Below, piece by piece: positions 1-64,000 of a stretch of DNA of 64,000 nt; positions within the stretch are counted from its first letter, which is position 1; every line of letters begins with the position of its first letter. The stretch is from a virus: positions 32,001 to 96,000 of IMG/VR virus record IMGVR_UViG_3300044612_001255; one strand, 5' to 3'. The translations under genes were made by a program, and so were the position numbers. The notes beneath the pieces were generated by a model. That model searched no databases. It worked only from the letters and a program-made list of their open reading frames with translations, and was not told the DNA's origin.

Positions 1-111
1 ATCAACTCCTTGTGGATGTATGAGCCAGAATCTATGTATTTCCTCATCATGCTCCACATGTCCCTCATGCCAAATCTCTGTGAATGATGGTTGCTTGTTA
101 ATTGATATCAT
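1..111 (-). CDS. hypothetical protein, N-terminal part (runs off window)
   Basis: ATG at 111, open to position 1: MISINKQPSFTEIWHEGHVEHDEEIHRFWLIHPQGVD; manual translation. Confidence 0.65.
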   Translation of the reverse strand, partial: MISINKQPSFTEIWHEGHVEHDEEIHRFWLIHPQGVD

Positions 112-142
112 AAAATAATCATTTTAGTTAGAAATTACAAAT

Positions 143-170
143 AAAAAAACCTTCCCCCAGTGAGGGAAGG
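143..170 (-). terminator. intrinsic terminator downstream of HNH gene
   Basis: CCTTCCC/GGGAAGG stem (150-156/164-170) followed by T7 on the minus strand. Confidence 0.7.
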
Positions 171-200
171 CTTTCTGAAATGTTAACCCAAATCTATAAA

Positions 201-602
201 TCATTTACTTAACTCTTTTCTGTCATCAACTGTCTTTACATCGTGACAATCCTTGCAAAGAACTTGCAAATTGTCCACTTCACAAAACAATTTTTCAACA
301 AATTCTGGAAGATCTTTAGCTGTCTGAAGACTTCCAGCTGGAACAATGTGGTCTACATTTATAGATGTTGCAGGAAACCATCCTTTACAGCAGTTGCATT
401 GATATTCATACTTTTGTCTCTTGTTTGGCCCATGATAGTTACGCTTAGCATTCTCTTTACAGAGTGTGATAGGTTTCCACCATCTAGACTTTTGTCTTAA
501 AGCACTTCGTATGAATGACCAGAATGCACTCTCTGTCATTGTTCCAGCATTTCTTGATTTAGGTTTTACACTACTTCTCTTTTTTACTACTTTCTTTTTC
601 AT
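201..602 (-). CDS. HNH endonuclease (zinc-binding, phage type)
   Basis: YQCNCC...VDHIVP...NLQVLCKDCH: HNH motif with CxxC pairs. Confidence 0.85.
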   Translation of the reverse strand: MKKKVVKKRSSVKPKSRNAGTMTESAFWSFIRSALRQKSRWWKPITLCKENAKRNYHGPNKRQKYEYQCNCCKGWFPATSINVDHIVPAGSLQTAKDLPEFVEKLFCEVDNLQVLCKDCHDVKTVDDRKELSK

Positions 603-684
603 CTTCTTAATCCTTTTCCAACAAACCTAAATGAGTTTATTGGCTAATATAATAGTATTTTTCAACTATTACGCTAGGATGAAA

Positions 685-2166
685 TTATACAACTTCTTTA
701 ACTCTACCACCAAGCTCGTCTTTCATCTTCTTTAGAGAGTTGACAATCTTACCTATCTCAGAAGAAGAAATAGCAGGGAGATTAAATTCATATTTCTTAA
801 CTTCTTGAGCAAATGCTTTCTCAGCTCTTTCAGATAGAGATTCTAATTCATTCTCTACATAGAATTCATCCAGATCAATTGTGCTAAAGTCTAAGTCATG
901 AAGAATCTGTGTTGCTTCATCTCTAGATACAGTGGAGATTGGAAGATACTCATAGCATCTACCTTTTGCTGTACCAATACCAACAACCTTCATAGGGTTG
1001 ATGAGCATCAATACAGATTGATCACCACATCCTACATAGTGAATTTGATCAGCAGTGAAGTGAAGACCAGCAGCAGCACAATCTTGTGTAGACCAGTTAC
1101 AATCCTCCATTGGCATCTTCACAACTTGACCAATACGAATGTCAAATGTCTTAGTCCAGTCATCTGTAAATCTGTTCTCTGCTCTGTTAGGAAGATCTAA
1201 ATACAAATCTGTAAGAACTCCTAGATCTGTACCCTCATAAGTCTTCCTGCTGTAAGTAGCTTCTCCTTCCCCATCACAATCATAACACATGATATATTCT
1301 TCATATAAATCATCCCAAATATCTCCTGTACCATCACAAGTCTCACACTTCTCAGTGTATTGTTCTGTCATTTCAGTATAGTGCATGAACTTGTATTCTC
1401 CATCAGGAGAAAGAATAACATGATAGTGATTAGGGCTTTTCTTCCACACAGCTTTAATCTTTGTGTACACCTCACTAACAAACTTAACAAGTTCATTTGA
1501 GCCATGTAGTGTAACAACATTTCTTAGAGCTACGAAGAAGCCTTGCTTAGTTATTCTGAAGCTGTTGTCTACAAGAAATCTGTATAACTCATCAGCCACT
1601 TCAGCACGAGGATTTAAGCAGCACCACATAAAGAATCTCTTCAATGACAGATATTGTTCATCATTGTAAACATCTTCATGCGGATCACTATCTCCATCCT
1701 GGTATAAAGAAATCACTTCAATAAACTTTTCTACAAGAAGCTGTGGCATTGTTCTGTTAATGCCCTTGAGTTTTACAGATCCATCTTCAACATCAAAGTC
1801 TTGCATTCTGGATAGCATTTCTAGTTTTGAAGAAATGTCTGCAAGAACCTTTTGCTGCTTCACTTCTTTAACCATCTCATCAGTGGAAAGCTTCTTGTTA
1901 AACAATGCAATGATTTCAATCTCATTGTTAGCATTCTTTACATCATTGAAGTCATCAACTGTACATGATGGCTTAGATAACACTTCTCCGTCCTTTAAAA
2001 CAACTGTAAGCACATCATTAACGAGTTTCAGTTTCTCGTATGGTTTAAAAGAAGTTTCTAGTTCTCTTCTTAGTAAACTGTTCTTCAATGCTTGTTCTTC
2101 TATCTTTAGATTATCAAGCATTCTTTTTGCGTTGGATTTGAACCAATCTAGTGTGAAAATTGACAT
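685..2166 (-). CDS. rIIB: rIIB-like protein with inserted DnaJ-type zinc finger
   Basis: LYRFL..ITKQGFFVALRNV and IRIGQVVKMP..DC..GLHF rIIB-like motifs; directly downstream of rIIA-like gene. Confidence 0.8.
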   Translation of the reverse strand: MSIFTLDWFKSNAKRMLDNLKIEEQALKNSLLRRELETSFKPYEKLKLVNDVLTVVLKDGEVLSKPSCTVDDFNDVKNANNEIEIIALFNKKLSTDEMVKEVKQQKVLADISSKLEMLSRMQDFDVEDGSVKLKGINRTMPQLLVEKFIEVISLYQDGDSDPHEDVYNDEQYLSLKRFFMWCCLNPRAEVADELYRFLVDNSFRITKQGFFVALRNVVTLHGSNELVKFVSEVYTKIKAVWKKSPNHYHVILSPDGEYKFMHYTEMTEQYTEKCETCDGTGDIWDDLYEEYIMCYDCDGEGEATYSRKTYEGTDLGVLTDLYLDLPNRAENRFTDDWTKTFDIRIGQVVKMPMEDCNWSTQDCAAAGLHFTADQIHYVGCGDQSVLMLINPMKVVGIGTAKGRCYEYLPISTVSRDEATQILHDLDFSTIDLDEFYVENELESLSERAEKAFAQEVKKYEFNLPAISSSEIGKIVNSLKKMKDELGGRVKEVV

Positions 2167-2186
2167 AGTTTTGTTTTGGTTTTAAA

Positions 2187-2213
2187 TGAAAAAGGGAGGA
2201 CTAAGCCTCCCTT
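2187..2213 (-). terminator. terminator-like hairpin between rIIA and rIIB
   Basis: AAGGGAGG-actaag-CCTCCCTT followed by TTTTC on the minus strand. Confidence 0.55.
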
Positions 2214-2234
2214 AAGTTATTGATTTTTAATTAA

Positions 2235-4547
2235 TTAACAAAATTGTTCTTCTAATTTATCTTCTTCAAGACGAGTGTAGTGATCAAGATTCACTTTGAA
2301 TTTGTGATACTTCATCAAATCTACCATAGCTCTTTCAACTCCTGGAGACATACTAGTATTATAAGTATAGAAATTAAGTGATCCAAGAAGAGCATTTAGA
2401 AAATACAGCTTTTCAAGAGTTGCTTTCATACGTATATACTCATGGTATATACTGTAATCGAAAAGGTTCTTCTCTTGTGCTAATTCAAGCATAGCGTTAT
2501 AAATCTCAGTGGATCCATCTCTATAGTTCTTGTTTCTATAGTCTTCAAGCAATGATAGCTTATTCATTAACTCGCTTGATACATTTTTCAAATAAGTATA
2601 TTTTCTGAAAACATACGTTTGATCAGTCATTAGCTTATTAATTACATAAGCAGTGACAAGCTTCTTGAATGGTTTGTTTGTACCCTCCATAAATTTTGAA
2701 TAAGACATTACATTGTTCAACTCTAGTTCTTCAAGCACCTTCATCTCTTTGGTTGACAGAGAGATTATAGTGATGTTCATTTTACCATAAGATATGCCAT
2801 ATAGCTTATCAAGCTTCAGGCTATCATCATGATGACTATACACCAATAGAGTTTTCTTCTTTGCTATCTCCTTCAAAGACCACGTGTCAGCAACAAACTT
2901 ACAATGCTTACCATCAACAAATCTTTCTAGTGGAGCTGCCTTCTTGACAATGATATCACCAGCTAGCTTCTCACGTCTATTAACTGCTGTTCTACCAGTA
3001 ATTTGCTTTCTAGACTGAATAAAGCTGTCTGGAACAACAACATCATCAAGATTCTTGAATCCAGAAATCATAGATTTCACAATACCCTGAAACTCTATGA
3101 TTGCCTCTCTCCAGTGTTCTCTGTTAATCTTAGAAAGTTCTAGCAGTTGATAATAGTTATCATTACGTTTCAAACTTTTGATATAACTAGAACCATCGCT
3201 TTTATTAAACAAAGAGAACGTTCCTGTTCTTTTCACAAAGTAATAATTGCTGTATGTACCATTCTGTAAATGAGTTCTTAGATACGCCTTCTTCAACTCT
3301 GAGATCCTAGAAGAATACATGTATGTGTTGTTGCCCATAACATTGTTTCTACTAACATTCGATTCCCAGCTTCCACTCTTCACTTCCTTGAACTTTCCTC
3401 TGTTGAGAGTGTATGTTACAGCATACTCATTTAGAATGTATTCACTCTTATCAACAAGCTTTCTTAGATCAAGATGTTTTACACCTTCCATTTTAGGCTC
3501 ATTCATCACTATATCGCTGAAGATAGATAGGTAACCAACGTTCAAAGACTTGCCAGGAACAATCTCTACACTTCTTTTCTTGCTGGTGTAATACTCTATC
3601 ACTTGATCAAATGTAGAGCAGTTTTGCATCTCACGATTGTATTTCTCAATGAAGAAGTCAGACATTTGTCCCAATCTTTTGAGAATAATGTCCTTAGCTT
3701 CTTGTGTATACCTGATAGCCTCTCTGTTTGGTGTTGGAAATATTCCATCAGTCAAACTAAATCTCAATGCTACAGGAAACTCTAAATGAGAAATACCAAG
3801 CTTACCAAAGTCTAGTGGATAATACACATTGTCTAGACAAATGTGTAGGTAATTATCCTTTGACATTTCAGAATACTGAAAGTGCTCACTACGATAGATG
3901 GTGAATTTGTTATTCAAAGTGTATCCAGCTGCTGTAACATCAAGATACACACTATCAAAATAAGCTAGTTGCTCCTGAATTTTGTCGTAGAAGCTAAATC
4001 TATCACCCCATTTAACTGGAATAATCACCTTGACACCATTTCCTTCAGCTGTAGGTCTTTCATACAGACGATCAATAGTGTTTGTGTCCTCACCTTCGTA
4101 CATCATATACTTACGTTCTATGTTATCTTTACGACAGATGAAATAGAAACTAGATGAATAAGCAAGAGGGGCTTTAAAGCCAAGCCCCATCATGCCTAAT
4201 TCTGTATTAGAGTTACGTTTGGTAGACTTACCATACTTACTAATGATGTTCCTCACATCATCATCATTTAGACCAACACCAAAGTCTTCTACAGAGAAGT
4301 AGTAGTTGTTATTGTCATCTAGTTTAAAACTTACAACAATTGGATCTTCCACACAAGCTCTTCTGTGACTATCTAGTGCATTACTTGCACACTCTCTGAT
4401 AGTTGAGCCTATTGAATCTGAATAGAGATTCTTACTTAACATCTGCATCAAAATCTGAGCAGAATCTAAGTCCAAAGACATTCCAATTGATTCGTTTATT
4501 TCGCCATCAGCGAAAACCATTGCTTCTTTTTGTTTTTCTAGTATCAT
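2235..4547 (-). CDS. rIIA: rIIA-like protein (N-terminal GHKL/Hsp90-like ATPase)
   Basis: IRECASNALDSH, VEDFGVGL, YGKSTKR, GMMGLGFK GHKL motifs; PTPNREAIRY typical of rIIA. Confidence 0.85.
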   Translation of the reverse strand: MILEKQKEAMVFADGEINESIGMSLDLDSAQILMQMLSKNLYSDSIGSTIRECASNALDSHRRACVEDPIVVSFKLDDNNNYYFSVEDFGVGLNDDDVRNIISKYGKSTKRNSNTELGMMGLGFKAPLAYSSSFYFICRKDNIERKYMMYEGEDTNTIDRLYERPTAEGNGVKVIIPVKWGDRFSFYDKIQEQLAYFDSVYLDVTAAGYTLNNKFTIYRSEHFQYSEMSKDNYLHICLDNVYYPLDFGKLGISHLEFPVALRFSLTDGIFPTPNREAIRYTQEAKDIILKRLGQMSDFFIEKYNREMQNCSTFDQVIEYYTSKKRSVEIVPGKSLNVGYLSIFSDIVMNEPKMEGVKHLDLRKLVDKSEYILNEYAVTYTLNRGKFKEVKSGSWESNVSRNNVMGNNTYMYSSRISELKKAYLRTHLQNGTYSNYYFVKRTGTFSLFNKSDGSSYIKSLKRNDNYYQLLELSKINREHWREAIIEFQGIVKSMISGFKNLDDVVVPDSFIQSRKQITGRTAVNRREKLAGDIIVKKAAPLERFVDGKHCKFVADTWSLKEIAKKKTLLVYSHHDDSLKLDKLYGISYGKMNITIISLSTKEMKVLEELELNNVMSYSKFMEGTNKPFKKLVTAYVINKLMTDQTYVFRKYTYLKNVSSELMNKLSLLEDYRNKNYRDGSTEIYNAMLELAQEKNLFDYSIYHEYIRMKATLEKLYFLNALLGSLNFYTYNTSMSPGVERAMVDLMKYHKFKVNLDHYTRLEEDKLEEQFC

Positions 4548-4861
4548 CTTTCAATTTTAAATTTTTGTTGTTCTAAATAAATCATTGCTTCATTGTATTG
4601 CTCAAGGGTTTCATCATTCAAATCATTGACATTCACCTTAACCACTCTTGATGCATGCGGTGCATTGACATAAGACTTACTATAATTATGGAGATGTCTA
4701 TTTTCTTTATAAAAAACACTTAACGCATAAAGTGAATAGTATTGAATAGTTCCTGTTTTTCCACGTCCTACATAAATTCCAAGAAGCATGTAGTTATCAT
4801 ATCCTATCGCAATCAAATCACCTTTTCTTATTGTTCCAGTGTATTTGCTTTCAAACGTCAT
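4544..4861 (-). CDS. hypothetical protein
   Basis: 105-aa ORF with 4-bp overlaps to both neighbours. Confidence 0.7.
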   Translation of the reverse strand: MTFESKYTGTIRKGDLIAIGYDNYMLLGIYVGRGKTGTIQYYSLYALSVFYKENRHLHNYSKSYVNAPHASRVVKVNVNDLNDETLEQYNEAMIYLEQQKFKIER

Positions 4862-5175
4862 ACCTCAATCACTTTAATTATTGGAGCAGAAAAATTCAAA
4901 TACTTCACCTCGTTAAACTCTTCAAGGTTGAAGTTCTGAGTTTTAAAGCTGCGTGTTCCTTCAATAACATACGCTCCATTTTTCCAAACATTTTTTGGGT
5001 AGGTTTTTACAGTAACATTCACTTTACATCTAGTAGGTTTATGATAAGTTGATGTGGGGGAGCTTTTAACAGGCTTCCTTTCAATCTTAGCACTTCTCAT
5101 TCCAACACCAGAAGAATATATCACTACATCTCCTATCTCTAGATCTTCTAAATCATTAACTAATTCTGTTATCAT
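4858..5175 (-). CDS. hypothetical protein
   Basis: 105-aa ORF in the operon, ATGA-type overlap. Confidence 0.7.
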   Translation of the reverse strand: MITELVNDLEDLEIGDVVIYSSGVGMRSAKIERKPVKSSPTSTYHKPTRCKVNVTVKTYPKNVWKNGAYVIEGTRSFKTQNFNLEEFNEVKYLNFSAPIIKVIEV

Positions 5176-5187
5176 AATGTGTTTTGT

Positions 5188-5907
5188 TTAAAATGGCAGA
5201 TCTTCATCTAACCACCAGATTTGTGTTTTCTTTTCATCTAATAGTACTCTATTCACTTTTGTGAATACACCTTCTGAATCCCAATCAGCGTTCTTGTAAG
5301 AAGCACTAGCTGGATGACTCAATTCGAAGGACCATGTTAACGGAGGCATGTAACGCTTAAACTTGCTAGCTTCCTTACCTAGAAATACAACAGGCACTCT
5401 GCTTGCAGCAATAGCATTCTCAAATACATACTTGATAAATGGCTCCCATATTTTCAAATGAGAACCAGCTTTATTGATTTCTGTAGTGAGAGCTGCGTTA
5501 AGCATCAATACGCCCTGCTCAGCTAGATATTCTACATTAGTGTTCTTTTTGTATTTCAGATTCAATCCTTTGTAACAATCTTTCTCTACAGCATTGTAAA
5601 ACTGCTCTAGTGAAGGTTGAAGCTTATCTGCAACAGAACATCCCATTAACAAACCATCTGCCACTGGCAGGCCATTTAACTGCGTGTGATAAGGACACAT
5701 ACCCAAGAGCACCACCTTCATTTCATTCAAAGGTGTTACTTTAAAACATTTATAGGTAACAGAAGAAAGAGGGGCAATTTTCTTACCCCTCCTAGATTCT
5801 GTTTTCAAATGTTCATAGATTGCATCACACTCTTCACTCTCAATAAATGGACGCATTACATCATGCCAACTCTCATGAAAGTGATCTTTGAATTTATCCC
5901 ACAACAT
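5188..5907 (-). CDS. ung: uracil-DNA glycosylase family-1 fold protein, atypical active site
   Basis: KVVLLGMCPY (vs GQDPY), GVLMLNAALT, HLKIWEPF, LSHPAS; ATG at 5907 preferred over 5928. Confidence 0.8.
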   Translation of the reverse strand: MLWDKFKDHFHESWHDVMRPFIESEECDAIYEHLKTESRRGKKIAPLSSVTYKCFKVTPLNEMKVVLLGMCPYHTQLNGLPVADGLLMGCSVADKLQPSLEQFYNAVEKDCYKGLNLKYKKNTNVEYLAEQGVLMLNAALTTEINKAGSHLKIWEPFIKYVFENAIAASRVPVVFLGKEASKFKRYMPPLTWSFELSHPASASYKNADWDSEGVFTKVNRVLLDEKKTQIWWLDEDLPF

Positions 5908-6697
5908 CTGCTTCTTGTAATTGATCAAAGATTGTCAACTGTCTCCTAGTTGTCGACTCTTCAAATGATATGTTAACTGATTTACTTTTTATCTCACCAG
6001 ATGCATTCACAAAGAACTCATGAGCATCAACGTGATTGCCCATCCATAGTGTTGGATGAACCTCCTTCATTGAGTATGTGGTGTATTGATACAACTCCCA
6101 TAAACTTTCTGGAGCACCATAGTCAAACGTTGGTTTCTTCAACTCACGCTTGATGATATTCACTTGTGTGGATTCAATAAACTCTTTCTCAAGAATCATT
6201 CTTCCTACAAGCTCAGCTGTTACACGAGCATCAATCTGAACATGCTTCATAAGCTCACGCTCATCTTGCATTTTTCTGAATCCATCACCAGCAGCTTTAA
6301 TGTATTCTACAATAGCACTTGGTGTAAACTCTTGCACATCTCCTTGATGCTTTCTTTTGAATGCACCATAATCACCACTAACCATGCCGTTTTGACAAAC
6401 GATGATTTGTGTACCAATAGCAAACTTCAAGCTAAGACTTTTGTCATAGCTGTTCTGCCAGCCAATCTGTAGCTGCATTTCTCTATCAGCTACGTTGCTG
6501 ATTGTGAATCTGCCGTTAGCAATGTTACCATCTCTTGCAGCAGAATACTTTTCTGAATCAAGCTTAAATCCTGCTTGATGAATGCTCTCCAGGGTGAGGT
6601 CAATTAGTTGACCATGTGAAACAGGCTTATATGTTCTTGTTTCTTTAGGAAGTTCCGTACCTGTGAGGAAATATTTAGTTGTTGAATAAGTTGACAT
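5894..6697 (-). CDS. DUF932/DUF945-like protein
   Basis: YKPVSH..., GWQNSYDKSLS..AIG..IIVCQNGMV, SLWELYQ pattern. Confidence 0.7.
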   Translation of the reverse strand: MSTYSTTKYFLTGTELPKETRTYKPVSHGQLIDLTLESIHQAGFKLDSEKYSAARDGNIANGRFTISNVADREMQLQIGWQNSYDKSLSLKFAIGTQIIVCQNGMVSGDYGAFKRKHQGDVQEFTPSAIVEYIKAAGDGFRKMQDERELMKHVQIDARVTAELVGRMILEKEFIESTQVNIIKRELKKPTFDYGAPESLWELYQYTTYSMKEVHPTLWMGNHVDAHEFFVNASGEIKSKSVNISFEESTTRRQLTIFDQLQEADVVG

Positions 6698-6699
6698 AA

Positions 6700-6891
6700 T
6701 TAGTTACAGTTTTCTTTGATTAATTCTTCTACGTCTGATTTGCATAATTGTATTTCATTCCATACTGATGCACCATCTTCAATCTCACTGATTGCTAAGT
6801 CTAGTAGATCTTGTATTTCTTCTTTTAACGATGGGCACTTTTTAGCACGTTCTGTGCACCATGCCACTAAATCTTTTACTTCTTGATTCAT
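6700..6891 (-). CDS. hypothetical protein
   Basis: likely start MNQEVK at 6891, overlapping the primase stop. Confidence 0.65.
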   Translation of the reverse strand: MNQEVKDLVAWCTERAKKCPSLKEEIQDLLDLAISEIEDGASVWNEIQLCKSDVEELIKENCN

Positions 6892-7901
6892 GGTATTATT
6901 AGTTTTTGTTTTAGATAGTGTTCTATAATTTGCATTCCATACTTCTTTGCCAGATCTGCCCAATCTTTGATTCCTTCTTGTAGATAGTACCTTGGTACAT
7001 TACAATAATCAAAGTTGAACATCTCTGTTACCATTTTAGAATTCTTCACACCTGGTACATCACTGTCAAAAGAAAGGATTTGGCTGCTTGAATTGTGTTT
7101 CAAGAAGTCAATATTGTCTTCAGAGAAGCATGCCACTCCTTCGTTTTGAACAGCACATGAATGAGGATAAATCTTCTTCATCACCATGTAGTCTTTCTTA
7201 CTCTTGTTTATGAAAGCCATCTTGGTTTTGTCAAGATTATCTTTGCCATCCATAGCAGATATTGGAACATTGTTTGGAAACCATTTAAAATCCTTATTAA
7301 ATGGTCTGTAAATCTTCCAATGTCCATCATAAAAGTAACCAAACCTAAGTTCAGTTTCTTTTAGATGAACAGCTCTTCTGTTCAGGTAGAGCTTCTTAAT
7401 AGAATAAACATTATTCTGCTTTAGATCTTCTATGTCTTGATGGTATTGGTTCCAGTATTCTAGCTCTTCGTTAGTGAACTTTCTAGCAATCACTTGAATA
7501 TGTGAATACTTCTTTTCCAACTTCTCAGGCTGTTCATACTTAGAAACAATCTCTACGTGACTAGGTAGATCATCTCTCTTCTTTAGTCTAATTCCTAGAT
7601 TAAAATCTCTATCAATCATTTCCAGACATTCATTATGCCCTACATTGAATAGCTGCTTTATGAAATCAAAGCATCCTCCTCTGTAGTGTGGATCTGAAAA
7701 ATCAAGATAGAATAATCTACCATCTTTGGAATAGATTGTAAAAGAGGGCCTAGACTCATTTCTGAATGGAGAATAAGTTGTTCTATTAACCTCCCATTTC
7801 TTATTAGGCATGTACCATCTGAATATATCATACTCAGATATTTTAGAAAGGATGGTTTCAAAATTTAATTGTTCGAATACTTTTTTCTCCCCAGTAATCA
7901 T
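6888..7901 (-). CDS. DNA primase (crAss-like, TOPRIM)
   Basis: N-terminal SPFRNESRPSF..DF..GGCFDFI; TOPRIM-like KSKKDYMV, QNEG, FDSDVPG, KDWAD. Confidence 0.8.
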   Translation of the reverse strand: MITGEKKVFEQLNFETILSKISEYDIFRWYMPNKKWEVNRTTYSPFRNESRPSFTIYSKDGRLFYLDFSDPHYRGGCFDFIKQLFNVGHNECLEMIDRDFNLGIRLKKRDDLPSHVEIVSKYEQPEKLEKKYSHIQVIARKFTNEELEYWNQYHQDIEDLKQNNVYSIKKLYLNRRAVHLKETELRFGYFYDGHWKIYRPFNKDFKWFPNNVPISAMDGKDNLDKTKMAFINKSKKDYMVMKKIYPHSCAVQNEGVACFSEDNIDFLKHNSSSQILSFDSDVPGVKNSKMVTEMFNFDYCNVPRYYLQEGIKDWADLAKKYGMQIIEHYLKQKLIIP

Positions 7902-8290
7902 TGATAATTCACATATTCTTTTACCTCGTTTATTCTAGATCCCATTGCAGCGTTGATTTTACTTTTCATTTCAAATCGTCTGTCGTTAAGGAAATAAACA
8001 CTTCTGGCTTTTGCAATAAATTCTTCATCAAATTGTTTACTAGCTTCCATTTTTCTCAGGTCATCTTCTACATCCCAGAGATTTTTGTTTACTATCAGAA
8101 GAAGATCATATAGCTCTTCTACTTCTTTGTTCTCTAAAAAGGGTGTTGCTACATCCATTAACTCTTGTAGCTCATCCTTTACCATTGCTAGCTTCTCTGT
8201 GTCGCTGATCATGACACGTTTAATATTGAGGATGCTCACTTTATCAAGTAGCTCCCCAATGCTTCCAGGTATCCAAATTACTTTTGCCAT
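7898..8290 (-). CDS. DUF6165-like protein
   Basis: SIGELLDKVSILNIK...LWDVEDDLR...ARSVYFLNDRR..K..IN...EVKEY pattern. Confidence 0.65.
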   Translation of the reverse strand: MAKVIWIPGSIGELLDKVSILNIKRVMISDTEKLAMVKDELQELMDVATPFLENKEVEELYDLLLIVNKNLWDVEDDLRKMEASKQFDEEFIAKARSVYFLNDRRFEMKSKINAAMGSRINEVKEYVNYQ

Positions 8291-8300
8291 AGTTTGTAAA

Positions 8301-8330
8301 TAAAAAAGGCCCTCATAAAATGAGAGCCTT
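8301..8330 (-). terminator. intrinsic terminator after SSB gene
   Basis: AAGGC-CCTCA/TGAG-AGCCTT stem with T-run on the minus strand. Confidence 0.65.
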
Positions 8331-8349
8331 CAATTTAAAAGATTATTTA

Positions 8350-9243
8350 TTAATAATCAGCATCATCATTAGCAATCACTTTATTTGAGGCAACCATATT
8401 TGTTTCTGGATCATAATCATGTAGATCTTTGAATGTATAATAGTCTTTACATCCATACTCACCAGAAATCTTAACAACAAATCTTTCGTGTGGACGAAGA
8501 TCTTTTGACTTCTTAGATAGCAATGAAGATACTTTAGAAGAATCATTGTAATCATTCTCTTTAAGTCTGAATTGCTTCAATGAATATGCTGGAAGAAATG
8601 CTTTGTTGTATACGCTCTGATACTCTTTTACTTCTCCATCTTTTTCTCTAGTGGTAATTGTAGCCATTGCTACAAAGTTTCCACAATACTCACCATTCAC
8701 CTGAGAAGAGATTTCCTTAACATTTCCTCTAATAAGCTTCTTCCAATCTAGTGATAGAGTGGTATCATTTCTGCTGTAATCCAATTCACATAACCAGTTA
8801 CGTAGGAATTCATAGAACTCTTCCTCACCAACATAGGCAACTCTGTAGTCTTTTTCATTACCAGGAGTTCCCTTAAACCATTGTGCAAGACCATCTTCAT
8901 CAGCTGCCCAAGCACAAAGTCCTAGTTGGTTAATGTATTGCTTTTTGGTTCCATCCTTGTTCTCACGTTCTTTGTCTTCTAGATAGTAACTGATGTTAAA
9001 ATTCTGTCCAGATTTAACATCTTTTAACCATACACTGATTCTAACAGTGGTGTTGCCATCTCTGCTTTCGCCAAGATATTCTGTTGCCTTGCTGTCTTCT
9101 TTGAGTTCGATTCCTAGAATGTCTTTGTACTGCTCAATCGTTGGATTGATTGCAATAACACTAGCTTCGAATAAGCCAACTTTCTTTGGAAACTCACTTC
9201 CACCTTCTTTTCTTTCTCTTTTTGATCCGCCAATTCCTGACAT
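8350..9243 (-). CDS. putative single-stranded DNA-binding protein (crAss-like)
   Basis: VIAINPT, YINQLG..AW motifs, acidic C-terminus (NDDADY), position between AAA ATPase and primase. Confidence 0.6.
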   Translation of the reverse strand: MSGIGGSKRERKEGGSEFPKKVGLFEASVIAINPTIEQYKDILGIELKEDSKATEYLGESRDGNTTVRISVWLKDVKSGQNFNISYYLEDKERENKDGTKKQYINQLGLCAWAADEDGLAQWFKGTPGNEKDYRVAYVGEEEFYEFLRNWLCELDYSRNDTTLSLDWKKLIRGNVKEISSQVNGEYCGNFVAMATITTREKDGEVKEYQSVYNKAFLPAYSLKQFRLKENDYNDSSKVSSLLSKKSKDLRPHERFVVKISGEYGCKDYYTFKDLHDYDPETNMVASNKVIANDDADY

Positions 9244-9264
9244 AGCTTTAATTGTTTAGTTGTT

Positions 9265-9936
9265 TTATTTATAATACGCATTTACACTATCTACAACCAC
9301 TTGTAGATTGTTTGGAATCTTGATTTCACTGAACATGCCATCAGGTGATTTTGCTGGCATCTTTCTGTACCTGTTGGTGATAAAGCTGTAAGTTGCTGTA
9401 CCATCCTTTTGCTCTTCTACAAGTGCATATAGACATACAGTCATCAAACCTTCCAACAACACTTGGTTGTCAATCAACTTACCTGCTGTCTTAATCTTGT
9501 AACCAATGATTTCACCACTATCCTCAATCACTTCTGGGTGAGTGAAATAAAACACAACAATGTCTTCTCTGAGCATTCTTGCTGTTCTAAACAAATCAAC
9601 CATGTCTTTTGCCATCAATGAGAACTTCTGATAGCCTACTTCTGTGGCTTTAGACACAATTGTAAAGCCCATGATGTAGTTAGAATCCTCGATAACAATG
9701 TTCTTGATGTGAGGAGCTTTCTCAGAGATAGTCTTCATAAGCCTTGAAATCTCATTAGCATCATCTACGTCCTTGTAGTTCTTCTTCTCTGCGTTGTACA
9801 TCTTCTCAGAACCTTTGAAGGGAAGTTCCTTCTTAGCTACGTTGATGATGTAAGTCTCATCTGGATTTAGGTGTTTGATTGATGTTGATTTTCCTGTGGA
9901 TGTTTCTCCAACAATCCCAATCAGTTTACTTGCCAT
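9265..9936 (-). CDS. AAA-family ATPase (Sak4/AAA_24-like recombination protein)
   Basis: Walker A GETSTGKS, Walker B IVIED, KIKTAGKLID, AKSPDGMF. Confidence 0.8.
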   Translation of the reverse strand: MASKLIGIVGETSTGKSTSIKHLNPDETYIINVAKKELPFKGSEKMYNAEKKNYKDVDDANEISRLMKTISEKAPHIKNIVIEDSNYIMGFTIVSKATEVGYQKFSLMAKDMVDLFRTARMLREDIVVFYFTHPEVIEDSGEIIGYKIKTAGKLIDNQVLLEGLMTVCLYALVEEQKDGTATYSFITNRYRKMPAKSPDGMFSEIKIPNNLQVVVDSVNAYYK

Positions 9937-9990
9937 TTGCTTTGATTTTTAGGTTTTAACTTTTTTGATTATAAATATACACTTTTTTGG

Positions 9991-11091
9991 TTATAAATTC
10001 CTACTGTCAACAAATTTAATTTTCTCCCTGTCAAAGAATTCTAAAGACTTCTGTAACCACTTCAACTCCACCTGTTCATTGCTTGATATAATGTATATCT
10101 GAGCTTTTTTGTCAGGATTATTGTATTCCATAGCTGTACATCTCTGTATTTTCTGAGCAAGGTTTTCACTATTGCTGTCGAAGTAATTAATTACAACACG
10201 ATTCAAGGGTTTGTATGTGACACCTGTGTTGCCAATCTTCACAACAGCCATGTGATTACCTTTGCCCTCAGCGAAATCATTAAATAATTGTTTTTCGCTG
10301 GATTTGCTGTGATAGGAAGGAATTCCTAAACCATCAGCCACCTTTGTTACACCACAGAATATGAGCATTCTCTCATCCTGGTGCTTACTAATCAACTTCT
10401 TGGTAAGATTCATCTTTGCTAAAGAAGATTGTATGAGCCTCATTCTTGCTAGTCTAAGAAACATGGTATCTCTGCGTTCTGACTGCATCTTGTTAATCAC
10501 CCATCCATAGCTATCATATTGTTGCTTCTCTGTCTTGGATTTAGTTCCAAACATTTGATTAGTAACATTATCTAAAGGTGTTGTGACAACAGTGATTTCA
10601 TAGTCTACAATGATGCATTCTTCTATAGCCTTCTCAAGAGGATATTCAGCAACGATATTTAATGCTAAATAGTCTGCTAATACATTCTTTGTGTCTTTAG
10701 AAAGAGTTCCTGTTAGTCCTAGCACTTTCTGGTTAATGTCAAAGAAGTCTTGACACACCTCAATCTGCGCTTCACTAAGAAGATGTATCTCATCTACAAT
10801 CACCAAGTCAAACTTTTTCCCTGCATATTTTTTCAATGAAAGATGTGTTGTGAACGTGATGTTGTCATTATCATATCCAAGTGCTTCAAAATCATCTAGC
10901 CAGGATTGCTTTATCTTATTGTCTGGATAGGCAATAAGCACCTCTGCATCTTTAGGAAACTCCTTCAGTACATTGATACTAGTTCTAATCTTCCCAAATC
11001 GTGGACACAAATAGAGAATACCATATTCTCCTTTGTCTTTCCAAGCTTTTGCAAACTCAGCCTGTCGTTGGTCCCTCAGTGTCATTATCAT
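9991..11091 (-). CDS. SF2 helicase-like protein
   Basis: LRDQRQ Q-motif, PRFGK, VIVDEIH, LGLTGT; start at 11091 or 11085. Confidence 0.75.
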   Translation of the reverse strand: MIMTLRDQRQAEFAKAWKDKGEYGILYLCPRFGKIRTSINVLKEFPKDAEVLIAYPDNKIKQSWLDDFEALGYDNDNITFTTHLSLKKYAGKKFDLVIVDEIHLLSEAQIEVCQDFFDINQKVLGLTGTLSKDTKNVLADYLALNIVAEYPLEKAIEECIIVDYEITVVTTPLDNVTNQMFGTKSKTEKQQYDSYGWVINKMQSERRDTMFLRLARMRLIQSSLAKMNLTKKLISKHQDERMLIFCGVTKVADGLGIPSYHSKSSEKQLFNDFAEGKGNHMAVVKIGNTGVTYKPLNRVVINYFDSNSENLAQKIQRCTAMEYNNPDKKAQIYIISSNEQVELKWLQKSLEFFDREKIKFVDSRNL

Positions 11092-11224
11092 AGTATTTGT
11101 AGAATAATGCACAATCAATAATAGCTTGTACTATCTGTGATTTATTCATACTTGCAACTTCTTCAGGATCATATTCATCACTCTGTAGTTCTTTCAGAAA
11201 TTTTACTAATTGTTCTCTTTTCAT
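11057..11224 (-). CDS. hypothetical protein (55 aa, not in ORF track)
   Basis: manual translation MKREQLVKFLKELQSDEYDPEEVASMNKSQIVQAIIDCALFYKYYDNDTEGPTTG; fills a gap in the operon. Confidence 0.6.
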   Translation of the reverse strand: MKREQLVKFLKELQSDEYDPEEVASMNKSQIVQAIIDCALFYKYYDNDTEGPTTG

Positions 11225-11336
11225 TGTTATTCAGTTTTGTTTGCTTTTTACACTTTAAACACAAAATCACACCATTATTCAGGGTGTGACTCGTGATGTT
11301 CTTACACTTATCGCAATGTTGAGCTATGCTGATCAT
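11178..11336 (-). CDS. small zinc-ribbon protein (52 aa, not in ORF track)
   Basis: MISIAQHCDKCKNITSHTLNNGVILCLKCKK...: two CxxC. Confidence 0.55.
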   Translation of the reverse strand: MISIAQHCDKCKNITSHTLNNGVILCLKCKKQTKLNNNEKRTISKISERTTE

Positions 11337-12390
11337 TTAAGAAGAAGCTTTTGTTTACAACATTTTCATAGTCTACATCTGTAATATCCTTCCTCTTGGG
11401 AAGTTCCTTGAACATACCTATCTGGCCAAGAAAGCCAAGACCAATTCTTACGTCATCCTCACCATAACTATTCTTGATGAGTCTTAGTGATCTGAAATAC
11501 TTACCACCATATTCATCAATCAACCTGTCAAGATTATAACCACTGGGATCAGACACTTTGTATCTCATAGGATCAAATAGTGCTAGAACAACGTCAGCAT
11601 CCTCTTGAGGAACTGATGACTCTTTGAAGTCTTCTAGCTGTGGTTCTACATCACCATTCTTGATTCTAATAGGATTTGAAATGTCACGATTGAACTGCTG
11701 TACAGCTACAATAGTATAGCCATAGAAGTCTCTTGCATATCTGAGTTCATCACTCATCTTGTCAATAGTTTGCTTTTTTGTAGTGAGCTCTTTGGTAGTC
11801 TTGAGCAATCCTAGGTGATCTACAACAACAATAGTTACTTCATTCTCATCATTAGGAATGTAAATCTTGTTGTATTCATCAAGCTGTTCAATCACACCAT
11901 TCTTCAATGCATGACTTCTCAAGTCTTTAGCAATACCAACAGGATTTTCTGGACCATCAATGATTGTAATGACATCATCCATTTGTTCCATGTAGTCTTT
12001 GTACAATAGAAATATGTCATGTTCATCCTTTGTCATCTTCTCAGTCCAGCCCAACAACTTACTTACAGGAACAATATATCCATGATCTAAGAAGATCTTT
12101 CTACAAACCCACTTAGCAAGTTTGTATGTTCTACTACGCTCCATTGACCGATATATAATACGAAGTTTGAATTTTGGTTCTTTTTGACTGATATACCAGT
12201 CATAAGGATTCAAAACAAACGCATCGTCAACAAAGCTAGTCTTACCTGAACCTGTCAAACCACCTGTTACAAAGTACATTCTCTTACGAATACCTATGTA
12301 TCTATTAAGACGATGAAATCCCATAGGAATACCATTATTCCTACCATTTAAACCATTGTCTACTTCTCTTTTAAGTGCTTCAAAACTCAT
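11308..12390 (-). CDS. dnaB: DnaB-like replicative helicase
   Basis: GIPMGF..LN, Walker A GLTGSGKT, SMER, VVVDHLGL, VQQFNR, DFKESS..QEDADVVL. Confidence 0.88.
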   Translation of the reverse strand: MSFEALKREVDNGLNGRNNGIPMGFHRLNRYIGIRKRMYFVTGGLTGSGKTSFVDDAFVLNPYDWYISQKEPKFKLRIIYRSMERSRTYKLAKWVCRKIFLDHGYIVPVSKLLGWTEKMTKDEHDIFLLYKDYMEQMDDVITIIDGPENPVGIAKDLRSHALKNGVIEQLDEYNKIYIPNDENEVTIVVVDHLGLLKTTKELTTKKQTIDKMSDELRYARDFYGYTIVAVQQFNRDISNPIRIKNGDVEPQLEDFKESSVPQEDADVVLALFDPMRYKVSDPSGYNLDRLIDEYGGKYFRSLRLIKNSYGEDDVRIGLGFLGQIGMFKELPKRKDITDVDYENVVNKSFFLNDQHSSTLR

Positions 12391-13010
12391 ATGTCCACTG
12401 ATCTTTTTGTTTGTGCGTTAGGTACTTCTACTCCTGTTTTAATCATTTCTATAAACGGCTCAAAACTTCTCTGTACAAGATAGGTGAAACTATTTTGCAA
12501 GAAACTGAGCTTATTATCACCACTTCGTATAGAAGCTTCCTTCTTTAGATATACATCTAGATTGGTAGCATCAACAATGTCCTGTGCAACATATTCCCCT
12601 TCAGCAAGAATCTTATTGAATTTGATTCTACAATCCTCTCTAGATCTCTTTAAAGCTCTTGACCCAGGAAACTTCTTTCCTTTATGCTCAAAGTTATCTG
12701 TAGATGGAAATGCATTCCACCAGCTTTCAAAGTCTGATGATTTTTGCTTTAGTTTCTTCATAGGTTCTTTCACCTCTGAATCAGCAAATGTTAACAACTC
12801 TCTTCCTATGTGTGTAATCTCTTGAGTTACATCAGAGACAAGACCTTTCCTGACTAAAGACTGGTAGAGGCCAGCTATCTTCATACTTCCATCTGTTAAT
12901 GGTTGTATGTCAATATTGGCCTCTACAAGCTTTAATAAGAAAATGTGATCTAGACTATAGGATTGTTTGAGAAGTTGTTCAAAATGGGAGGGTGTCACAT
13001 TGAACTTCAT
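12387..13010 (-). CDS. hypothetical protein, possible replication initiator/helicase loader
   Basis: FESWWNAFP motif, upstream of and overlapping the DnaB gene. Confidence 0.45.
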   Translation of the reverse strand: MKFNVTPSHFEQLLKQSYSLDHIFLLKLVEANIDIQPLTDGSMKIAGLYQSLVRKGLVSDVTQEITHIGRELLTFADSEVKEPMKKLKQKSSDFESWWNAFPSTDNFEHKGKKFPGSRALKRSREDCRIKFNKILAEGEYVAQDIVDATNLDVYLKKEASIRSGDNKLSFLQNSFTYLVQRSFEPFIEMIKTGVEVPNAQTKRSVDI

Positions 13011-13158
13011 TGTTCTTCTTCTCTGTAGTTAGGATGATTTTTGCAGGTTTTCTTTTCTCATACTCGTGGTTTGCTTGTTCCACTTCTTCTATCTTCTGCA
13101 ATCGTATAATAGCAGCTTCTCTAACATGTTCGTGTTCGTAATCTTCGTTTGTGTTCAT
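12979..13158 (-). CDS. hypothetical protein (59 aa) ending in DTLPF
   Basis: manual translation MNTNEDYEHEHVREAAIIRLQKIEE...CDTLPF. Confidence 0.55.
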   Translation of the reverse strand: MNTNEDYEHEHVREAAIIRLQKIEEVEQANHEYEKRKPAKIILTTEKKNNEVQCDTLPF

Positions 13159-13247
13159 CGTTTTCTATCATGTTTAATTATAAATTCTACTAATGCAATT
13201 AATAATGCAGTACTAAACAAAAAATAGATTAGAAGAAAACCAGCCAT
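13155..13247 (-). CDS. small membrane protein (30 aa)
   Basis: MAGFLLIYFLFSTALLIALVEFIIKHDRKR; ATGA overlap with the next ORF. Confidence 0.5.
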   Translation of the reverse strand: MAGFLLIYFLFSTALLIALVEFIIKHDRKR

Positions 13248-13250
13248 TAC

Positions 13251-13757
13251 TCAAAGTGTTAGAAGTCCAAAGTTTTTATCAAAGAACTCGTATGTTTCAC
13301 GAGCTTTTGCACCGTTGAATCTAAAAACTTTTTTCAATATTCCAAGGGCATAGCTCTTGAATATTTCTTTTTGCTTCTTAGTTAGTTTCCATTCTTTCTT
13401 CCATGATTGTTCTGTAACAGTGTTTGCCATTGTTTTACCAATAATATTGAACTGGTATTCCAGAAGATGTTCTGAAACATTTGTTCTATTTATTGGAGGA
13501 TGTGGAACATGTGTGAATTTTAAAAGCCTCACTTGGTTTTTAAACTCATCCACTTCCCAAACATCAATCATAGCATTTTCCTTAATAGGCATTAACTTAA
13601 TTGTGTCTGGCTTAGAATATATCACTACATGCACTACACCATACAGATCAAAGTATCTACTACCTCTTGCTATTGGAATCTTCATTGATCTTAAATGTAC
13701 AGGAATAAAGTTAACAGGAGGTAGTGTTTCTATTTGTGTGTAAGATTTTTCTTCCAT
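13251..13757 (-). CDS. hypothetical protein
   Basis: 168-aa ORF directly downstream of PolB. Confidence 0.7.
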   Translation of the reverse strand: MEEKSYTQIETLPPVNFIPVHLRSMKIPIARGSRYFDLYGVVHVVIYSKPDTIKLMPIKENAMIDVWEVDEFKNQVRLLKFTHVPHPPINRTNVSEHLLEYQFNIIGKTMANTVTEQSWKKEWKLTKKQKEIFKSYALGILKKVFRFNGAKARETYEFFDKNFGLLTL

Positions 13758-13759
13758 AA

Positions 13760-15727
13760 TTAAAATAAAGAAATTTGGTTAGGTATTCTTTCTACTTTCC
13801 GTTTCTTACCTTTTGTAACAATCTTCAGCACAAGACTTTCAGCCTTATCAATGTAATACTGATAATTGATATTCATTGATTTGACATCTGTATTTGCAGG
13901 AAGATAGTTTACCACCTTGCACAACCAATCACCAGCCTCCACTTGAGAGCTGCTTGGTGCAGTTGAATCTGATTCTTGGTTCTTGATTTTCAATAGCTTC
14001 TCACCATCACCACCACTTGTTATGTAGTAGCGAATAAGCTTATTGTATACAGATGGTTCCATGCCTTTTCTATAACCTTCATAGTGAAAATCACTTGTTG
14101 ATTTCTGTCTTATGCAAAAATCATAAGGACTTCTATGAAGAAGAATAGTTTCAGCAATATCAATACCGTCAACAAAGTAACGCTCAAGAGCAAGAGGCAC
14201 AATTCTGGCGGACTTGTTTTTATGAAGTTCGAAATCCGTGAGAAAATCCCCTTTCTTTTTAATTTCTCCATCTGTTTTGATTGCTAAATAGTCATTAACT
14301 GTTGAGAATATAATCTTCTTGTAATCAGCTCTTTCAAGCTCATATCCTGTAATCTTACACCACCAAGCATTAATCTTATCCATCTCAGCTAGTTTGCTTT
14401 TGTGGATTTGGATTGTAACACCATCAGTGTTTGCTGATATGACACGTATTTCTTTAGCTTCATACGCTTCAATGAGCATCATCAAGGACAATTCTCCCGT
14501 AATAGTTGTAAACATAGTTAGTTGTCTATCATATATCCAACTATTCATGTCACTAGATTTACCATACACAGAGTTTACAGCAAGCTTCAACGCACCAACA
14601 ATACCTCTAATCTTCTTATCCTTCTTTGCAAAAGGCTTTAGTTCAAGACGCTTCTCATACATCTTTTTATAGCCTGTAAGAAACTCTTTACCTAAATGAT
14701 ATGGATACTGTTTGTTGTTGATGATAATGGCAGGATAGTAGCTAGAAACGTCCCAGTCAATGATGAGATGATCTTCATCCTCCTCAAACACTTCTGGTTT
14801 GTTTTCTGTGTGCAATCCACCCTTCATAAACGAATACACATTGTCATAAAAGTGTATGTGTTCTTTGAAATCATCTGTAAGCTCTAGACGCATCTTCTTA
14901 ATTTTCTTAAGAAACTCTGTGAGCTGAACAGTCTTGAACTGTACGTAAGTAGCTACACATTGGCTGATGAAGATGTATTTTCTAAAGTGACCTTTTCTAG
15001 GAAGTGTTTTGATATCTATCTTCTTCTCTTCACAATAGTATTTCTTGATGATCTCATCACCAATCTTACTATCTGAATAGTTTATACATGGAATGTCAAA
15101 CTCTTTCTCTATGTCAAGTCTCAATTGAACTTGATCATTACCCTTGTACAATGGATGTTCCGTTTCACCTATGGTTACTTTGTAGAATTCATAAGTGGCC
15201 ATAACATCATTCTTACAATACTGACGTGTGAGCTTTCTATCATCTAGAGTCATTCCCACCTTTGTGTGATGAATTGGCATCTCTTCAATGTTCTCAAGAT
15301 CCATTTCAAACTCTAGTCTCTTTAGACTAACACGTCTATTCTTATTGTCAAAGTGATGTATCTTAAACAAATCAATCTGCTTTAGAGATAGTTCTTCTTC
15401 TCTGTATTCAGCAAACACATCATAATTAGCATCATGAATAACATCCTGTGCTTTCTGAGCAATCATACCTGCTACATCTAGATTAGATTTCTCTCCCCAG
15501 TCATGGCACTTTCTCAAGATCCATTCAACAACTTGGCAGTCAAATCTTAGATTGTTGTAGCCCACCCAATAGAAGTCTTTATACTTCTCTGAGAACTCTA
15601 CAAACTTATCTAGATCGTATTTGCTTTTGCTCACTTCAAACTCATGATATGTGTCCTCGTGAGGAATATAAATCCCCACGAGAAACATTTCTTTCAGAGT
15701 TTCAATGTCGTAAATTAGAACATTCAT
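13760..15727 (-). CDS. polB: family B DNA polymerase with 3'-5' exonuclease
   Basis: ExoI YDIET, ExoII GYNNLRFD, ExoIII YCKND; DWDVSSYYP, KLAVNSVYGK, ANTDG. Confidence 0.93.
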   Translation of the reverse strand: MNVLIYDIETLKEMFLVGIYIPHEDTYHEFEVSKSKYDLDKFVEFSEKYKDFYWVGYNNLRFDCQVVEWILRKCHDWGEKSNLDVAGMIAQKAQDVIHDANYDVFAEYREEELSLKQIDLFKIHHFDNKNRRVSLKRLEFEMDLENIEEMPIHHTKVGMTLDDRKLTRQYCKNDVMATYEFYKVTIGETEHPLYKGNDQVQLRLDIEKEFDIPCINYSDSKIGDEIIKKYYCEEKKIDIKTLPRKGHFRKYIFISQCVATYVQFKTVQLTEFLKKIKKMRLELTDDFKEHIHFYDNVYSFMKGGLHTENKPEVFEEDEDHLIIDWDVSSYYPAIIINNKQYPYHLGKEFLTGYKKMYEKRLELKPFAKKDKKIRGIVGALKLAVNSVYGKSSDMNSWIYDRQLTMFTTITGELSLMMLIEAYEAKEIRVISANTDGVTIQIHKSKLAEMDKINAWWCKITGYELERADYKKIIFSTVNDYLAIKTDGEIKKKGDFLTDFELHKNKSARIVPLALERYFVDGIDIAETILLHRSPYDFCIRQKSTSDFHYEGYRKGMEPSVYNKLIRYYITSGGDGEKLLKIKNQESDSTAPSSSQVEAGDWLCKVVNYLPANTDVKSMNINYQYYIDKAESLVLKIVTKGKKRKVERIPNQISLF

Positions 15728-15792
15728 ATGTTTGATTATACACCATTACTATTGGTTTTAAGTTTTTTCGTTAGTAAAATACACAATTTCAG

Positions 15793-16311
15793 TTAGTCTT
15801 GCAAGTATTCATCCCAATCTTGATCATCATCATATAGATCATCTATGAATTGATATTTCATTATCACTTCTTGGTCTTCTGTAATGGTGTAGATTGTACC
15901 ATCTTGATCATAGGCTTGCTCATCAATGAGTATAGATATTTTACCACCATTGTTCTGAATGATCCAGTTCGCATCATCAATATCAAACTCTCTGATTGAA
16001 TCGTCATCTTGATGAACCCATCCTATTTCTGGCGAATATGCCACAATTAAATCAGGCTCGTCAGGATTACCCATTTCTAGTGTAACCATTGGTTCAACAG
16101 GAAATCCATTCTTTGCTATAAAATTGTCATATTCTTCTTCAATGATGTCTTCTTCAAGAAGCCACAGTTCGACAAACTCTCTATCAGTTCCTGGATATAG
16201 GCTATTCATAAACCACATACCAGCCAATAAATCCTCAGGTTGGTAGAAGCTAACTTTGAAGTTAGCCTCTAACCACATGAGATGTCTCATATCAAATAAT
16301 GACCCAGCCAT
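15793..16311 (-). CDS. acidic hypothetical protein
   Basis: 172-aa ORF, D/E-rich. Confidence 0.7.
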   Translation of the reverse strand: MAGSLFDMRHLMWLEANFKVSFYQPEDLLAGMWFMNSLYPGTDREFVELWLLEEDIIEEEYDNFIAKNGFPVEPMVTLEMGNPDEPDLIVAYSPEIGWVHQDDDSIREFDIDDANWIIQNNGGKISILIDEQAYDQDGTIYTITEDQEVIMKYQFIDDLYDDDQDWDEYLQD

Positions 16312-16534
16312 TGTCTTTGTCTAGTTTATCTTGAATATCCATCCAATAATTATGACCTTCGTTTGATTTCTCCCAAACAAATGCAGAATAAAGAAATTCA
16401 TTCTCGAATACATTCACAGTTGAAGGATCTATTAATACTTCTTGGCTTGCCATATTAGCAAAGAATTTGTCTGCATTGTCCTTGTCTAGATATACATCTG
16501 CCCAATGCTTGTAAGTGCTTAGTTGTTTTTCCAT
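16292..16534 (-). CDS. hypothetical protein
   Basis: 80 aa; AFVWEKSNEGHNYW motif seen in small phage ORFs. Confidence 0.65.
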   Translation of the reverse strand: MEKQLSTYKHWADVYLDKDNADKFFANMASQEVLIDPSTVNVFENEFLYSAFVWEKSNEGHNYWMDIQDKLDKDNGWVII

Positions 16535-16677
16535 GATGGGTCTGGTTTTCTTGCTTCGTTAAATATGTGATCAAATACTTCATTGAACCCATAGGTTCCT
16601 TTAATTGTGCTTTTTACACCTGTTGGTGCTAAATCTCCTGGTCTTTCGATTTCTCGTGCTTTAAATAGTTTCATCAT
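16519..16677 (-). CDS. hypothetical protein (52 aa, not in ORF track)
   Basis: manual translation MMKLFKAREIERPGDLAPTGVKSTIKGTYGFNEVFDHIFNEARKPDPSWKNN; fills a gap. Confidence 0.55.
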   Translation of the reverse strand: MMKLFKAREIERPGDLAPTGVKSTIKGTYGFNEVFDHIFNEARKPDPSWKNN

Positions 16678-16885
16678 CGTTTAACTTTTTACGTGCTTTA
16701 AAATTTCTCTTTGCTGTTTCCATTGCCTCCACTTCTGTGTCAGCAAACCCTGTATCATACGTCCAATCATCATTGAACCAATACAACCATTCTCCTACAT
16801 GTGACTGAAACACTCCTATTGAATCAATTGGAATATCTCTGCCATAAAATAGGCTCTTCGCTTGTTTTCCTAAATAGACTTCCAT
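16661..16885 (-). CDS. hypothetical protein
   Basis: 74-aa ORF on the operon strand. Confidence 0.65.
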   Translation of the reverse strand: MEVYLGKQAKSLFYGRDIPIDSIGVFQSHVGEWLYWFNDDWTYDTGFADTEVEAMETAKRNFKARKKLNDDETI

Positions 16886-16895
16886 AATGCTAAAA

Positions 16896-16924
16896 TAAAA
16901 ATGTCCAGTGATTAAAACTGGACA
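16896..16924 (-). terminator. intrinsic terminator
   Basis: TGTCCAGT-gattaaa-ACTGGACA stem plus T-run on the minus strand. Confidence 0.6.
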
Positions 16925-16925
16925 A

Positions 16926-17123
16926 TTATTCTTTTCCTTTTACAATATCCTTGAGTTGATTCCAGATATTCTCTGCATTCTCTCCCCAATAGTAATCACA
17001 CTTACCATCCTCAATAGGCGGTTTCATAAACCAAGATTGATAATCACTTGGTTTAGCTGTAAATCTATAACATTTTTCTCTCTGGGGACAATTTGTCCCC
17101 TTGCACATGGTTATGTCAGGCAT
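16926..17123 (-). CDS. small Cys-rich hypothetical protein
   Basis: MPDITMCKGTNCPQREKCYRFTA...CDYYW, a common phage small-protein pattern. Confidence 0.7.
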   Translation of the reverse strand: MPDITMCKGTNCPQREKCYRFTAKPSDYQSWFMKPPIEDGKCDYYWGENAENIWNQLKDIVKGKE

Positions 17124-17346
17124 CTTTTTCTTGTTTTAAATATTCTTCAAACATATCTTCATCTGTATAATGAAAATATTCTTCTGCTTTTTCATTCATC
17201 CTCATCCACATATAGAAATTAAGCATCTGCTCCTTCTCCATCTCTTTGGCTTCTTCATACCAGTCTAGGAAATCATGCATCTCCTTTGGACTTATGTTTA
17301 GGTACATCACCTTTGATGCAAATAATTTAACTGCTGTCTGTTTCAT
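17116..17346 (-). CDS. hypothetical protein (MKQTAV...AKEMEKEQ type)
   Basis: motif I associate with Bacteroidota phage small ORFs. Confidence 0.65.
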   Translation of the reverse strand: MKQTAVKLFASKVMYLNISPKEMHDFLDWYEEAKEMEKEQMLNFYMWMRMNEKAEEYFHYTDEDMFEEYLKQEKDA

Positions 17347-17495
17347 AACTTATCAATTAGATTTTTTAAGTTCTCATCTGATGGGAAGTTCTCCTTGTCA
17401 GCATTCCAATACTCTAGATACTTGTCTCTGTGTATAGCGTACCATTTTTGTGTGTGTTCATTCCAATGAAACACATAATTCCAAATCTTTTCCAT
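17343..17495 (-). CDS. hypothetical protein (50 aa, not in ORF track)
   Basis: MEKIWNYVFHWNEHTQKWYAIHRDKYLEYWN...; ATGA overlap with the next gene. Confidence 0.6.
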   Translation of the reverse strand: MEKIWNYVFHWNEHTQKWYAIHRDKYLEYWNADKENFPSDENLKNLIDKL

Positions 17496-17576
17496 ATTGT
17501 TTTTATTTATAATAAGAAAGGCTACCTGCTAACAACTCACACCCTAATTGCAGGCAGGTAGGGTCCCTTAGCCTTG

Positions 17577-17711
17577 TAGTCAGGACAGGATTCGAACCTG
17601 CACACACATCTAAGGTTATCTCAATGTGCCATTACTTTTAACAAGTAGTTCCAATGTGCGTCTTCCTATGTACTTCCCGTAATAACAGGGCACACTTTCC
17701 GCCACCTGACC
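17577..17711 (-). ncRNA. expanded tRNA-like RNA (135 nt)
   Basis: acceptor GGTCAGG/CCTGACT, TGGCGGAA...GGAAGACGC D-arm, T-arm GCAGG-TTCGAAT-CCTGT; extra hairpin in D-loop, irregular anticodon arm, long variable arm. Confidence 0.75.
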
Positions 17712-17721
17712 AAATTTACCA

Positions 17722-17925
17722 TTACTCTTCTAAGAATTCAATTTTTGTAGGACTTCCTGTAAGCTTCTTGTATTGTATCTGCGTCACCGCAGTTTTTGTA
17801 GCTTCACCATACGCTTTAACAGCAATCATTGCTGCCTTCAAGTCTTTCGACTGATCATACTTTGCTTTTGCATCGTCACCAATTTGTACAAGTTTTTCCC
17901 TGATTGATAGAATTTTCTGTGCCAT
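17722..17925 (-). CDS. hypothetical helical protein
   Basis: 67-aa ORF ending 10 bp before the tRNA-like element. Confidence 0.65.
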   Translation of the reverse strand: MAQKILSIREKLVQIGDDAKAKYDQSKDLKAAMIAVKAYGEATKTAVTQIQYKKLTGSPTKIEFLEE

Positions 17926-17942
17926 AGTTGTTTTTGATTATA

Positions 17943-18488
17943 TTATTTCAAAGCGTTGATATTGATATTATTTTCTTCACAAATTTTTCTTTTGAATTGA
18001 ATAAGATTTTTTTGATGCTCGTAAAGTTCATCTGATAATTCAGAAATTGAAATATTTAAAGTGTTAGAAATGTACAATTTTGATAAAGATTCAACGTGAA
18101 GCTTCATTGTTCTCTTTTTATACAAATTGTATTTCTCACGATATTTTAATAAGCATTTGTTTTCTGAAATTTTACGATTCATTATTTTACAACAATCACA
18201 ATAATGATCATTCAATAACTTAACATGATTTTTACAATCATCAGTATTGCAGGATTTATATCCATAATGATTAATCATTAATTGTCCTTTACTGTAAACT
18301 TTTTCTTTTATTCTAAATACTCTACTATTTGGCCCATAATTTTTTGAACCTTTTTTGAAATGACCTTTGATTAATGATTCTACATAGACTTTTTTTCCAT
18401 TTCGAAGAATGTTGTAATTTTTAATAACTACACCATCTTCTCTGATTGAATACTGTTCATTTGTTCCTTCAATGAATTTTGTTTCCAT
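17943..18488 (-). CDS. NUMOD4-like N-terminus, Cys-containing protein
   Basis: K.IEGTNEQYSIREDGVV resembles the NUMOD4 start; C..C/CDCC cluster; AT-rich. Confidence 0.45.
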   Translation of the reverse strand: METKFIEGTNEQYSIREDGVVIKNYNILRNGKKVYVESLIKGHFKKGSKNYGPNSRVFRIKEKVYSKGQLMINHYGYKSCNTDDCKNHVKLLNDHYCDCCKIMNRKISENKCLLKYREKYNLYKKRTMKLHVESLSKLYISNTLNISISELSDELYEHQKNLIQFKRKICEENNININALK

Positions 18489-18523
18489 GATCTTTTGATT
18501 TTATGATTGTAAACATGAAAATG

Positions 18524-18554
18524 AAAAGAGTCTAATCAATGACTAGACTCTTTT
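18524..18554. terminator. bidirectional-type terminator hairpin
   Basis: AAAAGAGTCTA...TAGACTCTTTT inverted repeat. Confidence 0.6.
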
Positions 18555-18858
18555 ACCACTGGAAAGCACTGGCGACTTAGTTTAACATCAAACCCTATTT
18601 ACTATCCTACTAATAAACGCTTCTTAAGCTGATAATACACTTGTGTAGGCTTTTTATTCATGTGCCAAGCCATCTCTTTAATTGTTAGCTTATCTCGCCA
18701 CAATTCTATGAGAGTGTCTACTTCTTCTTCTGTGAATACGCTCATAATTCTATTCATAATAGCCCCATTGGATTAGTTTATCCTCTGGGGCTGTAACATG
18801 ATATAAATCTTTAACTGGTTTTACATTAAATTTGACATTGAACTTGTCAGCAATAGCT

Positions 18859-19113
18859 CTAAAGTTCTCGATCTCCTCCTCTGTTAGTTTTATTGTTTTG
18901 GTCTTTACGGGGCTCATACATGTATATTGTTAATAGAATCACTGATGACGCTATTACATGAGCCAGAAAGCCAAGAGATGGATGGAGAGTTATTGTTCTC
19001 CATGTGATTATCATTGCTAGTGTGATCATGTAATACACAAATATGTAAAACGCTAAGATCAATGCAATAAAACTTATCATATTTTTCATATGTTCTTTCA
19101 GTTGAGGCTTCAT
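18859..19113 (-). CDS. membrane protein (2 TM)
   Basis: two hydrophobic stretches. Confidence 0.6.
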   Translation of the reverse strand: MKPQLKEHMKNMISFIALILAFYIFVYYMITLAMIITWRTITLHPSLGFLAHVIASSVILLTIYMYEPRKDQNNKTNRGGDREL

Positions 19114-19373
19114 AACCTAAATTTATTCATGAGCATTTCAATTAAATCTGATCTAGTAGTCTTAGTATTTCTAATCTCCACTTCATCACTAACCACCTTG
19201 TAAATTACTTCACTTCGATGTCTGATATTACTATACCATCTGTTTGTTACAACTAATGGTGTTATCCCAGTAATATCACTTACACGTTTGAATGCGTATG
19301 TAAGATTAGTAGGATAGAGCTTCACCATTGTAATGATGATTCTGTCGAGTTGTTCCTTGTTTTTAACTTTCAT
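19110..19373 (-). CDS. hypothetical protein, possible HTH
   Basis: AFKRVSDITGITPLVVTNRWY, HTH-like. Confidence 0.5.
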   Translation of the reverse strand: MKVKNKEQLDRIIITMVKLYPTNLTYAFKRVSDITGITPLVVTNRWYSNIRHRSEVIYKVVSDEVEIRNTKTTRSDLIEMLMNKFRL

Positions 19374-20098
19374 GATTGTAACCAGTTAATAAATGTGCTT
19401 TCAAATGAATCCAAACTTAGTTTACTAATCTTATGGCAGTATTTTGCATAAGCTTCTGTAAATTTCTCTCTGTCGAAGATCTCTAAGGCCATCACTACAT
19501 TCAATGATAGCACCATTCTGTTAGATAGTGGTTTATACTTAGATAGTTCACCAGCATAACTAAATACTTCGTTAGCCTCTTTCAATCTTGTTATCTTGAA
19601 ATTACCTTTCTTGATATTTTCAGACTGTGCATTTTTACTAACAGAAGAAAGTATCATTGCAACAGCAGTGATAGAATAAGGAGTTTTAGATTTGATCTGT
19701 ATTAAATCTAAATATTCCTTCTTACCAACATGAGCATATGATCTAATATAGTCCATGTTAATCCAAGCTTTCTGACTGTTGTTAAGACTTGACACATATT
19801 CAACAAGTCCTTCAACATTTGAAAACCTGTTATCTAGAATAACACCATGAAATGGAATATTCAAATAAAGAGCTGTAATTGCTCTATTGTGTCCATCTAC
19901 AATGTAAATTCTTTCAAATCCATCAAGTAGATTAGTCTTAATCATTAAAATGGGGACTGTAAATCCCCATTTGTTCATACTTTCAACTAAGTCTTTTCTA
20001 ACCTTTGCATCTCTATTAAAAGGCATGCTATTTACTTTCTTATCAAATTCTTGTCTTGATGAGAAACTGACTAAAACTGCATTTTTCATGGCTATCAA
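19370..20098 (-). CDS. ParB/Srx-like N-terminal domain protein
   Basis: NR..V..L.ESM..WGF..PI...IVDGHNRA motif. Confidence 0.65.
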   Translation of the reverse strand: MIAMKNAVLVSFSSRQEFDKKVNSMPFNRDAKVRKDLVESMNKWGFTVPILMIKTNLLDGFERIYIVDGHNRAITALYLNIPFHGVILDNRFSNVEGLVEYVSSLNNSQKAWINMDYIRSYAHVGKKEYLDLIQIKSKTPYSITAVAMILSSVSKNAQSENIKKGNFKITRLKEANEVFSYAGELSKYKPLSNRMVLSLNVVMALEIFDREKFTEAYAKYCHKISKLSLDSFESTFINWLQS

Positions 20099-20370
20099 GA
20101 GTTAAAGAGTAAATCAAAATGATTAACCACTTCATTCATTGTATCCCATTTGTAAACGAAATGAGATCCAACTTCCTGATGTACACTAATAGATAAAGGA
20201 ATGAATGTACGTGTTAGAAAAACTTCTCCTCTCATAGCTTCAAACTCATCTTCTCCTGGATAGGAAAAGTAAAACGTGTTCTCGTGATCTGTAATCACAA
20301 TGAACTTCTTTGCTGCATCAGGTGTATTGATGTCCATCAACACGTCTGCGATTGTTGTGTGTGCTTTCAT
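20095..20370 (-). CDS. hypothetical protein
   Basis: 91-aa ORF. Confidence 0.6.
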   Translation of the reverse strand: MKAHTTIADVLMDINTPDAAKKFIVITDHENTFYFSYPGEDEFEAMRGEVFLTRTFIPLSISVHQEVGSHFVYKWDTMNEVVNHFDLLFNS

Positions 20371-20615
20371 GTGCGTTTTTGCTTTAATTGTTTGTTTATT
20401 TGCTTTGATTTTTACTTAATGCTATATAATTGAGCAGTTTATTCTGATGCTCAGCAGACGCACAAATCACGTTAGAATATGATTTGTGGATATTGCTTAA
20501 TAAACTCAATCCACCACACAATAAGTGCGCAGATTAAAATCCCTAACATGCTATAGAATACTATTGCATAGCTAAACTCTTTTTTAGTTAATCTTTTCAT
20601 GTGCGTTTGATTAAA

Positions 20616-20799
20616 TTAATCCTCTAATTCTCCAAATAACTCTCTCCATTCTACTGGATGAATACCAGATATGATAAACTCACGTTCATCAACAGACAAA
20701 TGAGGAAATGCATCTTGAGCAAGTCCTGATATGCCATCAACAAAATCATTCAACCTGATAAGTCTTACCAGATATAATACTCTGTTTTTCAATTATCAT
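20616..20799 (-). pseudogene. frameshifted small phage protein
   Basis: MIIEKQSIISGKTYQ in one frame continues as LNDFVDGISGLAQDAFPHLSVDEREFIISGIHPVEWRELFGELED* in another. Confidence 0.55.
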
Positions 20800-21004
20800 A
20801 ATCTTCAACGTCTGATTCAACATCTTCCCATTCTGTGTAATAAATTACATCATCAACATAAGCATCGTCAATATCTCTATATCCTCTGCTTATGCACCAT
20901 TGCAATGCATCTTTTTCATATTTGAAATAGACACATCCATCATCTCCCACCCATCCTTGATTCATTCCTTCACCTGTAATAGAACACTCTCTGGCATATT
21001 TCAT
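20789..21004 (-). CDS. hypothetical protein
   Basis: MKYARECSITGEGMNQGWV...YYTEWED; likely start 21004. Confidence 0.65.
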   Translation of the reverse strand: MKYARECSITGEGMNQGWVGDDGCVYFKYEKDALQWCISRGYRDIDDAYVDDVIYYTEWEDVESDVEDYDN

Positions 21005-21306
21005 AAGAATACCAGAGAAAGTGTTCCAAGAATACAAATGATCATCAATGTAACAGCATGATTAAATGTCGTCTGATGAATCTTCTTTACAGCTTCTGTA
21101 TAAGCCTCATCTCTTCTAATAATCGCATCAATGGCTGACCAATACAATGTAGAAATGAAGAATACAATAACAGTGATGAGAAACTGCTCATCTGTTACAC
21201 CCATATCAATTGCTGATCCTGTAAATACAAGAATACAAATAGATAAGACTCCTGCGAGCACAGCTGTTCCCATAGCTATAGCTCTAACTAATTTTAATGT
21301 TTTCAT
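21001..21306 (-). CDS. membrane protein (3 TM)
   Basis: three hydrophobic segments; likely start MKTLKL at 21306. Confidence 0.6.
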   Translation of the reverse strand: MKTLKLVRAIAMGTAVLAGVLSICILVFTGSAIDMGVTDEQFLITVIVFFISTLYWSAIDAIIRRDEAYTEAVKKIHQTTFNHAVTLMIICILGTLSLVFL

Positions 21307-21421
21307 AAATAATGGATTAAAATTGGTAAACAATAAATACTATCTAATACGAGACATGTAGCAAATGCTTTCAATGTCTCAGTGCGTGTTCCCTTGAAAT
21401 TGGGCATGATACATAGTGTGA

Positions 21422-21601
21422 TCATAAGTCATGCATGTAAGATTGATCCAATTGCTCGTTTTCAAGATGCATTCTTTCTTCATACTCATGGATCTCATCC
21501 CATTGTTGCTGCATATCATCAGCAAAATACTTATCAAGAGCATCCTTCTTTATAGAAGCAATAGTCTTAGGAAACAAGAAGGTTAAGATTGATTTTAACA
21601 T
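21422..21601 (-). CDS. hypothetical protein
   Basis: likely start MLKSIL at 21601. Confidence 0.5.
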   Translation of the reverse strand: MLKSILTFLFPKTIASIKKDALDKYFADDMQQQWDEIHEYEERMHLENEQLDQSYMHDL

Positions 21602-21897
21602 GTTGTTGTGTGGGTTTAAATGAATAAATAAATAAATAAATAAATGCAGGCTTTGCACCTGCTCGGGAGCATCTGACCCTCCAAATTATAATATACATGT
21701 TGTTTCTTTCATCAAGGTTAACCCAATCTATTGTTGGAGTCAGAATCATACATCCTACTTGATTACTTACAACATGTGATACATTACAACAATCCCTCTG
21801 CACTTAGTTGTAGCTTTATAGTCCTCTCTCTATCTAGTAAAGCTAGAAGATTAATGGAGTATACTCTTAATAGGCTACAACTGAATGGTGCATTGAA

Positions 21898-21923
21898 ACA
21901 AAAGAGCCCCATTACAGGCTCTT
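21898..21923 (-). terminator. terminator-like hairpin
   Basis: AAGAGCC/GGCTCTT stem with T-run on the minus strand. Confidence 0.5.
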
Positions 21924-21933
21924 ATTGTCCATT

Positions 21934-22104
21934 CTAAGAAGATTCTTGCATAGCAATAGAATGTTCCATTTGAATCTTACCAGCTAATGCTTCAAGCTTC
22001 TTTGCCATCTGTCTAATAAACTCTTTATGCTCTATGTTAGAATAGACAGCTTCTTTACACTCACAAGAGAGTGCATATACCAATTCATCCAATGACTTTT
22101 CCAT
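21934..22104 (-). CDS. hypothetical protein
   Basis: likely start MEKSL at 22104. Confidence 0.55.
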   Translation of the reverse strand: MEKSLDELVYALSCECKEAVYSNIEHKEFIRQMAKKLEALAGKIQMEHSIAMQESS

Positions 22105-22409
22105 TTTAATTTTCAGTTTAATGCTATATAAAATGATGAATACTAAAATCAAGGTTTATGAAAACACCTCATTATTACGTGTGTGGTGTCACTCCTACTC
22201 CATTACACACAACTATTTCTTAGCAAAGTACAACATGAAGTTTACAATTCCCCGTGTAAAACTTTATTAAATTGTACATTACCATAAAACCATTGCATTT
22301 TACCTAGAGAATAGCAACTACACATCCTCACACCATATATAATACAACGCAACATGTATCATATACGTCTGATTTGCTCAGATGCATTGGATGTGTAATA
22401 GTGCCTATA

Positions 22410-22439
22410 CACGAGGAAAGGGCCTAAGCCCCTTCCGTG
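22410..22439 (-). terminator. hairpin immediately after first left-arm gene
   Basis: GGAAAGGGC-ctaa-GCCCCTTCC. Confidence 0.5.
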
Positions 22440-22847
22440 TTAACCTATTGCCTCTTCTAGCTCAACGATGTTAGCAGTGTCTGTGAAGTTCCCTTCAGAG
22501 TAACGCTTTGCTAAGCCTTCCACCTTCTTGTTGGAGAGATAACTTCCAACAGTGCTGTAGCCATCGAAGTCCCATAAATCTCTGGTGATTCTTGCGCCAT
22601 CCTCGTCCACTCCTAAATCAACGCCTTTGCGTTCAATCAAATAGATTGCGCGAACCTTCTCACCTTTAGCAACAATATCTTTGGTAAAAGCATCTTTGCT
22701 AGGTACTCTAAAGGTGATGCCTTTAACCTTGTAGACCTCATAGGATTCGTTAGCAAAGCCTTCCTTTTCGCTCTTATACTTCCTGGTAAGGATGTGCTGA
22801 ACTCTATCGATGTCCTGTCCTTCAATGGTTTTTTCTACGATGTTCAT
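22440..22847 (-). CDS. hypothetical protein, first gene of the left arm
   Basis: likely start MNIVEK at 22847 after an A-rich leader; visibly more GC-rich than neighbours. Confidence 0.65.
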   Translation of the reverse strand: MNIVEKTIEGQDIDRVQHILTRKYKSEKEGFANESYEVYKVKGITFRVPSKDAFTKDIVAKGEKVRAIYLIERKGVDLGVDEDGARITRDLWDFDGYSTVGSYLSNKKVEGLAKRYSEGNFTDTANIVELEEAIG

Positions 22848-22859
22848 AATGTGTTTTTG

Positions 22860-23030
22860 TTTTTGGTTTACAGCAACAGGGGTACTACCCCAACTTGCCA
22901 AATTCCCTAAGGGGTTTCAATTAGATGTAAGCTCCTCCCCCATTGACACAACACTTTTCCAAATTTTGAAAATTTTGGTGGGGGTCTTTTTCCCAATCGC
23001 CTCATAGTGCGGGGTGTTCATTAAAAAACA
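22860..23030. other. strand-divergence region with clustered palindromes (candidate origin/packaging/terminus site)
   Basis: GGGGTA-C-TACCCC (22879-22891), CCC-TAA-GGG, CCAAATTTT-GA-AAATTTTGG (22959-22978), G/C runs. Confidence 0.45.
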
Positions 23031-23042
23031 GAAATAATAAAA

Positions 23043-23075
23043 TTTGTTATTTTCACGGAGGATGTTTTATATTTG
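23043..23075 (+). promoter_or_regulatory. Bacteroidota-type housekeeping promoter (-33/-7) for the structural arm
   Basis: TTTG (23043-46) - 21 nt - TATATTTG (23068-75), 18 nt before ATG 23094. Confidence 0.75.
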
Positions 23076-23093
23076 TTATAAACCAATGGACTA

Positions 23094-23441
23094 ATGATTG
23101 TACAACGATTAAAGAAGGGATTACAGAATGACACGGAAGTGTCTTACAGGTATTATTCTGTTCTTTCTGCATTGAATGATTTGGAGCTTACAGACAGAGA
23201 GATTCAGCTTATGTCTTTCATTGCTGTTTCTGGAAGTATTTCTGTTCCTAGTAATAGGGAGAAATTCTGCTCAACATATGAGACAACAGGAGCAACGGTG
23301 AATAACATGGTGAGCAAGCTTAAGAAGAGAAATCTTCTTTTTAAGAAGGATGGAAAGATTGTTGTCAATCCGTTAATATCGTTAGATTTCTCCAGTGACA
23401 TTACATTAGAGATAAAGATTTTGCATGAAGAAAAAGCCTAG
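23094..23441 (+). CDS. winged-HTH DNA-binding protein
   Basis: LTDREIQLMSFI...TTGATVNNMVSKLKKRNLL..DGKIVVNP. Confidence 0.6.
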   Translation: MIVQRLKKGLQNDTEVSYRYYSVLSALNDLELTDREIQLMSFIAVSGSISVPSNREKFCSTYETTGATVNNMVSKLKKRNLLFKKDGKIVVNPLISLDFSSDITLEIKILHEEKA

Positions 23442-23838
23442 TTCAATGTCCCATAGGGATTGGTTTGTTAAACAGCTTGCCAATTCTTTAAACATGGATG
23501 TGAAGATTGTCGATCAAGTGATAAAGCATCAGTTTGACACAACGCTAGCAGCTCTACAGAAGAATAAGACAGTGGAGATTTCTGGATGGGGAACATTTAA
23601 ATGGAACGATAGAGCTGCACAGAAGAGGCTTGATGTTTTAGATGAGAAGATTAGAAGTTTGAGAGACATGATTTCCAGCTCTGATAGTGATGTTAAAACG
23701 GAGAAGTGGAATGATGATATTGATTACATGTTGTTGAGGCGTAAAGTATTAATGAATAAGATAAATGAGCTTAACACAGATTTACGAAGGTTGGAAAAAC
23801 AAGCTGCTCCCAGAAGAAAGCCTAAAGGAACAGATTGA
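23425..23838 (+). CDS. HU/IHF-like DNA-binding protein
   Basis: KQLANSLNMDVKIVDQVI...NKTVEISGWGTF. Confidence 0.65.
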   Translation: MKKKPSSMSHRDWFVKQLANSLNMDVKIVDQVIKHQFDTTLAALQKNKTVEISGWGTFKWNDRAAQKRLDVLDEKIRSLRDMISSSDSDVKTEKWNDDIDYMLLRRKVLMNKINELNTDLRRLEKQAAPRRKPKGTD

Positions 23839-24046
23839 TCAAGTGTCAGCGGAGAGAATGAGCATATGCAATGATTGTAAGTTTCATTCTAAACATCACA
23901 AGACAATACGTTTAGATGCACATTGTGTACATTGTGGATGTACGTTGTCAGCTAAAACAAAATGCTTGTCTTGTGCATGTCCTACAGAGAAATGGAAACC
24001 AGTGATGACAAGAGAACAAGAGGAGGAAATCGATGAGGCAGAATAA
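23765..24046 (+). CDS. Cys-rich zinc-binding protein
   Basis: RMSICNDC...CVHCGCTLSAKTKCLSCACPTEKW. Confidence 0.7.
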   Translation: MSLTQIYEGWKNKLLPEESLKEQIDQVSAERMSICNDCKFHSKHHKTIRLDAHCVHCGCTLSAKTKCLSCACPTEKWKPVMTREQEEEIDEAE

Positions 24047-24272
24047 AGAAATACGTTTTAGAAAAATCAGCTTGCAGCTACTCCTTGATACATTGACACA
24101 TATATGGGACTCTGGAGCTGATTACGTTGACATCATTGGTATTCAAGGCGAAGATCAAGATGTCATTAATATTGTTGTACAAGAAGAATACATGTCAGAG
24201 GAAGAAGACATTGAAGAAGATGACGAGGATCCACCAACACTTTCTGATGAAGATATAAACAACTTGATATGA
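24033..24272 (+). CDS. acidic hypothetical protein
   Basis: 79-aa ORF, overlapping neighbours. Confidence 0.65.
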   Translation: MRQNKEIRFRKISLQLLLDTLTHIWDSGADYVDIIGIQGEDQDVINIVVQEEYMSEEEDIEEDDEDPPTLSDEDINNLI

Positions 24273-24463
24273 ATAGAGCTATGATTGGACAAGAATCGAT
24301 GTCCGTAATTGAAAGATTGGCAGCGTTGTGCGCCACGCCTGGTATTGATGACAAAACCAAGGAGATTGCTAATAAACAGATTCAGGAATTGCTTGGCGGT
24401 CCTGTTCAAACTTCTGTTACAGAGTTGAAGACAGCTGCTGCTGGTATTGTAACCCTATCATAA
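24269..24463 (+). CDS. hypothetical protein
   Basis: 64-aa ORF coupled to neighbours. Confidence 0.55.
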   Translation: MNRAMIGQESMSVIERLAALCATPGIDDKTKEIANKQIQELLGGPVQTSVTELKTAAAGIVTLS

Positions 24464-24795
24464 TGGCTGCTCCAAAGAAAACTACGTACATTAATACAGA
24501 GCTTGATTGGGCAGAGGAGCAGCTTTCTAGCTGGAAGCAATATGTTGATGCCAATCCCATGCATGAGCTTAAGGATAGGATTGAATGGAAACCTACAGCT
24601 AAGGGTGGAATGTTGCCTATGGTGATTGCCAGTATTGAGAGTCAGGGTAAGTTTATTCAGGAGACAATGAAGAACTATCTAGCTCTTCTTGAGGTGGTGG
24701 ATAAGCTGAGAGAAAAGGAAGAATCTAAAGTGGAAATACGTGGTAATGGTGAGCTTGGCTCAATGGCTGAAGATTTCCTTAAAGGTAGACGATGA
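24463..24795 (+). CDS. putative terminase small subunit
   Basis: 110 aa, helical, directly upstream of and overlapping TerL; position-based call. Confidence 0.45.
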   Translation: MAAPKKTTYINTELDWAEEQLSSWKQYVDANPMHELKDRIEWKPTAKGGMLPMVIASIESQGKFIQETMKNYLALLEVVDKLREKEESKVEIRGNGELGSMAEDFLKGRR

Positions 24796-26816
24796 ATTTA
24801 GAAAATGTTAAATACAGTGAGTGGTTGATTAACCAGCCACGCCTTCCTGATAAAACATCACAGGAATACAAGCCCTTCTTTGATTTTCATAAGAAGCTGT
24901 GCCTAGATGGATTTATAATGGATGGTGTGTTCATCAACCCTTTTCTGTATTGGCATTTGAATCTGTGGCATACAGAAGTGGATGTTATGGATGATAGAGG
25001 ACGCATCTATCAGAAATATGCCAATCCCTCACTCAGAGACAATGAATGGTTAGTGACAAATGAAATAGACAGAGCCCATGCTGAGAAGCGTGGGTTGGTC
25101 ATTTTGGGTATTAGACGTTTTGCTAAGTCTGTCTTAGAAGCTAGCTACATTGCATGGGGTGCTACGTTTGATGAGAACTCACAGAACGTAATTGCTGGCT
25201 TGAATGCTCCAGATATAAAGCTTATTACAGACAAGCTTGACAAGGGCCTCAACTTTCTTCCTGAATACTTCAGATGGCAACGTGTAGAAGATAATTGGAA
25301 GAATCAAGTGACGTTAGGAATAAAGACAAAGAGTGGAGAGAGAATACCATTCTCTCAAATTCTTATTCGTAACTTAGATGAGGGTAATAATGAAGAAGCT
25401 ATTGCTGGTACAAAGCCACGAAAGCTTATCATTGATGAGATTGGTAAGGGGTCTTTTTTAAGAGGCTTACAGGCTGCTGTTCCTGGCTTTACAACACCAT
25501 TTGGATGGGGATGTTCTCCTATTCTTACAGGTACAGGGGGTGACATGAAGCGTTTTATGGATGCTAAATCGTTGATGTTTGATGTTGAGAATTACAACTT
25601 TCTAACATACAACAATGAAGATGATACAAAACGTGTACATGGGCTATTCATTTCTAATAAATATAGAATGGAAGCCAAAGAAAATTCTACGTTAGGAGAT
25701 TATGTAAAAGCTTCAAAGAATAGTGATCTTCGTAATGTAAAAATGTTAGTGTCTAATGAAGAGAAAGCTGATAGAATCACCACTGATAATTTAGAAAGAT
25801 TAAAGAAAGCTGGAGATAGAGTGGCATTTCTAAAAGAGAAGATGTACTATCCACAAAAGGTGGATGACATATTCCTCAACGAAGACACTAACATCTTCGA
25901 TATAGAAGCTGCTAAGAGACAGAAAACCAGACTATTACAGAACGAAAGAACAGGAACACCTGTTATTTTATTTAATGACGAAGGAAAGATAGGACATGAG
26001 TTTACAGACAACATGCCTATTACAAACTTTCCTCTCAAGAGTACAGACAGAAAAGATGCTCCTATAGTGATATATGAATTTCCTATAGAGAATCCTCCCT
26101 ATGGATTATACGTTGCAGGAGTTGACCCCTACAGACAAGGACAGGCAAAGTATTCAACTTCATTAGGTTCTGTGTATATTTACAAGAGAATGCACGATCT
26201 CACTGGTGAAAAATATCAGGATATGTTCGTAGCTTCGTACTGTGCAAGACCTGATAAGAAGGAAACGTGGGAAGAACAGGCTAGATTACTGATTAAATAT
26301 TACAACGCTAGAGCTCTTTGTGAAAATGACGATATTTCGTTCATTGAATACATGAAAAGCAAAGGCGATGCACACTATCTAGAGAAGCAACCACAATGGT
26401 TGTTAGAAGTGATTCCTAACACTACTGTGAAACGAGAGTATGGAATTCACAGATCAGCTCAAAAAATAATTGACTATCTACATACATGTTTGAAGAGATA
26501 CATGGAAGATGTTATTTATTCTGAGAAAGATGATAGTGGCGTTATAACTAGAGAAGTTACAGGGGTGAGTAAGATATTTGACCCAATGCTTCTTGAAGAA
26601 ATTATCCAATACAACGATGAGGGAAACTTCGATAGGATTATAGCAGCAGAACTTGCTATAGCTCAGGCACTTAAGATGGACCCTATATTAGGAAAGATTG
26701 GAGGAACTACTGATGAACGAGTTAAATCGTTATATTCAAAAAAAGGAAAGAATAATAAGCTGTTTAGCAGCTCTAAAAATATGTTCAATACGAGGAAAAA
26801 TAAATTATTTTCATAA
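24792..26816 (+). CDS. terL: terminase large subunit
   Basis: Walker A-like GIRRFAKS, Walker B LIIDEIG, TGTGG, RNase H YVAGVDPY, NFDRIIA. Confidence 0.92.
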   Translation: MNLENVKYSEWLINQPRLPDKTSQEYKPFFDFHKKLCLDGFIMDGVFINPFLYWHLNLWHTEVDVMDDRGRIYQKYANPSLRDNEWLVTNEIDRAHAEKRGLVILGIRRFAKSVLEASYIAWGATFDENSQNVIAGLNAPDIKLITDKLDKGLNFLPEYFRWQRVEDNWKNQVTLGIKTKSGERIPFSQILIRNLDEGNNEEAIAGTKPRKLIIDEIGKGSFLRGLQAAVPGFTTPFGWGCSPILTGTGGDMKRFMDAKSLMFDVENYNFLTYNNEDDTKRVHGLFISNKYRMEAKENSTLGDYVKASKNSDLRNVKMLVSNEEKADRITTDNLERLKKAGDRVAFLKEKMYYPQKVDDIFLNEDTNIFDIEAAKRQKTRLLQNERTGTPVILFNDEGKIGHEFTDNMPITNFPLKSTDRKDAPIVIYEFPIENPPYGLYVAGVDPYRQGQAKYSTSLGSVYIYKRMHDLTGEKYQDMFVASYCARPDKKETWEEQARLLIKYYNARALCENDDISFIEYMKSKGDAHYLEKQPQWLLEVIPNTTVKREYGIHRSAQKIIDYLHTCLKRYMEDVIYSEKDDSGVITREVTGVSKIFDPMLLEEIIQYNDEGNFDRIIAAELAIAQALKMDPILGKIGGTTDERVKSLYSKKGKNNKLFSSSKNMFNTRKNKLFS

Positions 26817-29410
26817 TGGCAATCATTAGATATACCAAGGACGCAACCATACGATATGCCTATCTTAACATTTTCCCTGATCAATTCAAGACAGAGAAAG
26901 AAAAGCAGGATGAGAGTTGGGTGAAAAACACGATGGATTATTTCGCAAACAAGTCGTATGCGGAATACATGAAGAGTCGTGATACATTTGTTAAAAACTA
27001 TGACTTGGTGAAAGGAATTCTTCGTATGGAAGACTTCTACCAAGAGCCAGATGTAAAATCGTTTACAGAAATCTTACAAGCAGATTTAGGCTTACCAGCA
27101 TATGTTAAGCACTATTCTATTGTAACCACTCCTATTAATAACCTTGTAGGTGAAATATCTAAGCGTCCAGATACATTTCGTGTAAAGGCATTTGATGATG
27201 ATAGCCAGTCTGAAGAATTACAATTCAAGACAGATGTGCTACAAGAGTTTATTATCTCTAAAGCCAAAGAAGGCATAATGCAGAAACTAGCTATGCAAGG
27301 TCAAGAGATTGACGAAGAGCAGCTAGAACAAATGACAATGGAGCAAGTGAAGGATCAACTAGATTCTTACACCTCTGTAGCAGAGAAGTGGGCTAACCAC
27401 ATTCTAACATGCCAGAAAGCAGAATTCAATCTTAAAGAAAAGAGCGAAGATGCATTTAGAGATCTTCTTATTTCTGCTAGAGAGTTCTATCACATCTATG
27501 AAGATAACTCCAAACTTGGATTTAACATAGAAGTCGCCAACCCAAAGAACACATGGTTTTTAACAACACCAGATAGAAAGTGGATTTCTGATCCAACAGG
27601 AAGAAACCAAGGAGCGTATGCTGCTGGTACTGTGCAAGTTATGGAACTTTCTGAAATTATTGAATCAATTCCTGACCTCACTAAAGACGAGATTGATCAC
27701 CTAAGAAGCTCATTGCAAGACTACGGACTCATCAACGTTCGTGAATCTAATCTTGGTAATCCTAATGCTGCTGATGGTATTGACTCTATTCAATATGACA
27801 CATTCGATCCTCTTGTTCTTCAGACAAGAATGATGATTGAAAGTGAGATGAAAGAGAACAATGATGGACTAAAAGACTTCCTAGGACTAACAACAAACGT
27901 ATCTACATTTGGATATAAATATGTTGTTGTTAGATCATATTGGATTAGCAAAAGAAAGATTGGTAAACTTTCCTACCTTGATGAGATGGGTAATGAGCAA
28001 ACCGTTCTTGTTGATGAAAACTACAAATCAAACACTATTCCTACACAAATCTCTCTTGAATGGGGTTGGATTAACCAATGGTATCAGGGAACAAAGATTG
28101 GTCCAGATATCTACCACATCAAACCTCTTAAAATCCTTAACTATTGCCCTATTATAGGCACTACGTACGAGGTGAAGAACACAGAAGCTAAATCACTAGT
28201 AGATTTGATGAAGCCATTTCAAGTGTTGTACAACATTTGTATGAATCAGCTTTACAAACTCCTAGAGAAAGAAATTGGTAACGTAGCTTCTGTAAACATT
28301 AGACGTGTTCCTAGACTAAAAGATGGAGATGATCAAGATTCTCTTGACGTATGGGAAATGGAGGCAAGAGAGCGTGGTATTATATTTGATGATGACAGCC
28401 CAGAGAACACAAAGGCTGCTGTCTCTAACACCACCATTGCAAGAAACATAGACTTGACAAGAACAAACGAAATCCAGTCTAGATATAATCTTGCTCTTCA
28501 ATTGAAGAACGAATGCTGGGAACTTATAGGCATCTCTAGACAGCGTTTAGGAAGCGTACAAGCGAGCGAATCTGCCACAGGTGTCAACACAGCTGTCAGT
28601 CAGTCATATGCCCAGACAGAGCCCCTATTCATCGCACACGAGTATGTATTAGGTCAGTTATACCAAGCTATTGTAGATGCAGCACAATATATAGAAAGTG
28701 CTAAGCCAATGTCTACACTATCATACATTACATCAGAAGGAGAATCTGCATTTATACAAGTGAATGGTAATGATTTGAAGCTTCGTGATCTTAAAGTGTT
28801 TATTACAAATAGACCAGAGGATACACAAATGTTTAACGAGCTTCGTCAGCTATCTCAAGCAGTTATACAGAATGGTGGCACACTATATGATATAATAGAA
28901 TTGTATTCTACTAAGTCTATGAGAGAGATGAAGAAGACATTCAAAAATCTCAAGGATCGTCAACAGATGATGCAAGACCAGCAGATGCAACAACAGCAGC
29001 AACAGCTTGAGCAACAACAACAAATTGCAGCTGCTCAGATGCAGGCTCAACAACAGCAGCAGCAAGAAATGTTAGCTAACCAAAACTATCAGCAAGAACT
29101 TGATAGAATTAATAAGAAAGAAATAGCTCTTATTAATGCAGCTGCGAGAGGAGAAGCGGCAACACAAGATGTTGATGAGTCAGGCACTGCTGATATACTA
29201 GAGATATCAAACTTGTCTATGCAGCAGTCTAAAGCAGCTCAAGATTATCAATTGAAGATGCAAGACATTCAATCTAAAAACACTCAAGCTATGCAGAAGC
29301 TACAACTTGAAAAAGAAAAGATAAATGTTGCTAGAGAGAATATGAAGAATGATGTTGAAGTGGCTAAAATAAATGCTTCTAATAGAGCATCTAAAAGCAA
29401 TAAGAAATAA
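26816..29410 (+). CDS. portal protein (crAss-like)
   Basis: 864 aa after TerL; HYSIV..PIN.LVGE..KRP, SLVDLMKPFQVLYN, GISRQRLG; Q-rich C-terminal coiled coil. Confidence 0.85.
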   Translation: MAIIRYTKDATIRYAYLNIFPDQFKTEKEKQDESWVKNTMDYFANKSYAEYMKSRDTFVKNYDLVKGILRMEDFYQEPDVKSFTEILQADLGLPAYVKHYSIVTTPINNLVGEISKRPDTFRVKAFDDDSQSEELQFKTDVLQEFIISKAKEGIMQKLAMQGQEIDEEQLEQMTMEQVKDQLDSYTSVAEKWANHILTCQKAEFNLKEKSEDAFRDLLISAREFYHIYEDNSKLGFNIEVANPKNTWFLTTPDRKWISDPTGRNQGAYAAGTVQVMELSEIIESIPDLTKDEIDHLRSSLQDYGLINVRESNLGNPNAADGIDSIQYDTFDPLVLQTRMMIESEMKENNDGLKDFLGLTTNVSTFGYKYVVVRSYWISKRKIGKLSYLDEMGNEQTVLVDENYKSNTIPTQISLEWGWINQWYQGTKIGPDIYHIKPLKILNYCPIIGTTYEVKNTEAKSLVDLMKPFQVLYNICMNQLYKLLEKEIGNVASVNIRRVPRLKDGDDQDSLDVWEMEARERGIIFDDDSPENTKAAVSNTTIARNIDLTRTNEIQSRYNLALQLKNECWELIGISRQRLGSVQASESATGVNTAVSQSYAQTEPLFIAHEYVLGQLYQAIVDAAQYIESAKPMSTLSYITSEGESAFIQVNGNDLKLRDLKVFITNRPEDTQMFNELRQLSQAVIQNGGTLYDIIELYSTKSMREMKKTFKNLKDRQQMMQDQQMQQQQQQLEQQQQIAAAQMQAQQQQQQEMLANQNYQQELDRINKKEIALINAAARGEAATQDVDESGTADILEISNLSMQQSKAAQDYQLKMQDIQSKNTQAMQKLQLEKEKINVARENMKNDVEVAKINASNRASKSNKK

Positions 29411-29477
29411 TAAAATATGGAAAAATTAACATTAATGCTATACGTATCAAAAAAACAACAATTTTGATTATTCCCTA

Positions 29478-29508
29478 TTTGATTATTTTACAAACGAAAG
29501 TACATTTA
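29478..29508 (+). promoter_or_regulatory. Bacteroidota-type promoter variant upstream of scaffold/MCP
   Basis: TTTG (29478-81) - 19 nt - TACATTTA (29501-08). Confidence 0.5.
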
Positions 29509-29543
29509 TATCATACAAACCAATCAAATAATTAACTACATAT

Positions 29544-30785
29544 ATGGCAGACAACCTAGACACTCCGTCATTTGGTAACTTCGGTATTGAAGATACTATG
29601 GAAATGGGGATAGGTAACACACAGTTGTTGGACGATTTGTTTTCTCCAGAAACTTCTACAGAAGATCCTGATAAGTTAGAAACAATCATAAAGACAGCAG
29701 ATGAACCAAAAGCTCCTAAAAAACCAGAAGTATCAAAAGGTAAAGAAGTTGTCCAAAAGCTAGATGGTGAGGAAACCACTCAACAAGATGTTTTAAAAAA
29801 CTTTCTTGGAGATGATGAAGACGAAGAATCAGAAGAAGATGATGTTGTAACACCACCAACCAAAGCTAAAGCAGAAGCTGAAGAAGAGGAAGACGATGTT
29901 GCAGAATCACCATTTGTTTCTTTATCGAAGGACCTTTTCAAACTTGGTGTTTTTACACAAGATGATGATGAAGAGGATACAGTTATTGAAACACCAGAAC
30001 AATTCCTGGAAAAATTCAATGCAGAGAAGAAGAAAGGTGCAATCGAGATTGTTGACAACTTCATTAGTCAGTTTGGAGAAGATTACCAAAAAGCGTTTGA
30101 TGCCATATTTGTAAAAGGAGCAGATCCTAAAGATTATTTTGGCGTATATAACAATGTAGTGAGCTTTGCTGAATTGGATTTGTCAGTTGAAGACAACCAA
30201 GTTAGAGTTATCAAACAAGCCTTGACAGATCAAGGATTCGATAATGAAGATGTCACTACAGAAATTGAAAGACTTAGAAACTACGGTGATTTAGAAACAG
30301 TTGCTAGCAAGCATCACAAAGTGCTTGTTAAGAAGGAAGCAGCAAAGTTGCAACAGATGGAGCAACAAGCTGAACAACAACTTCAGCAGAAAGCAATGGT
30401 TCGAAATCAGTATATTCAAAACGTTCAGTCTGTCCTCCAAGACAAATTGAAAACAAAGGAGTTTGATGGAATTCCATTAAACCCCAAATTGGCATCAGAA
30501 CTACAAGACTTCCTTTTGGTAGACAAGTACAAAACTCCTTCAGGTGAAACCCTGACAGATTTTGACAAGACTATCCTGGAACTTAAGAGACCTGAGAACC
30601 ACGCTGCAAAAGTTAAGCTGGGACTTCTTCTTAAGATTTTAGAAAAAGATCCTACGTTATCTACCATACAAAGAACAGGAGTGACTAAGAAGTCAACCCA
30701 GTTGTTTGAGGAAGTTGCGAGACAGACTAGTAAAAAACCTGGTTCTGGTGGCAATTCTGGAAAAGCGAACTCATGGTTCTTATAA
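29544..30785 (+). CDS. putative capsid scaffolding protein
   Basis: highly acidic N-terminus, coiled-coil, between portal and MCP. Confidence 0.6.
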   Translation: MADNLDTPSFGNFGIEDTMEMGIGNTQLLDDLFSPETSTEDPDKLETIIKTADEPKAPKKPEVSKGKEVVQKLDGEETTQQDVLKNFLGDDEDEESEEDDVVTPPTKAKAEAEEEEDDVAESPFVSLSKDLFKLGVFTQDDDEEDTVIETPEQFLEKFNAEKKKGAIEIVDNFISQFGEDYQKAFDAIFVKGADPKDYFGVYNNVVSFAELDLSVEDNQVRVIKQALTDQGFDNEDVTTEIERLRNYGDLETVASKHHKVLVKKEAAKLQQMEQQAEQQLQQKAMVRNQYIQNVQSVLQDKLKTKEFDGIPLNPKLASELQDFLLVDKYKTPSGETLTDFDKTILELKRPENHAAKVKLGLLLKILEKDPTLSTIQRTGVTKKSTQLFEEVARQTSKKPGSGGNSGKANSWFL

Positions 30786-30810
30786 ATTAAATAAAACAAA
30801 GTAAAAAACA

Positions 30811-32364
30811 ATGGCAATTCAAACAATCCCAGGTTTAACTGGCTTTACCTATGCCCGTGTTGCGTCAATGGACAAACGTGCTGTAGGAAAGCTAACTGAT
30901 TCAAATCACTTGGAGTCATTTCACTCTACTGAGCCAGCTGATTATGACAAGAAGATTATCTCCTTGTACACTCAGAGCTCATTGTATAGCAATGACTTCC
31001 TTGATATGATCAACAAGTCCACTCCCTATTACATCGACAACAACAGCGATTCTTGGAAGTGGGATGTTCAAGTTCCTTACAAATTCCCTAAAATCATCGA
31101 CATCCCTAGCTCTACTGCTGAGTTGAGCAAGCCAGGTATTGATGGCCAGGAGTTTCAGGTGGTATTGGACACTAACGAATTCTCTAAGAACGCTATCGTT
31201 TCTGTAGGTTCTCGTCAGTATGGTCCAAGATGGTACGCTGTAAAAGATCCAGTTCCATGGAATGCAGGCTTCCTTTACACTTTCACATTGGTGTCTGATA
31301 ACCCAATCATGGATTTTGTAAGCTCTACTTTCTTGCAAATTGGTATCGAACTAGAACTAGTTGATGCTGCAATTGGTGAATTTGATCAGGACCTTCTTGG
31401 ATTACCAAGACTTGGTGAGAAAATCACTATGTTCGAATCTCTTGGTTCTGGATATGGTTTTGAGCACCAAGTTACTGCATGGGCTGATGATAAGACTATG
31501 CGTGATGCTTCTGGTAAACCTCTTGATATTTTGGTGTACGCTCCTCAGCGTAGAAACCAACTTCCTTTAACTCGTAATGATGTTAAGTGGGAGCCATTCG
31601 TAGAATTCATGTTAAGAAAAGCAATGCTTGAACTTAAGGTGAAGCGAATGATCTGGTCTAAGCCAGGCACTGTAAAAACTAATGGATCTAAGCAAGAATT
31701 GAAGCGTGTGTCTGCTGGTGTTTACCACAGAATGCGTAACAATGGTAACTTGGTACAATACAACCGTGGAGAATTCTCCGCAAACCTTATCCGTTCCGTA
31801 TTTGGAGACTTGTTCTACAGACGTGTGGATGTTAAGGATAGAAGAGTTAAAATGTACACTAACGAAGCTGGCTTCGATGTGTTCCAGCAGGCTCTTAAAA
31901 CAGATGCTTTGAACTCTGGTCTTACTTTCATGGCAGATAGCGGTAACCGTTACATGCAAGGAGAAGGACAGCACATCACTTACAACTTTGCATTCGATGC
32001 AATGGTAACTCGTGAGACTGGTCGTGTTGAACTTATCCACTTGAAAGAACTTGATCTTCCTCAATCCAACTTGGAATTTGGACAGAACAAGAAGTCCACT
32101 CCTGTGTTCATGGTATTTGACGTATCTCCAATGTCTGATGGCTCTATGGTTAACAACATTCGTGAAGTACGTATGAAGGGTGCTCCTTCTATGACTTGGG
32201 GCTATATCGATGGACGTAGACACCACTTAGGCTTTGCTAAGTCTCAGGGTATGTCTTCTGCCAACAAATTCCCAGGCTATGAAATCTGGATGCAAGATCG
32301 TTGCGATGTATTCATCGAAGACTTGTCACGAACTGTTCTCATCGAAGAGATTCCACAGTTCTAA
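30811..32364 (+). CDS. major capsid protein (crAss-like)
   Basis: 517 aa, optimised codons, A-rich leader, followed by a strong terminator; synteny TerL-portal-scaffold-MCP. Confidence 0.85.
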   Translation: MAIQTIPGLTGFTYARVASMDKRAVGKLTDSNHLESFHSTEPADYDKKIISLYTQSSLYSNDFLDMINKSTPYYIDNNSDSWKWDVQVPYKFPKIIDIPSSTAELSKPGIDGQEFQVVLDTNEFSKNAIVSVGSRQYGPRWYAVKDPVPWNAGFLYTFTLVSDNPIMDFVSSTFLQIGIELELVDAAIGEFDQDLLGLPRLGEKITMFESLGSGYGFEHQVTAWADDKTMRDASGKPLDILVYAPQRRNQLPLTRNDVKWEPFVEFMLRKAMLELKVKRMIWSKPGTVKTNGSKQELKRVSAGVYHRMRNNGNLVQYNRGEFSANLIRSVFGDLFYRRVDVKDRRVKMYTNEAGFDVFQQALKTDALNSGLTFMADSGNRYMQGEGQHITYNFAFDAMVTRETGRVELIHLKELDLPQSNLEFGQNKKSTPVFMVFDVSPMSDGSMVNNIREVRMKGAPSMTWGYIDGRRHHLGFAKSQGMSSANKFPGYEIWMQDRCDVFIEDLSRTVLIEEIPQF

Positions 32365-32372
32365 TATAAAAT

Positions 32373-32406
32373 CTCCCCTCGTGTCAATCATGAGGGGAGT
32401 TTTATT
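32373..32406 (+). terminator. terminator after MCP
   Basis: CTCCCCTCGTG-tcaat-CATGAGGGGAG then TTTTATT. Confidence 0.8.
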
Positions 32407-32496
32407 CCTCTTTAAAACAGAGTGTGGGTCAGTGAGCCTAGCCATTTGATTGGTGCACTCTGCAAAACAAACCAATAATAATCAAATAACTACGTA

Positions 32497-33465
32497 ATGG
32501 GTAAATTAGGGAAAATCTCCACGATTAAGAAGGAGTACAACAGTTCTGGCATGCAAACTATGCAAGGAGGATTATCACAAAGAGGGCTATCAAGAATTCC
32601 AGGAACTGGAGTTTTTAAATATCCTTACAAGGAACTTGATGGAAGATACAGAACAGGCTTAGATGCTGATGCTGCTTACATCAAAAGAATTGCTGATCCT
32701 ACAGAGCGTGAGCTAGAAATTGAGCGTGTAACAGAATTAAGAGAGAAGCTTGAGAATGCTCTAGGAGGAATAGATCTTGGACCAAGAGCTATTTTCTGGA
32801 ACTACGGTTTATCAAAGTCTACAGACGACACTACTCATGTGCAAACTGTAAAACTTCTTGATGGTGACAACTACTTCGATTTAACAGTGCCTTTTCAAGA
32901 ACTTGCTTTCTCTTGGTTGAGAGTTCATCCAACAGTTGCTAGTTCTTACCAAGCATGGGAAAGAGGTGACTATCCAGCAGATACACAATTCTACGTTGTA
33001 GATGATGATATCGAAAATGCTGTAATCTTCAAGAAGAAGCAATTGATCAACAAGGCAATCTCCAAGTTTGATACAATGACTCCTGAGAAGAAAAGAAAAG
33101 TTGCAAGACTTTTAGGACTTCCAGTTACAGAAGATTCCAAAGAAGATTTTGTATATAATCAAGTGGATAATATTCTCAAGCAGACTGAATTCAAAGCTGG
33201 TAAATACCAAGGATTGTCAACAATCGAAGTGTTTAACAGATTTGCAGACATGAAGGAAAATTTACTCCATATCAAAGATTTGGTTAAGCAAGCTATTGCA
33301 CATTCAGTTTACAGAGTTAAGTCCAGCGGACGTGTCTTTGAAGGTGAATTTGAACTAGCAAAAGATGAAGAAGAGTTGGTGAAGTTCTTAGCTAATGATG
33401 ATAATCAAGACGAACTAATCACTCTAGAACAAAAGTTGAAATCTAAGAAACTCGCTTCTGTATGA
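32497..33465 (+). CDS. conserved crAss-like protein downstream of MCP
   Basis: 322 aa, position in the conserved capsid gene block. Confidence 0.6.
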   Translation: MGKLGKISTIKKEYNSSGMQTMQGGLSQRGLSRIPGTGVFKYPYKELDGRYRTGLDADAAYIKRIADPTERELEIERVTELREKLENALGGIDLGPRAIFWNYGLSKSTDDTTHVQTVKLLDGDNYFDLTVPFQELAFSWLRVHPTVASSYQAWERGDYPADTQFYVVDDDIENAVIFKKKQLINKAISKFDTMTPEKKRKVARLLGLPVTEDSKEDFVYNQVDNILKQTEFKAGKYQGLSTIEVFNRFADMKENLLHIKDLVKQAIAHSVYRVKSSGRVFEGEFELAKDEEELVKFLANDDNQDELITLEQKLKSKKLASV

Positions 33466-34193
33466 TACCTGTAGATAGTTTATTATATAAAATTGATCAA
33501 AAACTAAATAAACTATCAACTAATGAGCATCAGCAGATTCAACTCGAAGATAAAGTACTTGCGCTTAACGAAGCTCAAATAAAGCTCATCAAACAAAAGG
33601 TTGATGGATTTAGTGTTGTTAGTGGTATGGGATTGGACTCTTTTAAAAAGCGTTACGAAGACCTACAAAGACTTGTAATTAATTACAATGTTGGCGTGTT
33701 AAATCTTCATCTCAAAAACCAAAAATTAAATCAGTGGGCAGCTGATATTGATTTACTTGATCCAAAGTACATGTTCTACATTGACAGTTATGTTTTAGCT
33801 GACAAGGGCGTGTGTAAGGATCGACAAATTTGGATAAATAAAGATTTGGCAAAACATGGTGATTTGCAGTTCTTATTGAACAACATTCACTATAAGCCAT
33901 CGTTCGAATATCAAGAGACATTTAATTTTATCTCCTCAGATGAAATTAGTATATTCACAGACGGAACGTTCACTCCATCTGCAATATACATCTCTTATAT
34001 GAGATACCCCATCTACATTGATAAGGCAGGCTACATCAAGTTTGACGGTCAACCATCTACGGATGTTAATTGTGAACTTGAAGCCTATCTGGAAGACGAG
34101 TTAGTTGATTTAACTGTCCAGAATTTAGCAATGTATACAGAGAATGCAGCTGCGGTACAGAGTGCCCAGTTCAGAATACAAACAAATGAATAA
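33462..34193 (+). CDS. tail ring/adaptor protein
   Basis: LNEAQ...FKKRYEDL..L, YMRYP, CEL...DELVD pattern of crAss ring proteins. Confidence 0.6.
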   Translation: MIPVDSLLYKIDQKLNKLSTNEHQQIQLEDKVLALNEAQIKLIKQKVDGFSVVSGMGLDSFKKRYEDLQRLVINYNVGVLNLHLKNQKLNQWAADIDLLDPKYMFYIDSYVLADKGVCKDRQIWINKDLAKHGDLQFLLNNIHYKPSFEYQETFNFISSDEISIFTDGTFTPSAIYISYMRYPIYIDKAGYIKFDGQPSTDVNCELEAYLEDELVDLTVQNLAMYTENAAAVQSAQFRIQTNE

Positions 34194-34222
34194 ATAAACT
34201 TAAAAAACAAAAAACAAAAAAA

Positions 34223-35401
34223 ATGGCTGATTTCTCGTTAACCACCCTTTTTGTAGTTCCAGTAGGGCAAACTTCGCTCCCTAGTTCTGGTTCTACTCAG
34301 GATCTAACCGCTGGTCAAGTTGGTTTTTTCAGAAACGATTATAGTATTGCTACAGCTGGTAACATTGCAGCTGCGCCATACTTCTATGTAGCTCAAGGTA
34401 GACAAAACACCTACCTACAAGGCTCTAAGCGTTCTGATAAAATCAAGGGTTGTCCTTCTGGTTCAGGTTGCTCATCTAACGTAACTGAATGGTACAAAGT
34501 ATCAGGTTGCGGTACTCCTGCTGTCCAAATCACTGATGTGACTAATTGGAACGTACAGTGTGGAGAAGTTGTGACTCTTACTCTAAGAGGTCACTCTAGT
34601 TATCTTGACACCTTGTATTTCAACGGTTTCACCCGTTCAGTAACTGTACAAGCTCCTTGCTGTGATTGTGGTGCTGATCCTTGTGCTGACGTTAACACTA
34701 ACGCATTGATCAACCAGTTCATTTATCAATTGAACCTTGCAGCCCCTGGTAACAACCCTGACAACATTACATTGTCTGATTTCTATACTTTCGAAAACGT
34801 AGGTGGAACTATCCTTCGTATTTCTGGTAAGCCTCTTACTAAGTATGGTCAGCCTTGTGATATTGCTGCATTCCCTTGGGAATATGACAGAATGTACTTC
34901 CGTACTTTTGTATATCAAGGTCCTGCTACCACTGCTGACTTCATTGTTGCTGACAACTGTGATATCGTAGCTGACCCTGTTGTTGTTCAGAGATCTTCTT
35001 ACCCAACTGGTACTGCTGAAGAAATTGCTCAGCTTGAGAAGAACTTCTACAGCTATCAGGCTGGTTACTTGAAGCATTTGTTCAGAATGAATGGATACAA
35101 CGAGAACTTTGAGACTTATGTAAGCACTGGTACCATTTATGATACTTATTACATCAAGTTCAATCAGTATGATCGTTCTGCATATCAGTGGGGTGATTAC
35201 ATCTATGAGGATAGCATGGTAATTCTTGCTGCTCCTAATGCTGCCACTGTAGGTAATGCTGGTATTGCTGCTGCTGTGGAAGCCGTTCTTGAAGCTGCTC
35301 TTGGTACTGTAGTTGACAACAATGTTTGTATCACTACTACTACCACTACAACTTCTACGCCTCCAACAACTACTACCACTACTAGTACTTTAATTCCTTA
35401 A
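34223..35401 (+). CDS. abundant structural protein, probable auxiliary capsid protein, with poly-Thr tail
   Basis: optimised codons, long A-rich leader, downstream terminator, synteny; C-terminal TTTTTTTSTPPTTTTTTST. Confidence 0.55.
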   Translation: MADFSLTTLFVVPVGQTSLPSSGSTQDLTAGQVGFFRNDYSIATAGNIAAAPYFYVAQGRQNTYLQGSKRSDKIKGCPSGSGCSSNVTEWYKVSGCGTPAVQITDVTNWNVQCGEVVTLTLRGHSSYLDTLYFNGFTRSVTVQAPCCDCGADPCADVNTNALINQFIYQLNLAAPGNNPDNITLSDFYTFENVGGTILRISGKPLTKYGQPCDIAAFPWEYDRMYFRTFVYQGPATTADFIVADNCDIVADPVVVQRSSYPTGTAEEIAQLEKNFYSYQAGYLKHLFRMNGYNENFETYVSTGTIYDTYYIKFNQYDRSAYQWGDYIYEDSMVILAAPNAATVGNAGIAAAVEAVLEAALGTVVDNNVCITTTTTTTSTPPTTTTTTSTLIP

Positions 35402-35430
35402 TAGTAGGTAAGTTAAAATTTCTAAAACCT

Positions 35431-35480
35431 ATGCCAGAGGATGAGAGGATTAGTTCTCAAAGTCCTCTGGCATTTTATTT
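35431..35480 (+). terminator. terminator after auxiliary capsid gene
   Basis: ATGCCAGAGGA...TCCTCTGGCAT followed by TTTATTT. Confidence 0.75.
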
Positions 35481-35489
35481 ATAACTCCC

Positions 35490-36056
35490 ATGCCAACTCT
35501 GAATTTAGATATTCTTGTAGTTCCAACATACAGCACGTTAACACTTGCTGTTGCGGATGCATCCACATATCCAACTACACCACCAAACGTTACATCTCCA
35601 TCTATTGAGATAAATGTTCCTAACTTTGGGATAGTAAATCTTCCATTTGTTGTTAATTCGTTGAATGTATTTACAAGTTCTAACTTAGGAATTTCAACAG
35701 TTACTAACGATCCACTTCCTGATGGTATTTACTATCTAAAGTATTCAGTGGCTCCAGCAAACGTAAACTTTGTTGAAAGGACAATCATGCGTGTAGAAAG
35801 ACTTCAAGAGAAGTTTGATGGAGCGTTTATGAGACTTGATATGATGGAGTGTGATAGAGCGATTAAAACACAATCTAAGGTGGAGCTTACAACTATATCA
35901 TTCTTTATTAATGGAGCTTTAGCAGCCGCAAATAATTGTGCTACAGTTGAAGCAAATAGATTGTATCTTCAAGCTGATAAAATGTTGAACAACTTCTTAA
36001 GAAATAACTGTGGATGTTCAGGAAATAATTATGCAACAGTAACAACGTATTACTAA
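35490..36056 (+). CDS. putative tail hub/fibre attachment protein
   Basis: LPDGIYYLKYSV Ig-like N-terminus, helical C-terminus ending CGC; synteny. Confidence 0.5.
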   Translation: MPTLNLDILVVPTYSTLTLAVADASTYPTTPPNVTSPSIEINVPNFGIVNLPFVVNSLNVFTSSNLGISTVTNDPLPDGIYYLKYSVAPANVNFVERTIMRVERLQEKFDGAFMRLDMMECDRAIKTQSKVELTTISFFINGALAAANNCATVEANRLYLQADKMLNNFLRNNCGCSGNNYATVTTYY

Positions 36057-36057
36057 T

Positions 36058-36186
36058 ATGGCAAAGTGTTCAAGATGCGGAGCAAGTGTTGGATGTGGAT
36101 GTAATCTTAAAAACGGAATGTGTGCATTTTGTGCACAGAAGAAGAAGGATGAAATTACAGTTGTTCCACCATCAGATAAAAATTAA
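36058..36186 (+). CDS. 42-aa Cys-rich peptide (not in ORF track)
   Basis: MAKCSRCGASVGCGCNLKNGMCAFCAQKKKDEITVVPPSDKN; fills the gap exactly. Confidence 0.65.
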   Translation: MAKCSRCGASVGCGCNLKNGMCAFCAQKKKDEITVVPPSDKN

Positions 36187-36191
36187 AAGAA

Positions 36192-36458
36192 ATGTTACAA
36201 CCTAGACTAACCTCTTGTCCTGAATGTGTTGATATTCCAACATTATTAGGGGATATTGAATGCAAGATTACAGAAGTTGCAAAGAATCTTTACAATAACA
36301 CTGTATTTGCATTGAATATGCCCATACCATTTACAACAATGATAGATCTTCTAAACTATAGAAGAATCTTGACATATAAGTATTGTAACCCAGATTACGC
36401 TAGTCAATTTAGCGTATGTCAAATAGCTAGTAAAGTAAAACTTCTAAAATATAAATAA
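36192..36458 (+). CDS. small structural protein (putative tail hub)
   Basis: 88 aa in the tail block. Confidence 0.5.
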   Translation: MLQPRLTSCPECVDIPTLLGDIECKITEVAKNLYNNTVFALNMPIPFTTMIDLLNYRRILTYKYCNPDYASQFSVCQIASKVKLLKYK

Positions 36459-37553
36459 ATGAGCTGCTCTAATTGCTTTAATGGATGCACAGAAATCATA
36501 TCTGATCAGTGCGTAAGATATACAGGATTTAATATTCCTGCCCTTGGTATTTCCAATGGTGATACACTTGCCCATGTTGAATTACAAATTTCAACATTCA
36601 TAATAGATTTGTCTACAGGTAATGGGATTATTCCTGTTATCGATCCAGCCGATCTCTGCTCATTGGTGAGTGGGTTTCTTCCAGTGTCTGGTGACATTAC
36701 TCTCAATGATGTTATATCAGCATTGATTCGATCAATTTGCGCTTTAAAAACCAGTGTTACAGCAATTGAATCAACACTCACCACCCTTAATGCCAATTAC
36801 ACAATTGGATGTCTTACAGGTGTAACATCATCGTCTGATACACACGACATTCTCCAAGCAGCTATTAACAAGTTGTGTTCAACAGCTACTGATCTAACAG
36901 CACTAGAAATTGATGTTGATACAAACTATGTTAAGCTTGTTGATTTAAATGCGCTCATTCAAGCATATTTGAATAGTATTGCTCCATCTAACTTGTACAA
37001 GAACAACATGGTACCATACATTGCTTATGAGTACTATGGTCCTCTTACAGGTTTTGATGTTACAGGAGCAGGTTCTGGACAATTTATAGATGTGTATTTG
37101 TGTAATGGTAGTAATGGTACACCAGACAAAAGGGGACGTGTTGCTGTAGGAACTACAGATGGAAGTATGGCTGGAAGTATACCAATGAGTTCTATAGTTA
37201 ATCCATCTACAGCAGGTAATCCAAGTTATTCACTATTTGGTTTAGCAGGTTTGAATAATGTGACCTTATCAGCTACTCAAATCCCTTCTCACACCCACAT
37301 AGCAACAACCAGTATTGTAGATCCTGGGCATGATCATACATTAGCTTACAAAAAAGGTCAAGCTGATCAAAATGAAAGTGGTGTGTCTGGTACATTGTTG
37401 GACATGACACTTCCTAAAACACTTTCGACTATTACAAATAACAACAAAACAGGAATAATAGTTAGTGTTACAAATTCATCGACAGGTGGAGGATTAAGTC
37501 ATAATAACATCCAACCTACAATAGGTGCATATTACATCATGTACATCCCATAA
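36459..37553 (+). CDS. tail fibre with tail-collar domain
   Basis: YLCNGSNGTPDKRGRVAVG...VTLSATQIPSHTH...GGGLSHNNIQP collar signature. Confidence 0.8.
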   Translation: MSCSNCFNGCTEIISDQCVRYTGFNIPALGISNGDTLAHVELQISTFIIDLSTGNGIIPVIDPADLCSLVSGFLPVSGDITLNDVISALIRSICALKTSVTAIESTLTTLNANYTIGCLTGVTSSSDTHDILQAAINKLCSTATDLTALEIDVDTNYVKLVDLNALIQAYLNSIAPSNLYKNNMVPYIAYEYYGPLTGFDVTGAGSGQFIDVYLCNGSNGTPDKRGRVAVGTTDGSMAGSIPMSSIVNPSTAGNPSYSLFGLAGLNNVTLSATQIPSHTHIATTSIVDPGHDHTLAYKKGQADQNESGVSGTLLDMTLPKTLSTITNNNKTGIIVSVTNSSTGGGLSHNNIQPTIGAYYIMYIP

Positions 37554-37557
37554 AACT

Positions 37558-38073
37558 ATGCCATTCAATACTAATTGCCCAGGGTGCGGATCTTTAGGTC
37601 CATGTGGTTGCAGCGGTGATCAATGTAATTTTGTATCTTCTGAAAATGTTAAATATGTAGGTCCAAACCTAGCAGGAACAGGAATACAAAGTTGTGATGA
37701 CCTCACAGTTGTATTGCAGAAGATTGACAATGCAATTGCTCTTATAGAAGCACAGATATCTCCAACACCACCTTTAACTACAACAACTAGTACATCAGGT
37801 GCTCCAACTACTAGCACAACTAGTACAACAACTACAGGACCTGGATATTATTCTTGGTATTTAGGAGGATTAGCAAATATTGCAAATCCGTGTACGTCAG
37901 CTATACTACTGCCTATATTGTATACATCTGTTCCTGTACTAGCAAATGGTGTAGTTTTATACACCAACACTGCTCTAACAACTACTTACAGTGGTTATAT
38001 TTACATAACCAATTTAAGTACTAAGTGGACAGTATCAAGTGGAGGAGTGTTGAGTGCAGCTACTTCTTGCTAA
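37558..38073 (+). CDS. short fibre/decoration protein with Thr-rich linker
   Basis: N-terminal domain paralogous to 36459 (VKYVGPNL..GI..D.L), poly-Thr linker; ATG 37558 preferred. Confidence 0.6.
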   Translation: MPFNTNCPGCGSLGPCGCSGDQCNFVSSENVKYVGPNLAGTGIQSCDDLTVVLQKIDNAIALIEAQISPTPPLTTTTSTSGAPTTSTTSTTTTGPGYYSWYLGGLANIANPCTSAILLPILYTSVPVLANGVVLYTNTALTTTYSGYIYITNLSTKWTVSSGGVLSAATSC

Positions 38074-38091
38074 CCATTAAATTAAAAGTGC

Positions 38092-38346
38092 ATGTTTGTA
38101 TTTATAACTCTTACATCAGCTGGAGCAGACGCAGGACCATTCAACCTTTATTCAAATGTTGATGGGTTTGTATCTGCATTTGCTGTAAATATTCCTAAAG
38201 CAACTTTGCTAGCAGGATATGCTGCAACTGTTCCAGCTGGTACAACCACTGTAAGAATAATTAGTGCAGGAGTGTGTACAAACTTCATTGATGTAGTTGT
38301 AGGTGCTACAACCACTACCACCACTACCACTACGGAAGTTGTATAA
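38092..38346 (+). CDS. small 'GPF-domain' protein with poly-Thr tail
   Basis: ITLTSAGADAGPFNLYSNVD...CTNFIDVVV + T9; paralogous to 45759. Confidence 0.7.
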   Translation: MFVFITLTSAGADAGPFNLYSNVDGFVSAFAVNIPKATLLAGYAATVPAGTTTVRIISAGVCTNFIDVVVGATTTTTTTTTEVV

Positions 38347-38412
38347 GGTGTAGAATAAAACCAATTTTACGTAAATTAAATAAAACTCTACTTTATTGGT
38401 TTTGTAGGTTTT

Positions 38413-38447
38413 CTCCCAGGCATTTAATGTCTGGGAGTTTTTATTTG
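38413..38447 (+). terminator. intrinsic terminator
   Basis: CTCCCAGGCAT-tta-ATGTCTGGGAG then TTTTTATTT. Confidence 0.75.
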
Positions 38448-38498
38448 GAAAAATGATTAAATTTGAGTAGATATAACTCTGAAAATCAGCAACACAAA

Positions 38499-39227
38499 AT
38501 GTCAACATTAAGAAAGCTAGTCTCTGACGTTAGGAGCACGCACAAAATCATATCAACAGATAGCCTCATCACAGACAGAGCAATTGCCTCTGAAGTGCGG
38601 AATAATGCACTATTGTTGATAAAAAGAGAAACCAACCTTAGAAAGCTCTGGGCAACAGATACACTTTTTACAACCATTCCATGTTTAGAAATGTGCGAGG
38701 TGTCCATATCAGAATGTTGCAATTATGCAGATCCTTGTTCTGTTGCAAGATCAACATATCAACTTCCTAGAATATCTGAAGGAAATTATCAATATGTAAT
38801 CCAAGGTGTTTATTCAATAAACGCAATGTCTGGACAAGGCACTAAGATAAAAGAGATCACTGTCAATCGTTATCTCAACCTATTAAAACTTCCTGTTATT
38901 AGAAAAGAACAGTATTTCTGGATTTCAAATGGTTATCTTTATGTCAGCAACCCAGCATTGCAGGCTGTTAGATTTGTAGCTCTTTTTGAAGAAGACATAC
39001 CTAATAGCATTATGTATCCTGAATGCGGATGCGGAACTCCAAGCTATACAACTGACCAGCTTTGTCAGAACCCTCTAGATAAAGAGTTTGCTCTTCCAGG
39101 ATACTTGGAGAAGCAAGTGTTAGATCTAACATCACAGAAGATTCTTCAGACATACTTTAGTATAAAGACTGACATGACTGATGATGGAATAGATGGTCAA
39201 TCACCAAATGCACCACAGTTTAGATGA
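38499..39227 (+). CDS. tail ring protein
   Basis: MSTLRKLVSDV..., YFWISNGYLY, ALFEE, LDKEFALP pattern; ATG 38499 preferred. Confidence 0.55.
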   Translation: MSTLRKLVSDVRSTHKIISTDSLITDRAIASEVRNNALLLIKRETNLRKLWATDTLFTTIPCLEMCEVSISECCNYADPCSVARSTYQLPRISEGNYQYVIQGVYSINAMSGQGTKIKEITVNRYLNLLKLPVIRKEQYFWISNGYLYVSNPALQAVRFVALFEEDIPNSIMYPECGCGTPSYTTDQLCQNPLDKEFALPGYLEKQVLDLTSQKILQTYFSIKTDMTDDGIDGQSPNAPQFR

Positions 39228-39703
39228 GAGTAACAATAGATTGGCGAAGTGCCTCAAAAGAAAACTACAATAATTTCAAGAGTGAGAAGCCTGAAATAAA
39301 CCTCTCTTTCGATGACTGGAAGAGAGTTGTTTATGGCTTCAATGAAATGTTTGTTGAGCACATGCTTGAAACAGGGGAGAAGGTAAAACTCCCATGTGGA
39401 ATAGGGGACTTTGCAATCAACAAAAAGAAAAGAGTAAGAACCACAATGGTTGATGGTAAAGAGTATATAAATCTTCCAATCGACTGGAAAAAAACTAGAG
39501 AGAAGGGAAAGTACATTTACAACTTTAACTACCATACAGAAGGATATTACTTTGGATGGAAGTGGTTTAAAAGATCTTGTAGATTTAAGTTTTCTGATTT
39601 ATGGTTATTCAAACCAACTAGACAAAACTCTAGATTGATTAACCATTATTTGAAAGTTGATGAGAAGTACCAACATATTTATGCAACATGGAATCGTAAT
39701 TAA
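39224..39703 (+). CDS. IHF/HU-like protein of crAss-like tail block
   Basis: GEKVKLPCGIGDFAINKKK...IDWKKT...NYHTEGY. Confidence 0.65.
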   Translation: MRVTIDWRSASKENYNNFKSEKPEINLSFDDWKRVVYGFNEMFVEHMLETGEKVKLPCGIGDFAINKKKRVRTTMVDGKEYINLPIDWKKTREKGKYIYNFNYHTEGYYFGWKWFKRSCRFKFSDLWLFKPTRQNSRLINHYLKVDEKYQHIYATWNRN

Positions 39704-39705
39704 AA

Positions 39706-40680
39706 ATGGCATATTACTATAAATTTAACTTCGTAAGCCCAGATCCAATCTACTCAACTGTCAAAGAAGAATTAAAAAGCTACTTTGACACAGGTGCTGT
39801 AGATGATTTGTTATTCCCCACCTATCTAGACAAATGTCTTAGAAAGCTGGGAAGAGCCACGTACGTGATAGCTGAATCAGCTCTTGTTGTTGATAATTTT
39901 GAAGCAAGACTTCCAGACAACTTTCACGCTGTTCGTGAAGCATGGATGTGCACAGTGATTAATGGCTTCCCATATCAAACAGCTAACTCATTCTATTCTC
40001 AAGCATCTACACAAACCACTATACAGGTGAGCCCAATCACTACAGCTTGTTCTCCTGAAAGTCCTTGCTGTGGTAATGTAGGATGTGATGGATCTTGTAT
40101 GCCTGAGTTTATGCAGACTGTCTATAAAACAAATAATGAGACAGCAATGACCTATCAAAGACAATATCTTCTAAAGCCAGGAAACATTTCTGCAAGAGGA
40201 CATTGTGATGTTAACTATACAGAAAACTGGGAAATGTATGGTCAAGGGGCTGTTCCAATTCATAACTTTACACCAGGTTCATCTACTTATGATTCATTCG
40301 ATATTAGAGACAACAAGTTTGTTACGAATTTCAGAAATGGCGTTGTCCATCTTGTTTTCTATGCTCAAGATTACGACAGTCTTGGAAATCAGCTTCTTCC
40401 TGATAATTATCGTATTAGAGAATATCTAGAACACTTTATCAAATACAAAGTGTTTGAAACGCTTGTTAACCAAACCAATGATGAAACCTTTAATCAGCTT
40501 CAGCAAAAACTTGTATATTACAAAGGACTTTCTGACGAAGCGTTTATCATGGCAGACATCGAAATTAAAAAACAAGATGTTTGGACAAAGCAGCGTAGAA
40601 TAAGACAACAACTGAACAGATTTAATATGTACGAGCTTCCTAATAGAACTAATAGATACGGTAGGAGACGTAATAACTAA
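39706..40680 (+). CDS. tail tubular/ring protein
   Basis: ARLPDNF, KFVTNFRNGVVHLVFYA...LPDN pattern; upstream of muzzle. Confidence 0.6.
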   Translation: MAYYYKFNFVSPDPIYSTVKEELKSYFDTGAVDDLLFPTYLDKCLRKLGRATYVIAESALVVDNFEARLPDNFHAVREAWMCTVINGFPYQTANSFYSQASTQTTIQVSPITTACSPESPCCGNVGCDGSCMPEFMQTVYKTNNETAMTYQRQYLLKPGNISARGHCDVNYTENWEMYGQGAVPIHNFTPGSSTYDSFDIRDNKFVTNFRNGVVHLVFYAQDYDSLGNQLLPDNYRIREYLEHFIKYKVFETLVNQTNDETFNQLQQKLVYYKGLSDEAFIMADIEIKKQDVWTKQRRIRQQLNRFNMYELPNRTNRYGRRRNN

Positions 40681-40686
40681 TAAGTT

Positions 40687-43600
40687 ATGGCTGAGCAAGA
40701 AGAAGGTAACGTCAGACAGGAGTATAACAATGCCACCACAGGTCTGAATTTGGATCAGTCACTGAATCAAATTCAAAAGGGAAGGCTAACTTATGCTCTT
40801 AATGCTGCTGTTGAAAACTTTGATTCTAATTCTGTAAATTACCAAAACGAACTTGGTAACGAATTCTGTATTCGTGTACCTGAAGGATCTGTTATTATTG
40901 GTGAACACTTCATTGTAGAGAAGAATAAACATATATTCTTTGTTACAAATCCCACCACAGGAGATAGCCAAATTGGCTACATGGATAATAATGATTGTGT
41001 TTACAGAGTGTTAGTAAACGCTCTATGTTTAAACTTCAACATTAACTATCCTATACACAAGATTGTCCATAGAATCACAAACTGCAATACAGAGATTTAT
41101 TGGACAGATGGCTACAATCCTAGAAGATACTTAGACATTGATGACATTCCTAAAATATTAAGATCAGGAAGTCCTCTTTGTAGTCCAATCTATACAGATG
41201 ATCTTGATTGTAATCAACTCAAACTACAGCCTAATTTTAACATTCCTGAGCTAACAATTATTGATGTTGTCAGTGGTGGAAATCTTATTTCTGGTACATA
41301 TCAGTTTGCTGTTCAGTATTCTGATCCAGCTGGTAATCCTTTTACATCCTACTACTCGATCACCAATCCTACACCAATTGCTGATAAGTTTATTATAACA
41401 CCCAATTTCAATTACCCTGTAGGAAAGTCTATTGTTGTCAATGTTGATAACCTTGATACAACTGGACAGTTTGAGTATTTCAATCTTGCTGTAATTAAGA
41501 CAATCAATGGTGTTTCATCTGTTGATCTGGTTGGTACATATTTTATTGACAACAGCAATAGACAAATCACTTATACAGGTCAATCAACAATCATTCTTGA
41601 CATTGCTGACATCTTTGAGAAGTTCCCATTCTATGAAATTGCTCAAGATTTAACAGCTGTACAAGATGTTCTTGTATGGGATCAGTTAACATCTATTGAT
41701 AGAATCAACTATCAACAAATTGCTAATAGTATTGATTTGCTATGGGAGACTTGGAGAATTCCTCCAACAGAAAACTACTCAGACGAAATAAACGCAACAA
41801 ACTTAAGAGGATATCTTCGTGATGAAGTGTATGCTTTTGAAATAGTTTTTCTTTTAAAGAATGGAAAACAAACAGATGGTTTCCACATTCCAGGAAAAGC
41901 TATCTCATCGTACGAACAATTATTACCAAATATTCCTGATACAAGTCCAGACTTCATAGGAGAACCAGACCCAGTAACACATGATGCACCGTATTGGAAG
42001 ATTTATAACACAGCTTCTGTCACAGGATTCTCTCCAGAATATTCAACAAATGTTTCTTACAAGGGACCATATCAATTTGGGGAATTTGCCTATTGGGAAT
42101 CTGTTGAAGAATACCCATGTAACACAGACGTGTGGGGAAACCTTGCAGGACAAAAAATCAGACACCACAAGTTTCCAGATGTAAACATCTCACCTATTTA
42201 CGAAAGTAAAATCTTCTCAACATCACAATCAATGATGATGGGGAATGATGCTGTTTTCCCTATTGGTGTAAAACTTGATCCTTCTCAAATTTTAAACCTT
42301 ATACAAGTATCAAATCTTACAGATGATCAGAAAGCTGACATTGTAGGATTTAAGATAGTTCGTGGTGATAGAAGTGTTAACAAGTCTATTGTAGCTAAGG
42401 GTATTCTTAGAAACGTTGGTGAATACACAAGAGAAGACCAGTCGTTTTATTTCCCTAACTATCCATATAACGATCTTAACGAAGATCCATTCCTTACAAC
42501 AACAAACAATGCTTATCAGAGCGAGTGTGAACCATTTGATGTTTACATAACTAGTCTTGGTACAAATCCAGTTGATGGTTCTTCGTTAGCTAGAATTCAA
42601 TATTATTCTTGTGAGAACAACAAAATTACGTACAAAGATTACACCTCTACACAAGATGATGTGATCTGTGCTGTTGGTAAGCCAACAATTATTATTGGTG
42701 AAGGAGAAGTTGGGTATGCTAATTATGATATCTACACACTTGATGCTCCTGCTTTACAAACATTCACAGCATCTTATGATGATAGATTCTTGGGTCCAAC
42801 AACACTTAGTGTTGGGGCTAACGAGGATACTGTTGAGGTGGTTGCTGGAACAGCAGTGATATGTATAGAAAATTGCGATAATACTTTTTGGAGTCCTCAA
42901 ATAAGACTAATAGAACAAGTAAGATCTGCAACAGGCTGTGGTGGTACAACACTACTTGATGGTTTTAAAGATGAGAACAGATACAGACAAATCTTCAACT
43001 CTCCAGAGACATCATTTGGTCAACCATTCTTAGCAGACATTCTTAAGCTAGAAAGTGTAATGTTTGGTGCAGGCAAAGCCCACTTTGTAGAAGTAAGAGA
43101 CAACGCTAAATACAAACTGCTCAGTGAAGCTGCACAGAAGGCTGCTCTTGATAGTTCTGCAAAGCTTGGACAGATTACTACACCGTTCAGTGCAACAGCC
43201 ATGTTCACTGCATATCAGTCTTATTTGACTATCTACGTTAATGGTATTACTAGAAGAAACTATGCATACTCATTTAACTCTATTGCTGATTACAACTATG
43301 GTGTAGGTGTTCCTGATAATCAAGGAATCAAACAAAGAGAACTTGATATATCTAGATACTTAATCCCAGGTGTACAAGCTCTTGGTGATGATCTTCCAAT
43401 TAACAACTGGAACAGAGAAAGCTCTGTCTTTGTAAAAACAAACGAAGATACTACAGCTCTTCCCTATCCTGATCAGAGTCCAAACATGCTTTCTGGAACA
43501 ATAAGTATTGTTACAGATAGATCAAGATTCACTATTTCAGAAATAGGAAATTGCTCAACACCAGCTAAAGAAGAACCGATACAGGTTGTTTCATATTATG

Positions 43601-45747
43601 CATCATTGAAAGATTCAATCATCAATCAGTGGGGACAAATCTATTCATATGAAACAATTGATACAGGTTATCAATACATAATTAACTCACCTAATCCATC
43701 CACTACTGTGTTTGGTGGTGATACATTCATTAGCAGATTTGCATTCAAAACAAAGCTTCCATTCTTTATTGACAATAGAGTGAACGCTCCTGATGATAGC
43801 GACATCTTTTATGATGAAATAGGTAATGTTGCCTATCCTAGATACTGGCACTCTGCAAGATCTATTCTCGAGAACTACAGCATTCCTGGACAAGGAGTGA
43901 TGGCTAACATCATTTCTTATAAGGCACACAACTTTGACTGTCCTAATGAGGTGGGAACAGATGTGATTATATCTACATCTACCACCACTACCAGTACAAC
44001 TGTTTCACCAAGTGGACCTGGAGAAGTGACACCAAGCTCAACCATCACATACTATGATGGCTACTTCTATCTGTTTGCTTATGGTATTCCAAACTTCTAT
44101 TGTGAAAGCTCTTACAATGTTGATTTAAGACAAGCATTCAACAATAGAGAAGGAGAATTCTGGCCAAACGTTAGTACAGACATTCCAGATGATTGGGTTC
44201 AGGAAAGTTTTGTGCCTATTGCACAAGACAACACTTACTTCTATAACACCACATTCTCTAAGCAAAACAAAGAAAATACGTTCACTCATTTGCCTCCTGA
44301 CTGGGAATCAAGACTTTGCTTTACAAATTATCCATTTAGAACAATCTATTCTGATGCTCAAAACATTGATGCTGATAATAGAATAAACAACTGGCTTATC
44401 TATAGAGCTATCTCTTATTTTGATTTCCCACAGAACTATGGAAATCTTGTAAGCTTAGATGGTATACAGAACAAAGCTATTCTAGCTAGATTTGAGAACA
44501 AGTCACTATTGTACAATAATTTATTGACCATTGATACAAGCAACCCTCAAGCTGCTTATGTAGGTAATCCATTATTGTTCAGAAGTGCTCCTCCAATTGA
44601 CTTTGCTGAAACTGATCTTGGATATGTAGGAAGTCAGCACAAGATGCTTTTGAAGATTCCTCAAGGTCAAGTTACAGTGGATTCAAAAAGAGGACAAGTG
44701 TTCTTAGTACAAGGAACACAAGTGAATGACTTGTCTGCATTTGGATCAGGAATGAACAGATTCTTTGTTGAGCATCTACCATTCATGATTGATAATAACT
44801 TCCCAGATGTGAATATTGATAATCACTTCAAGGGAATAGGACTACATGGTGTTTATGATGCTGTATATGATAGAGTGATTATTACAAAACTTGATTATGC
44901 ACCAAAGTCAAATAACATTCTGTATGATCCAGTTGAACAAAGTTTCTACATCAATAACATTGTTAATGGCCTAACTATTAGACAAGATGTTAGTCTTAGT
45001 GATGAAGAATACTTCTGCAACGTATCCTGGACACTATCTTTCAACATGAACACAAAGAGTTGGATAAGTTTTCATAGCTATATCCCAAACTTCTACATTG
45101 CAGAGAATAACTTCTTCTATTCTGGACAAAACAATTGCTGTGAAGACTTTGATTTCTTAGTGGGTGTATTGGTTCCTAATCCAACCACTACTAGTACAAC
45201 ATCAACAAGTACGTCTTCTACATCAACCACTACAACAACAATTGCTCCTTTGCAGTGTAACATTACAGCTACAGTTATAGAAACAAATTGTTCTCTAGCT
45301 GGAACTGGAGTGATTCAACCTTTAAATTGTAATTTGGAAGGAGAAGGTGAATATGTTAATACAACTACTACTACCACATCAACCTCTACCTCTACAACTA
45401 CAACAACTACTAGTTCTACAACTACTACCACAACATCAACTTCTTCAACAACCACTACAACTACAACTGCTGCACCAACTACAACAACAACTACCACTGC
45501 CACCCCAACAACAACTACAACAACTACAGCTTCACCATATAGTGGAGGTTGTGGAAAATATACGTTATTTGACGAAGGGGATCCTGCTGGATCAACATTT
45601 GAATATTATGCTTTCCCAAGTGGCACTTTAACTACAGTGAGTGTTCCATTTGGTGGAACAGGAGTGGTAGTTCAGGCTTACACAATTCCAGGAATAATAT
45701 TAATATCAGGAGATGGTGGTTCATCAGGACCTACAGAATGTACATAA
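40687..45747 (+). CDS. muzzle / tail stabilisation protein (N-terminal part) with poly-Thr C-terminal extension
   Basis: GLNLD, IYWTDGYNPRRYLDI, GYLRDEVYAF, IRHHKFP, FGGDTFI, WTLSF..KSWISFHSY.P. Confidence 0.75.
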   Translation: MAEQEEGNVRQEYNNATTGLNLDQSLNQIQKGRLTYALNAAVENFDSNSVNYQNELGNEFCIRVPEGSVIIGEHFIVEKNKHIFFVTNPTTGDSQIGYMDNNDCVYRVLVNALCLNFNINYPIHKIVHRITNCNTEIYWTDGYNPRRYLDIDDIPKILRSGSPLCSPIYTDDLDCNQLKLQPNFNIPELTIIDVVSGGNLISGTYQFAVQYSDPAGNPFTSYYSITNPTPIADKFIITPNFNYPVGKSIVVNVDNLDTTGQFEYFNLAVIKTINGVSSVDLVGTYFIDNSNRQITYTGQSTIILDIADIFEKFPFYEIAQDLTAVQDVLVWDQLTSIDRINYQQIANSIDLLWETWRIPPTENYSDEINATNLRGYLRDEVYAFEIVFLLKNGKQTDGFHIPGKAISSYEQLLPNIPDTSPDFIGEPDPVTHDAPYWKIYNTASVTGFSPEYSTNVSYKGPYQFGEFAYWESVEEYPCNTDVWGNLAGQKIRHHKFPDVNISPIYESKIFSTSQSMMMGNDAVFPIGVKLDPSQILNLIQVSNLTDDQKADIVGFKIVRGDRSVNKSIVAKGILRNVGEYTREDQSFYFPNYPYNDLNEDPFLTTTNNAYQSECEPFDVYITSLGTNPVDGSSLARIQYYSCENNKITYKDYTSTQDDVICAVGKPTIIIGEGEVGYANYDIYTLDAPALQTFTASYDDRFLGPTTLSVGANEDTVEVVAGTAVICIENCDNTFWSPQIRLIEQVRSATGCGGTTLLDGFKDENRYRQIFNSPETSFGQPFLADILKLESVMFGAGKAHFVEVRDNAKYKLLSEAAQKAALDSSAKLGQITTPFSATAMFTAYQSYLTIYVNGITRRNYAYSFNSIADYNYGVGVPDNQGIKQRELDISRYLIPGVQALGDDLPINNWNRESSVFVKTNEDTTALPYPDQSPNMLSGTISIVTDRSRFTISEIGNCSTPAKEEPIQVVSYYASLKDSIINQWGQIYSYETIDTGYQYIINSPNPSTTVFGGDTFISRFAFKTKLPFFIDNRVNAPDDSDIFYDEIGNVAYPRYWHSARSILENYSIPGQGVMANIISYKAHNFDCPNEVGTDVIISTSTTTTSTTVSPSGPGEVTPSSTITYYDGYFYLFAYGIPNFYCESSYNVDLRQAFNNREGEFWPNVSTDIPDDWVQESFVPIAQDNTYFYNTTFSKQNKENTFTHLPPDWESRLCFTNYPFRTIYSDAQNIDADNRINNWLIYRAISYFDFPQNYGNLVSLDGIQNKAILARFENKSLLYNNLLTIDTSNPQAAYVGNPLLFRSAPPIDFAETDLGYVGSQHKMLLKIPQGQVTVDSKRGQVFLVQGTQVNDLSAFGSGMNRFFVEHLPFMIDNNFPDVNIDNHFKGIGLHGVYDAVYDRVIITKLDYAPKSNNILYDPVEQSFYINNIVNGLTIRQDVSLSDEEYFCNVSWTLSFNMNTKSWISFHSYIPNFYIAENNFFYSGQNNCCEDFDFLVGVLVPNPTTTSTTSTSTSSTSTTTTTIAPLQCNITATVIETNCSLAGTGVIQPLNCNLEGEGEYVNTTTTTTSTSTSTTTTTTSSTTTTTTSTSSTTTTTTTAAPTTTTTTTATPTTTTTTTASPYSGGCGKYTLFDEGDPAGSTFEYYAFPSGTLTTVSVPFGGTGVVVQAYTIPGIILISGDGGSSGPTECT
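45184..45528 (+). repeat. poly-Thr/Ser coding repeats (ACN)n
   Basis: two tracts, including a ~55-codon T/S/P-rich run. Confidence 0.9.
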
Positions 45748-45758
45748 TAATATAAATT

Positions 45759-46217
45759 ATGAATATACTACTAACATTAACAACAGCTGGGACAGACACG
45801 GGCCCATTTAATCTCTTCTCTGATGTAGATGCTTACAATACAGCATTTGAAACAGGCGTACTTAAATCAGCTCTTGTAGCTGGTTACTTAACATCGCTTG
45901 CTCCTATTGGTACTGCAATTGTTCGTATTCAATCTACGGGTTCTTGTACAAACTTTATTGATGTAGTTCTTACTAATGTGACTACCACTACAACAACAAG
46001 TACGTGTCCTACATATTATGAACTTGAAGGATGTGATCCAGCAGATTATGCATTTACATTACTTGTACCAAATCTTGGTGCGGGTCAACGATATGTTCTT
46101 CCTGGCCCACCAATTAAGTATTATACATACTCAGGAGCAAGTATAACTACTTGTACAGTTCCAGTTCCATATAACAGTTCTATTATACAAACACTAGATA
46201 TAGGATGCCCGTCATAA
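45759..46217 (+). CDS. 'GPF-domain' protein with poly-Thr linker and C-terminal Cys domain
   Basis: LTLTTAGTDTGPFNLFSDVD...CTNFIDVVL + TTTTTTST. Confidence 0.7.
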   Translation: MNILLTLTTAGTDTGPFNLFSDVDAYNTAFETGVLKSALVAGYLTSLAPIGTAIVRIQSTGSCTNFIDVVLTNVTTTTTTSTCPTYYELEGCDPADYAFTLLVPNLGAGQRYVLPGPPIKYYTYSGASITTCTVPVPYNSSIIQTLDIGCPS

Positions 46218-46218
46218 C

Positions 46219-47085
46219 ATGTCAAAGACAATCACTATAAAGCTAACAAAAACAGGCCCTAACTCAGGGCCTTTCACCATCACAGATGCGTATGGGAATG
46301 TTATTGCCTCAGGTGTAACACTTTCACAAGTGACTACAGGGATTAGTTTCATTGTAGATGATAGTGTTAACTTGATTACAATCACATCTGAAGGAAAATG
46401 TGCTTATGAAAAATCATTTGCTGTTACAACTATTACACAAGATCAATATCAAAACACTCCTTTAGAAACTATTCAAACAGCCTGTGTATGGAGACATCTT
46501 AATAACCATGCAATATATAATGTATTCTATGGATATACAGAACCATACATTATTGAATATCCTTTTGCATATCAATACCAAGATGAGATATTACAGAATG
46601 TGAAAGATTACACTAAGGTGTACAAATACTTTAATGATCCGTATGGTATATCAAATGATGTGTCAAGAATAGAACTTGACAATATATGGTTTAACAAATC
46701 TGTTCTTTACAATGGACAACAGAGTACAGGTGTATTGGAGCTGGTACCAAAACCAATAAACAATTTGAAATCCTACTTACAATATCCTATATTAAATGCT
46801 GAAAGCAAGACTATTACATTTACCAAGAGTGATAACTTCTATCAGTATAATACATTCTGGTCTGTAGTTAAAGACAAGAGCATACCACTCTTTGTTAGAA
46901 CATGTCAATCACTTTCTCTTGATAAAGAAGTGAATCAAATCAATATGGACTATGGACCAAGATCATTTAAGAAAGAACCTCTGAGAGCTAAGGAATTGAA
47001 AATCAGACACATTCTTGATAATAAATCAGACGCTCATTTAGTTTCACAATTCATCATCGCACCCGCACAGATTAGTTACAAGTAA
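46219..47085 (+). CDS. divergent GPF domain fused to muzzle-like C-terminal region
   Basis: IKLTKTGPNSGPFTI N-terminus; VWRH..YNVFYG..PYIIE..FNKSVLYNGQQSTGVLEL...LRAKELKIR. Confidence 0.6.
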   Translation: MSKTITIKLTKTGPNSGPFTITDAYGNVIASGVTLSQVTTGISFIVDDSVNLITITSEGKCAYEKSFAVTTITQDQYQNTPLETIQTACVWRHLNNHAIYNVFYGYTEPYIIEYPFAYQYQDEILQNVKDYTKVYKYFNDPYGISNDVSRIELDNIWFNKSVLYNGQQSTGVLELVPKPINNLKSYLQYPILNAESKTITFTKSDNFYQYNTFWSVVKDKSIPLFVRTCQSLSLDKEVNQINMDYGPRSFKKEPLRAKELKIRHILDNKSDAHLVSQFIIAPAQISYK

Positions 47086-47086
47086 T

Positions 47087-50056
47087 ATGAAAGGATGGTT
47101 AGATAACTTTGGTAAAGCAGACAACGCTAATGATTCAAACGTTAGCCTTCCTGAAGGTTTTGTTGGACTAGGATATAACACTAAAGGAAGAAACTATTCT
47201 CCTGCATGGGGAGGACAGTTTCAAGGTGGTGGAAAACTTATTCCAGTTTCTCCAATGCAACAGATCACTGGCGAAACACCTACTATTTCCCCAACTGTCC
47301 CATATTTACAAACAAAAGATCCAGCAGAGTTTTATAAGTCTTGGATTCAAAGTCCTGAATATGAACGAAGATTAAAATCTACAGGATACTCAGATGTTCC
47401 TAATAAACAAAGGGTTGATGAACTTTCACAAATAGAACAGGTCAAAAAAGAAAGACTAGGACTTTTAGAAAATATTCAACCTTTAGAATATGATCCATCT
47501 AAAAGATCTGAAGCTATAATTGATTATTACGATGGGTCAACTATAAATGTAAATCCTTCAGATTATAAAACCTTTTCTAAACAATCTGTTGAAGCACACG
47601 AAATTGCACATGTTGCCACTCCTACAAGTACAATGTCTAATGACGAGTTTGGAATTTTTATGGGATCTATGCTTCCTTTAAAAAAACCTATAGTGTCTGG
47701 TGTACAAGGATCTAAAGAAAGAGAGGCTAGTAAAGAAGCTGTTGGAGATTTTGAACACTTGGGAAAACCATGGGAAGCAAAAGCTGATTTAGACGCTCTT
47801 CGATTCATGATGTACGACAAAGGCATCTATGATATTACAAAAGGAAAGAAGTTTACAGAATCAGATTTTGAAAAAGCAAAACAAAGTTTTGGGAAAGAAA
47901 GAGTTTTCAAAAGATTCACTGATAGAATGGGCAAGAAGAACTTTGTCAACTTGATGAACACTATTGCTAAAGCAGATGGTGAAGAAGAATTACCAATGGC
48001 AATGGGTGGTATGTCTATTCCTGGTTCTGTAGGATTCACATACGCACGTACAGCTGGTTCTGCTCCTAGTAAAGGAAAGTATGCAAAGAAGACGATGGCT
48101 TCTGCACAGAATGGTATTATGTCTCCAATGTTATTGGCAAGAAATGTTTTAAACTATTTCTATCCTAATGAAGAAGCTGCACCAACTGTAGAGGCAGCAC
48201 CGTCAGACTATAAGAAGGGATTAACAAACGAGCTTCTACAAAGACAAGCATATAAAGAATCAACATTCAATCCAGCTGCTGTTTCCCCAGCGGGATACAA
48301 AGGTCTTACACAGATTGGAGAAGGTGTTTTAGAAGATTATTCTAATAAGAAAGGTGGAAAGAAACTAGATCCATTCAATCCAAAAGATGCTGTAGAGCTA
48401 CAGAAGTTTGCAATGAATGATTTATACAATGCTAGCTTCATCAACAAACCTGATCAATCTGATAGTGTAAGAATTGCAAAAACTCTAGCTGCCTATAATT
48501 GGGGAAGAGGGAACCTATCTAATTATCTCAATGAACAAAAGAGTAAGGGTGTAGATATATATGATTCTTACGATTGGTTAAACAACCTTCCAAAAGAAAC
48601 TAGCGATTATGTAAATAAGATTCTTCTCCAGGAAGATCCATCATTTAATAAGAACTATAAGAAAGCTTCTACAAATCCAAAATACGAAGAGGTGACATCT
48701 CTGTATGATCAGAAGAAGTTTGGTGGCGACATCCCTTCTGCACAGAATGGTCAAGAAATGAAATTCTATCAGAATGGATTGGATTGGAAACCAAAGAGTA
48801 TGCAGGATGGTGGAATAACTAAAGACAATCAAGGATATTGGAATCCAGAAAATTGGGGAAAGCCTGTAGAAATAGATTCTAATGACATAACAATGGAAGG
48901 TGTATACGAACCCCTTCTTGGTGTGTCTGACACTGGTGACACTAAGCTAATGAAGCCAGGAAAGAATTATAAATTCAAGGGTAAGAAAGTTAGAGAGTAT
49001 CCTGTAGCCCAGTATGGAAAAGGCATACCATTTAAAGATGCTGCTAATAATCCAAAAGATCCAGCAGATCCTATTCGTAAAGATTTGGCACCACCTATTA
49101 GACCAAAAGCATCTTTTGAAGAACAGAAAAGAATAGCAAAGTTAGAACTTGATAAGTATGGTTATACATCAGACCAACGTAAGAATTACGTTAAAGGTAA
49201 ATCTGAAAAAGCATTCAGGAATATTGTTCCTCAAGGATATGGAGATTTAACACAAACACTTGATAGAATTGATAGATATGAAAAAGATTTAGGAAGAGAT
49301 CCAATGGAGACTCTATGGTATGGTTCAGAAAGTAGTTCAACAGGAAAACCAATATATTACGATCTTCCTAAAAGAGATGATGCTTTTGCTTTGTATCTAG
49401 GGTTGCCTCAAAAAAATAAAAGCTTTGGCATTTCTGAATATCAACCAGGCGATTCGAAAGAAAACAAATACTATTTCAAACCTAATTACTTAGATGAAAA
49501 TTTAAAAAATCGTCTAGTTGCTTCATATTTTGACAATGTGGATGATAATGAAAATGTTTATATAGCAAATGAAAGAGGTGATGCTTTTCCACAAAAAACT
49601 GATTCGTTGGAAAGGGAAGGAGTTCCTTTTGAAAATCCAATGTATGCTGAGTGGATGGTAGATAACCCTCTTGGAGATTTTAAAATGTCCAAGGGTAAAG
49701 ATAAAAAGGGTCACTATATTTCTATTTATGATGAATGGGATTTGAATCCTTTTAAAGAAGGTAAAGGTTCATCAAGTAATCCAGCTGCTGCTACATTAAA
49801 AGCATTTGCTAAAATGAAAGGAGTAGACGTGAGTGATGACCTAGAAATTTCAAAGCTTTTTGGAGCTGGTAAACCTTTTGAGATATATGATAGAATTTAT
49901 TATGATCCAAAAACTAAAAAAGTGATTCCTGAGAAAAGAAATGGTGGTGGTGTGGGAATCAATCAATTAGATGCTCAACCCATGAAAAAACTAAATCAAT
50001 TACTTAACTTTACAAATAACCCAGACAAGGATAACTGGCTGGATAAATACAACTGA
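47087..50056 (+). CDS. modular virion cargo protein: zincin-like peptidase + SLT lytic transglycosylase + unknown domain
   Basis: HEIAH..E (47597-47611); KESTFNPAAVSPAGYKGLTQI / LAAYNWG / ETSDYV SLT motifs; recurring xQxG(G) motifs. Confidence 0.8.
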   Translation: MKGWLDNFGKADNANDSNVSLPEGFVGLGYNTKGRNYSPAWGGQFQGGGKLIPVSPMQQITGETPTISPTVPYLQTKDPAEFYKSWIQSPEYERRLKSTGYSDVPNKQRVDELSQIEQVKKERLGLLENIQPLEYDPSKRSEAIIDYYDGSTINVNPSDYKTFSKQSVEAHEIAHVATPTSTMSNDEFGIFMGSMLPLKKPIVSGVQGSKEREASKEAVGDFEHLGKPWEAKADLDALRFMMYDKGIYDITKGKKFTESDFEKAKQSFGKERVFKRFTDRMGKKNFVNLMNTIAKADGEEELPMAMGGMSIPGSVGFTYARTAGSAPSKGKYAKKTMASAQNGIMSPMLLARNVLNYFYPNEEAAPTVEAAPSDYKKGLTNELLQRQAYKESTFNPAAVSPAGYKGLTQIGEGVLEDYSNKKGGKKLDPFNPKDAVELQKFAMNDLYNASFINKPDQSDSVRIAKTLAAYNWGRGNLSNYLNEQKSKGVDIYDSYDWLNNLPKETSDYVNKILLQEDPSFNKNYKKASTNPKYEEVTSLYDQKKFGGDIPSAQNGQEMKFYQNGLDWKPKSMQDGGITKDNQGYWNPENWGKPVEIDSNDITMEGVYEPLLGVSDTGDTKLMKPGKNYKFKGKKVREYPVAQYGKGIPFKDAANNPKDPADPIRKDLAPPIRPKASFEEQKRIAKLELDKYGYTSDQRKNYVKGKSEKAFRNIVPQGYGDLTQTLDRIDRYEKDLGRDPMETLWYGSESSSTGKPIYYDLPKRDDAFALYLGLPQKNKSFGISEYQPGDSKENKYYFKPNYLDENLKNRLVASYFDNVDDNENVYIANERGDAFPQKTDSLEREGVPFENPMYAEWMVDNPLGDFKMSKGKDKKGHYISIYDEWDLNPFKEGKGSSSNPAAATLKAFAKMKGVDVSDDLEISKLFGAGKPFEIYDRIYYDPKTKKVIPEKRNGGGVGINQLDAQPMKKLNQLLNFTNNPDKDNWLDKYN
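48099..48751 (+). repeat. exact 17-bp direct repeat CTTCTGCACAGAATGGT flanking the SLT module
   Basis: copies at 48099-48115 and 48735-48751, both encoding SAQNG in frame. Confidence 0.9.
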
Positions 50057-50057
50057 T

Positions 50058-52817
50058 ATGAAGGCTGAAATTTTAAAGATAGCAGGTGTTAAGTCTGAGA
50101 AAGAATTTTACAAAAAATTCCCTACAGAAGAATCTTTTATAAAGGTTCATGGGAAAGCTTTGAAGAAAGCTCAAATGGGAGCTATGATTCAAGGTAATCA
50201 ATCCCCTCAGACTAATCCTCAACCAATCAACTTTCAACAGTTGTATGACCAGAATGATATGTATATCACTGGTTCGACACAAGACATGCGTAACAAGCAA
50301 GCTCAAGATCAAGCAAGCCTTGCTGCACAACAACAGGCAGCTAATAAGAAATCAGGAATTGCTGATGCGATTGGTCAGATAGGTAGCATGATGGGTGGTA
50401 GTGGTAAAAATGGCAAAAAGTTAAAGAAGGCTCTTTTTGGAGATGAAACATTACCAATGGGTAAACCAGGCATGTTTGGCAATCTTGGTAAAGGTATTAG
50501 TGCAGGTGTTAGTAAAGCTGGTGGACCAATGGCTGTTGCTCAAGCAGCTGGTGATGTAGTTGGAGGATTCCAACAAATGAAGAATGAAAAACAAATAATG
50601 AAACAAGCTCAGCAAATGGCTGGTGTAAGTGATGTTGCTCTTCAAGCTTCCATGACACGTCCTGAGCAAGTTCAGAAAAAATATGTACGTCCAGAAGACA
50701 ATATTAATACAGGACAAGAGTTCTTTCCTATATATGGTACAGGAACTGTTCTAGCAAAGAATGGTACAGAAATAGCAAATACGTTTGCTCCTAATACTAT
50801 TTATACAGATTTAGAAGAAGCTCAGAATGGCATAACCAAGTTTGCACAACAAGGTGGTGGAGATGCTCTTTCCCAACTCACTGCTGGACTAGGAAGTCCA
50901 AAGGGACAAGGTATTAGCGGTGGAGGAAAAATTGGAGGTGGTATTGGAAGTGTAGCAGGTACAATTATTGGTGGTCCAGTTGGAGGTATGATTGGAAAGT
51001 TTGCTGGTCAAACTATTGGTAATGTCCTAGATAAAAAAGCTGAAAAGACAGAGGCTTTCAATGAAAAAACTCAAGGTAACATTGAACAGATGGCTCTTGG
51101 TCAAGGAGCACAATCTCTTCAACAAGCAAACGCTTCTTATATGAGAGATGGTGGTATGGCAAATCCACAAGTAATTAATCAGTTTGGTAATTACAAATTG
51201 AGTCAATTGTTACAACCTGATCCAACAATGGATACATTACGTGCAGGTGGGCATTTAAAAAGTTACACTCCTCCTAGCGAACGTGCAATGTATACAGGAA
51301 GAGATAAGTTTGCCATGGGTGGTGATCTTAAAACTCATTGGGGTGGATATGCAGAACCTATGTCTTACAATCCATATCTTCCTGAAGGAGGAGAAACTGT
51401 AATGTTCAGAGGTCAGTCTCACGATGAGTCTGATGGAAAAGGTAATACAGGTATTGGAATCACTTATGGTGATAGTCCTGTAGAAGTGGAAAGAGGAGAA
51501 CCAGCTATACAACTTAAAAATGGTACAGATGGAGACAATAGTCTTACTGTATATGGTAATTTAGAATTGTCAAAATCTAATGCTGAGCTGATTGGTATGC
51601 CAGATCAAGCAAAAAGAAAGTATAAGAATATTGTTGATGATTTAAACAAGAAAGAACAGAAACAAAATAAAATTATAGAAAAGTCTGTTACAGAACTTGA
51701 CAAACTAGATTTAAACAATCCTTACAATATACTTTCTTTTGAATCTCGTAAAGCTAGTTTGCTTGGAGCTAATATGAATCTTAAAAAGATTGCTGATCAA
51801 AAAATAAAACTAGCTGACATGCAATCTGCAACCAATGACACTGCTGAAGAGTATGGTTTTGAAGCTGATGCTTTAGCAAAGGGTAAAGTGAAACAAGCTA
51901 AGAAAGGAGCTTCTATTAAGAAAGCTCAGGGTGGAACAGATGAGACATATGATGCTGCTAAAGATCTAGATGAAGCTGTTGTAACTGGTACACGACTTCC
52001 AACACTGCAAGAACTAAGAGATTTTAAATTGGAAAAAAGTAATCTTCCAAGAATTGCACCATTCAGCACAGCATCTAAAGAAGATGGTGAATTTGATTGG
52101 ATGACAATTGCTAATCAGATTCTTCCTTATCTAAGACCAAGTGATGCGGAAGAACTTGATCCACGTCAGCTATCTGGAGAGATGCTTGCTCTTGCTCAAA
52201 ATCAATTAGAGCCTGTACAAGCACAAACTTTCCAGCCACAACTAAGCACACCTTATGATATTTCTCTTCAGGATATTATGAATAAGAACCAAGCTGATTA
52301 CAGAGCTGCTGTAAGAAACACTGGATATAATCCAGCTGCATTAGCTATATTGAATGCACAAAAATACGCAGCTAATCAACAAGTGCTTGGTGAGCAGTTT
52401 AGATTGAATCAAGCTATGAGAGATAAGGTGTATGGTGAGAATAGAGCAATGCTTAACGAATCTAATCTTAAGAACCTCGGTATCCTTGATGAGCAATACG
52501 GAAGACAGCAACAAGCTCTTTCTAATACAAAAGCTACAGCACAAGCTGCTCTTAATTCTATCTCTGCTAAATATCTACAGAACGAAGCTTCAAATAGAGA
52601 GCTTCAAGCATACGAGAACCTTTACAATTTTAGATCTGGTCCAAAAGGAATAATGCAGAATATGAATCCTCTTGCTCAGTTCAACACTGCATTAGGAAAC
52701 TTATCGTCTGCTCAAATTGAAGAAGTGCTTAAACTTAAGAAAGACGAAGAAGCTAAAAAAAATAAGCCCACTGTTACAAAAAATGGTGGTCTTGTACGAG
52801 CAATTAAATCCATGTAA
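50058..52817 (+). CDS. virion cargo/ejection protein with Gly-rich membrane-like segments
   Basis: GGIGSVAGTIIGGPVGGMIGKFAG, GQSHDE...VEVERGE motif, many AQxG/xxGG motifs. Confidence 0.65.
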   Translation: MKAEILKIAGVKSEKEFYKKFPTEESFIKVHGKALKKAQMGAMIQGNQSPQTNPQPINFQQLYDQNDMYITGSTQDMRNKQAQDQASLAAQQQAANKKSGIADAIGQIGSMMGGSGKNGKKLKKALFGDETLPMGKPGMFGNLGKGISAGVSKAGGPMAVAQAAGDVVGGFQQMKNEKQIMKQAQQMAGVSDVALQASMTRPEQVQKKYVRPEDNINTGQEFFPIYGTGTVLAKNGTEIANTFAPNTIYTDLEEAQNGITKFAQQGGGDALSQLTAGLGSPKGQGISGGGKIGGGIGSVAGTIIGGPVGGMIGKFAGQTIGNVLDKKAEKTEAFNEKTQGNIEQMALGQGAQSLQQANASYMRDGGMANPQVINQFGNYKLSQLLQPDPTMDTLRAGGHLKSYTPPSERAMYTGRDKFAMGGDLKTHWGGYAEPMSYNPYLPEGGETVMFRGQSHDESDGKGNTGIGITYGDSPVEVERGEPAIQLKNGTDGDNSLTVYGNLELSKSNAELIGMPDQAKRKYKNIVDDLNKKEQKQNKIIEKSVTELDKLDLNNPYNILSFESRKASLLGANMNLKKIADQKIKLADMQSATNDTAEEYGFEADALAKGKVKQAKKGASIKKAQGGTDETYDAAKDLDEAVVTGTRLPTLQELRDFKLEKSNLPRIAPFSTASKEDGEFDWMTIANQILPYLRPSDAEELDPRQLSGEMLALAQNQLEPVQAQTFQPQLSTPYDISLQDIMNKNQADYRAAVRNTGYNPAALAILNAQKYAANQQVLGEQFRLNQAMRDKVYGENRAMLNESNLKNLGILDEQYGRQQQALSNTKATAQAALNSISAKYLQNEASNRELQAYENLYNFRSGPKGIMQNMNPLAQFNTALGNLSSAQIEEVLKLKKDEEAKKNKPTVTKNGGLVRAIKSM

Positions 52818-52858
52818 TCTGGAGTATTACTACTAAATTTCATAAAAAAATAAACAAC

Positions 52859-55627
52859 ATGGCTTCATTTACAGATGCAATACCTCAGTTTAACCCATAC
52901 ATTCAACAGCTTCCTGTTGAGGCTATGGTTACTGTTGGTATGGAGAAGCAACAGCGTTACGACCAAGGGTTACAAAAGATCCAATCTCAGATAGATCAAG
53001 TTGCAGGGTTAGACATATATAGAACAGAAGATAAGCAACTATTGCAATCTAAACTAAATGAGCTTGGCTCTAAACTGAAGACTGTTGCAGCTGCTGACTT
53101 TTCTAACTATCAGTTAGTTAACTCTGTAGCAGGAATGGCAGGAACTGTTATGAAAGATCCAGCAATTTTTGCTGCTGTTCAGTCTACACAAAATATCAAG
53201 AATAATGAGAAGTTAATGGAGGAGGCTAGACAGAAGAACGAGCTCACTCCTGATAACTTGGATTACTATAACAAAAAATTATTAGCATACGAAAACTCTG
53301 GACTCCTTGATGAAAGAGGAAAGCCTATAGTATTTAATGCTAAGTACGACCCTCACTTTGATGTAGATAAATTTACAAGAGAAACTTTCAATGCAGTAAA
53401 GCCAAGTGGATTAACTTGGGATGAAGTGTTCACAAAAGATGTAGATGGTAAAACTGTATATTCTCCTGTAATGTTACAAATGGAGAAAGAAGGTATATTC
53501 CCTGAGACAGTAAGGCAAACCATTGATCAAATATTCTCAGATCCAAGAGTTGCAAAACAACTCCAAATTACTGGTGAATATAATTATAAAGGGCAAGATG
53601 CAAATAGTTTAAAAACTATGCTTGTAGGTCAACAGGATTTTAAAATAGCTGAAATCAATAATGAGATTCAAGACCTTACACTAAAAAAGAATTCTACTGA
53701 AAATCTAGAAGAGAAAGGTAAAATTGATATTCAAATAAAAAATCTCAAAGACGAGATACTCCCTAAAATTAAAAGTAGTTACGCATCACTTCTTAAAGCA
53801 GCTGACTCTAACACTGAGGCTGTAAGAGGATATCTCTATGAGAATGATGTCAGAGGTAGATATACAAGCATGTTTGGTTATATGAAAACTAAACAGAATA
53901 GAGTGCAAGATCCTGATTGGAAAGCTAATTTCGACATGGAGAATGAAACTCAAAGAAGAAGAGAGTGGAGTGCAGACTATTCATATAGAGAAAGAAGAGA
54001 TGAAATAGAAGATAAACAGTGGGAAGCTGAACAAGCTCTTGCACGTAAAAAAGCTGGTGAAGAAAGTGGAAGAAGGGCTCTTGGGGAAAACTTTGATATA
54101 GATAACTTTGATCAAACTTATGATGCTGTAGCTACGCAATATGAAAATTATGATGCTGCATCTCAAGCATATACTAATTCAGGAAATGAATTAATTTATA
54201 GATCATACTATTCATCTGATCCACAACAAAGAGCTAGACTACAAGATTTAATTAATCGTGGCAGCACTAGAGAAGAAGCCATTACAGCAATGGTTGATCA
54301 AGATGCAAAAGCATCTAAAGTTGATGTTAATACATTTAGAACAAATAAAATAAACGAGTCTGTAGCAACACTAACTCGAAAAGGTTCTGGAAACATAGCA
54401 AAAGAATTATCAGATGCTATAGCTGTCTATACTCAATCTAGAAGAACTTTCGAAAATGCAAAAACTTCGAAAGATGAAATGGATAAAGTGGATAATGGAG
54501 TGCTAGGCCAAACGCTTGGTAAGCTATATGAAGGTGATGAAATAAAACCACAAACTATAAAGTTTAGAGGTAGTGACATTACTTTATCCAAACAAAATAT
54601 TATTGATTTAGGTGTATATCTACGTGGTTACAAACACGTATATGGTTTTGCTATTGATGATACTGCTAGAGAAGCTGCAAAAGCTGCTAAGGTAAGACTC
54701 AGTGATCGAGGTTTAGATGGTGTTCTAGAATATGTAATGAGAACTAGAGGCTCGCAGTATGCAGGTGGTTTAGATATAGGTACTAAATTAGCTAGAACAC
54801 TTGGCTCCCCGTTTGAAGTAGTAACAGATATATATTCTAACGTTATGGGAGAAACTGGTGAAATTAGTCCCTTGATTAATGAAGTTGATAAAGTGTATAA
54901 CGCAATTAATAATTCAGCTTATTCAGAAGGTCTTCAGAAAAAAAGTGAGGTGGCAAAAAGATTTGTAACTCCTGCAAATTTGTCTACTGGTATCTTTACA
55001 GATAAAGATGCAACTAATAATTTAATTCTATCTGATTTAAAAAGAGTAGCAGCTAATTATAGTGATGTTGGAAATTATTCTCCTGACTATAAAGATTTTA
55101 TAGATCATGTATCAGATATAACAGATCCAAAAGAACTAACTATTAAAGCTGGTATTAAGTCTCTTCCAGGAGGGCAACAAGTTGTTGAACTAGTTGCGTT
55201 TGATGGGGGTGTACGAAAAGGCGGACTTACACTTCAGCCAGATGAAGCAGATAATTTTGTAGATACATCAAATCTTTATGTTTCTCAAGATCAATTGATG
55301 GCTCAAAATGCCATGATTGCAAAGGGATTAAATTCAACATCTTATGGTGATGCAGATGATGTTGAAACATATATGAATAGAGATGCTGAATTTCAAAAAA
55401 TAAGAGGAGATTTTCCACAGTTACAAGGGCTCTCAGGCTATGATGTTATGGGAAATATAGTAAATTTGAATGGGAGATATTACGGGAAGGTTTTTGTACA
55501 GGATTTAACAAGTGGTAAACCGTACATGTTTACAACTGATGGATATGACTTCCCCACTGTCTATAATACCATGAGAGCTATCACACCTAATGAAATTGGG
55601 AGAATTGTTAACACACCTACAAAGTAA
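52859..55627 (+). CDS. virion cargo/ejection protein
   Basis: 922 aa, helical, FNPYIQQLP N-terminus, between cargo genes and the giant protein. Confidence 0.55.
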   Translation: MASFTDAIPQFNPYIQQLPVEAMVTVGMEKQQRYDQGLQKIQSQIDQVAGLDIYRTEDKQLLQSKLNELGSKLKTVAAADFSNYQLVNSVAGMAGTVMKDPAIFAAVQSTQNIKNNEKLMEEARQKNELTPDNLDYYNKKLLAYENSGLLDERGKPIVFNAKYDPHFDVDKFTRETFNAVKPSGLTWDEVFTKDVDGKTVYSPVMLQMEKEGIFPETVRQTIDQIFSDPRVAKQLQITGEYNYKGQDANSLKTMLVGQQDFKIAEINNEIQDLTLKKNSTENLEEKGKIDIQIKNLKDEILPKIKSSYASLLKAADSNTEAVRGYLYENDVRGRYTSMFGYMKTKQNRVQDPDWKANFDMENETQRRREWSADYSYRERRDEIEDKQWEAEQALARKKAGEESGRRALGENFDIDNFDQTYDAVATQYENYDAASQAYTNSGNELIYRSYYSSDPQQRARLQDLINRGSTREEAITAMVDQDAKASKVDVNTFRTNKINESVATLTRKGSGNIAKELSDAIAVYTQSRRTFENAKTSKDEMDKVDNGVLGQTLGKLYEGDEIKPQTIKFRGSDITLSKQNIIDLGVYLRGYKHVYGFAIDDTAREAAKAAKVRLSDRGLDGVLEYVMRTRGSQYAGGLDIGTKLARTLGSPFEVVTDIYSNVMGETGEISPLINEVDKVYNAINNSAYSEGLQKKSEVAKRFVTPANLSTGIFTDKDATNNLILSDLKRVAANYSDVGNYSPDYKDFIDHVSDITDPKELTIKAGIKSLPGGQQVVELVAFDGGVRKGGLTLQPDEADNFVDTSNLYVSQDQLMAQNAMIAKGLNSTSYGDADDVETYMNRDAEFQKIRGDFPQLQGLSGYDVMGNIVNLNGRYYGKVFVQDLTSGKPYMFTTDGYDFPTVYNTMRAITPNEIGRIVNTPTK

Positions 55628-55629
55628 CA

Positions 55630-58600
55630 ATGGAAGAAGAAAATGTTGTAAACCCTAAAGGAGTTTCTAATGAAATTCCTTATCCAATAATTCCTAACAA
55701 TCCTGGAAATCAAGTGCCTGGAGAACTTCCTTCTGCAAGGGAAGCTTTTGCCAAATTAGCTGAGCAAAATAGATTTACTGGAGCCCAGAACATTCCTATT
55801 TCTTCTTTCTATTCTGGGGGTAACAGATATGGAAAAACAAGACCATTTACTAATTTCGAAGAAATGGCTGCACAAAAGCAGTCTGGATTTGATCAAGTTA
55901 GAAATGGTCTTGGAAAGGCAGTGGGTATTGCTGGTACGTCTTTCATATCTGGTACAGTTGGATTATTAAATGGTATAGGTTCTTCTATTGCTAACCAACA
56001 GTTTTCTAAACTGTATGATAATCCTACAACACAGTTTATGGATAGGCTTCAGAAGGGTATGGAAGACTATGCTCCTAACTATTATAGACAAGCTGAGACA
56101 GATGCTGAATGGTGGCAATCAGATAACCTACTAACTCCTAACTTCTGGGCAGATAAGGTTATAAAAAATATTGGTTATGGAATTGGTTCTATAGCTGGTG
56201 GTGCTGCTTGGACTAAAGCATTCAAGTTAGTTGGTAAAGCAAATGCTTTAGTTAAACTTGGCAAAGGTGCAGAGACTGCTGCTACCATTGAGAAGGCTAT
56301 GCAGGTTGTTCCTAGGGCACAAAAAATATCAGCTATTGAAGGTGCGTTAGGAAATCTTTCCCAAGGTATAAAGTCACAAATTACAAATAATGGACAACGT
56401 ACATTAACGTCTGTCATGGGTACGTTTGGTGAAGCTTCTATTGAATCTTTGCAAAAGTCAAATGAGTTTAGAGATAATGCTATTGCTGAATTTAGAAGTC
56501 AAAATGGTATAGATCCAACAGGGAAAGATCTTGATGACATAAATGCATTTGCTGAGAAGGCAGGTAATTATGTATGGGGTATGAATACTATTCTTCTAAC
56601 TGCATCAAACTATATTCAACTTCCTAAAATCTTAGGTTCTTCTAGAAAGGTGGAGAAAGCATTCATCAATGACTTAACACAAAAAGGACTTGGTAAAGAG
56701 TTTATTGAAAAAACTGCAAAAACAAGATTTGGAAAAATAGTAGATACAACAAAAGGTTTGGGTAGATTCTTTATTCAACCAACAGAAGCTGCTGAAGAAG
56801 GGATGCAGTTTGCAATTGCTTCAGGTGTTGATGATTATTTTAACAGAGCCTACACTAATAGAGAAGATCTTGGAACATTCCTAGAAACTATTTCTGGAGC
56901 AATGGGAAATGTATTTGGAGAAGGCATTGATAAAACTCTAAGTACAAAAGAAGGTATTGAAAGTATATTAATTGGTTCTCTTGCTGGAGGTATTCAGCAA
57001 GCACCAATGTCTATTTATAGAGAAGGACTTACTGGCAAAGGTGGGCAAAGAAAAAGAAATACTGACATTGCTCTTAAGCAGCTCAATGAGACAAACATTG
57101 CAGCATCATTAAAAGACCAAGCTAACTTCTTGGCTGTTGGTATAGGTTCTCAAACAATGCGTCAGCAGGCAATAGAGAACAATGATATTCTTTCAGAAAA
57201 AGATTACGAAGCTGATTACTCTCTATCATACTTGATGCCTCGTGCGAAGTATGGTAAGATGGAAAATGTTTATGAAGAACTTGAATACTACAAAGAACAA
57301 GCATTAAATCCTCAAGGCTTTGCAGAATTGCAAACTGCTGGTGTAGCTTTTGAAAAAGAGTCACCTGCACAATTTGTACAAAGAATTGGAAATCTTGAGA
57401 ATACAGCAAAGGCTGTACAAAAGCACTACGATAATATTAATGAAACCTATGCAGGTGTTTTTAAGACAGATGCAGATGGTAAGATTATTGAAGATGCAAA
57501 AGGAAGGCCTATAAGAAAATACAATCCTGTAGTAGTGGATAAACTTGTTTATGCAGCAAGTAAGATTGATGACTATTCAGCAAGAATTCCAGGACTAACA
57601 TCAGTGTTATCTAGTGCAGGTATTAATATTTCTACAATTCTAAATGATGTTCTAGTATCAGAGAAACCTACCATTGAAGCTGTAAAAGAATCCATTGATC
57701 AAATCAATGCAATGGATGTTGTTAGCGATGTTAAGGATAACTTGAAAAGATCTCTATCAGACTTAATCGAAATGTCACTTAGAAGAAAAGTGTTCATTGA
57801 TGATTATAATGATATAAAAAAGAATCCAGAAGTTTTTGAAGCTTTTAGTAGAGCTGAAAGGTTTCGTGAGAAAGGACCTGTAGATGTCACTCAACAAGAA
57901 GGTGGAAAGTCAGTAGTAAAAACTTTAAAGGTGGGCCAAGAGTATTCTTTGGCTGAGCCTATTAGACTTGAGAATGGTAAAATAACACTTGCTCCAAAGT
58001 TTACAATAATTTCTGAAACATTAGGTGGAGAGTTTGAGGTGAGACTTCCTAATGGTAAAGAAGTATTTCTTTCACCACTAGAGTTTAAAACATATAATAT
58101 ATCTGAAGAAGACAACACTTCCCAGGAATTTGAAAATGCATTGAATCAATCTATTGATGACGTACTTCAATATCCTGCCTTTAGAGACGTTATTGAGAAG
58201 CCAGGAGAAAAGGTAAACAAACTTGCATACATTAACTCTCTTGGCAATCAAAAGCTCAGCGAAGCTGTTGTAAATAGATTTAAAAGACTTACTAAAGATA
58301 TTGTTGAATTAAAAGCTAAGCAGAAAGAAGTCGATAATAAAATAAAGGAACAAAGTTCTGACATTAATAGTCAACAAGATGAAGAGGCTCAAGCATCAAC
58401 TGATCCAAAGGTTGAGCTGATTCCATTCGATACACGAATTGATACAGGAGAAACTGGTCCTTTAAAATCTGCTGCTAGATTCTTTAATGCAAGTAGTAAT
58501 GAATCTGATGATCCTAATTATAAATATTACAATCCTAATCCTTCTCCACACATTATTCGTGCTAGAGTATTTTTGAATAATGCTAAGAGCAATAAAAATA

Positions 58601-61600
58601 GAGATAAGTTTAGAGCTATAACATTTACGTACAACCAAGAGAATGATCTTGGACTTTCTGGAGTTACACAACTATCATACGGTGCTAATTGGGAAACTCA
58701 AAAAGGAACTGTCAATGACCTCATTGATGGATTCATAGCACAAGTGTATGTAGAGGTGGATGGCAAGAACAGATATTTTATTGACCAGAATGGCAATAGA
58801 ATAAAAGGTGCTGATGGTAAGGATGTGAAAGTGGGTCAACAAGTTGATCTAGGGAAAGTTGTATTTGAGACACGTCCTACAGCAAGAGAATACAATAGCG
58901 ATAATAGCGATAGATTCAGAACTCGTCAGAAAGAAGAGTTTATGGATAATATGGAAACTTGGAAGCAGCAGAGAGAAATCTTGTTAGGCAATCCTGCCAA
59001 ACAAATGGCTCCAATGGCTGCAAAAGATCTTCCTACTAATTCATTCATGATCTCTAAAGGTTTTCCACTTATCACTGAAAAGGTAGATGGAAAATATGTT
59101 AAGAATAAAGTAGGTGACACCCTTATTACAGAGTCTCAAATTGAAACTCAATCAGGACTGTTGAAGATTTCAACAGGAACTCCTATTGTACACAGTGGTG
59201 AGAACATGAATGCTAAACCTGGAATAGTGTATCTACAAGATAGAGATATGCTACAGGTTCTTAATAATAACTTGTTAGGTGCTAAGAAAGGCAAGTCAGT
59301 GTATGAAGTGATTAAGTCACTCATCAATGACATGCAGCAACAAGCAGCTGATGATAAACCTATACAGTTAGATAGACAAAAACTTAAGTATCTAGGATCT
59401 GTAATGATTTATGCACGTCCTACAAAAGACATGTTGAATAATCAATTATGGATTGATATTGATTCTATGTCTGTAATGCTTGGTAACAATTCATATTCAT
59501 TCAGTGATTTCTTGAAGAATGAAGCAGACGTTATCAAAGCTTTCTCTAGCGTATATCATTCTGCAAATAAAAGATTACTAGATAAGGCTGAACCTCATTA
59601 CGAGTTTGTCTTCAAGGATGGTAAACTAGACTTTGTCAAGTGGCCAAACTATCAATCCTACTTACTATCTGGAACAGATAGATCTGTAGATGAGGTACCA
59701 TTTGTAACTAATGTTAGAAAGAAATCTGACGCACTTCCTTACAACTTTAGAGGTAAGTATGCATATATATCAAACTTCACTGTAGGTGAAAAGAATACAA
59801 ACTTCACAGCCCCAGAAGCTCAAGAAGAAAAAGCTCCAGTAGCTCCTCCTATAGAAAGTAAGTCTGAAAGTAATTCTCCTTCAGAAGTAGCTGAAGCTCT
59901 TCCAGTTTTAAACGTGGGAGGATTCACGCTTAACAATGGTTCTACGAATATTGTAGAAGTGTCTAAGCAGCCTATTGAATTCATTGGAACAGTGAATGAG
60001 AAGGGACAGATTAAAGTGGATTTAGATTTTAGAACAGAAGCAAATCAAAAATCTTTTGAGAATGTTGCTGCTGTAATTTCAGAAGAAACATTAAATACAT
60101 ATAGAGCAGCTATTCCTCAGCTGAATGAAAGTTCTTCCAAAGAAGATACTATTGTTGAATTCTTTAGATATCAAATAACAGCTAAGATCAACAAAGCTCT
60201 TAAGGCTCAACAAGAAGCTTCAGCTCCTGCTGCTCCAGTTGTTCCTGCTTCTGATATAGAAGCTAAGAAATTTGATATAGAAAGTTTATTTAGTATAAAT
60301 GCCCAGTCTATAATAGATAACAAAGCAGATATACTTTCTAATCCTACTAAATATGAAACTACTCAAACTGTAGGAAATGTTACAACAGAACAAACTGTAG
60401 ACGTTTCAAAAGGAAACATAACAGTTATACAACGTATCTCATCTAATGATAAATCAATATCTTTTTCTAATCGTATTTATTTAAGTTCTAAGGGTGAAGT
60501 TTCTTCTATAATATCTAGAGAAGGGGGAATATCTTTCTTTAAAGATAAGTCAGGGGTTGTTAATGAAGAAGCCAAATTAAAAATGGTAAATCTTGCGGAA
60601 ACAGTAAAAAATTACTTCCCTGAAATCTTTAGTAAAATAGAAGAATATGCTAAGAAGTATAAAGGATTTGTAACTAGTACTGATAACTTTAGAGAAACTG
60701 TTAGACAAACAAAATTTATAGATGCTTTTGATTCTTTCTTATATAATAAAGATTTACTATCAGATGCAGACTTTGCAAGAATAACTTTACATAATGCAGA
60801 ACTAGCTGCTCTAGAAGGTGCTGCATCTACTGAACAAGTATCTAGTAAACAAGTAGAACTAGATCAATATTTAGAGAATGTAGATTACAGACCACAAAGC
60901 TTAGATCTAGTTGTGTCTAATAGTGGTGTTGATAAATACACAGTTATCGAAGCTGCTAAAAATGTAGAAGAGGCTTCTAATAAAAAATATGGATTTGGTA
61001 GCATTATTCATACACTTAAAGTAACAGGAGGTAATTTAAACTATCCAAATACAACGAAGCCTGAGAGAGAAAGAATACGTTTATATAACGAAGAACTTGC
61101 AAAACTTACAGGCAAACCTGTTGAACAACCAACACCTCCTGCACAACAACCAGCAGCTGAAGCACCTCCAAAATCTAACAAAGGTAAATTCAAGTCTGGA
61201 TACAGTGATACAAGAGCTGTATCAAAAGGAGAACTATTTGCTGAGAGAATCTCTGACAGAGACATTAAAGCATTTAAAAAATGGCATGCTGAGAAAGTAC
61301 CATTCATACCTTATGAAATCCTTGAACAGATTTACAAATCACTTGATGGTATTGTTGCATGGGGTGTGTTTGAAGGAGGAGTTGCTAAGTTCTTCAAACG
61401 TGGTTTGCGTGGTACAGAGTATCATGAAATATTTGAAGCTATATGGAAGGGATTTCTTTCAGAATCAGAAAGAGCTGCACTCATTGATGAGTTTAAAAAT
61501 AGACCTGGTTACTTCTTAGATAGAGAGTCTGGTCAACAGATTGCTTTTTCTGAAGCTACAGACAGACAAGTTAAAGAACGTATTGCTGACGACTTTGCTG

Positions 61601-64000
61601 ACTACAGACTAGGAAAGCTTCCAGCTAGAACATTGTCTGAAAAGATTAAAAGATTCTTCAATGCTATCATTGAGTTCTTCAAAAGCTTTGTTAACAATCC
61701 TTCTTTGAAGCAACAACTCTTTGATGAGATTGAAGCTGGAAGATTTAAAGAGTCAGTACTTCCTGATTATGTAAAAACAGCTCAGCCTGAATATAGACCA
61801 GTTATGAAACTTCCTGATGGAGCTATTCTATCAGAAGATGAAGCGTACAACATTGTTCAGGACATGGTTATCAGTACATCTGGATATCTGTTAAACAGAG
61901 GGAATGATGATACTGTTGCTAACGTATTTAATATAAAAGGTGTAACTGGAACTGAGGTTTATAATTTTATTAGAAATATTTACGAAGGGACTGGTAACTT
62001 ACAAGCTCTTGGTGACAAACTATTCAATGAGCTGTTCTTGAGAAGTGTTGATAATTTAAGACCATTAGGTGTTAACATTGATACAGATTCTTTAATATCA
62101 GTGAATGATGAGCAAGGAAACAATAGATTGTATTCTCCAGAAGCATTTGAAGTGGACTTGATGAAGAACGCTAGTTTTGCTATCAAGTATATACTAGCTA
62201 CATTACCTTCTGCTAGTAAAAGTGAGCTAGATCCAGAAACAGGTTTGCCTGCTTTGAAAACTGGTGCAGTGGGTCTTCCTGTTCTTTCTAATTTCAATAG
62301 AACATTTGCTACCCTACTTTCCAAACTTTCTAACACTCCTATTTCAAAGATTCCAGCAAAGTTGATGGAGCTGTACAAGAATGATGGTAACTACTATAGA
62401 GTTGCTCGATCATTGAATGGTAACATGTCTGCTGAAGATGCTGAAGAACTATTTGATTTTGGAAACTTCACAGACAATGATTGGAGATTATACATCCAAT
62501 TTGTTCAAGCATTTAATAAGAGTAGACCAGATGCAACTGTTGAGGAAAGAACAGCTAGTCCTGAGGGTGTAAGTGTTATCACTAAGCCAGCAGACAAGTC
62601 ATCAGCAATCAATGTACAGAAGTACAACTGGCTTTCTAACATTAAGGTGCTTGGTAGACAAGGTGGTTCAATCATTGATCAGAAGAATCAAAACTTCTTC
62701 ATTGACACTGAGCATTCTAAATATCCTAAGAAGAGACCTTCTACAAATACTGAGAGACTTGAGTTTCTAGCAAACATAGGTATTACATTTCCTGGTGCAG
62801 CAATTTCAAACAAAGATGAATTTGTAGATGCGGTTAACAGAATTTACGAATACGGAAGTAAGAACTTAGCAAACTTTAAAAAATTCTTAGGTGCAGACAG
62901 CTCAATCACTAAGCTTGCTGTAATGTATGTTGATTCTTTAAACCCAGATCAAGATACTACAAGATTCAATGTTGAGAACAAACGAACTGGAAACTATTCA
63001 GATAGCAATGCTGTGTCTGTATTTGAAGAAGACTTCAATGATGCACAGACACTTGATGAGTTATTTAAAAAGCGTCCTGAACTAAAAGACGCTTTCTCAC
63101 AGAATAGTTTAATCATCAAGAAGGGTGGACTATTCTTTGATAAAGAAGGTAACAAAATCAAAGGTAAGATTCTAAAGATTGGTGTCGTAGATGGCATCTC
63201 TGAAGAAGATGGTGGAACAACTGTTTCTGGATTAACAGAAGGAGAAAGATTCAGCGTAGAGATAAATCAAAACGTAAAAGGAAACTATTACATTCTTGTA
63301 CCAGCAGACTCTGCTACAGAAAGAACTTACAACATTGGTAACCAGATCAAGTTTGAAAATACAAACACTGAGATAGGTGACTCTGAGTTCTTTGATATAA
63401 TGCGTTCCTATCTAGATGACGAAATTAATCTTGCTCTAGACTGGAGAAACAGAAGCAAACTTTCAGCTGTAGGAGACAGAGCTAAAGAGCTTCGTTTCTT
63501 TAAAGAAATTCTAAGCCCATCATTAGTAAAAAGTATTGAAGGTGTAATTGCAAAAACTAAACTTTCTAAAGAAAAAGCACTTGCAGAAATCTCTAAGATT
63601 CTTAGTGATAATAAGAGTGAGGTGGAATCTTCTATTAGAGAAACTATAGCATATCAAAATGATAAGCTTAACAAAGCACTAACATCTACTGGTGAGGTTT
63701 CTCAAGTTGATGAGAACAGCGTTGACTTCTCATATCTTGATTCAGAATTTGCTGAGAAAAATAAGATTGACAAGAATAAAATCAGTAATGAAGATTACAA
63801 TAAGTTTTTGTCATTCCTTAACATGAATCAAATGATTTCCAACATTGAACTTCACAAGTTCATCTTTGGTGATCCTTATCAGTTCGAAGTCAAGAATGGT
63901 AATCTTGAAGAAACCAAGCGTATCAAATCATGGCTTTCTCCAAGAAGAAAAACATTTGATAGTGAGGCAGCAAATGATTTCTTGAATAAGAAATACAATA
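55630..64000 (+). CDS. giant virion protein (>2790 aa, truncated by window), probably containing the virion RNA polymerase
   Basis: ATG 55630; frame was open wherever read and the ORF track reports no closed ORF in it; zincin-like AWGVF..TEYHEIFEA..ERIADDF; IELHKFIFGDP..ETKRIK near the window end. Confidence 0.75.
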   Translation, partial: MEEENVVNPKGVSNEIPYPIIPNNPGNQVPGELPSAREAFAKLAEQNRFTGAQNIPISSFYSGGNRYGKTRPFTNFEEMAAQKQSGFDQVRNGLGKAVGIAGTSFISGTVGLLNGIGSSIANQQFSKLYDNPTTQFMDRLQKGMEDYAPNYYRQAETDAEWWQSDNLLTPNFWADKVIKNIGYGIGSIAGGAAWTKAFKLVGKANALVKLGKGAETAATIEKAMQVVPRAQKISAIEGALGNLSQGIKSQITNNGQRTLTSVMGTFGEASIESLQKSNEFRDNAIAEFRSQNGIDPTGKDLDDINAFAEKAGNYVWGMNTILLTASNYIQLPKILGSSRKVEKAFINDLTQKGLGKEFIEKTAKTRFGKIVDTTKGLGRFFIQPTEAAEEGMQFAIASGVDDYFNRAYTNREDLGTFLETISGAMGNVFGEGIDKTLSTKEGIESILIGSLAGGIQQAPMSIYREGLTGKGGQRKRNTDIALKQLNETNIAASLKDQANFLAVGIGSQTMRQQAIENNDILSEKDYEADYSLSYLMPRAKYGKMENVYEELEYYKEQALNPQGFAELQTAGVAFEKESPAQFVQRIGNLENTAKAVQKHYDNINETYAGVFKTDADGKIIEDAKGRPIRKYNPVVVDKLVYAASKIDDYSARIPGLTSVLSSAGINISTILNDVLVSEKPTIEAVKESIDQINAMDVVSDVKDNLKRSLSDLIEMSLRRKVFIDDYNDIKKNPEVFEAFSRAERFREKGPVDVTQQEGGKSVVKTLKVGQEYSLAEPIRLENGKITLAPKFTIISETLGGEFEVRLPNGKEVFLSPLEFKTYNISEEDNTSQEFENALNQSIDDVLQYPAFRDVIEKPGEKVNKLAYINSLGNQKLSEAVVNRFKRLTKDIVELKAKQKEVDNKIKEQSSDINSQQDEEAQASTDPKVELIPFDTRIDTGETGPLKSAARFFNASSNESDDPNYKYYNPNPSPHIIRARVFLNNAKSNKNRDKFRAITFTYNQENDLGLSGVTQLSYGANWETQKGTVNDLIDGFIAQVYVEVDGKNRYFIDQNGNRIKGADGKDVKVGQQVDLGKVVFETRPTAREYNSDNSDRFRTRQKEEFMDNMETWKQQREILLGNPAKQMAPMAAKDLPTNSFMISKGFPLITEKVDGKYVKNKVGDTLITESQIETQSGLLKISTGTPIVHSGENMNAKPGIVYLQDRDMLQVLNNNLLGAKKGKSVYEVIKSLINDMQQQAADDKPIQLDRQKLKYLGSVMIYARPTKDMLNNQLWIDIDSMSVMLGNNSYSFSDFLKNEADVIKAFSSVYHSANKRLLDKAEPHYEFVFKDGKLDFVKWPNYQSYLLSGTDRSVDEVPFVTNVRKKSDALPYNFRGKYAYISNFTVGEKNTNFTAPEAQEEKAPVAPPIESKSESNSPSEVAEALPVLNVGGFTLNNGSTNIVEVSKQPIEFIGTVNEKGQIKVDLDFRTEANQKSFENVAAVISEETLNTYRAAIPQLNESSSKEDTIVEFFRYQITAKINKALKAQQEASAPAAPVVPASDIEAKKFDIESLFSINAQSIIDNKADILSNPTKYETTQTVGNVTTEQTVDVSKGNITVIQRISSNDKSISFSNRIYLSSKGEVSSIISREGGISFFKDKSGVVNEEAKLKMVNLAETVKNYFPEIFSKIEEYAKKYKGFVTSTDNFRETVRQTKFIDAFDSFLYNKDLLSDADFARITLHNAELAALEGAASTEQVSSKQVELDQYLENVDYRPQSLDLVVSNSGVDKYTVIEAAKNVEEASNKKYGFGSIIHTLKVTGGNLNYPNTTKPERERIRLYNEELAKLTGKPVEQPTPPAQQPAAEAPPKSNKGKFKSGYSDTRAVSKGELFAERISDRDIKAFKKWHAEKVPFIPYEILEQIYKSLDGIVAWGVFEGGVAKFFKRGLRGTEYHEIFEAIWKGFLSESERAALIDEFKNRPGYFLDRESGQQIAFSEATDRQVKERIADDFADYRLGKLPARTLSEKIKRFFNAIIEFFKSFVNNPSLKQQLFDEIEAGRFKESVLPDYVKTAQPEYRPVMKLPDGAILSEDEAYNIVQDMVISTSGYLLNRGNDDTVANVFNIKGVTGTEVYNFIRNIYEGTGNLQALGDKLFNELFLRSVDNLRPLGVNIDTDSLISVNDEQGNNRLYSPEAFEVDLMKNASFAIKYILATLPSASKSELDPETGLPALKTGAVGLPVLSNFNRTFATLLSKLSNTPISKIPAKLMELYKNDGNYYRVARSLNGNMSAEDAEELFDFGNFTDNDWRLYIQFVQAFNKSRPDATVEERTASPEGVSVITKPADKSSAINVQKYNWLSNIKVLGRQGGSIIDQKNQNFFIDTEHSKYPKKRPSTNTERLEFLANIGITFPGAAISNKDEFVDAVNRIYEYGSKNLANFKKFLGADSSITKLAVMYVDSLNPDQDTTRFNVENKRTGNYSDSNAVSVFEEDFNDAQTLDELFKKRPELKDAFSQNSLIIKKGGLFFDKEGNKIKGKILKIGVVDGISEEDGGTTVSGLTEGERFSVEINQNVKGNYYILVPADSATERTYNIGNQIKFENTNTEIGDSEFFDIMRSYLDDEINLALDWRNRSKLSAVGDRAKELRFFKEILSPSLVKSIEGVIAKTKLSKEKALAEISKILSDNKSEVESSIRETIAYQNDKLNKALTSTGEVSQVDENSVDFSYLDSEFAEKNKIDKNKISNEDYNKFLSFLNMNQMISNIELHKFIFGDPYQFEVKNGNLEETKRIKSWLSPRRKTFDSEAANDFLNKKYN

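Follow-up and report, generated by a model that had tools for sequence, protein, structure and literature searches.

Phages inject proteins together with their DNA, and little is understood of the evolution of this injected enzyme repertoire, above all in the crAss-like phages, which are abundant and mostly uncultured. The question is raised here by a gene, P0001, in a stretch of 64,000 nt of viral DNA (hereafter, the window) from a complete genome of 108,291 bp with terminal repeats. The initial annotation described its product as a virion cargo protein in which short glycine-rich motifs delimit exchangeable enzyme modules. Our analysis indicates that P0001 is the local version of a conserved crAss-like phage gene, always situated after the muzzle gene, and that its conserved core takes up whole folded modules, in frame, at four fixed junctions. 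The reading that we favour, and regard as probable, is that this core of ca. 205 aa and its in-frame modules, reshuffled by recombination, are packaged in the virion and expelled at infection, with the modules as payload. The features on which this reading is based are collected in Table 1.

Table 1. Location of the P0001 gene, of its scaffold pieces and modules, and of neighbouring genes in the window.
Feature	Position (nt)	Strand	Remarks
crAss-type muzzle protein gene	40687..45747	+	Pfam PF25731 crAss_MUZ, E 1.7e-32
Whole gene P0001	47087..50056	+	Mosaic cargo-type protein, 989 aa
Scaffold N0, aa 1-49, MKGWLDNF...AWGGQFQGGG	47087..47233	+	Conserved in homologues; slot 1 follows GG
Zincin metallopeptidase-like domain, aa 50-303, HEIAH aa 171-175 (nt 47597-47611)	47234..47995	+	Slot 1
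Scaffold L1, aa 304-343, MAMGG-MSIPGSVGFTYART...KKTMASAQNG	47996..48115	+	Near-invariant; slot 2 follows SAQNG
17-nt direct repeat CTTCTGCACAGAATGGT, left copy, encodes (P)SAQNG	48099..48115	+	Exact, in-frame (repeat search)
SLT lytic transglycosylase, aa 344-543, Glu391 of E-S motif (nt 48257-48259)	48116..48715	+	Slot 2
Connector + scaffold L2, aa 544-576, KFGG-DIPSAQNG-QEMKFYQNGLDWKPKSMQDGG	48716..48814	+	Slot 3 follows MQDGG; empty here
17-nt direct repeat, right copy	48735..48751	+	100% identical to left copy
Scaffold C1, aa 577-644, ITKDNQGYWNP...EYPVAQYG	48815..49018	+	Small beta-rich domain; slot 4 follows AQYG
~300-aa domain, uncharacterised, aa 645-949	49019..49933	+	Slot 4; folds as one unit
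Scaffold Ct, aa 950-989, KRNGG-GVGINQLDAQPM...NWLDKYN + stop	49934..50056	+	End of gene
Second cargo-type protein, 919 aa	50058..52817	+	Gly/Gln-rich, GG motifs, mosaic between loci too
Large ORF, similar to crAss-like phage RNA polymerase subunit	55630..63999	+	tblastn

Translation confirmed that the reading frame of P0001 is open over its 989 codons. Its context is crAss-like, with capsid, portal and muzzle genes of the crAss type and similarity to an RNA polymerase subunit. The location proposed for the gene, between those for the muzzle and the RNA polymerase, agrees with PF25731 before it and a polymerase-subunit-like ORF after it. This large ORF was matched by tblastn to the "putative RNA-polymerase subunit" of cr128_1 and cr85_1 (E 4e-21), and scans of Pfam and PHROG produced no match to it. 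The order muzzle gene, 288-aa ORF, P0001 gene, cargo 2 and cargo 3 is kept in 29 related loci, across which the length of the P0001 product varies between about 380 and 1319 aa; neither paralogues nor stored cassettes of the gene were found in the complete 108-kb genome. Homology searches returned 1163 near-length and 684 shorter homologues of P0001. The lists analysed contain the best-scoring 120 of each set, so that module frequencies are biased toward modules shared with the query.

The eight xQxG(G)/xxGG motifs said to punctuate the protein are all encoded at the claimed nucleotides: FQGGG (aa 45–49, nt 47219), MAMGG (304–308, 47996), SAQNG (339–343, 48101), KFGG (544–547, 48716), a second SAQNG (551–555, 48737), MQDGG (572–576, 48800), AQYG (641–644, 49007) and KRNGG (950–954, 49934). 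The related motifs described at its two ends, MKGWLDNF and NWLDKYN, are likewise present and are conserved in homologues. Motif enrichment inside the single P0001 sequence is mild, with 17 occurrences of Q.G or GG against 9.8 ± 2.9 in shuffled sequences (P about 0.015) and three of AQ.G against 0.21 (P 0.002), and it is the comparison of homologues that is decisive. Taking as break-points the internal ends of BLASTP alignments with at least 60% identity (n = 320), 278 of them (87%) lay no more than 3 aa from one of the eight motifs, where 8.5% would be expected, and all clusters with more than two supporting ends coincided with a motif. The commonest break-point is that of alignments ending at aa 576 and starting at aa 573; at the DNA level, break-points were found at 47224, 48014, 48804/48813, 49008 and 49953. 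The motif grammar is kept in the best 120 homologues listed, and a connector, [FY]GGxIPSAQxG, is repeated in homologues behind unrelated modules. Together with the module assignments described below, these results indicate that the motifs mark domain boundaries, as had been proposed.

Five pieces together form the core, a protein of ca. 205 aa: N0, L1, L2, C1 (a small beta domain) and Ct. Its four fixed, Gly-rich junctions, after QxGG, SAQNG, KSMQxGG and VAQxG, are predicted to be disordered. This core also exists by itself: bare scaffolds of 204–225 aa occur as free-standing proteins, which align in order with the four scaffold stretches of P0001; the 204-aa protein P0279, for instance, corresponds to P0001 aa 1–49, 307–343, 556–644 and 950–989 joined together. 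The segments singled out beforehand as scaffold (the N-terminal ~45 aa, GSVGFTYART, NQGYWNP..ITMEGV and the C-terminal ~35 aa) are those that compose these free-standing proteins. The lengths of complete forms extend without a gap from 204 aa to beyond 1700 aa. The bare scaffold showed a weak match to phrog_36695, and to no other PHROG and no Pfam family.

The scaffold pieces differ in their conservation and predicted structure. Alignments end at aa 49–51 in N0 (pLDDT <30), whose junction in the bare scaffold accounts for 74 insertions, and at aa 305–315 and 339–343 in L1, which is predicted to be disordered. The L2 region retains 90–97% nucleotide identity even in divergent loci. C1 contains nearly invariant columns and was modeled entirely as strands (pLDDT 75–84), with weak fold matches to beta-sandwich or cupin-like proteins (Z 4–5). 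Ct is 91–97% identical even in pairs whose other parts are about 40% identical, and the conserved DNA block at this end extends into the next gene. The AlphaFold model of entire P0001 has a mean pLDDT of 47.5 and is usable only for the zincin and C1; across the protein, linkers show pLDDT <30 and modules fold.

Insertions of at least 40 aa among the homologues listed were placed on a 204-aa scaffold, and about 95% of 239 were situated at its four junctions. The 95 complete long homologues among the matches listed display 70 module orders made from about 44 segment families. In P0001, slot 1 is occupied by a zincin-like domain, slot 2 by an SLT domain and slot 4 by a 300-aa domain, slot 3 being empty, and its relatives have other modules, several per slot, or none; insertion, removal and swapping at the four junctions have led to dozens of versions among related phages. 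Modules are not tied to one slot, since the zincin family was found in slots 1 and 4 and that of the 300-aa domain in slots 3 and 4. The SLT is missing from many homologues, where SAQNG is directly joined to QEMKFYQNG, and the 300-aa domain from most of those listed, where C1 is directly joined to Ct. The proposal of interchangeable cassettes on a small scaffold is supported: at one and the same motif, homologues differ in the domain that they carry or have no domain at all.

Most modules lack an annotated function in Pfam or PHROG. Scanning the inserts of 14 homologues against both collections identified only SLT, ART-PolyVal (PF18760, found in P0101 and in P0026) and, for the zincin, a "tail protein" family of Cellulophaga. 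The rule of this locus, a small conserved core with four fixed junctions at which folded domains can be added in frame, accounts for a large pool of unannotated sequence: roughly 40 module families, almost without Pfam or PHROG annotation, become candidates for early host take-over, envelope-breaching or anti-defence functions. It also turns virion-targeting segments, and the release of payloads by cleavage, into testable questions, and the naturally empty slots suggest sites for inserting reporters to study protein delivery.

The HExxH peptidase postulated for slot 1 has a folded core at aa 74–295 (pLDDT 70–86) and a conserved HEIAH motif. Residues H171, E172, H175, E187 and E230 are at least 95% conserved in 93 homologous segments with 24–97% identity, and E187 and E230 are candidate zinc ligands. 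The best structural matches were consistently zinc proteases of families M13 and M34 (Zmp1, PepO, neprilysin, ECE-1, PPEP-2 and lethal factor), but with Z scores of only 5–7, an rmsd of 3.5–5.2 over 111–162 residues and Foldseek E values of at least 0.07. The zincin is 29.7% identical to the C-terminal part of gp042 from Cellulophaga phage phi17:2; a Pfam scan of the query retrieved no family for it, including the polyvalent-peptidase models. In turn, the SLT assignment of slot 2 is backed by a match to PF01464 at aa 376–488 (43 bits against a curated cut-off of 21.3, E 3.9e-11) and by the catalytic Glu391 in the motif KESTFNP, with PHROG matches to internal virion protein, lytic tail protein and endolysin families. 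Structure prediction of the modules, recommended in the initial annotation, produced folded units for the zincin and the 300-aa domain; the SLT part was modeled poorly in the whole-protein model, probably because the alignment is a mosaic.

The third large module predicted between motifs, the 300-aa domain, was modeled as a single folded unit with pLDDT 79 and pTM 0.81. It has 703 relatives at E ≤ 0.001, many of which are free-standing proteins of 250–450 aa, and its nearest ESM Atlas clusters are viral; residues D121, Q131, D228, D238, E288, Y290 and R292 (domain numbering) are invariant. Neither the query nor 10 relatives matched Pfam, 43 relatives scanned one by one showed scattered weak matches only, and a profile search of PDB sequences found no match. 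Structure searches reached Foldseek E values of at least 0.3 and, in a wide VIA search, Z scores of at most 2.4. A colicin M-like lipid II phosphatase was considered, and this lead is too weak to rely on: the matches to pectocin M1 and syringacin M were weak (VIA Z 2.2–2.4), and a Colicin_M cluster had an Atlas feature score of 0.79, without a Pfam or PDB profile match.

A different filling of the slots is apparent in a closely related locus, L001, which is 97.6% nucleotide-identical to the window from 41098 to 48813 and whose neighbouring proteins are 99–100% identical. After 48813 this locus has an insert of 425 aa, and the sequence then resumes at GGITKDN; slot 3 is filled and slot 4 is empty in L001, and the reverse occurs in the window. 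Identity per region varies strongly inside single genome pairs. Additionally, the two copies of the 17-nt repeat bracket the SLT cassette with a spacing of 636 nt, or 212 codons, and equivalent in-frame repeats of 15–17 nt are present in loci L002, L021 and L027, those of L027 flanking a module other than SLT. The diversity is probably produced by recombination between phages, as well as by unequal recombination within the gene, at the conserved junction sequences; since the junctions recur in the same reading frame, any exchange would stay in frame.

Whether the motifs act as recombination anchors, as suggested in the initial annotation, was answered in part. The DNA break-points at the motifs and the in-frame repeats agree with this role, although synonymous sites in the linkers are not extra-conserved, and the role falls short of proof, because break-points at domain borders would also be left if selection kept only viable in-frame products. 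Codon identity among identical residues was 75–84% in linkers and modules alike, except in Ct, where it reached 94%, the highest of all regions; there is thus no sign of selection on junction nucleotide identity except in Ct, and no special signal of nucleotide-level homogenisation of the linkers. The lack of additional synonymous conservation in linkers would also be expected if P0001 belonged to an ordinary multidomain family with generic, flexible Gly-rich linkers, the break-points being those of the in-frame exchanges that survived. Protein mosaicism is common in phages (PMC10684548, PMC8954989), and the loose motif also appears inside modules at three look-alike sites that are not boundaries (aa 409, 423 and 786). 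We nevertheless deem this explanation quite unlikely, because L1, L2 and Ct are 85–100% identical where modules are only 38–65% identical, the connector is the same behind unrelated modules, several independent genes contain exact in-frame repeats of 15–17 nt, the core also occurs as a protein on its own, and [FY]QxGG recurs in a distant Cellulophaga virion protein. An origin of the mosaic forms as chimeras, created when metagenomes were assembled across the repeated junction sequences, is highly improbable. Nearly all the sequences are indeed metagenomic, with junction sequences repeated inside a genome as well as across genomes; however, the exact repeats are just 15–17 nt long, architectures recur across independent samples and contigs (L054–L056 in three samples, L065–L069 in five), that of P0026 has 23 member sequences, the window derives from a complete genome, and the reading frame and conserved termini are intact in all forms.

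MARTX toxins and the polymorphic toxins Rhs and CdiA carry effector arrays or exchangeable ends with conserved junction motifs, reshuffled by recombination, and the effectors of MARTX toxins are cut apart by an internal protease. They are secreted bacterial toxins whose repeats and routes of delivery are unrelated; in P0001 the putative protease is a zincin, and immunity genes are not involved. A comparable self-processing polyprotein, in which the zincin would cut the GG and AQxG junctions of its own chain in the capsid or in the host to free the enzymes, is compatible with the exchange of modules on a core and adds a step to it; we hold it as tentative and on balance doubtful. Among the forms listed, an HExxH is present in 99 of the 101 complete ones of 550 aa or more, against none of 95 shuffled sequences; a count of 95 long forms found it in 94, and long forms without the slot-1 zincin mostly bear another HExxH module elsewhere (clusters 3, 16 and 17). 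This co-occurrence is only suggestive, and the zincin was rejected as an obligatory module, because single-module forms of 300–540 aa mostly lack HExxH (4 of 41 in the 350–550 aa range have one) and the near-length list is biased toward the query's own zincin. The junctions are predicted to be disordered and accessible, and the complete 108-kb genome has no HK97-type, T4-type or Ulp1-type protease detectable with the Pfam profiles S78, S77 and C48, a search that weak or novel proteases could escape. Zincin autoprocessing has been proposed for polyvalent proteins, and DdrB and DarA of phage P1 are processed, yet the virion RNA polymerase of phage N4 has such a peptidase and is packaged uncut (PMC5512222). 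Moreover, cutting at GG and AQxG would free the scaffold pieces as small peptides, a poor fit to a docking role. An extended version, which we judge unlikely, gives the junctions two roles, as in-frame recombination anchors in DNA and as zincin sites in the peptide, which would make P0001 a self-processing, freely re-loadable platform for delivering multiple effectors, built on the docking core of ca. 205 aa. If so, co-infecting phages would exchange, add or drop payloads, and the zincin would free them after ejection.

The favoured reading, a conserved core with exchangeable modules, includes packaging of P0001 in the virion and its expulsion at infection, a proposal based on where the gene lies and on distant relatives that mass spectrometry has verified. 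The motifs may, as the initial annotation suggested, also act as signals for capsid loading or proteolytic release. Proteins gp041 and gp040 of Cellulophaga phage phi4:1 are annotated as virion proteins from MS/MS; the first is the counterpart of the zincin-bearing gp042 of phi17:2 and the second that of phi17:2 gp041, which has an N-terminal element similar to C1 and five [FY]QxGG motifs. Likewise, crAss001 packages products of genes situated after its muzzle gene (PMC10172136). The core could therein serve for packaging, docking and threading, with the inserts as payload: the SLT would open the peptidoglycan, the zincin might process the chain or attack host proteins, and the ADP-ribosyltransferase and uncharacterised modules of relatives may serve host take-over. 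A tblastn search of 50,697 phage records with P0001 identified only SLT matches, to a Stenotrophomonas phage, and no similarity (E ≤ 1e-5) to any isolated crAss-like Bacteroides phage.

The counterpart by position in crAss001 is gp45, cargo protein C1, whose gene is directly after that for the muzzle, with the genes for the virion RNA polymerase downstream of it (Bayfield et al. 2023; PMC10172136). There, gp45 is reported to have short structured segments on the portal and tail barrel with long unresolved stretches between them, a layout resembling a docking core with flexible links; a text search of that paper found neither enzyme domains nor domain swapping for it. No similarity between the two proteins was detected by tblastn at E ≤ 1e-5, and a transmembrane helix is predicted in gp45 but not in P0001, where the Kyte-Doolittle mean over 19 residues reaches at most 1.08. 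No crAss001 chain appeared among the fold-search matches of P0001, obtained with a poor whole-protein model, and remote homology is possible.

The closest known systems are Aravind's "polyvalent proteins" and the mosaic ejection proteins. Polyvalent proteins are large proteins of phages and conjugative elements with many unrelated enzyme domains in variable orders, among them zincin peptidases, lysozyme or transglycosylase and ADP-ribosyltransferases, and are predicted to enter the host with the DNA (Iyer, Burroughs, Anand, de Souza, Aravind 2017; PMC5512222). P0001 resembles them in its chain of a zincin, an SLT and a third folded domain, encoded in a complete phage genome, and in the variable architectures of its family (70 in 95 complete homologues among the matches listed). 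As to their signature domains, SLT is present in P0001 and ART-PolyVal only in the two homologues named above; an LPD23 cluster was a weak Atlas lead (0.86). Unlike polyvalent proteins, the family has a core of ~205 aa, also found insert-free, with four fixed junctions and a punctuation motif; a text search of PMC5512222 found neither "linker" nor "crAss". Regarding ejection proteins, those of the T7 gp16 type are internal virion proteins with an SLT that opens the peptidoglycan, and the hydrolase domain of podoviruses can move between ejection proteins, described as "mosaically modular" (Swanson, Hou, Cingolani 2022; PMC8954989). The PHROG family "internal virion protein with endolysin domain" is among the matches of P0001, whose similarity to the T7 gp16 type is confined to the SLT domain. 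Whereas in T7-like phages a single domain shifts from one to the other of two proteins, the P0001 family has dozens of modules in four slots of one small core.

The gene P0001 (cargo-type protein; table below) is open over its 989 residues, and its translation carries the eight motifs reported in the initial annotation, at aa 45–49, 304–308, 339–343, 544–547, 551–555, 572–576, 641–644 and 950–954, as well as the related termini, with MKGWLDNF at the start and NWLDKYN at the end. The protein contains 17 occurrences of Q.G or GG, compared with 9.8 ± 2.9 in shuffled sequences (P about 0.015), and three of AQ.G, compared with 0.21; three look-alikes of the motifs sit within modules. The motif series within P0001 alone is weak evidence, and the case rests on its relatives.

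Searching 5.8 billion proteins yielded 1163 matches of near length to P0001, many of them 85–95% identical over just 22–65% of the protein and 593–1711 aa long, and a search limited to shorter proteins gave 684. The lists analyzed comprise the best 120 of the 1163 and the best ~120 of the 684, and all of this evidence is metagenomic sequence, with some ORF ends in the loci set automatically. BLASTP segment ends concentrate at aa 49–51, 305–315, 339–343, 544–558, 570–588, 644–648 and 944–956 of P0001; among the matches listed, 87% of 320 internal alignment ends fall no more than 3 aa from the eight motifs, against an expected 8.5%.

Judged by their ends (an M..WLD start and a WLDKYN-type end), 66 of the 118 listed shorter matches are complete, with 204 to 542 aa. 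The shortest form, P0279 (204 aa, from a 69-kb contig), consists of the pieces N0-L1-L2-C1-Ct without inserts and is collinear with aa 1–49, 307–343, 556–644 and 950–989 of P0001 (215 aa in sum), which therefore corresponds to this core plus three inserts. All insertions of 40 aa or more found among 233 listed homologues were mapped onto the 204-aa core: 74 of the 239 lie at core positions 45–52, after QxGG, 50 at 78–86, at SAQNG, 93 at 90–106, around KSMxDGG, and 12 at 169–175, before GINQL; 10 fall outside these four junctions. The scaffold segments named in the initial annotation are thus the very core that carries the mapped insertions. C1 is predicted to be a small all-beta domain (pLDDT about 80), and N0, L1, L2 and Ct to be disordered or a single helix (pLDDT below 30 to 40).

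A single grammar can be read across the listed homologues: N0, slot 1, L1, slot 2, L2, slot 3, C1, slot 4, Ct. Cutting at its anchors, which are regular expressions derived from the same homologue data, yielded 44 segment clusters and, in 95 complete proteins among the matches listed, 70 different architectures. The same module family can occupy different slots: the zincin is seen in both slot 1 and slot 4, and slots 3 and 4 can each hold relatives of the 300-aa domain. The proposed scaffold with interchangeable cassettes is hence borne out by homologues that differ in their modules at the same motifs.

Gene context of P0001 and sequences delimiting its core pieces and slots
Feature	Position	Strand	Delimiting sequence
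P22-like portal and Crassvirus major capsid protein	plus-strand block	+	
Crassvirus muzzle protein	40687–45747	+	
P0001	47087–50056	+	
N0			ends ..AWGGQFxxGG, then slot 1
L1			GG-MSIPGSVGFTYART..KKTMASAQNG, then slot 2
Slot 2 modules			closing sequence [FY]GGxIPSAQxG in each
L2			QEMKFYQNGLDWKPKSMQxGG, then slot 3
Slot 3 modules			closing sequence QQKNGG
C1			ITKDNQGYWNP..EYPVAQxG, then slot 4
Slot 4 modules			closing sequence KRNGG
Ct			34 aa, about 97% conserved

Two further observations concern the pieces. Modules of cluster c3 (in P0055, P0061, P0066, P0116 and others) contain internal copies of FGFQxxGG-WLDSxxSFGKN, resembling the proteins' own N-terminus (AWGGQFQGGG and MKGWLDNFGKA), and in some homologues AWLDNYREGG stands between C1 and Ct; the element G-WLD-x-[FY] is thus found at each terminus and again at certain internal boundaries, a pattern suggestive of a past fusion of tandem genes. 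Additionally, five viral contigs, L075–L079, carry an 82-aa ORF (about 6935–7183 in L076, L078 and L079) whose match to the core is confined to the C1 beta domain (41–55% identity, P0279 aa 124–195), so a small free-standing C1 protein may occur as well.

Within P0001, the SLT domain corresponds to Pfam PF01464 (aa 376–488; 43 bits, cut-off 21.3), with its E-S motif at Glu391, and also matches internal virion protein and lytic tail protein families in PHROG. The zincin found no Pfam family; across 93 segments with identity down to 24%, its residues H171, E172, H175, E187 and E230 remain at least 95% conserved, and the predicted model folds at aa 74–295 (pLDDT 70–86), its best structural matches all being zinc proteases (M13 Zmp1, PepO, neprilysin and ECE-1; M34 PPEP-2 and lethal factor), with modest Z of 5–7. 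The 300-aa domain has 703 relatives at E ≤ 0.001, many of them free-standing proteins of 250–450 aa, invariant Asp, Glu, Tyr and Arg residues and a confident model (pLDDT 79, pTM 0.81) that gave no significant structural match, nor did the domain find a Pfam match. Its conserved motifs include RxDAWRLYLGLPQ, YISYYDxWDL and GKPFEIYDRIYYDP; its family (window 49019–49951 and proteins P0121–P0267) includes free-standing members that often have a hydrophobic N-terminal stretch, and the closest ESM Atlas clusters are viral. ART-PolyVal was the sole other annotated insert in the homologues scanned, the remaining inserts yielding no annotation.

Comparison at the DNA level supports the junctions as recombination points. 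Locus L001 (= L072) shares 97.6% identity with the window over 41098 to 48813, its muzzle, 152-aa and 288-aa proteins being 99–100% identical; similarity extends as far as the final base of MQDGG and, after a 425-aa module, picks up again at ..KNGG-ITKDN. Its protein (P0007) has a second HExxH module in slot 3 and an empty slot 4, the reverse of the window. Other loci break at 47224, 48014, 48804/48813, 49008 and 49953. In L002, L029 and L030 the SLT-L2-C1 stretch, bounded by SAQNG and AQYG, is 90–94% identical (94% in protein) whereas the flanking genes show about 75% DNA identity, which points to its recent transfer. Moreover, an exact 17-nt direct repeat, CTTCTGCACAGAATGGT, at 48099 and 48735, 212 codons apart, brackets the SLT module; we estimate about 3e-4 such chance pairs in 3.1 kb. 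Recombination between both copies would produce the join SAQNG-QEMKFYQNG, as in many SLT-less homologues. In-frame 15–17-nt repeats of a similar kind occur in L002, L021 and L027, enclosing a non-SLT module in the latter.

The motifs had been suggested to serve as recombination anchors, and the break-points and bracketing in-frame repeats agree with this. A purely DNA-level role, however, fits poorly with codon identity among identical residues, which is 75–84% in every region, linkers included, and reaches 94% only in Ct. Since linkers do not differ from other regions, the junction peptides appear to be maintained by selection on the protein, and recombination anchoring may be a consequence of their conservation and not its cause. 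Block 49934–50140, covering the last 34 codons of the P0001 gene and the first ~27 of the next, stays 82–94% identical in loci with much more diverged neighbouring sequence; its role may be regulatory or recombinational, or it may encode a strongly constrained peptide.

The source record is a complete virus genome of 108,291 bp with direct terminal repeats. The muzzle gene is followed by two small ORFs, the P0001 gene, two ~920-aa ORFs and a very large ORF whose N-terminal part resembles a crAss-like phage 'putative RNA-polymerase subunit' (E 4e-21). The closest cultured relatives of the muzzle protein are from Leptolyngbya, Cellulophaga and Flavobacterium phages, at 25–34% identity; this distance and the gene context indicate an environmental crAss-like lineage. 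The order muzzle, (152-aa ORF), 288-aa ORF, P0001 orthologue, cargo 2, cargo 3 is conserved across another 29 viral loci, with muzzle identities of 55 to 99% and orthologues of about 380 to 1319 aa. The portal and major capsid genes flank a 413-aa ORF (29544–30785) lacking a Pfam match; this location is often taken by scaffold or protease genes.

In crAss001, according to PMC10172136, the packaged cargo consists of proteins encoded between the muzzle and RNA polymerase genes, and short segments of gp45 bind portal, tail barrel and muzzle, the rest being unresolved. By analogy, we infer that P0001 is located in the virion and ejected, and its strongly conserved core pieces may anchor it there while allowing it to thread out. 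The junctions as candidate cleavage sites are a lead only: an HExxH module is present, in whichever slot, in 99 of 101 forms of at least 550 aa (0 of 95 shuffled), a list biased towards the zincin of P0001 itself; single-module forms mostly do not have it, and a search of the complete genome revealed no known capsid-maturation or Ulp-type protease.

The zincin shares 29.7% identity with the C-terminal region of Cellulophaga phi17:2 gp042, in which YAQAGG precedes it; gp042 is encoded directly 3′ of that phage's muzzle gene. The protein phi17:2 gp041 (L020 25127–27814) has a C1-like element, with which it begins, and repeated [FY]QxGG motifs (NFQAGG, SYQNGG, TFQIGG, KFQSGG; C-terminal KWGG), so this punctuation reaches distant, cultured relatives, which may lend themselves to experiments. 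Both its phi4:1 counterpart, gp040 (L044 18127–20814), and phi4:1 gp041, counterpart of the zincin-bearing protein, are annotated as virion proteins from MS/MS.

The closest concept to P0001 is that of the polyvalent proteins of phages and conjugative elements, which PMC5512222 presents as multi-enzyme chains of variable make-up that include zincins, lysozymes and ADP-ribosyltransferases; they are presumed to reach the host cell along with the DNA and may process themselves. T7-like phages provide examples of mosaic ejection proteins whose SLT domain is mobile (PMC8954989), and shuffling of protein fragments is general in phages (PMC10684548). Neither a defined small core also occurring without inserts, nor four fixed insertion junctions marked by conserved peptide punctuation, nor very high combinatorial diversity in a crAss-like cargo locus was found in these papers, the first covered by text search, or in the literature searched, and these features appear to be what is new in the P0001 family.

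The next gene (50058–52817) encodes a 919-aa, Gly/Gln-rich protein with many GG and AQxG-type motifs (KKAQMG, EEAQNG, FAMGG, and TKNGG near its end), and a glycine-zipper-like hydrophobic stretch around aa 285–335 that gives a weak DUF456 match. This gene is also mosaic between loci, with blastn breaks at about 50137–50332, 50824–50841 and 51928–52089, and in L007 and L008 the interval corresponding to window positions 51928–52077 holds an additional stretch of about 2 kb.
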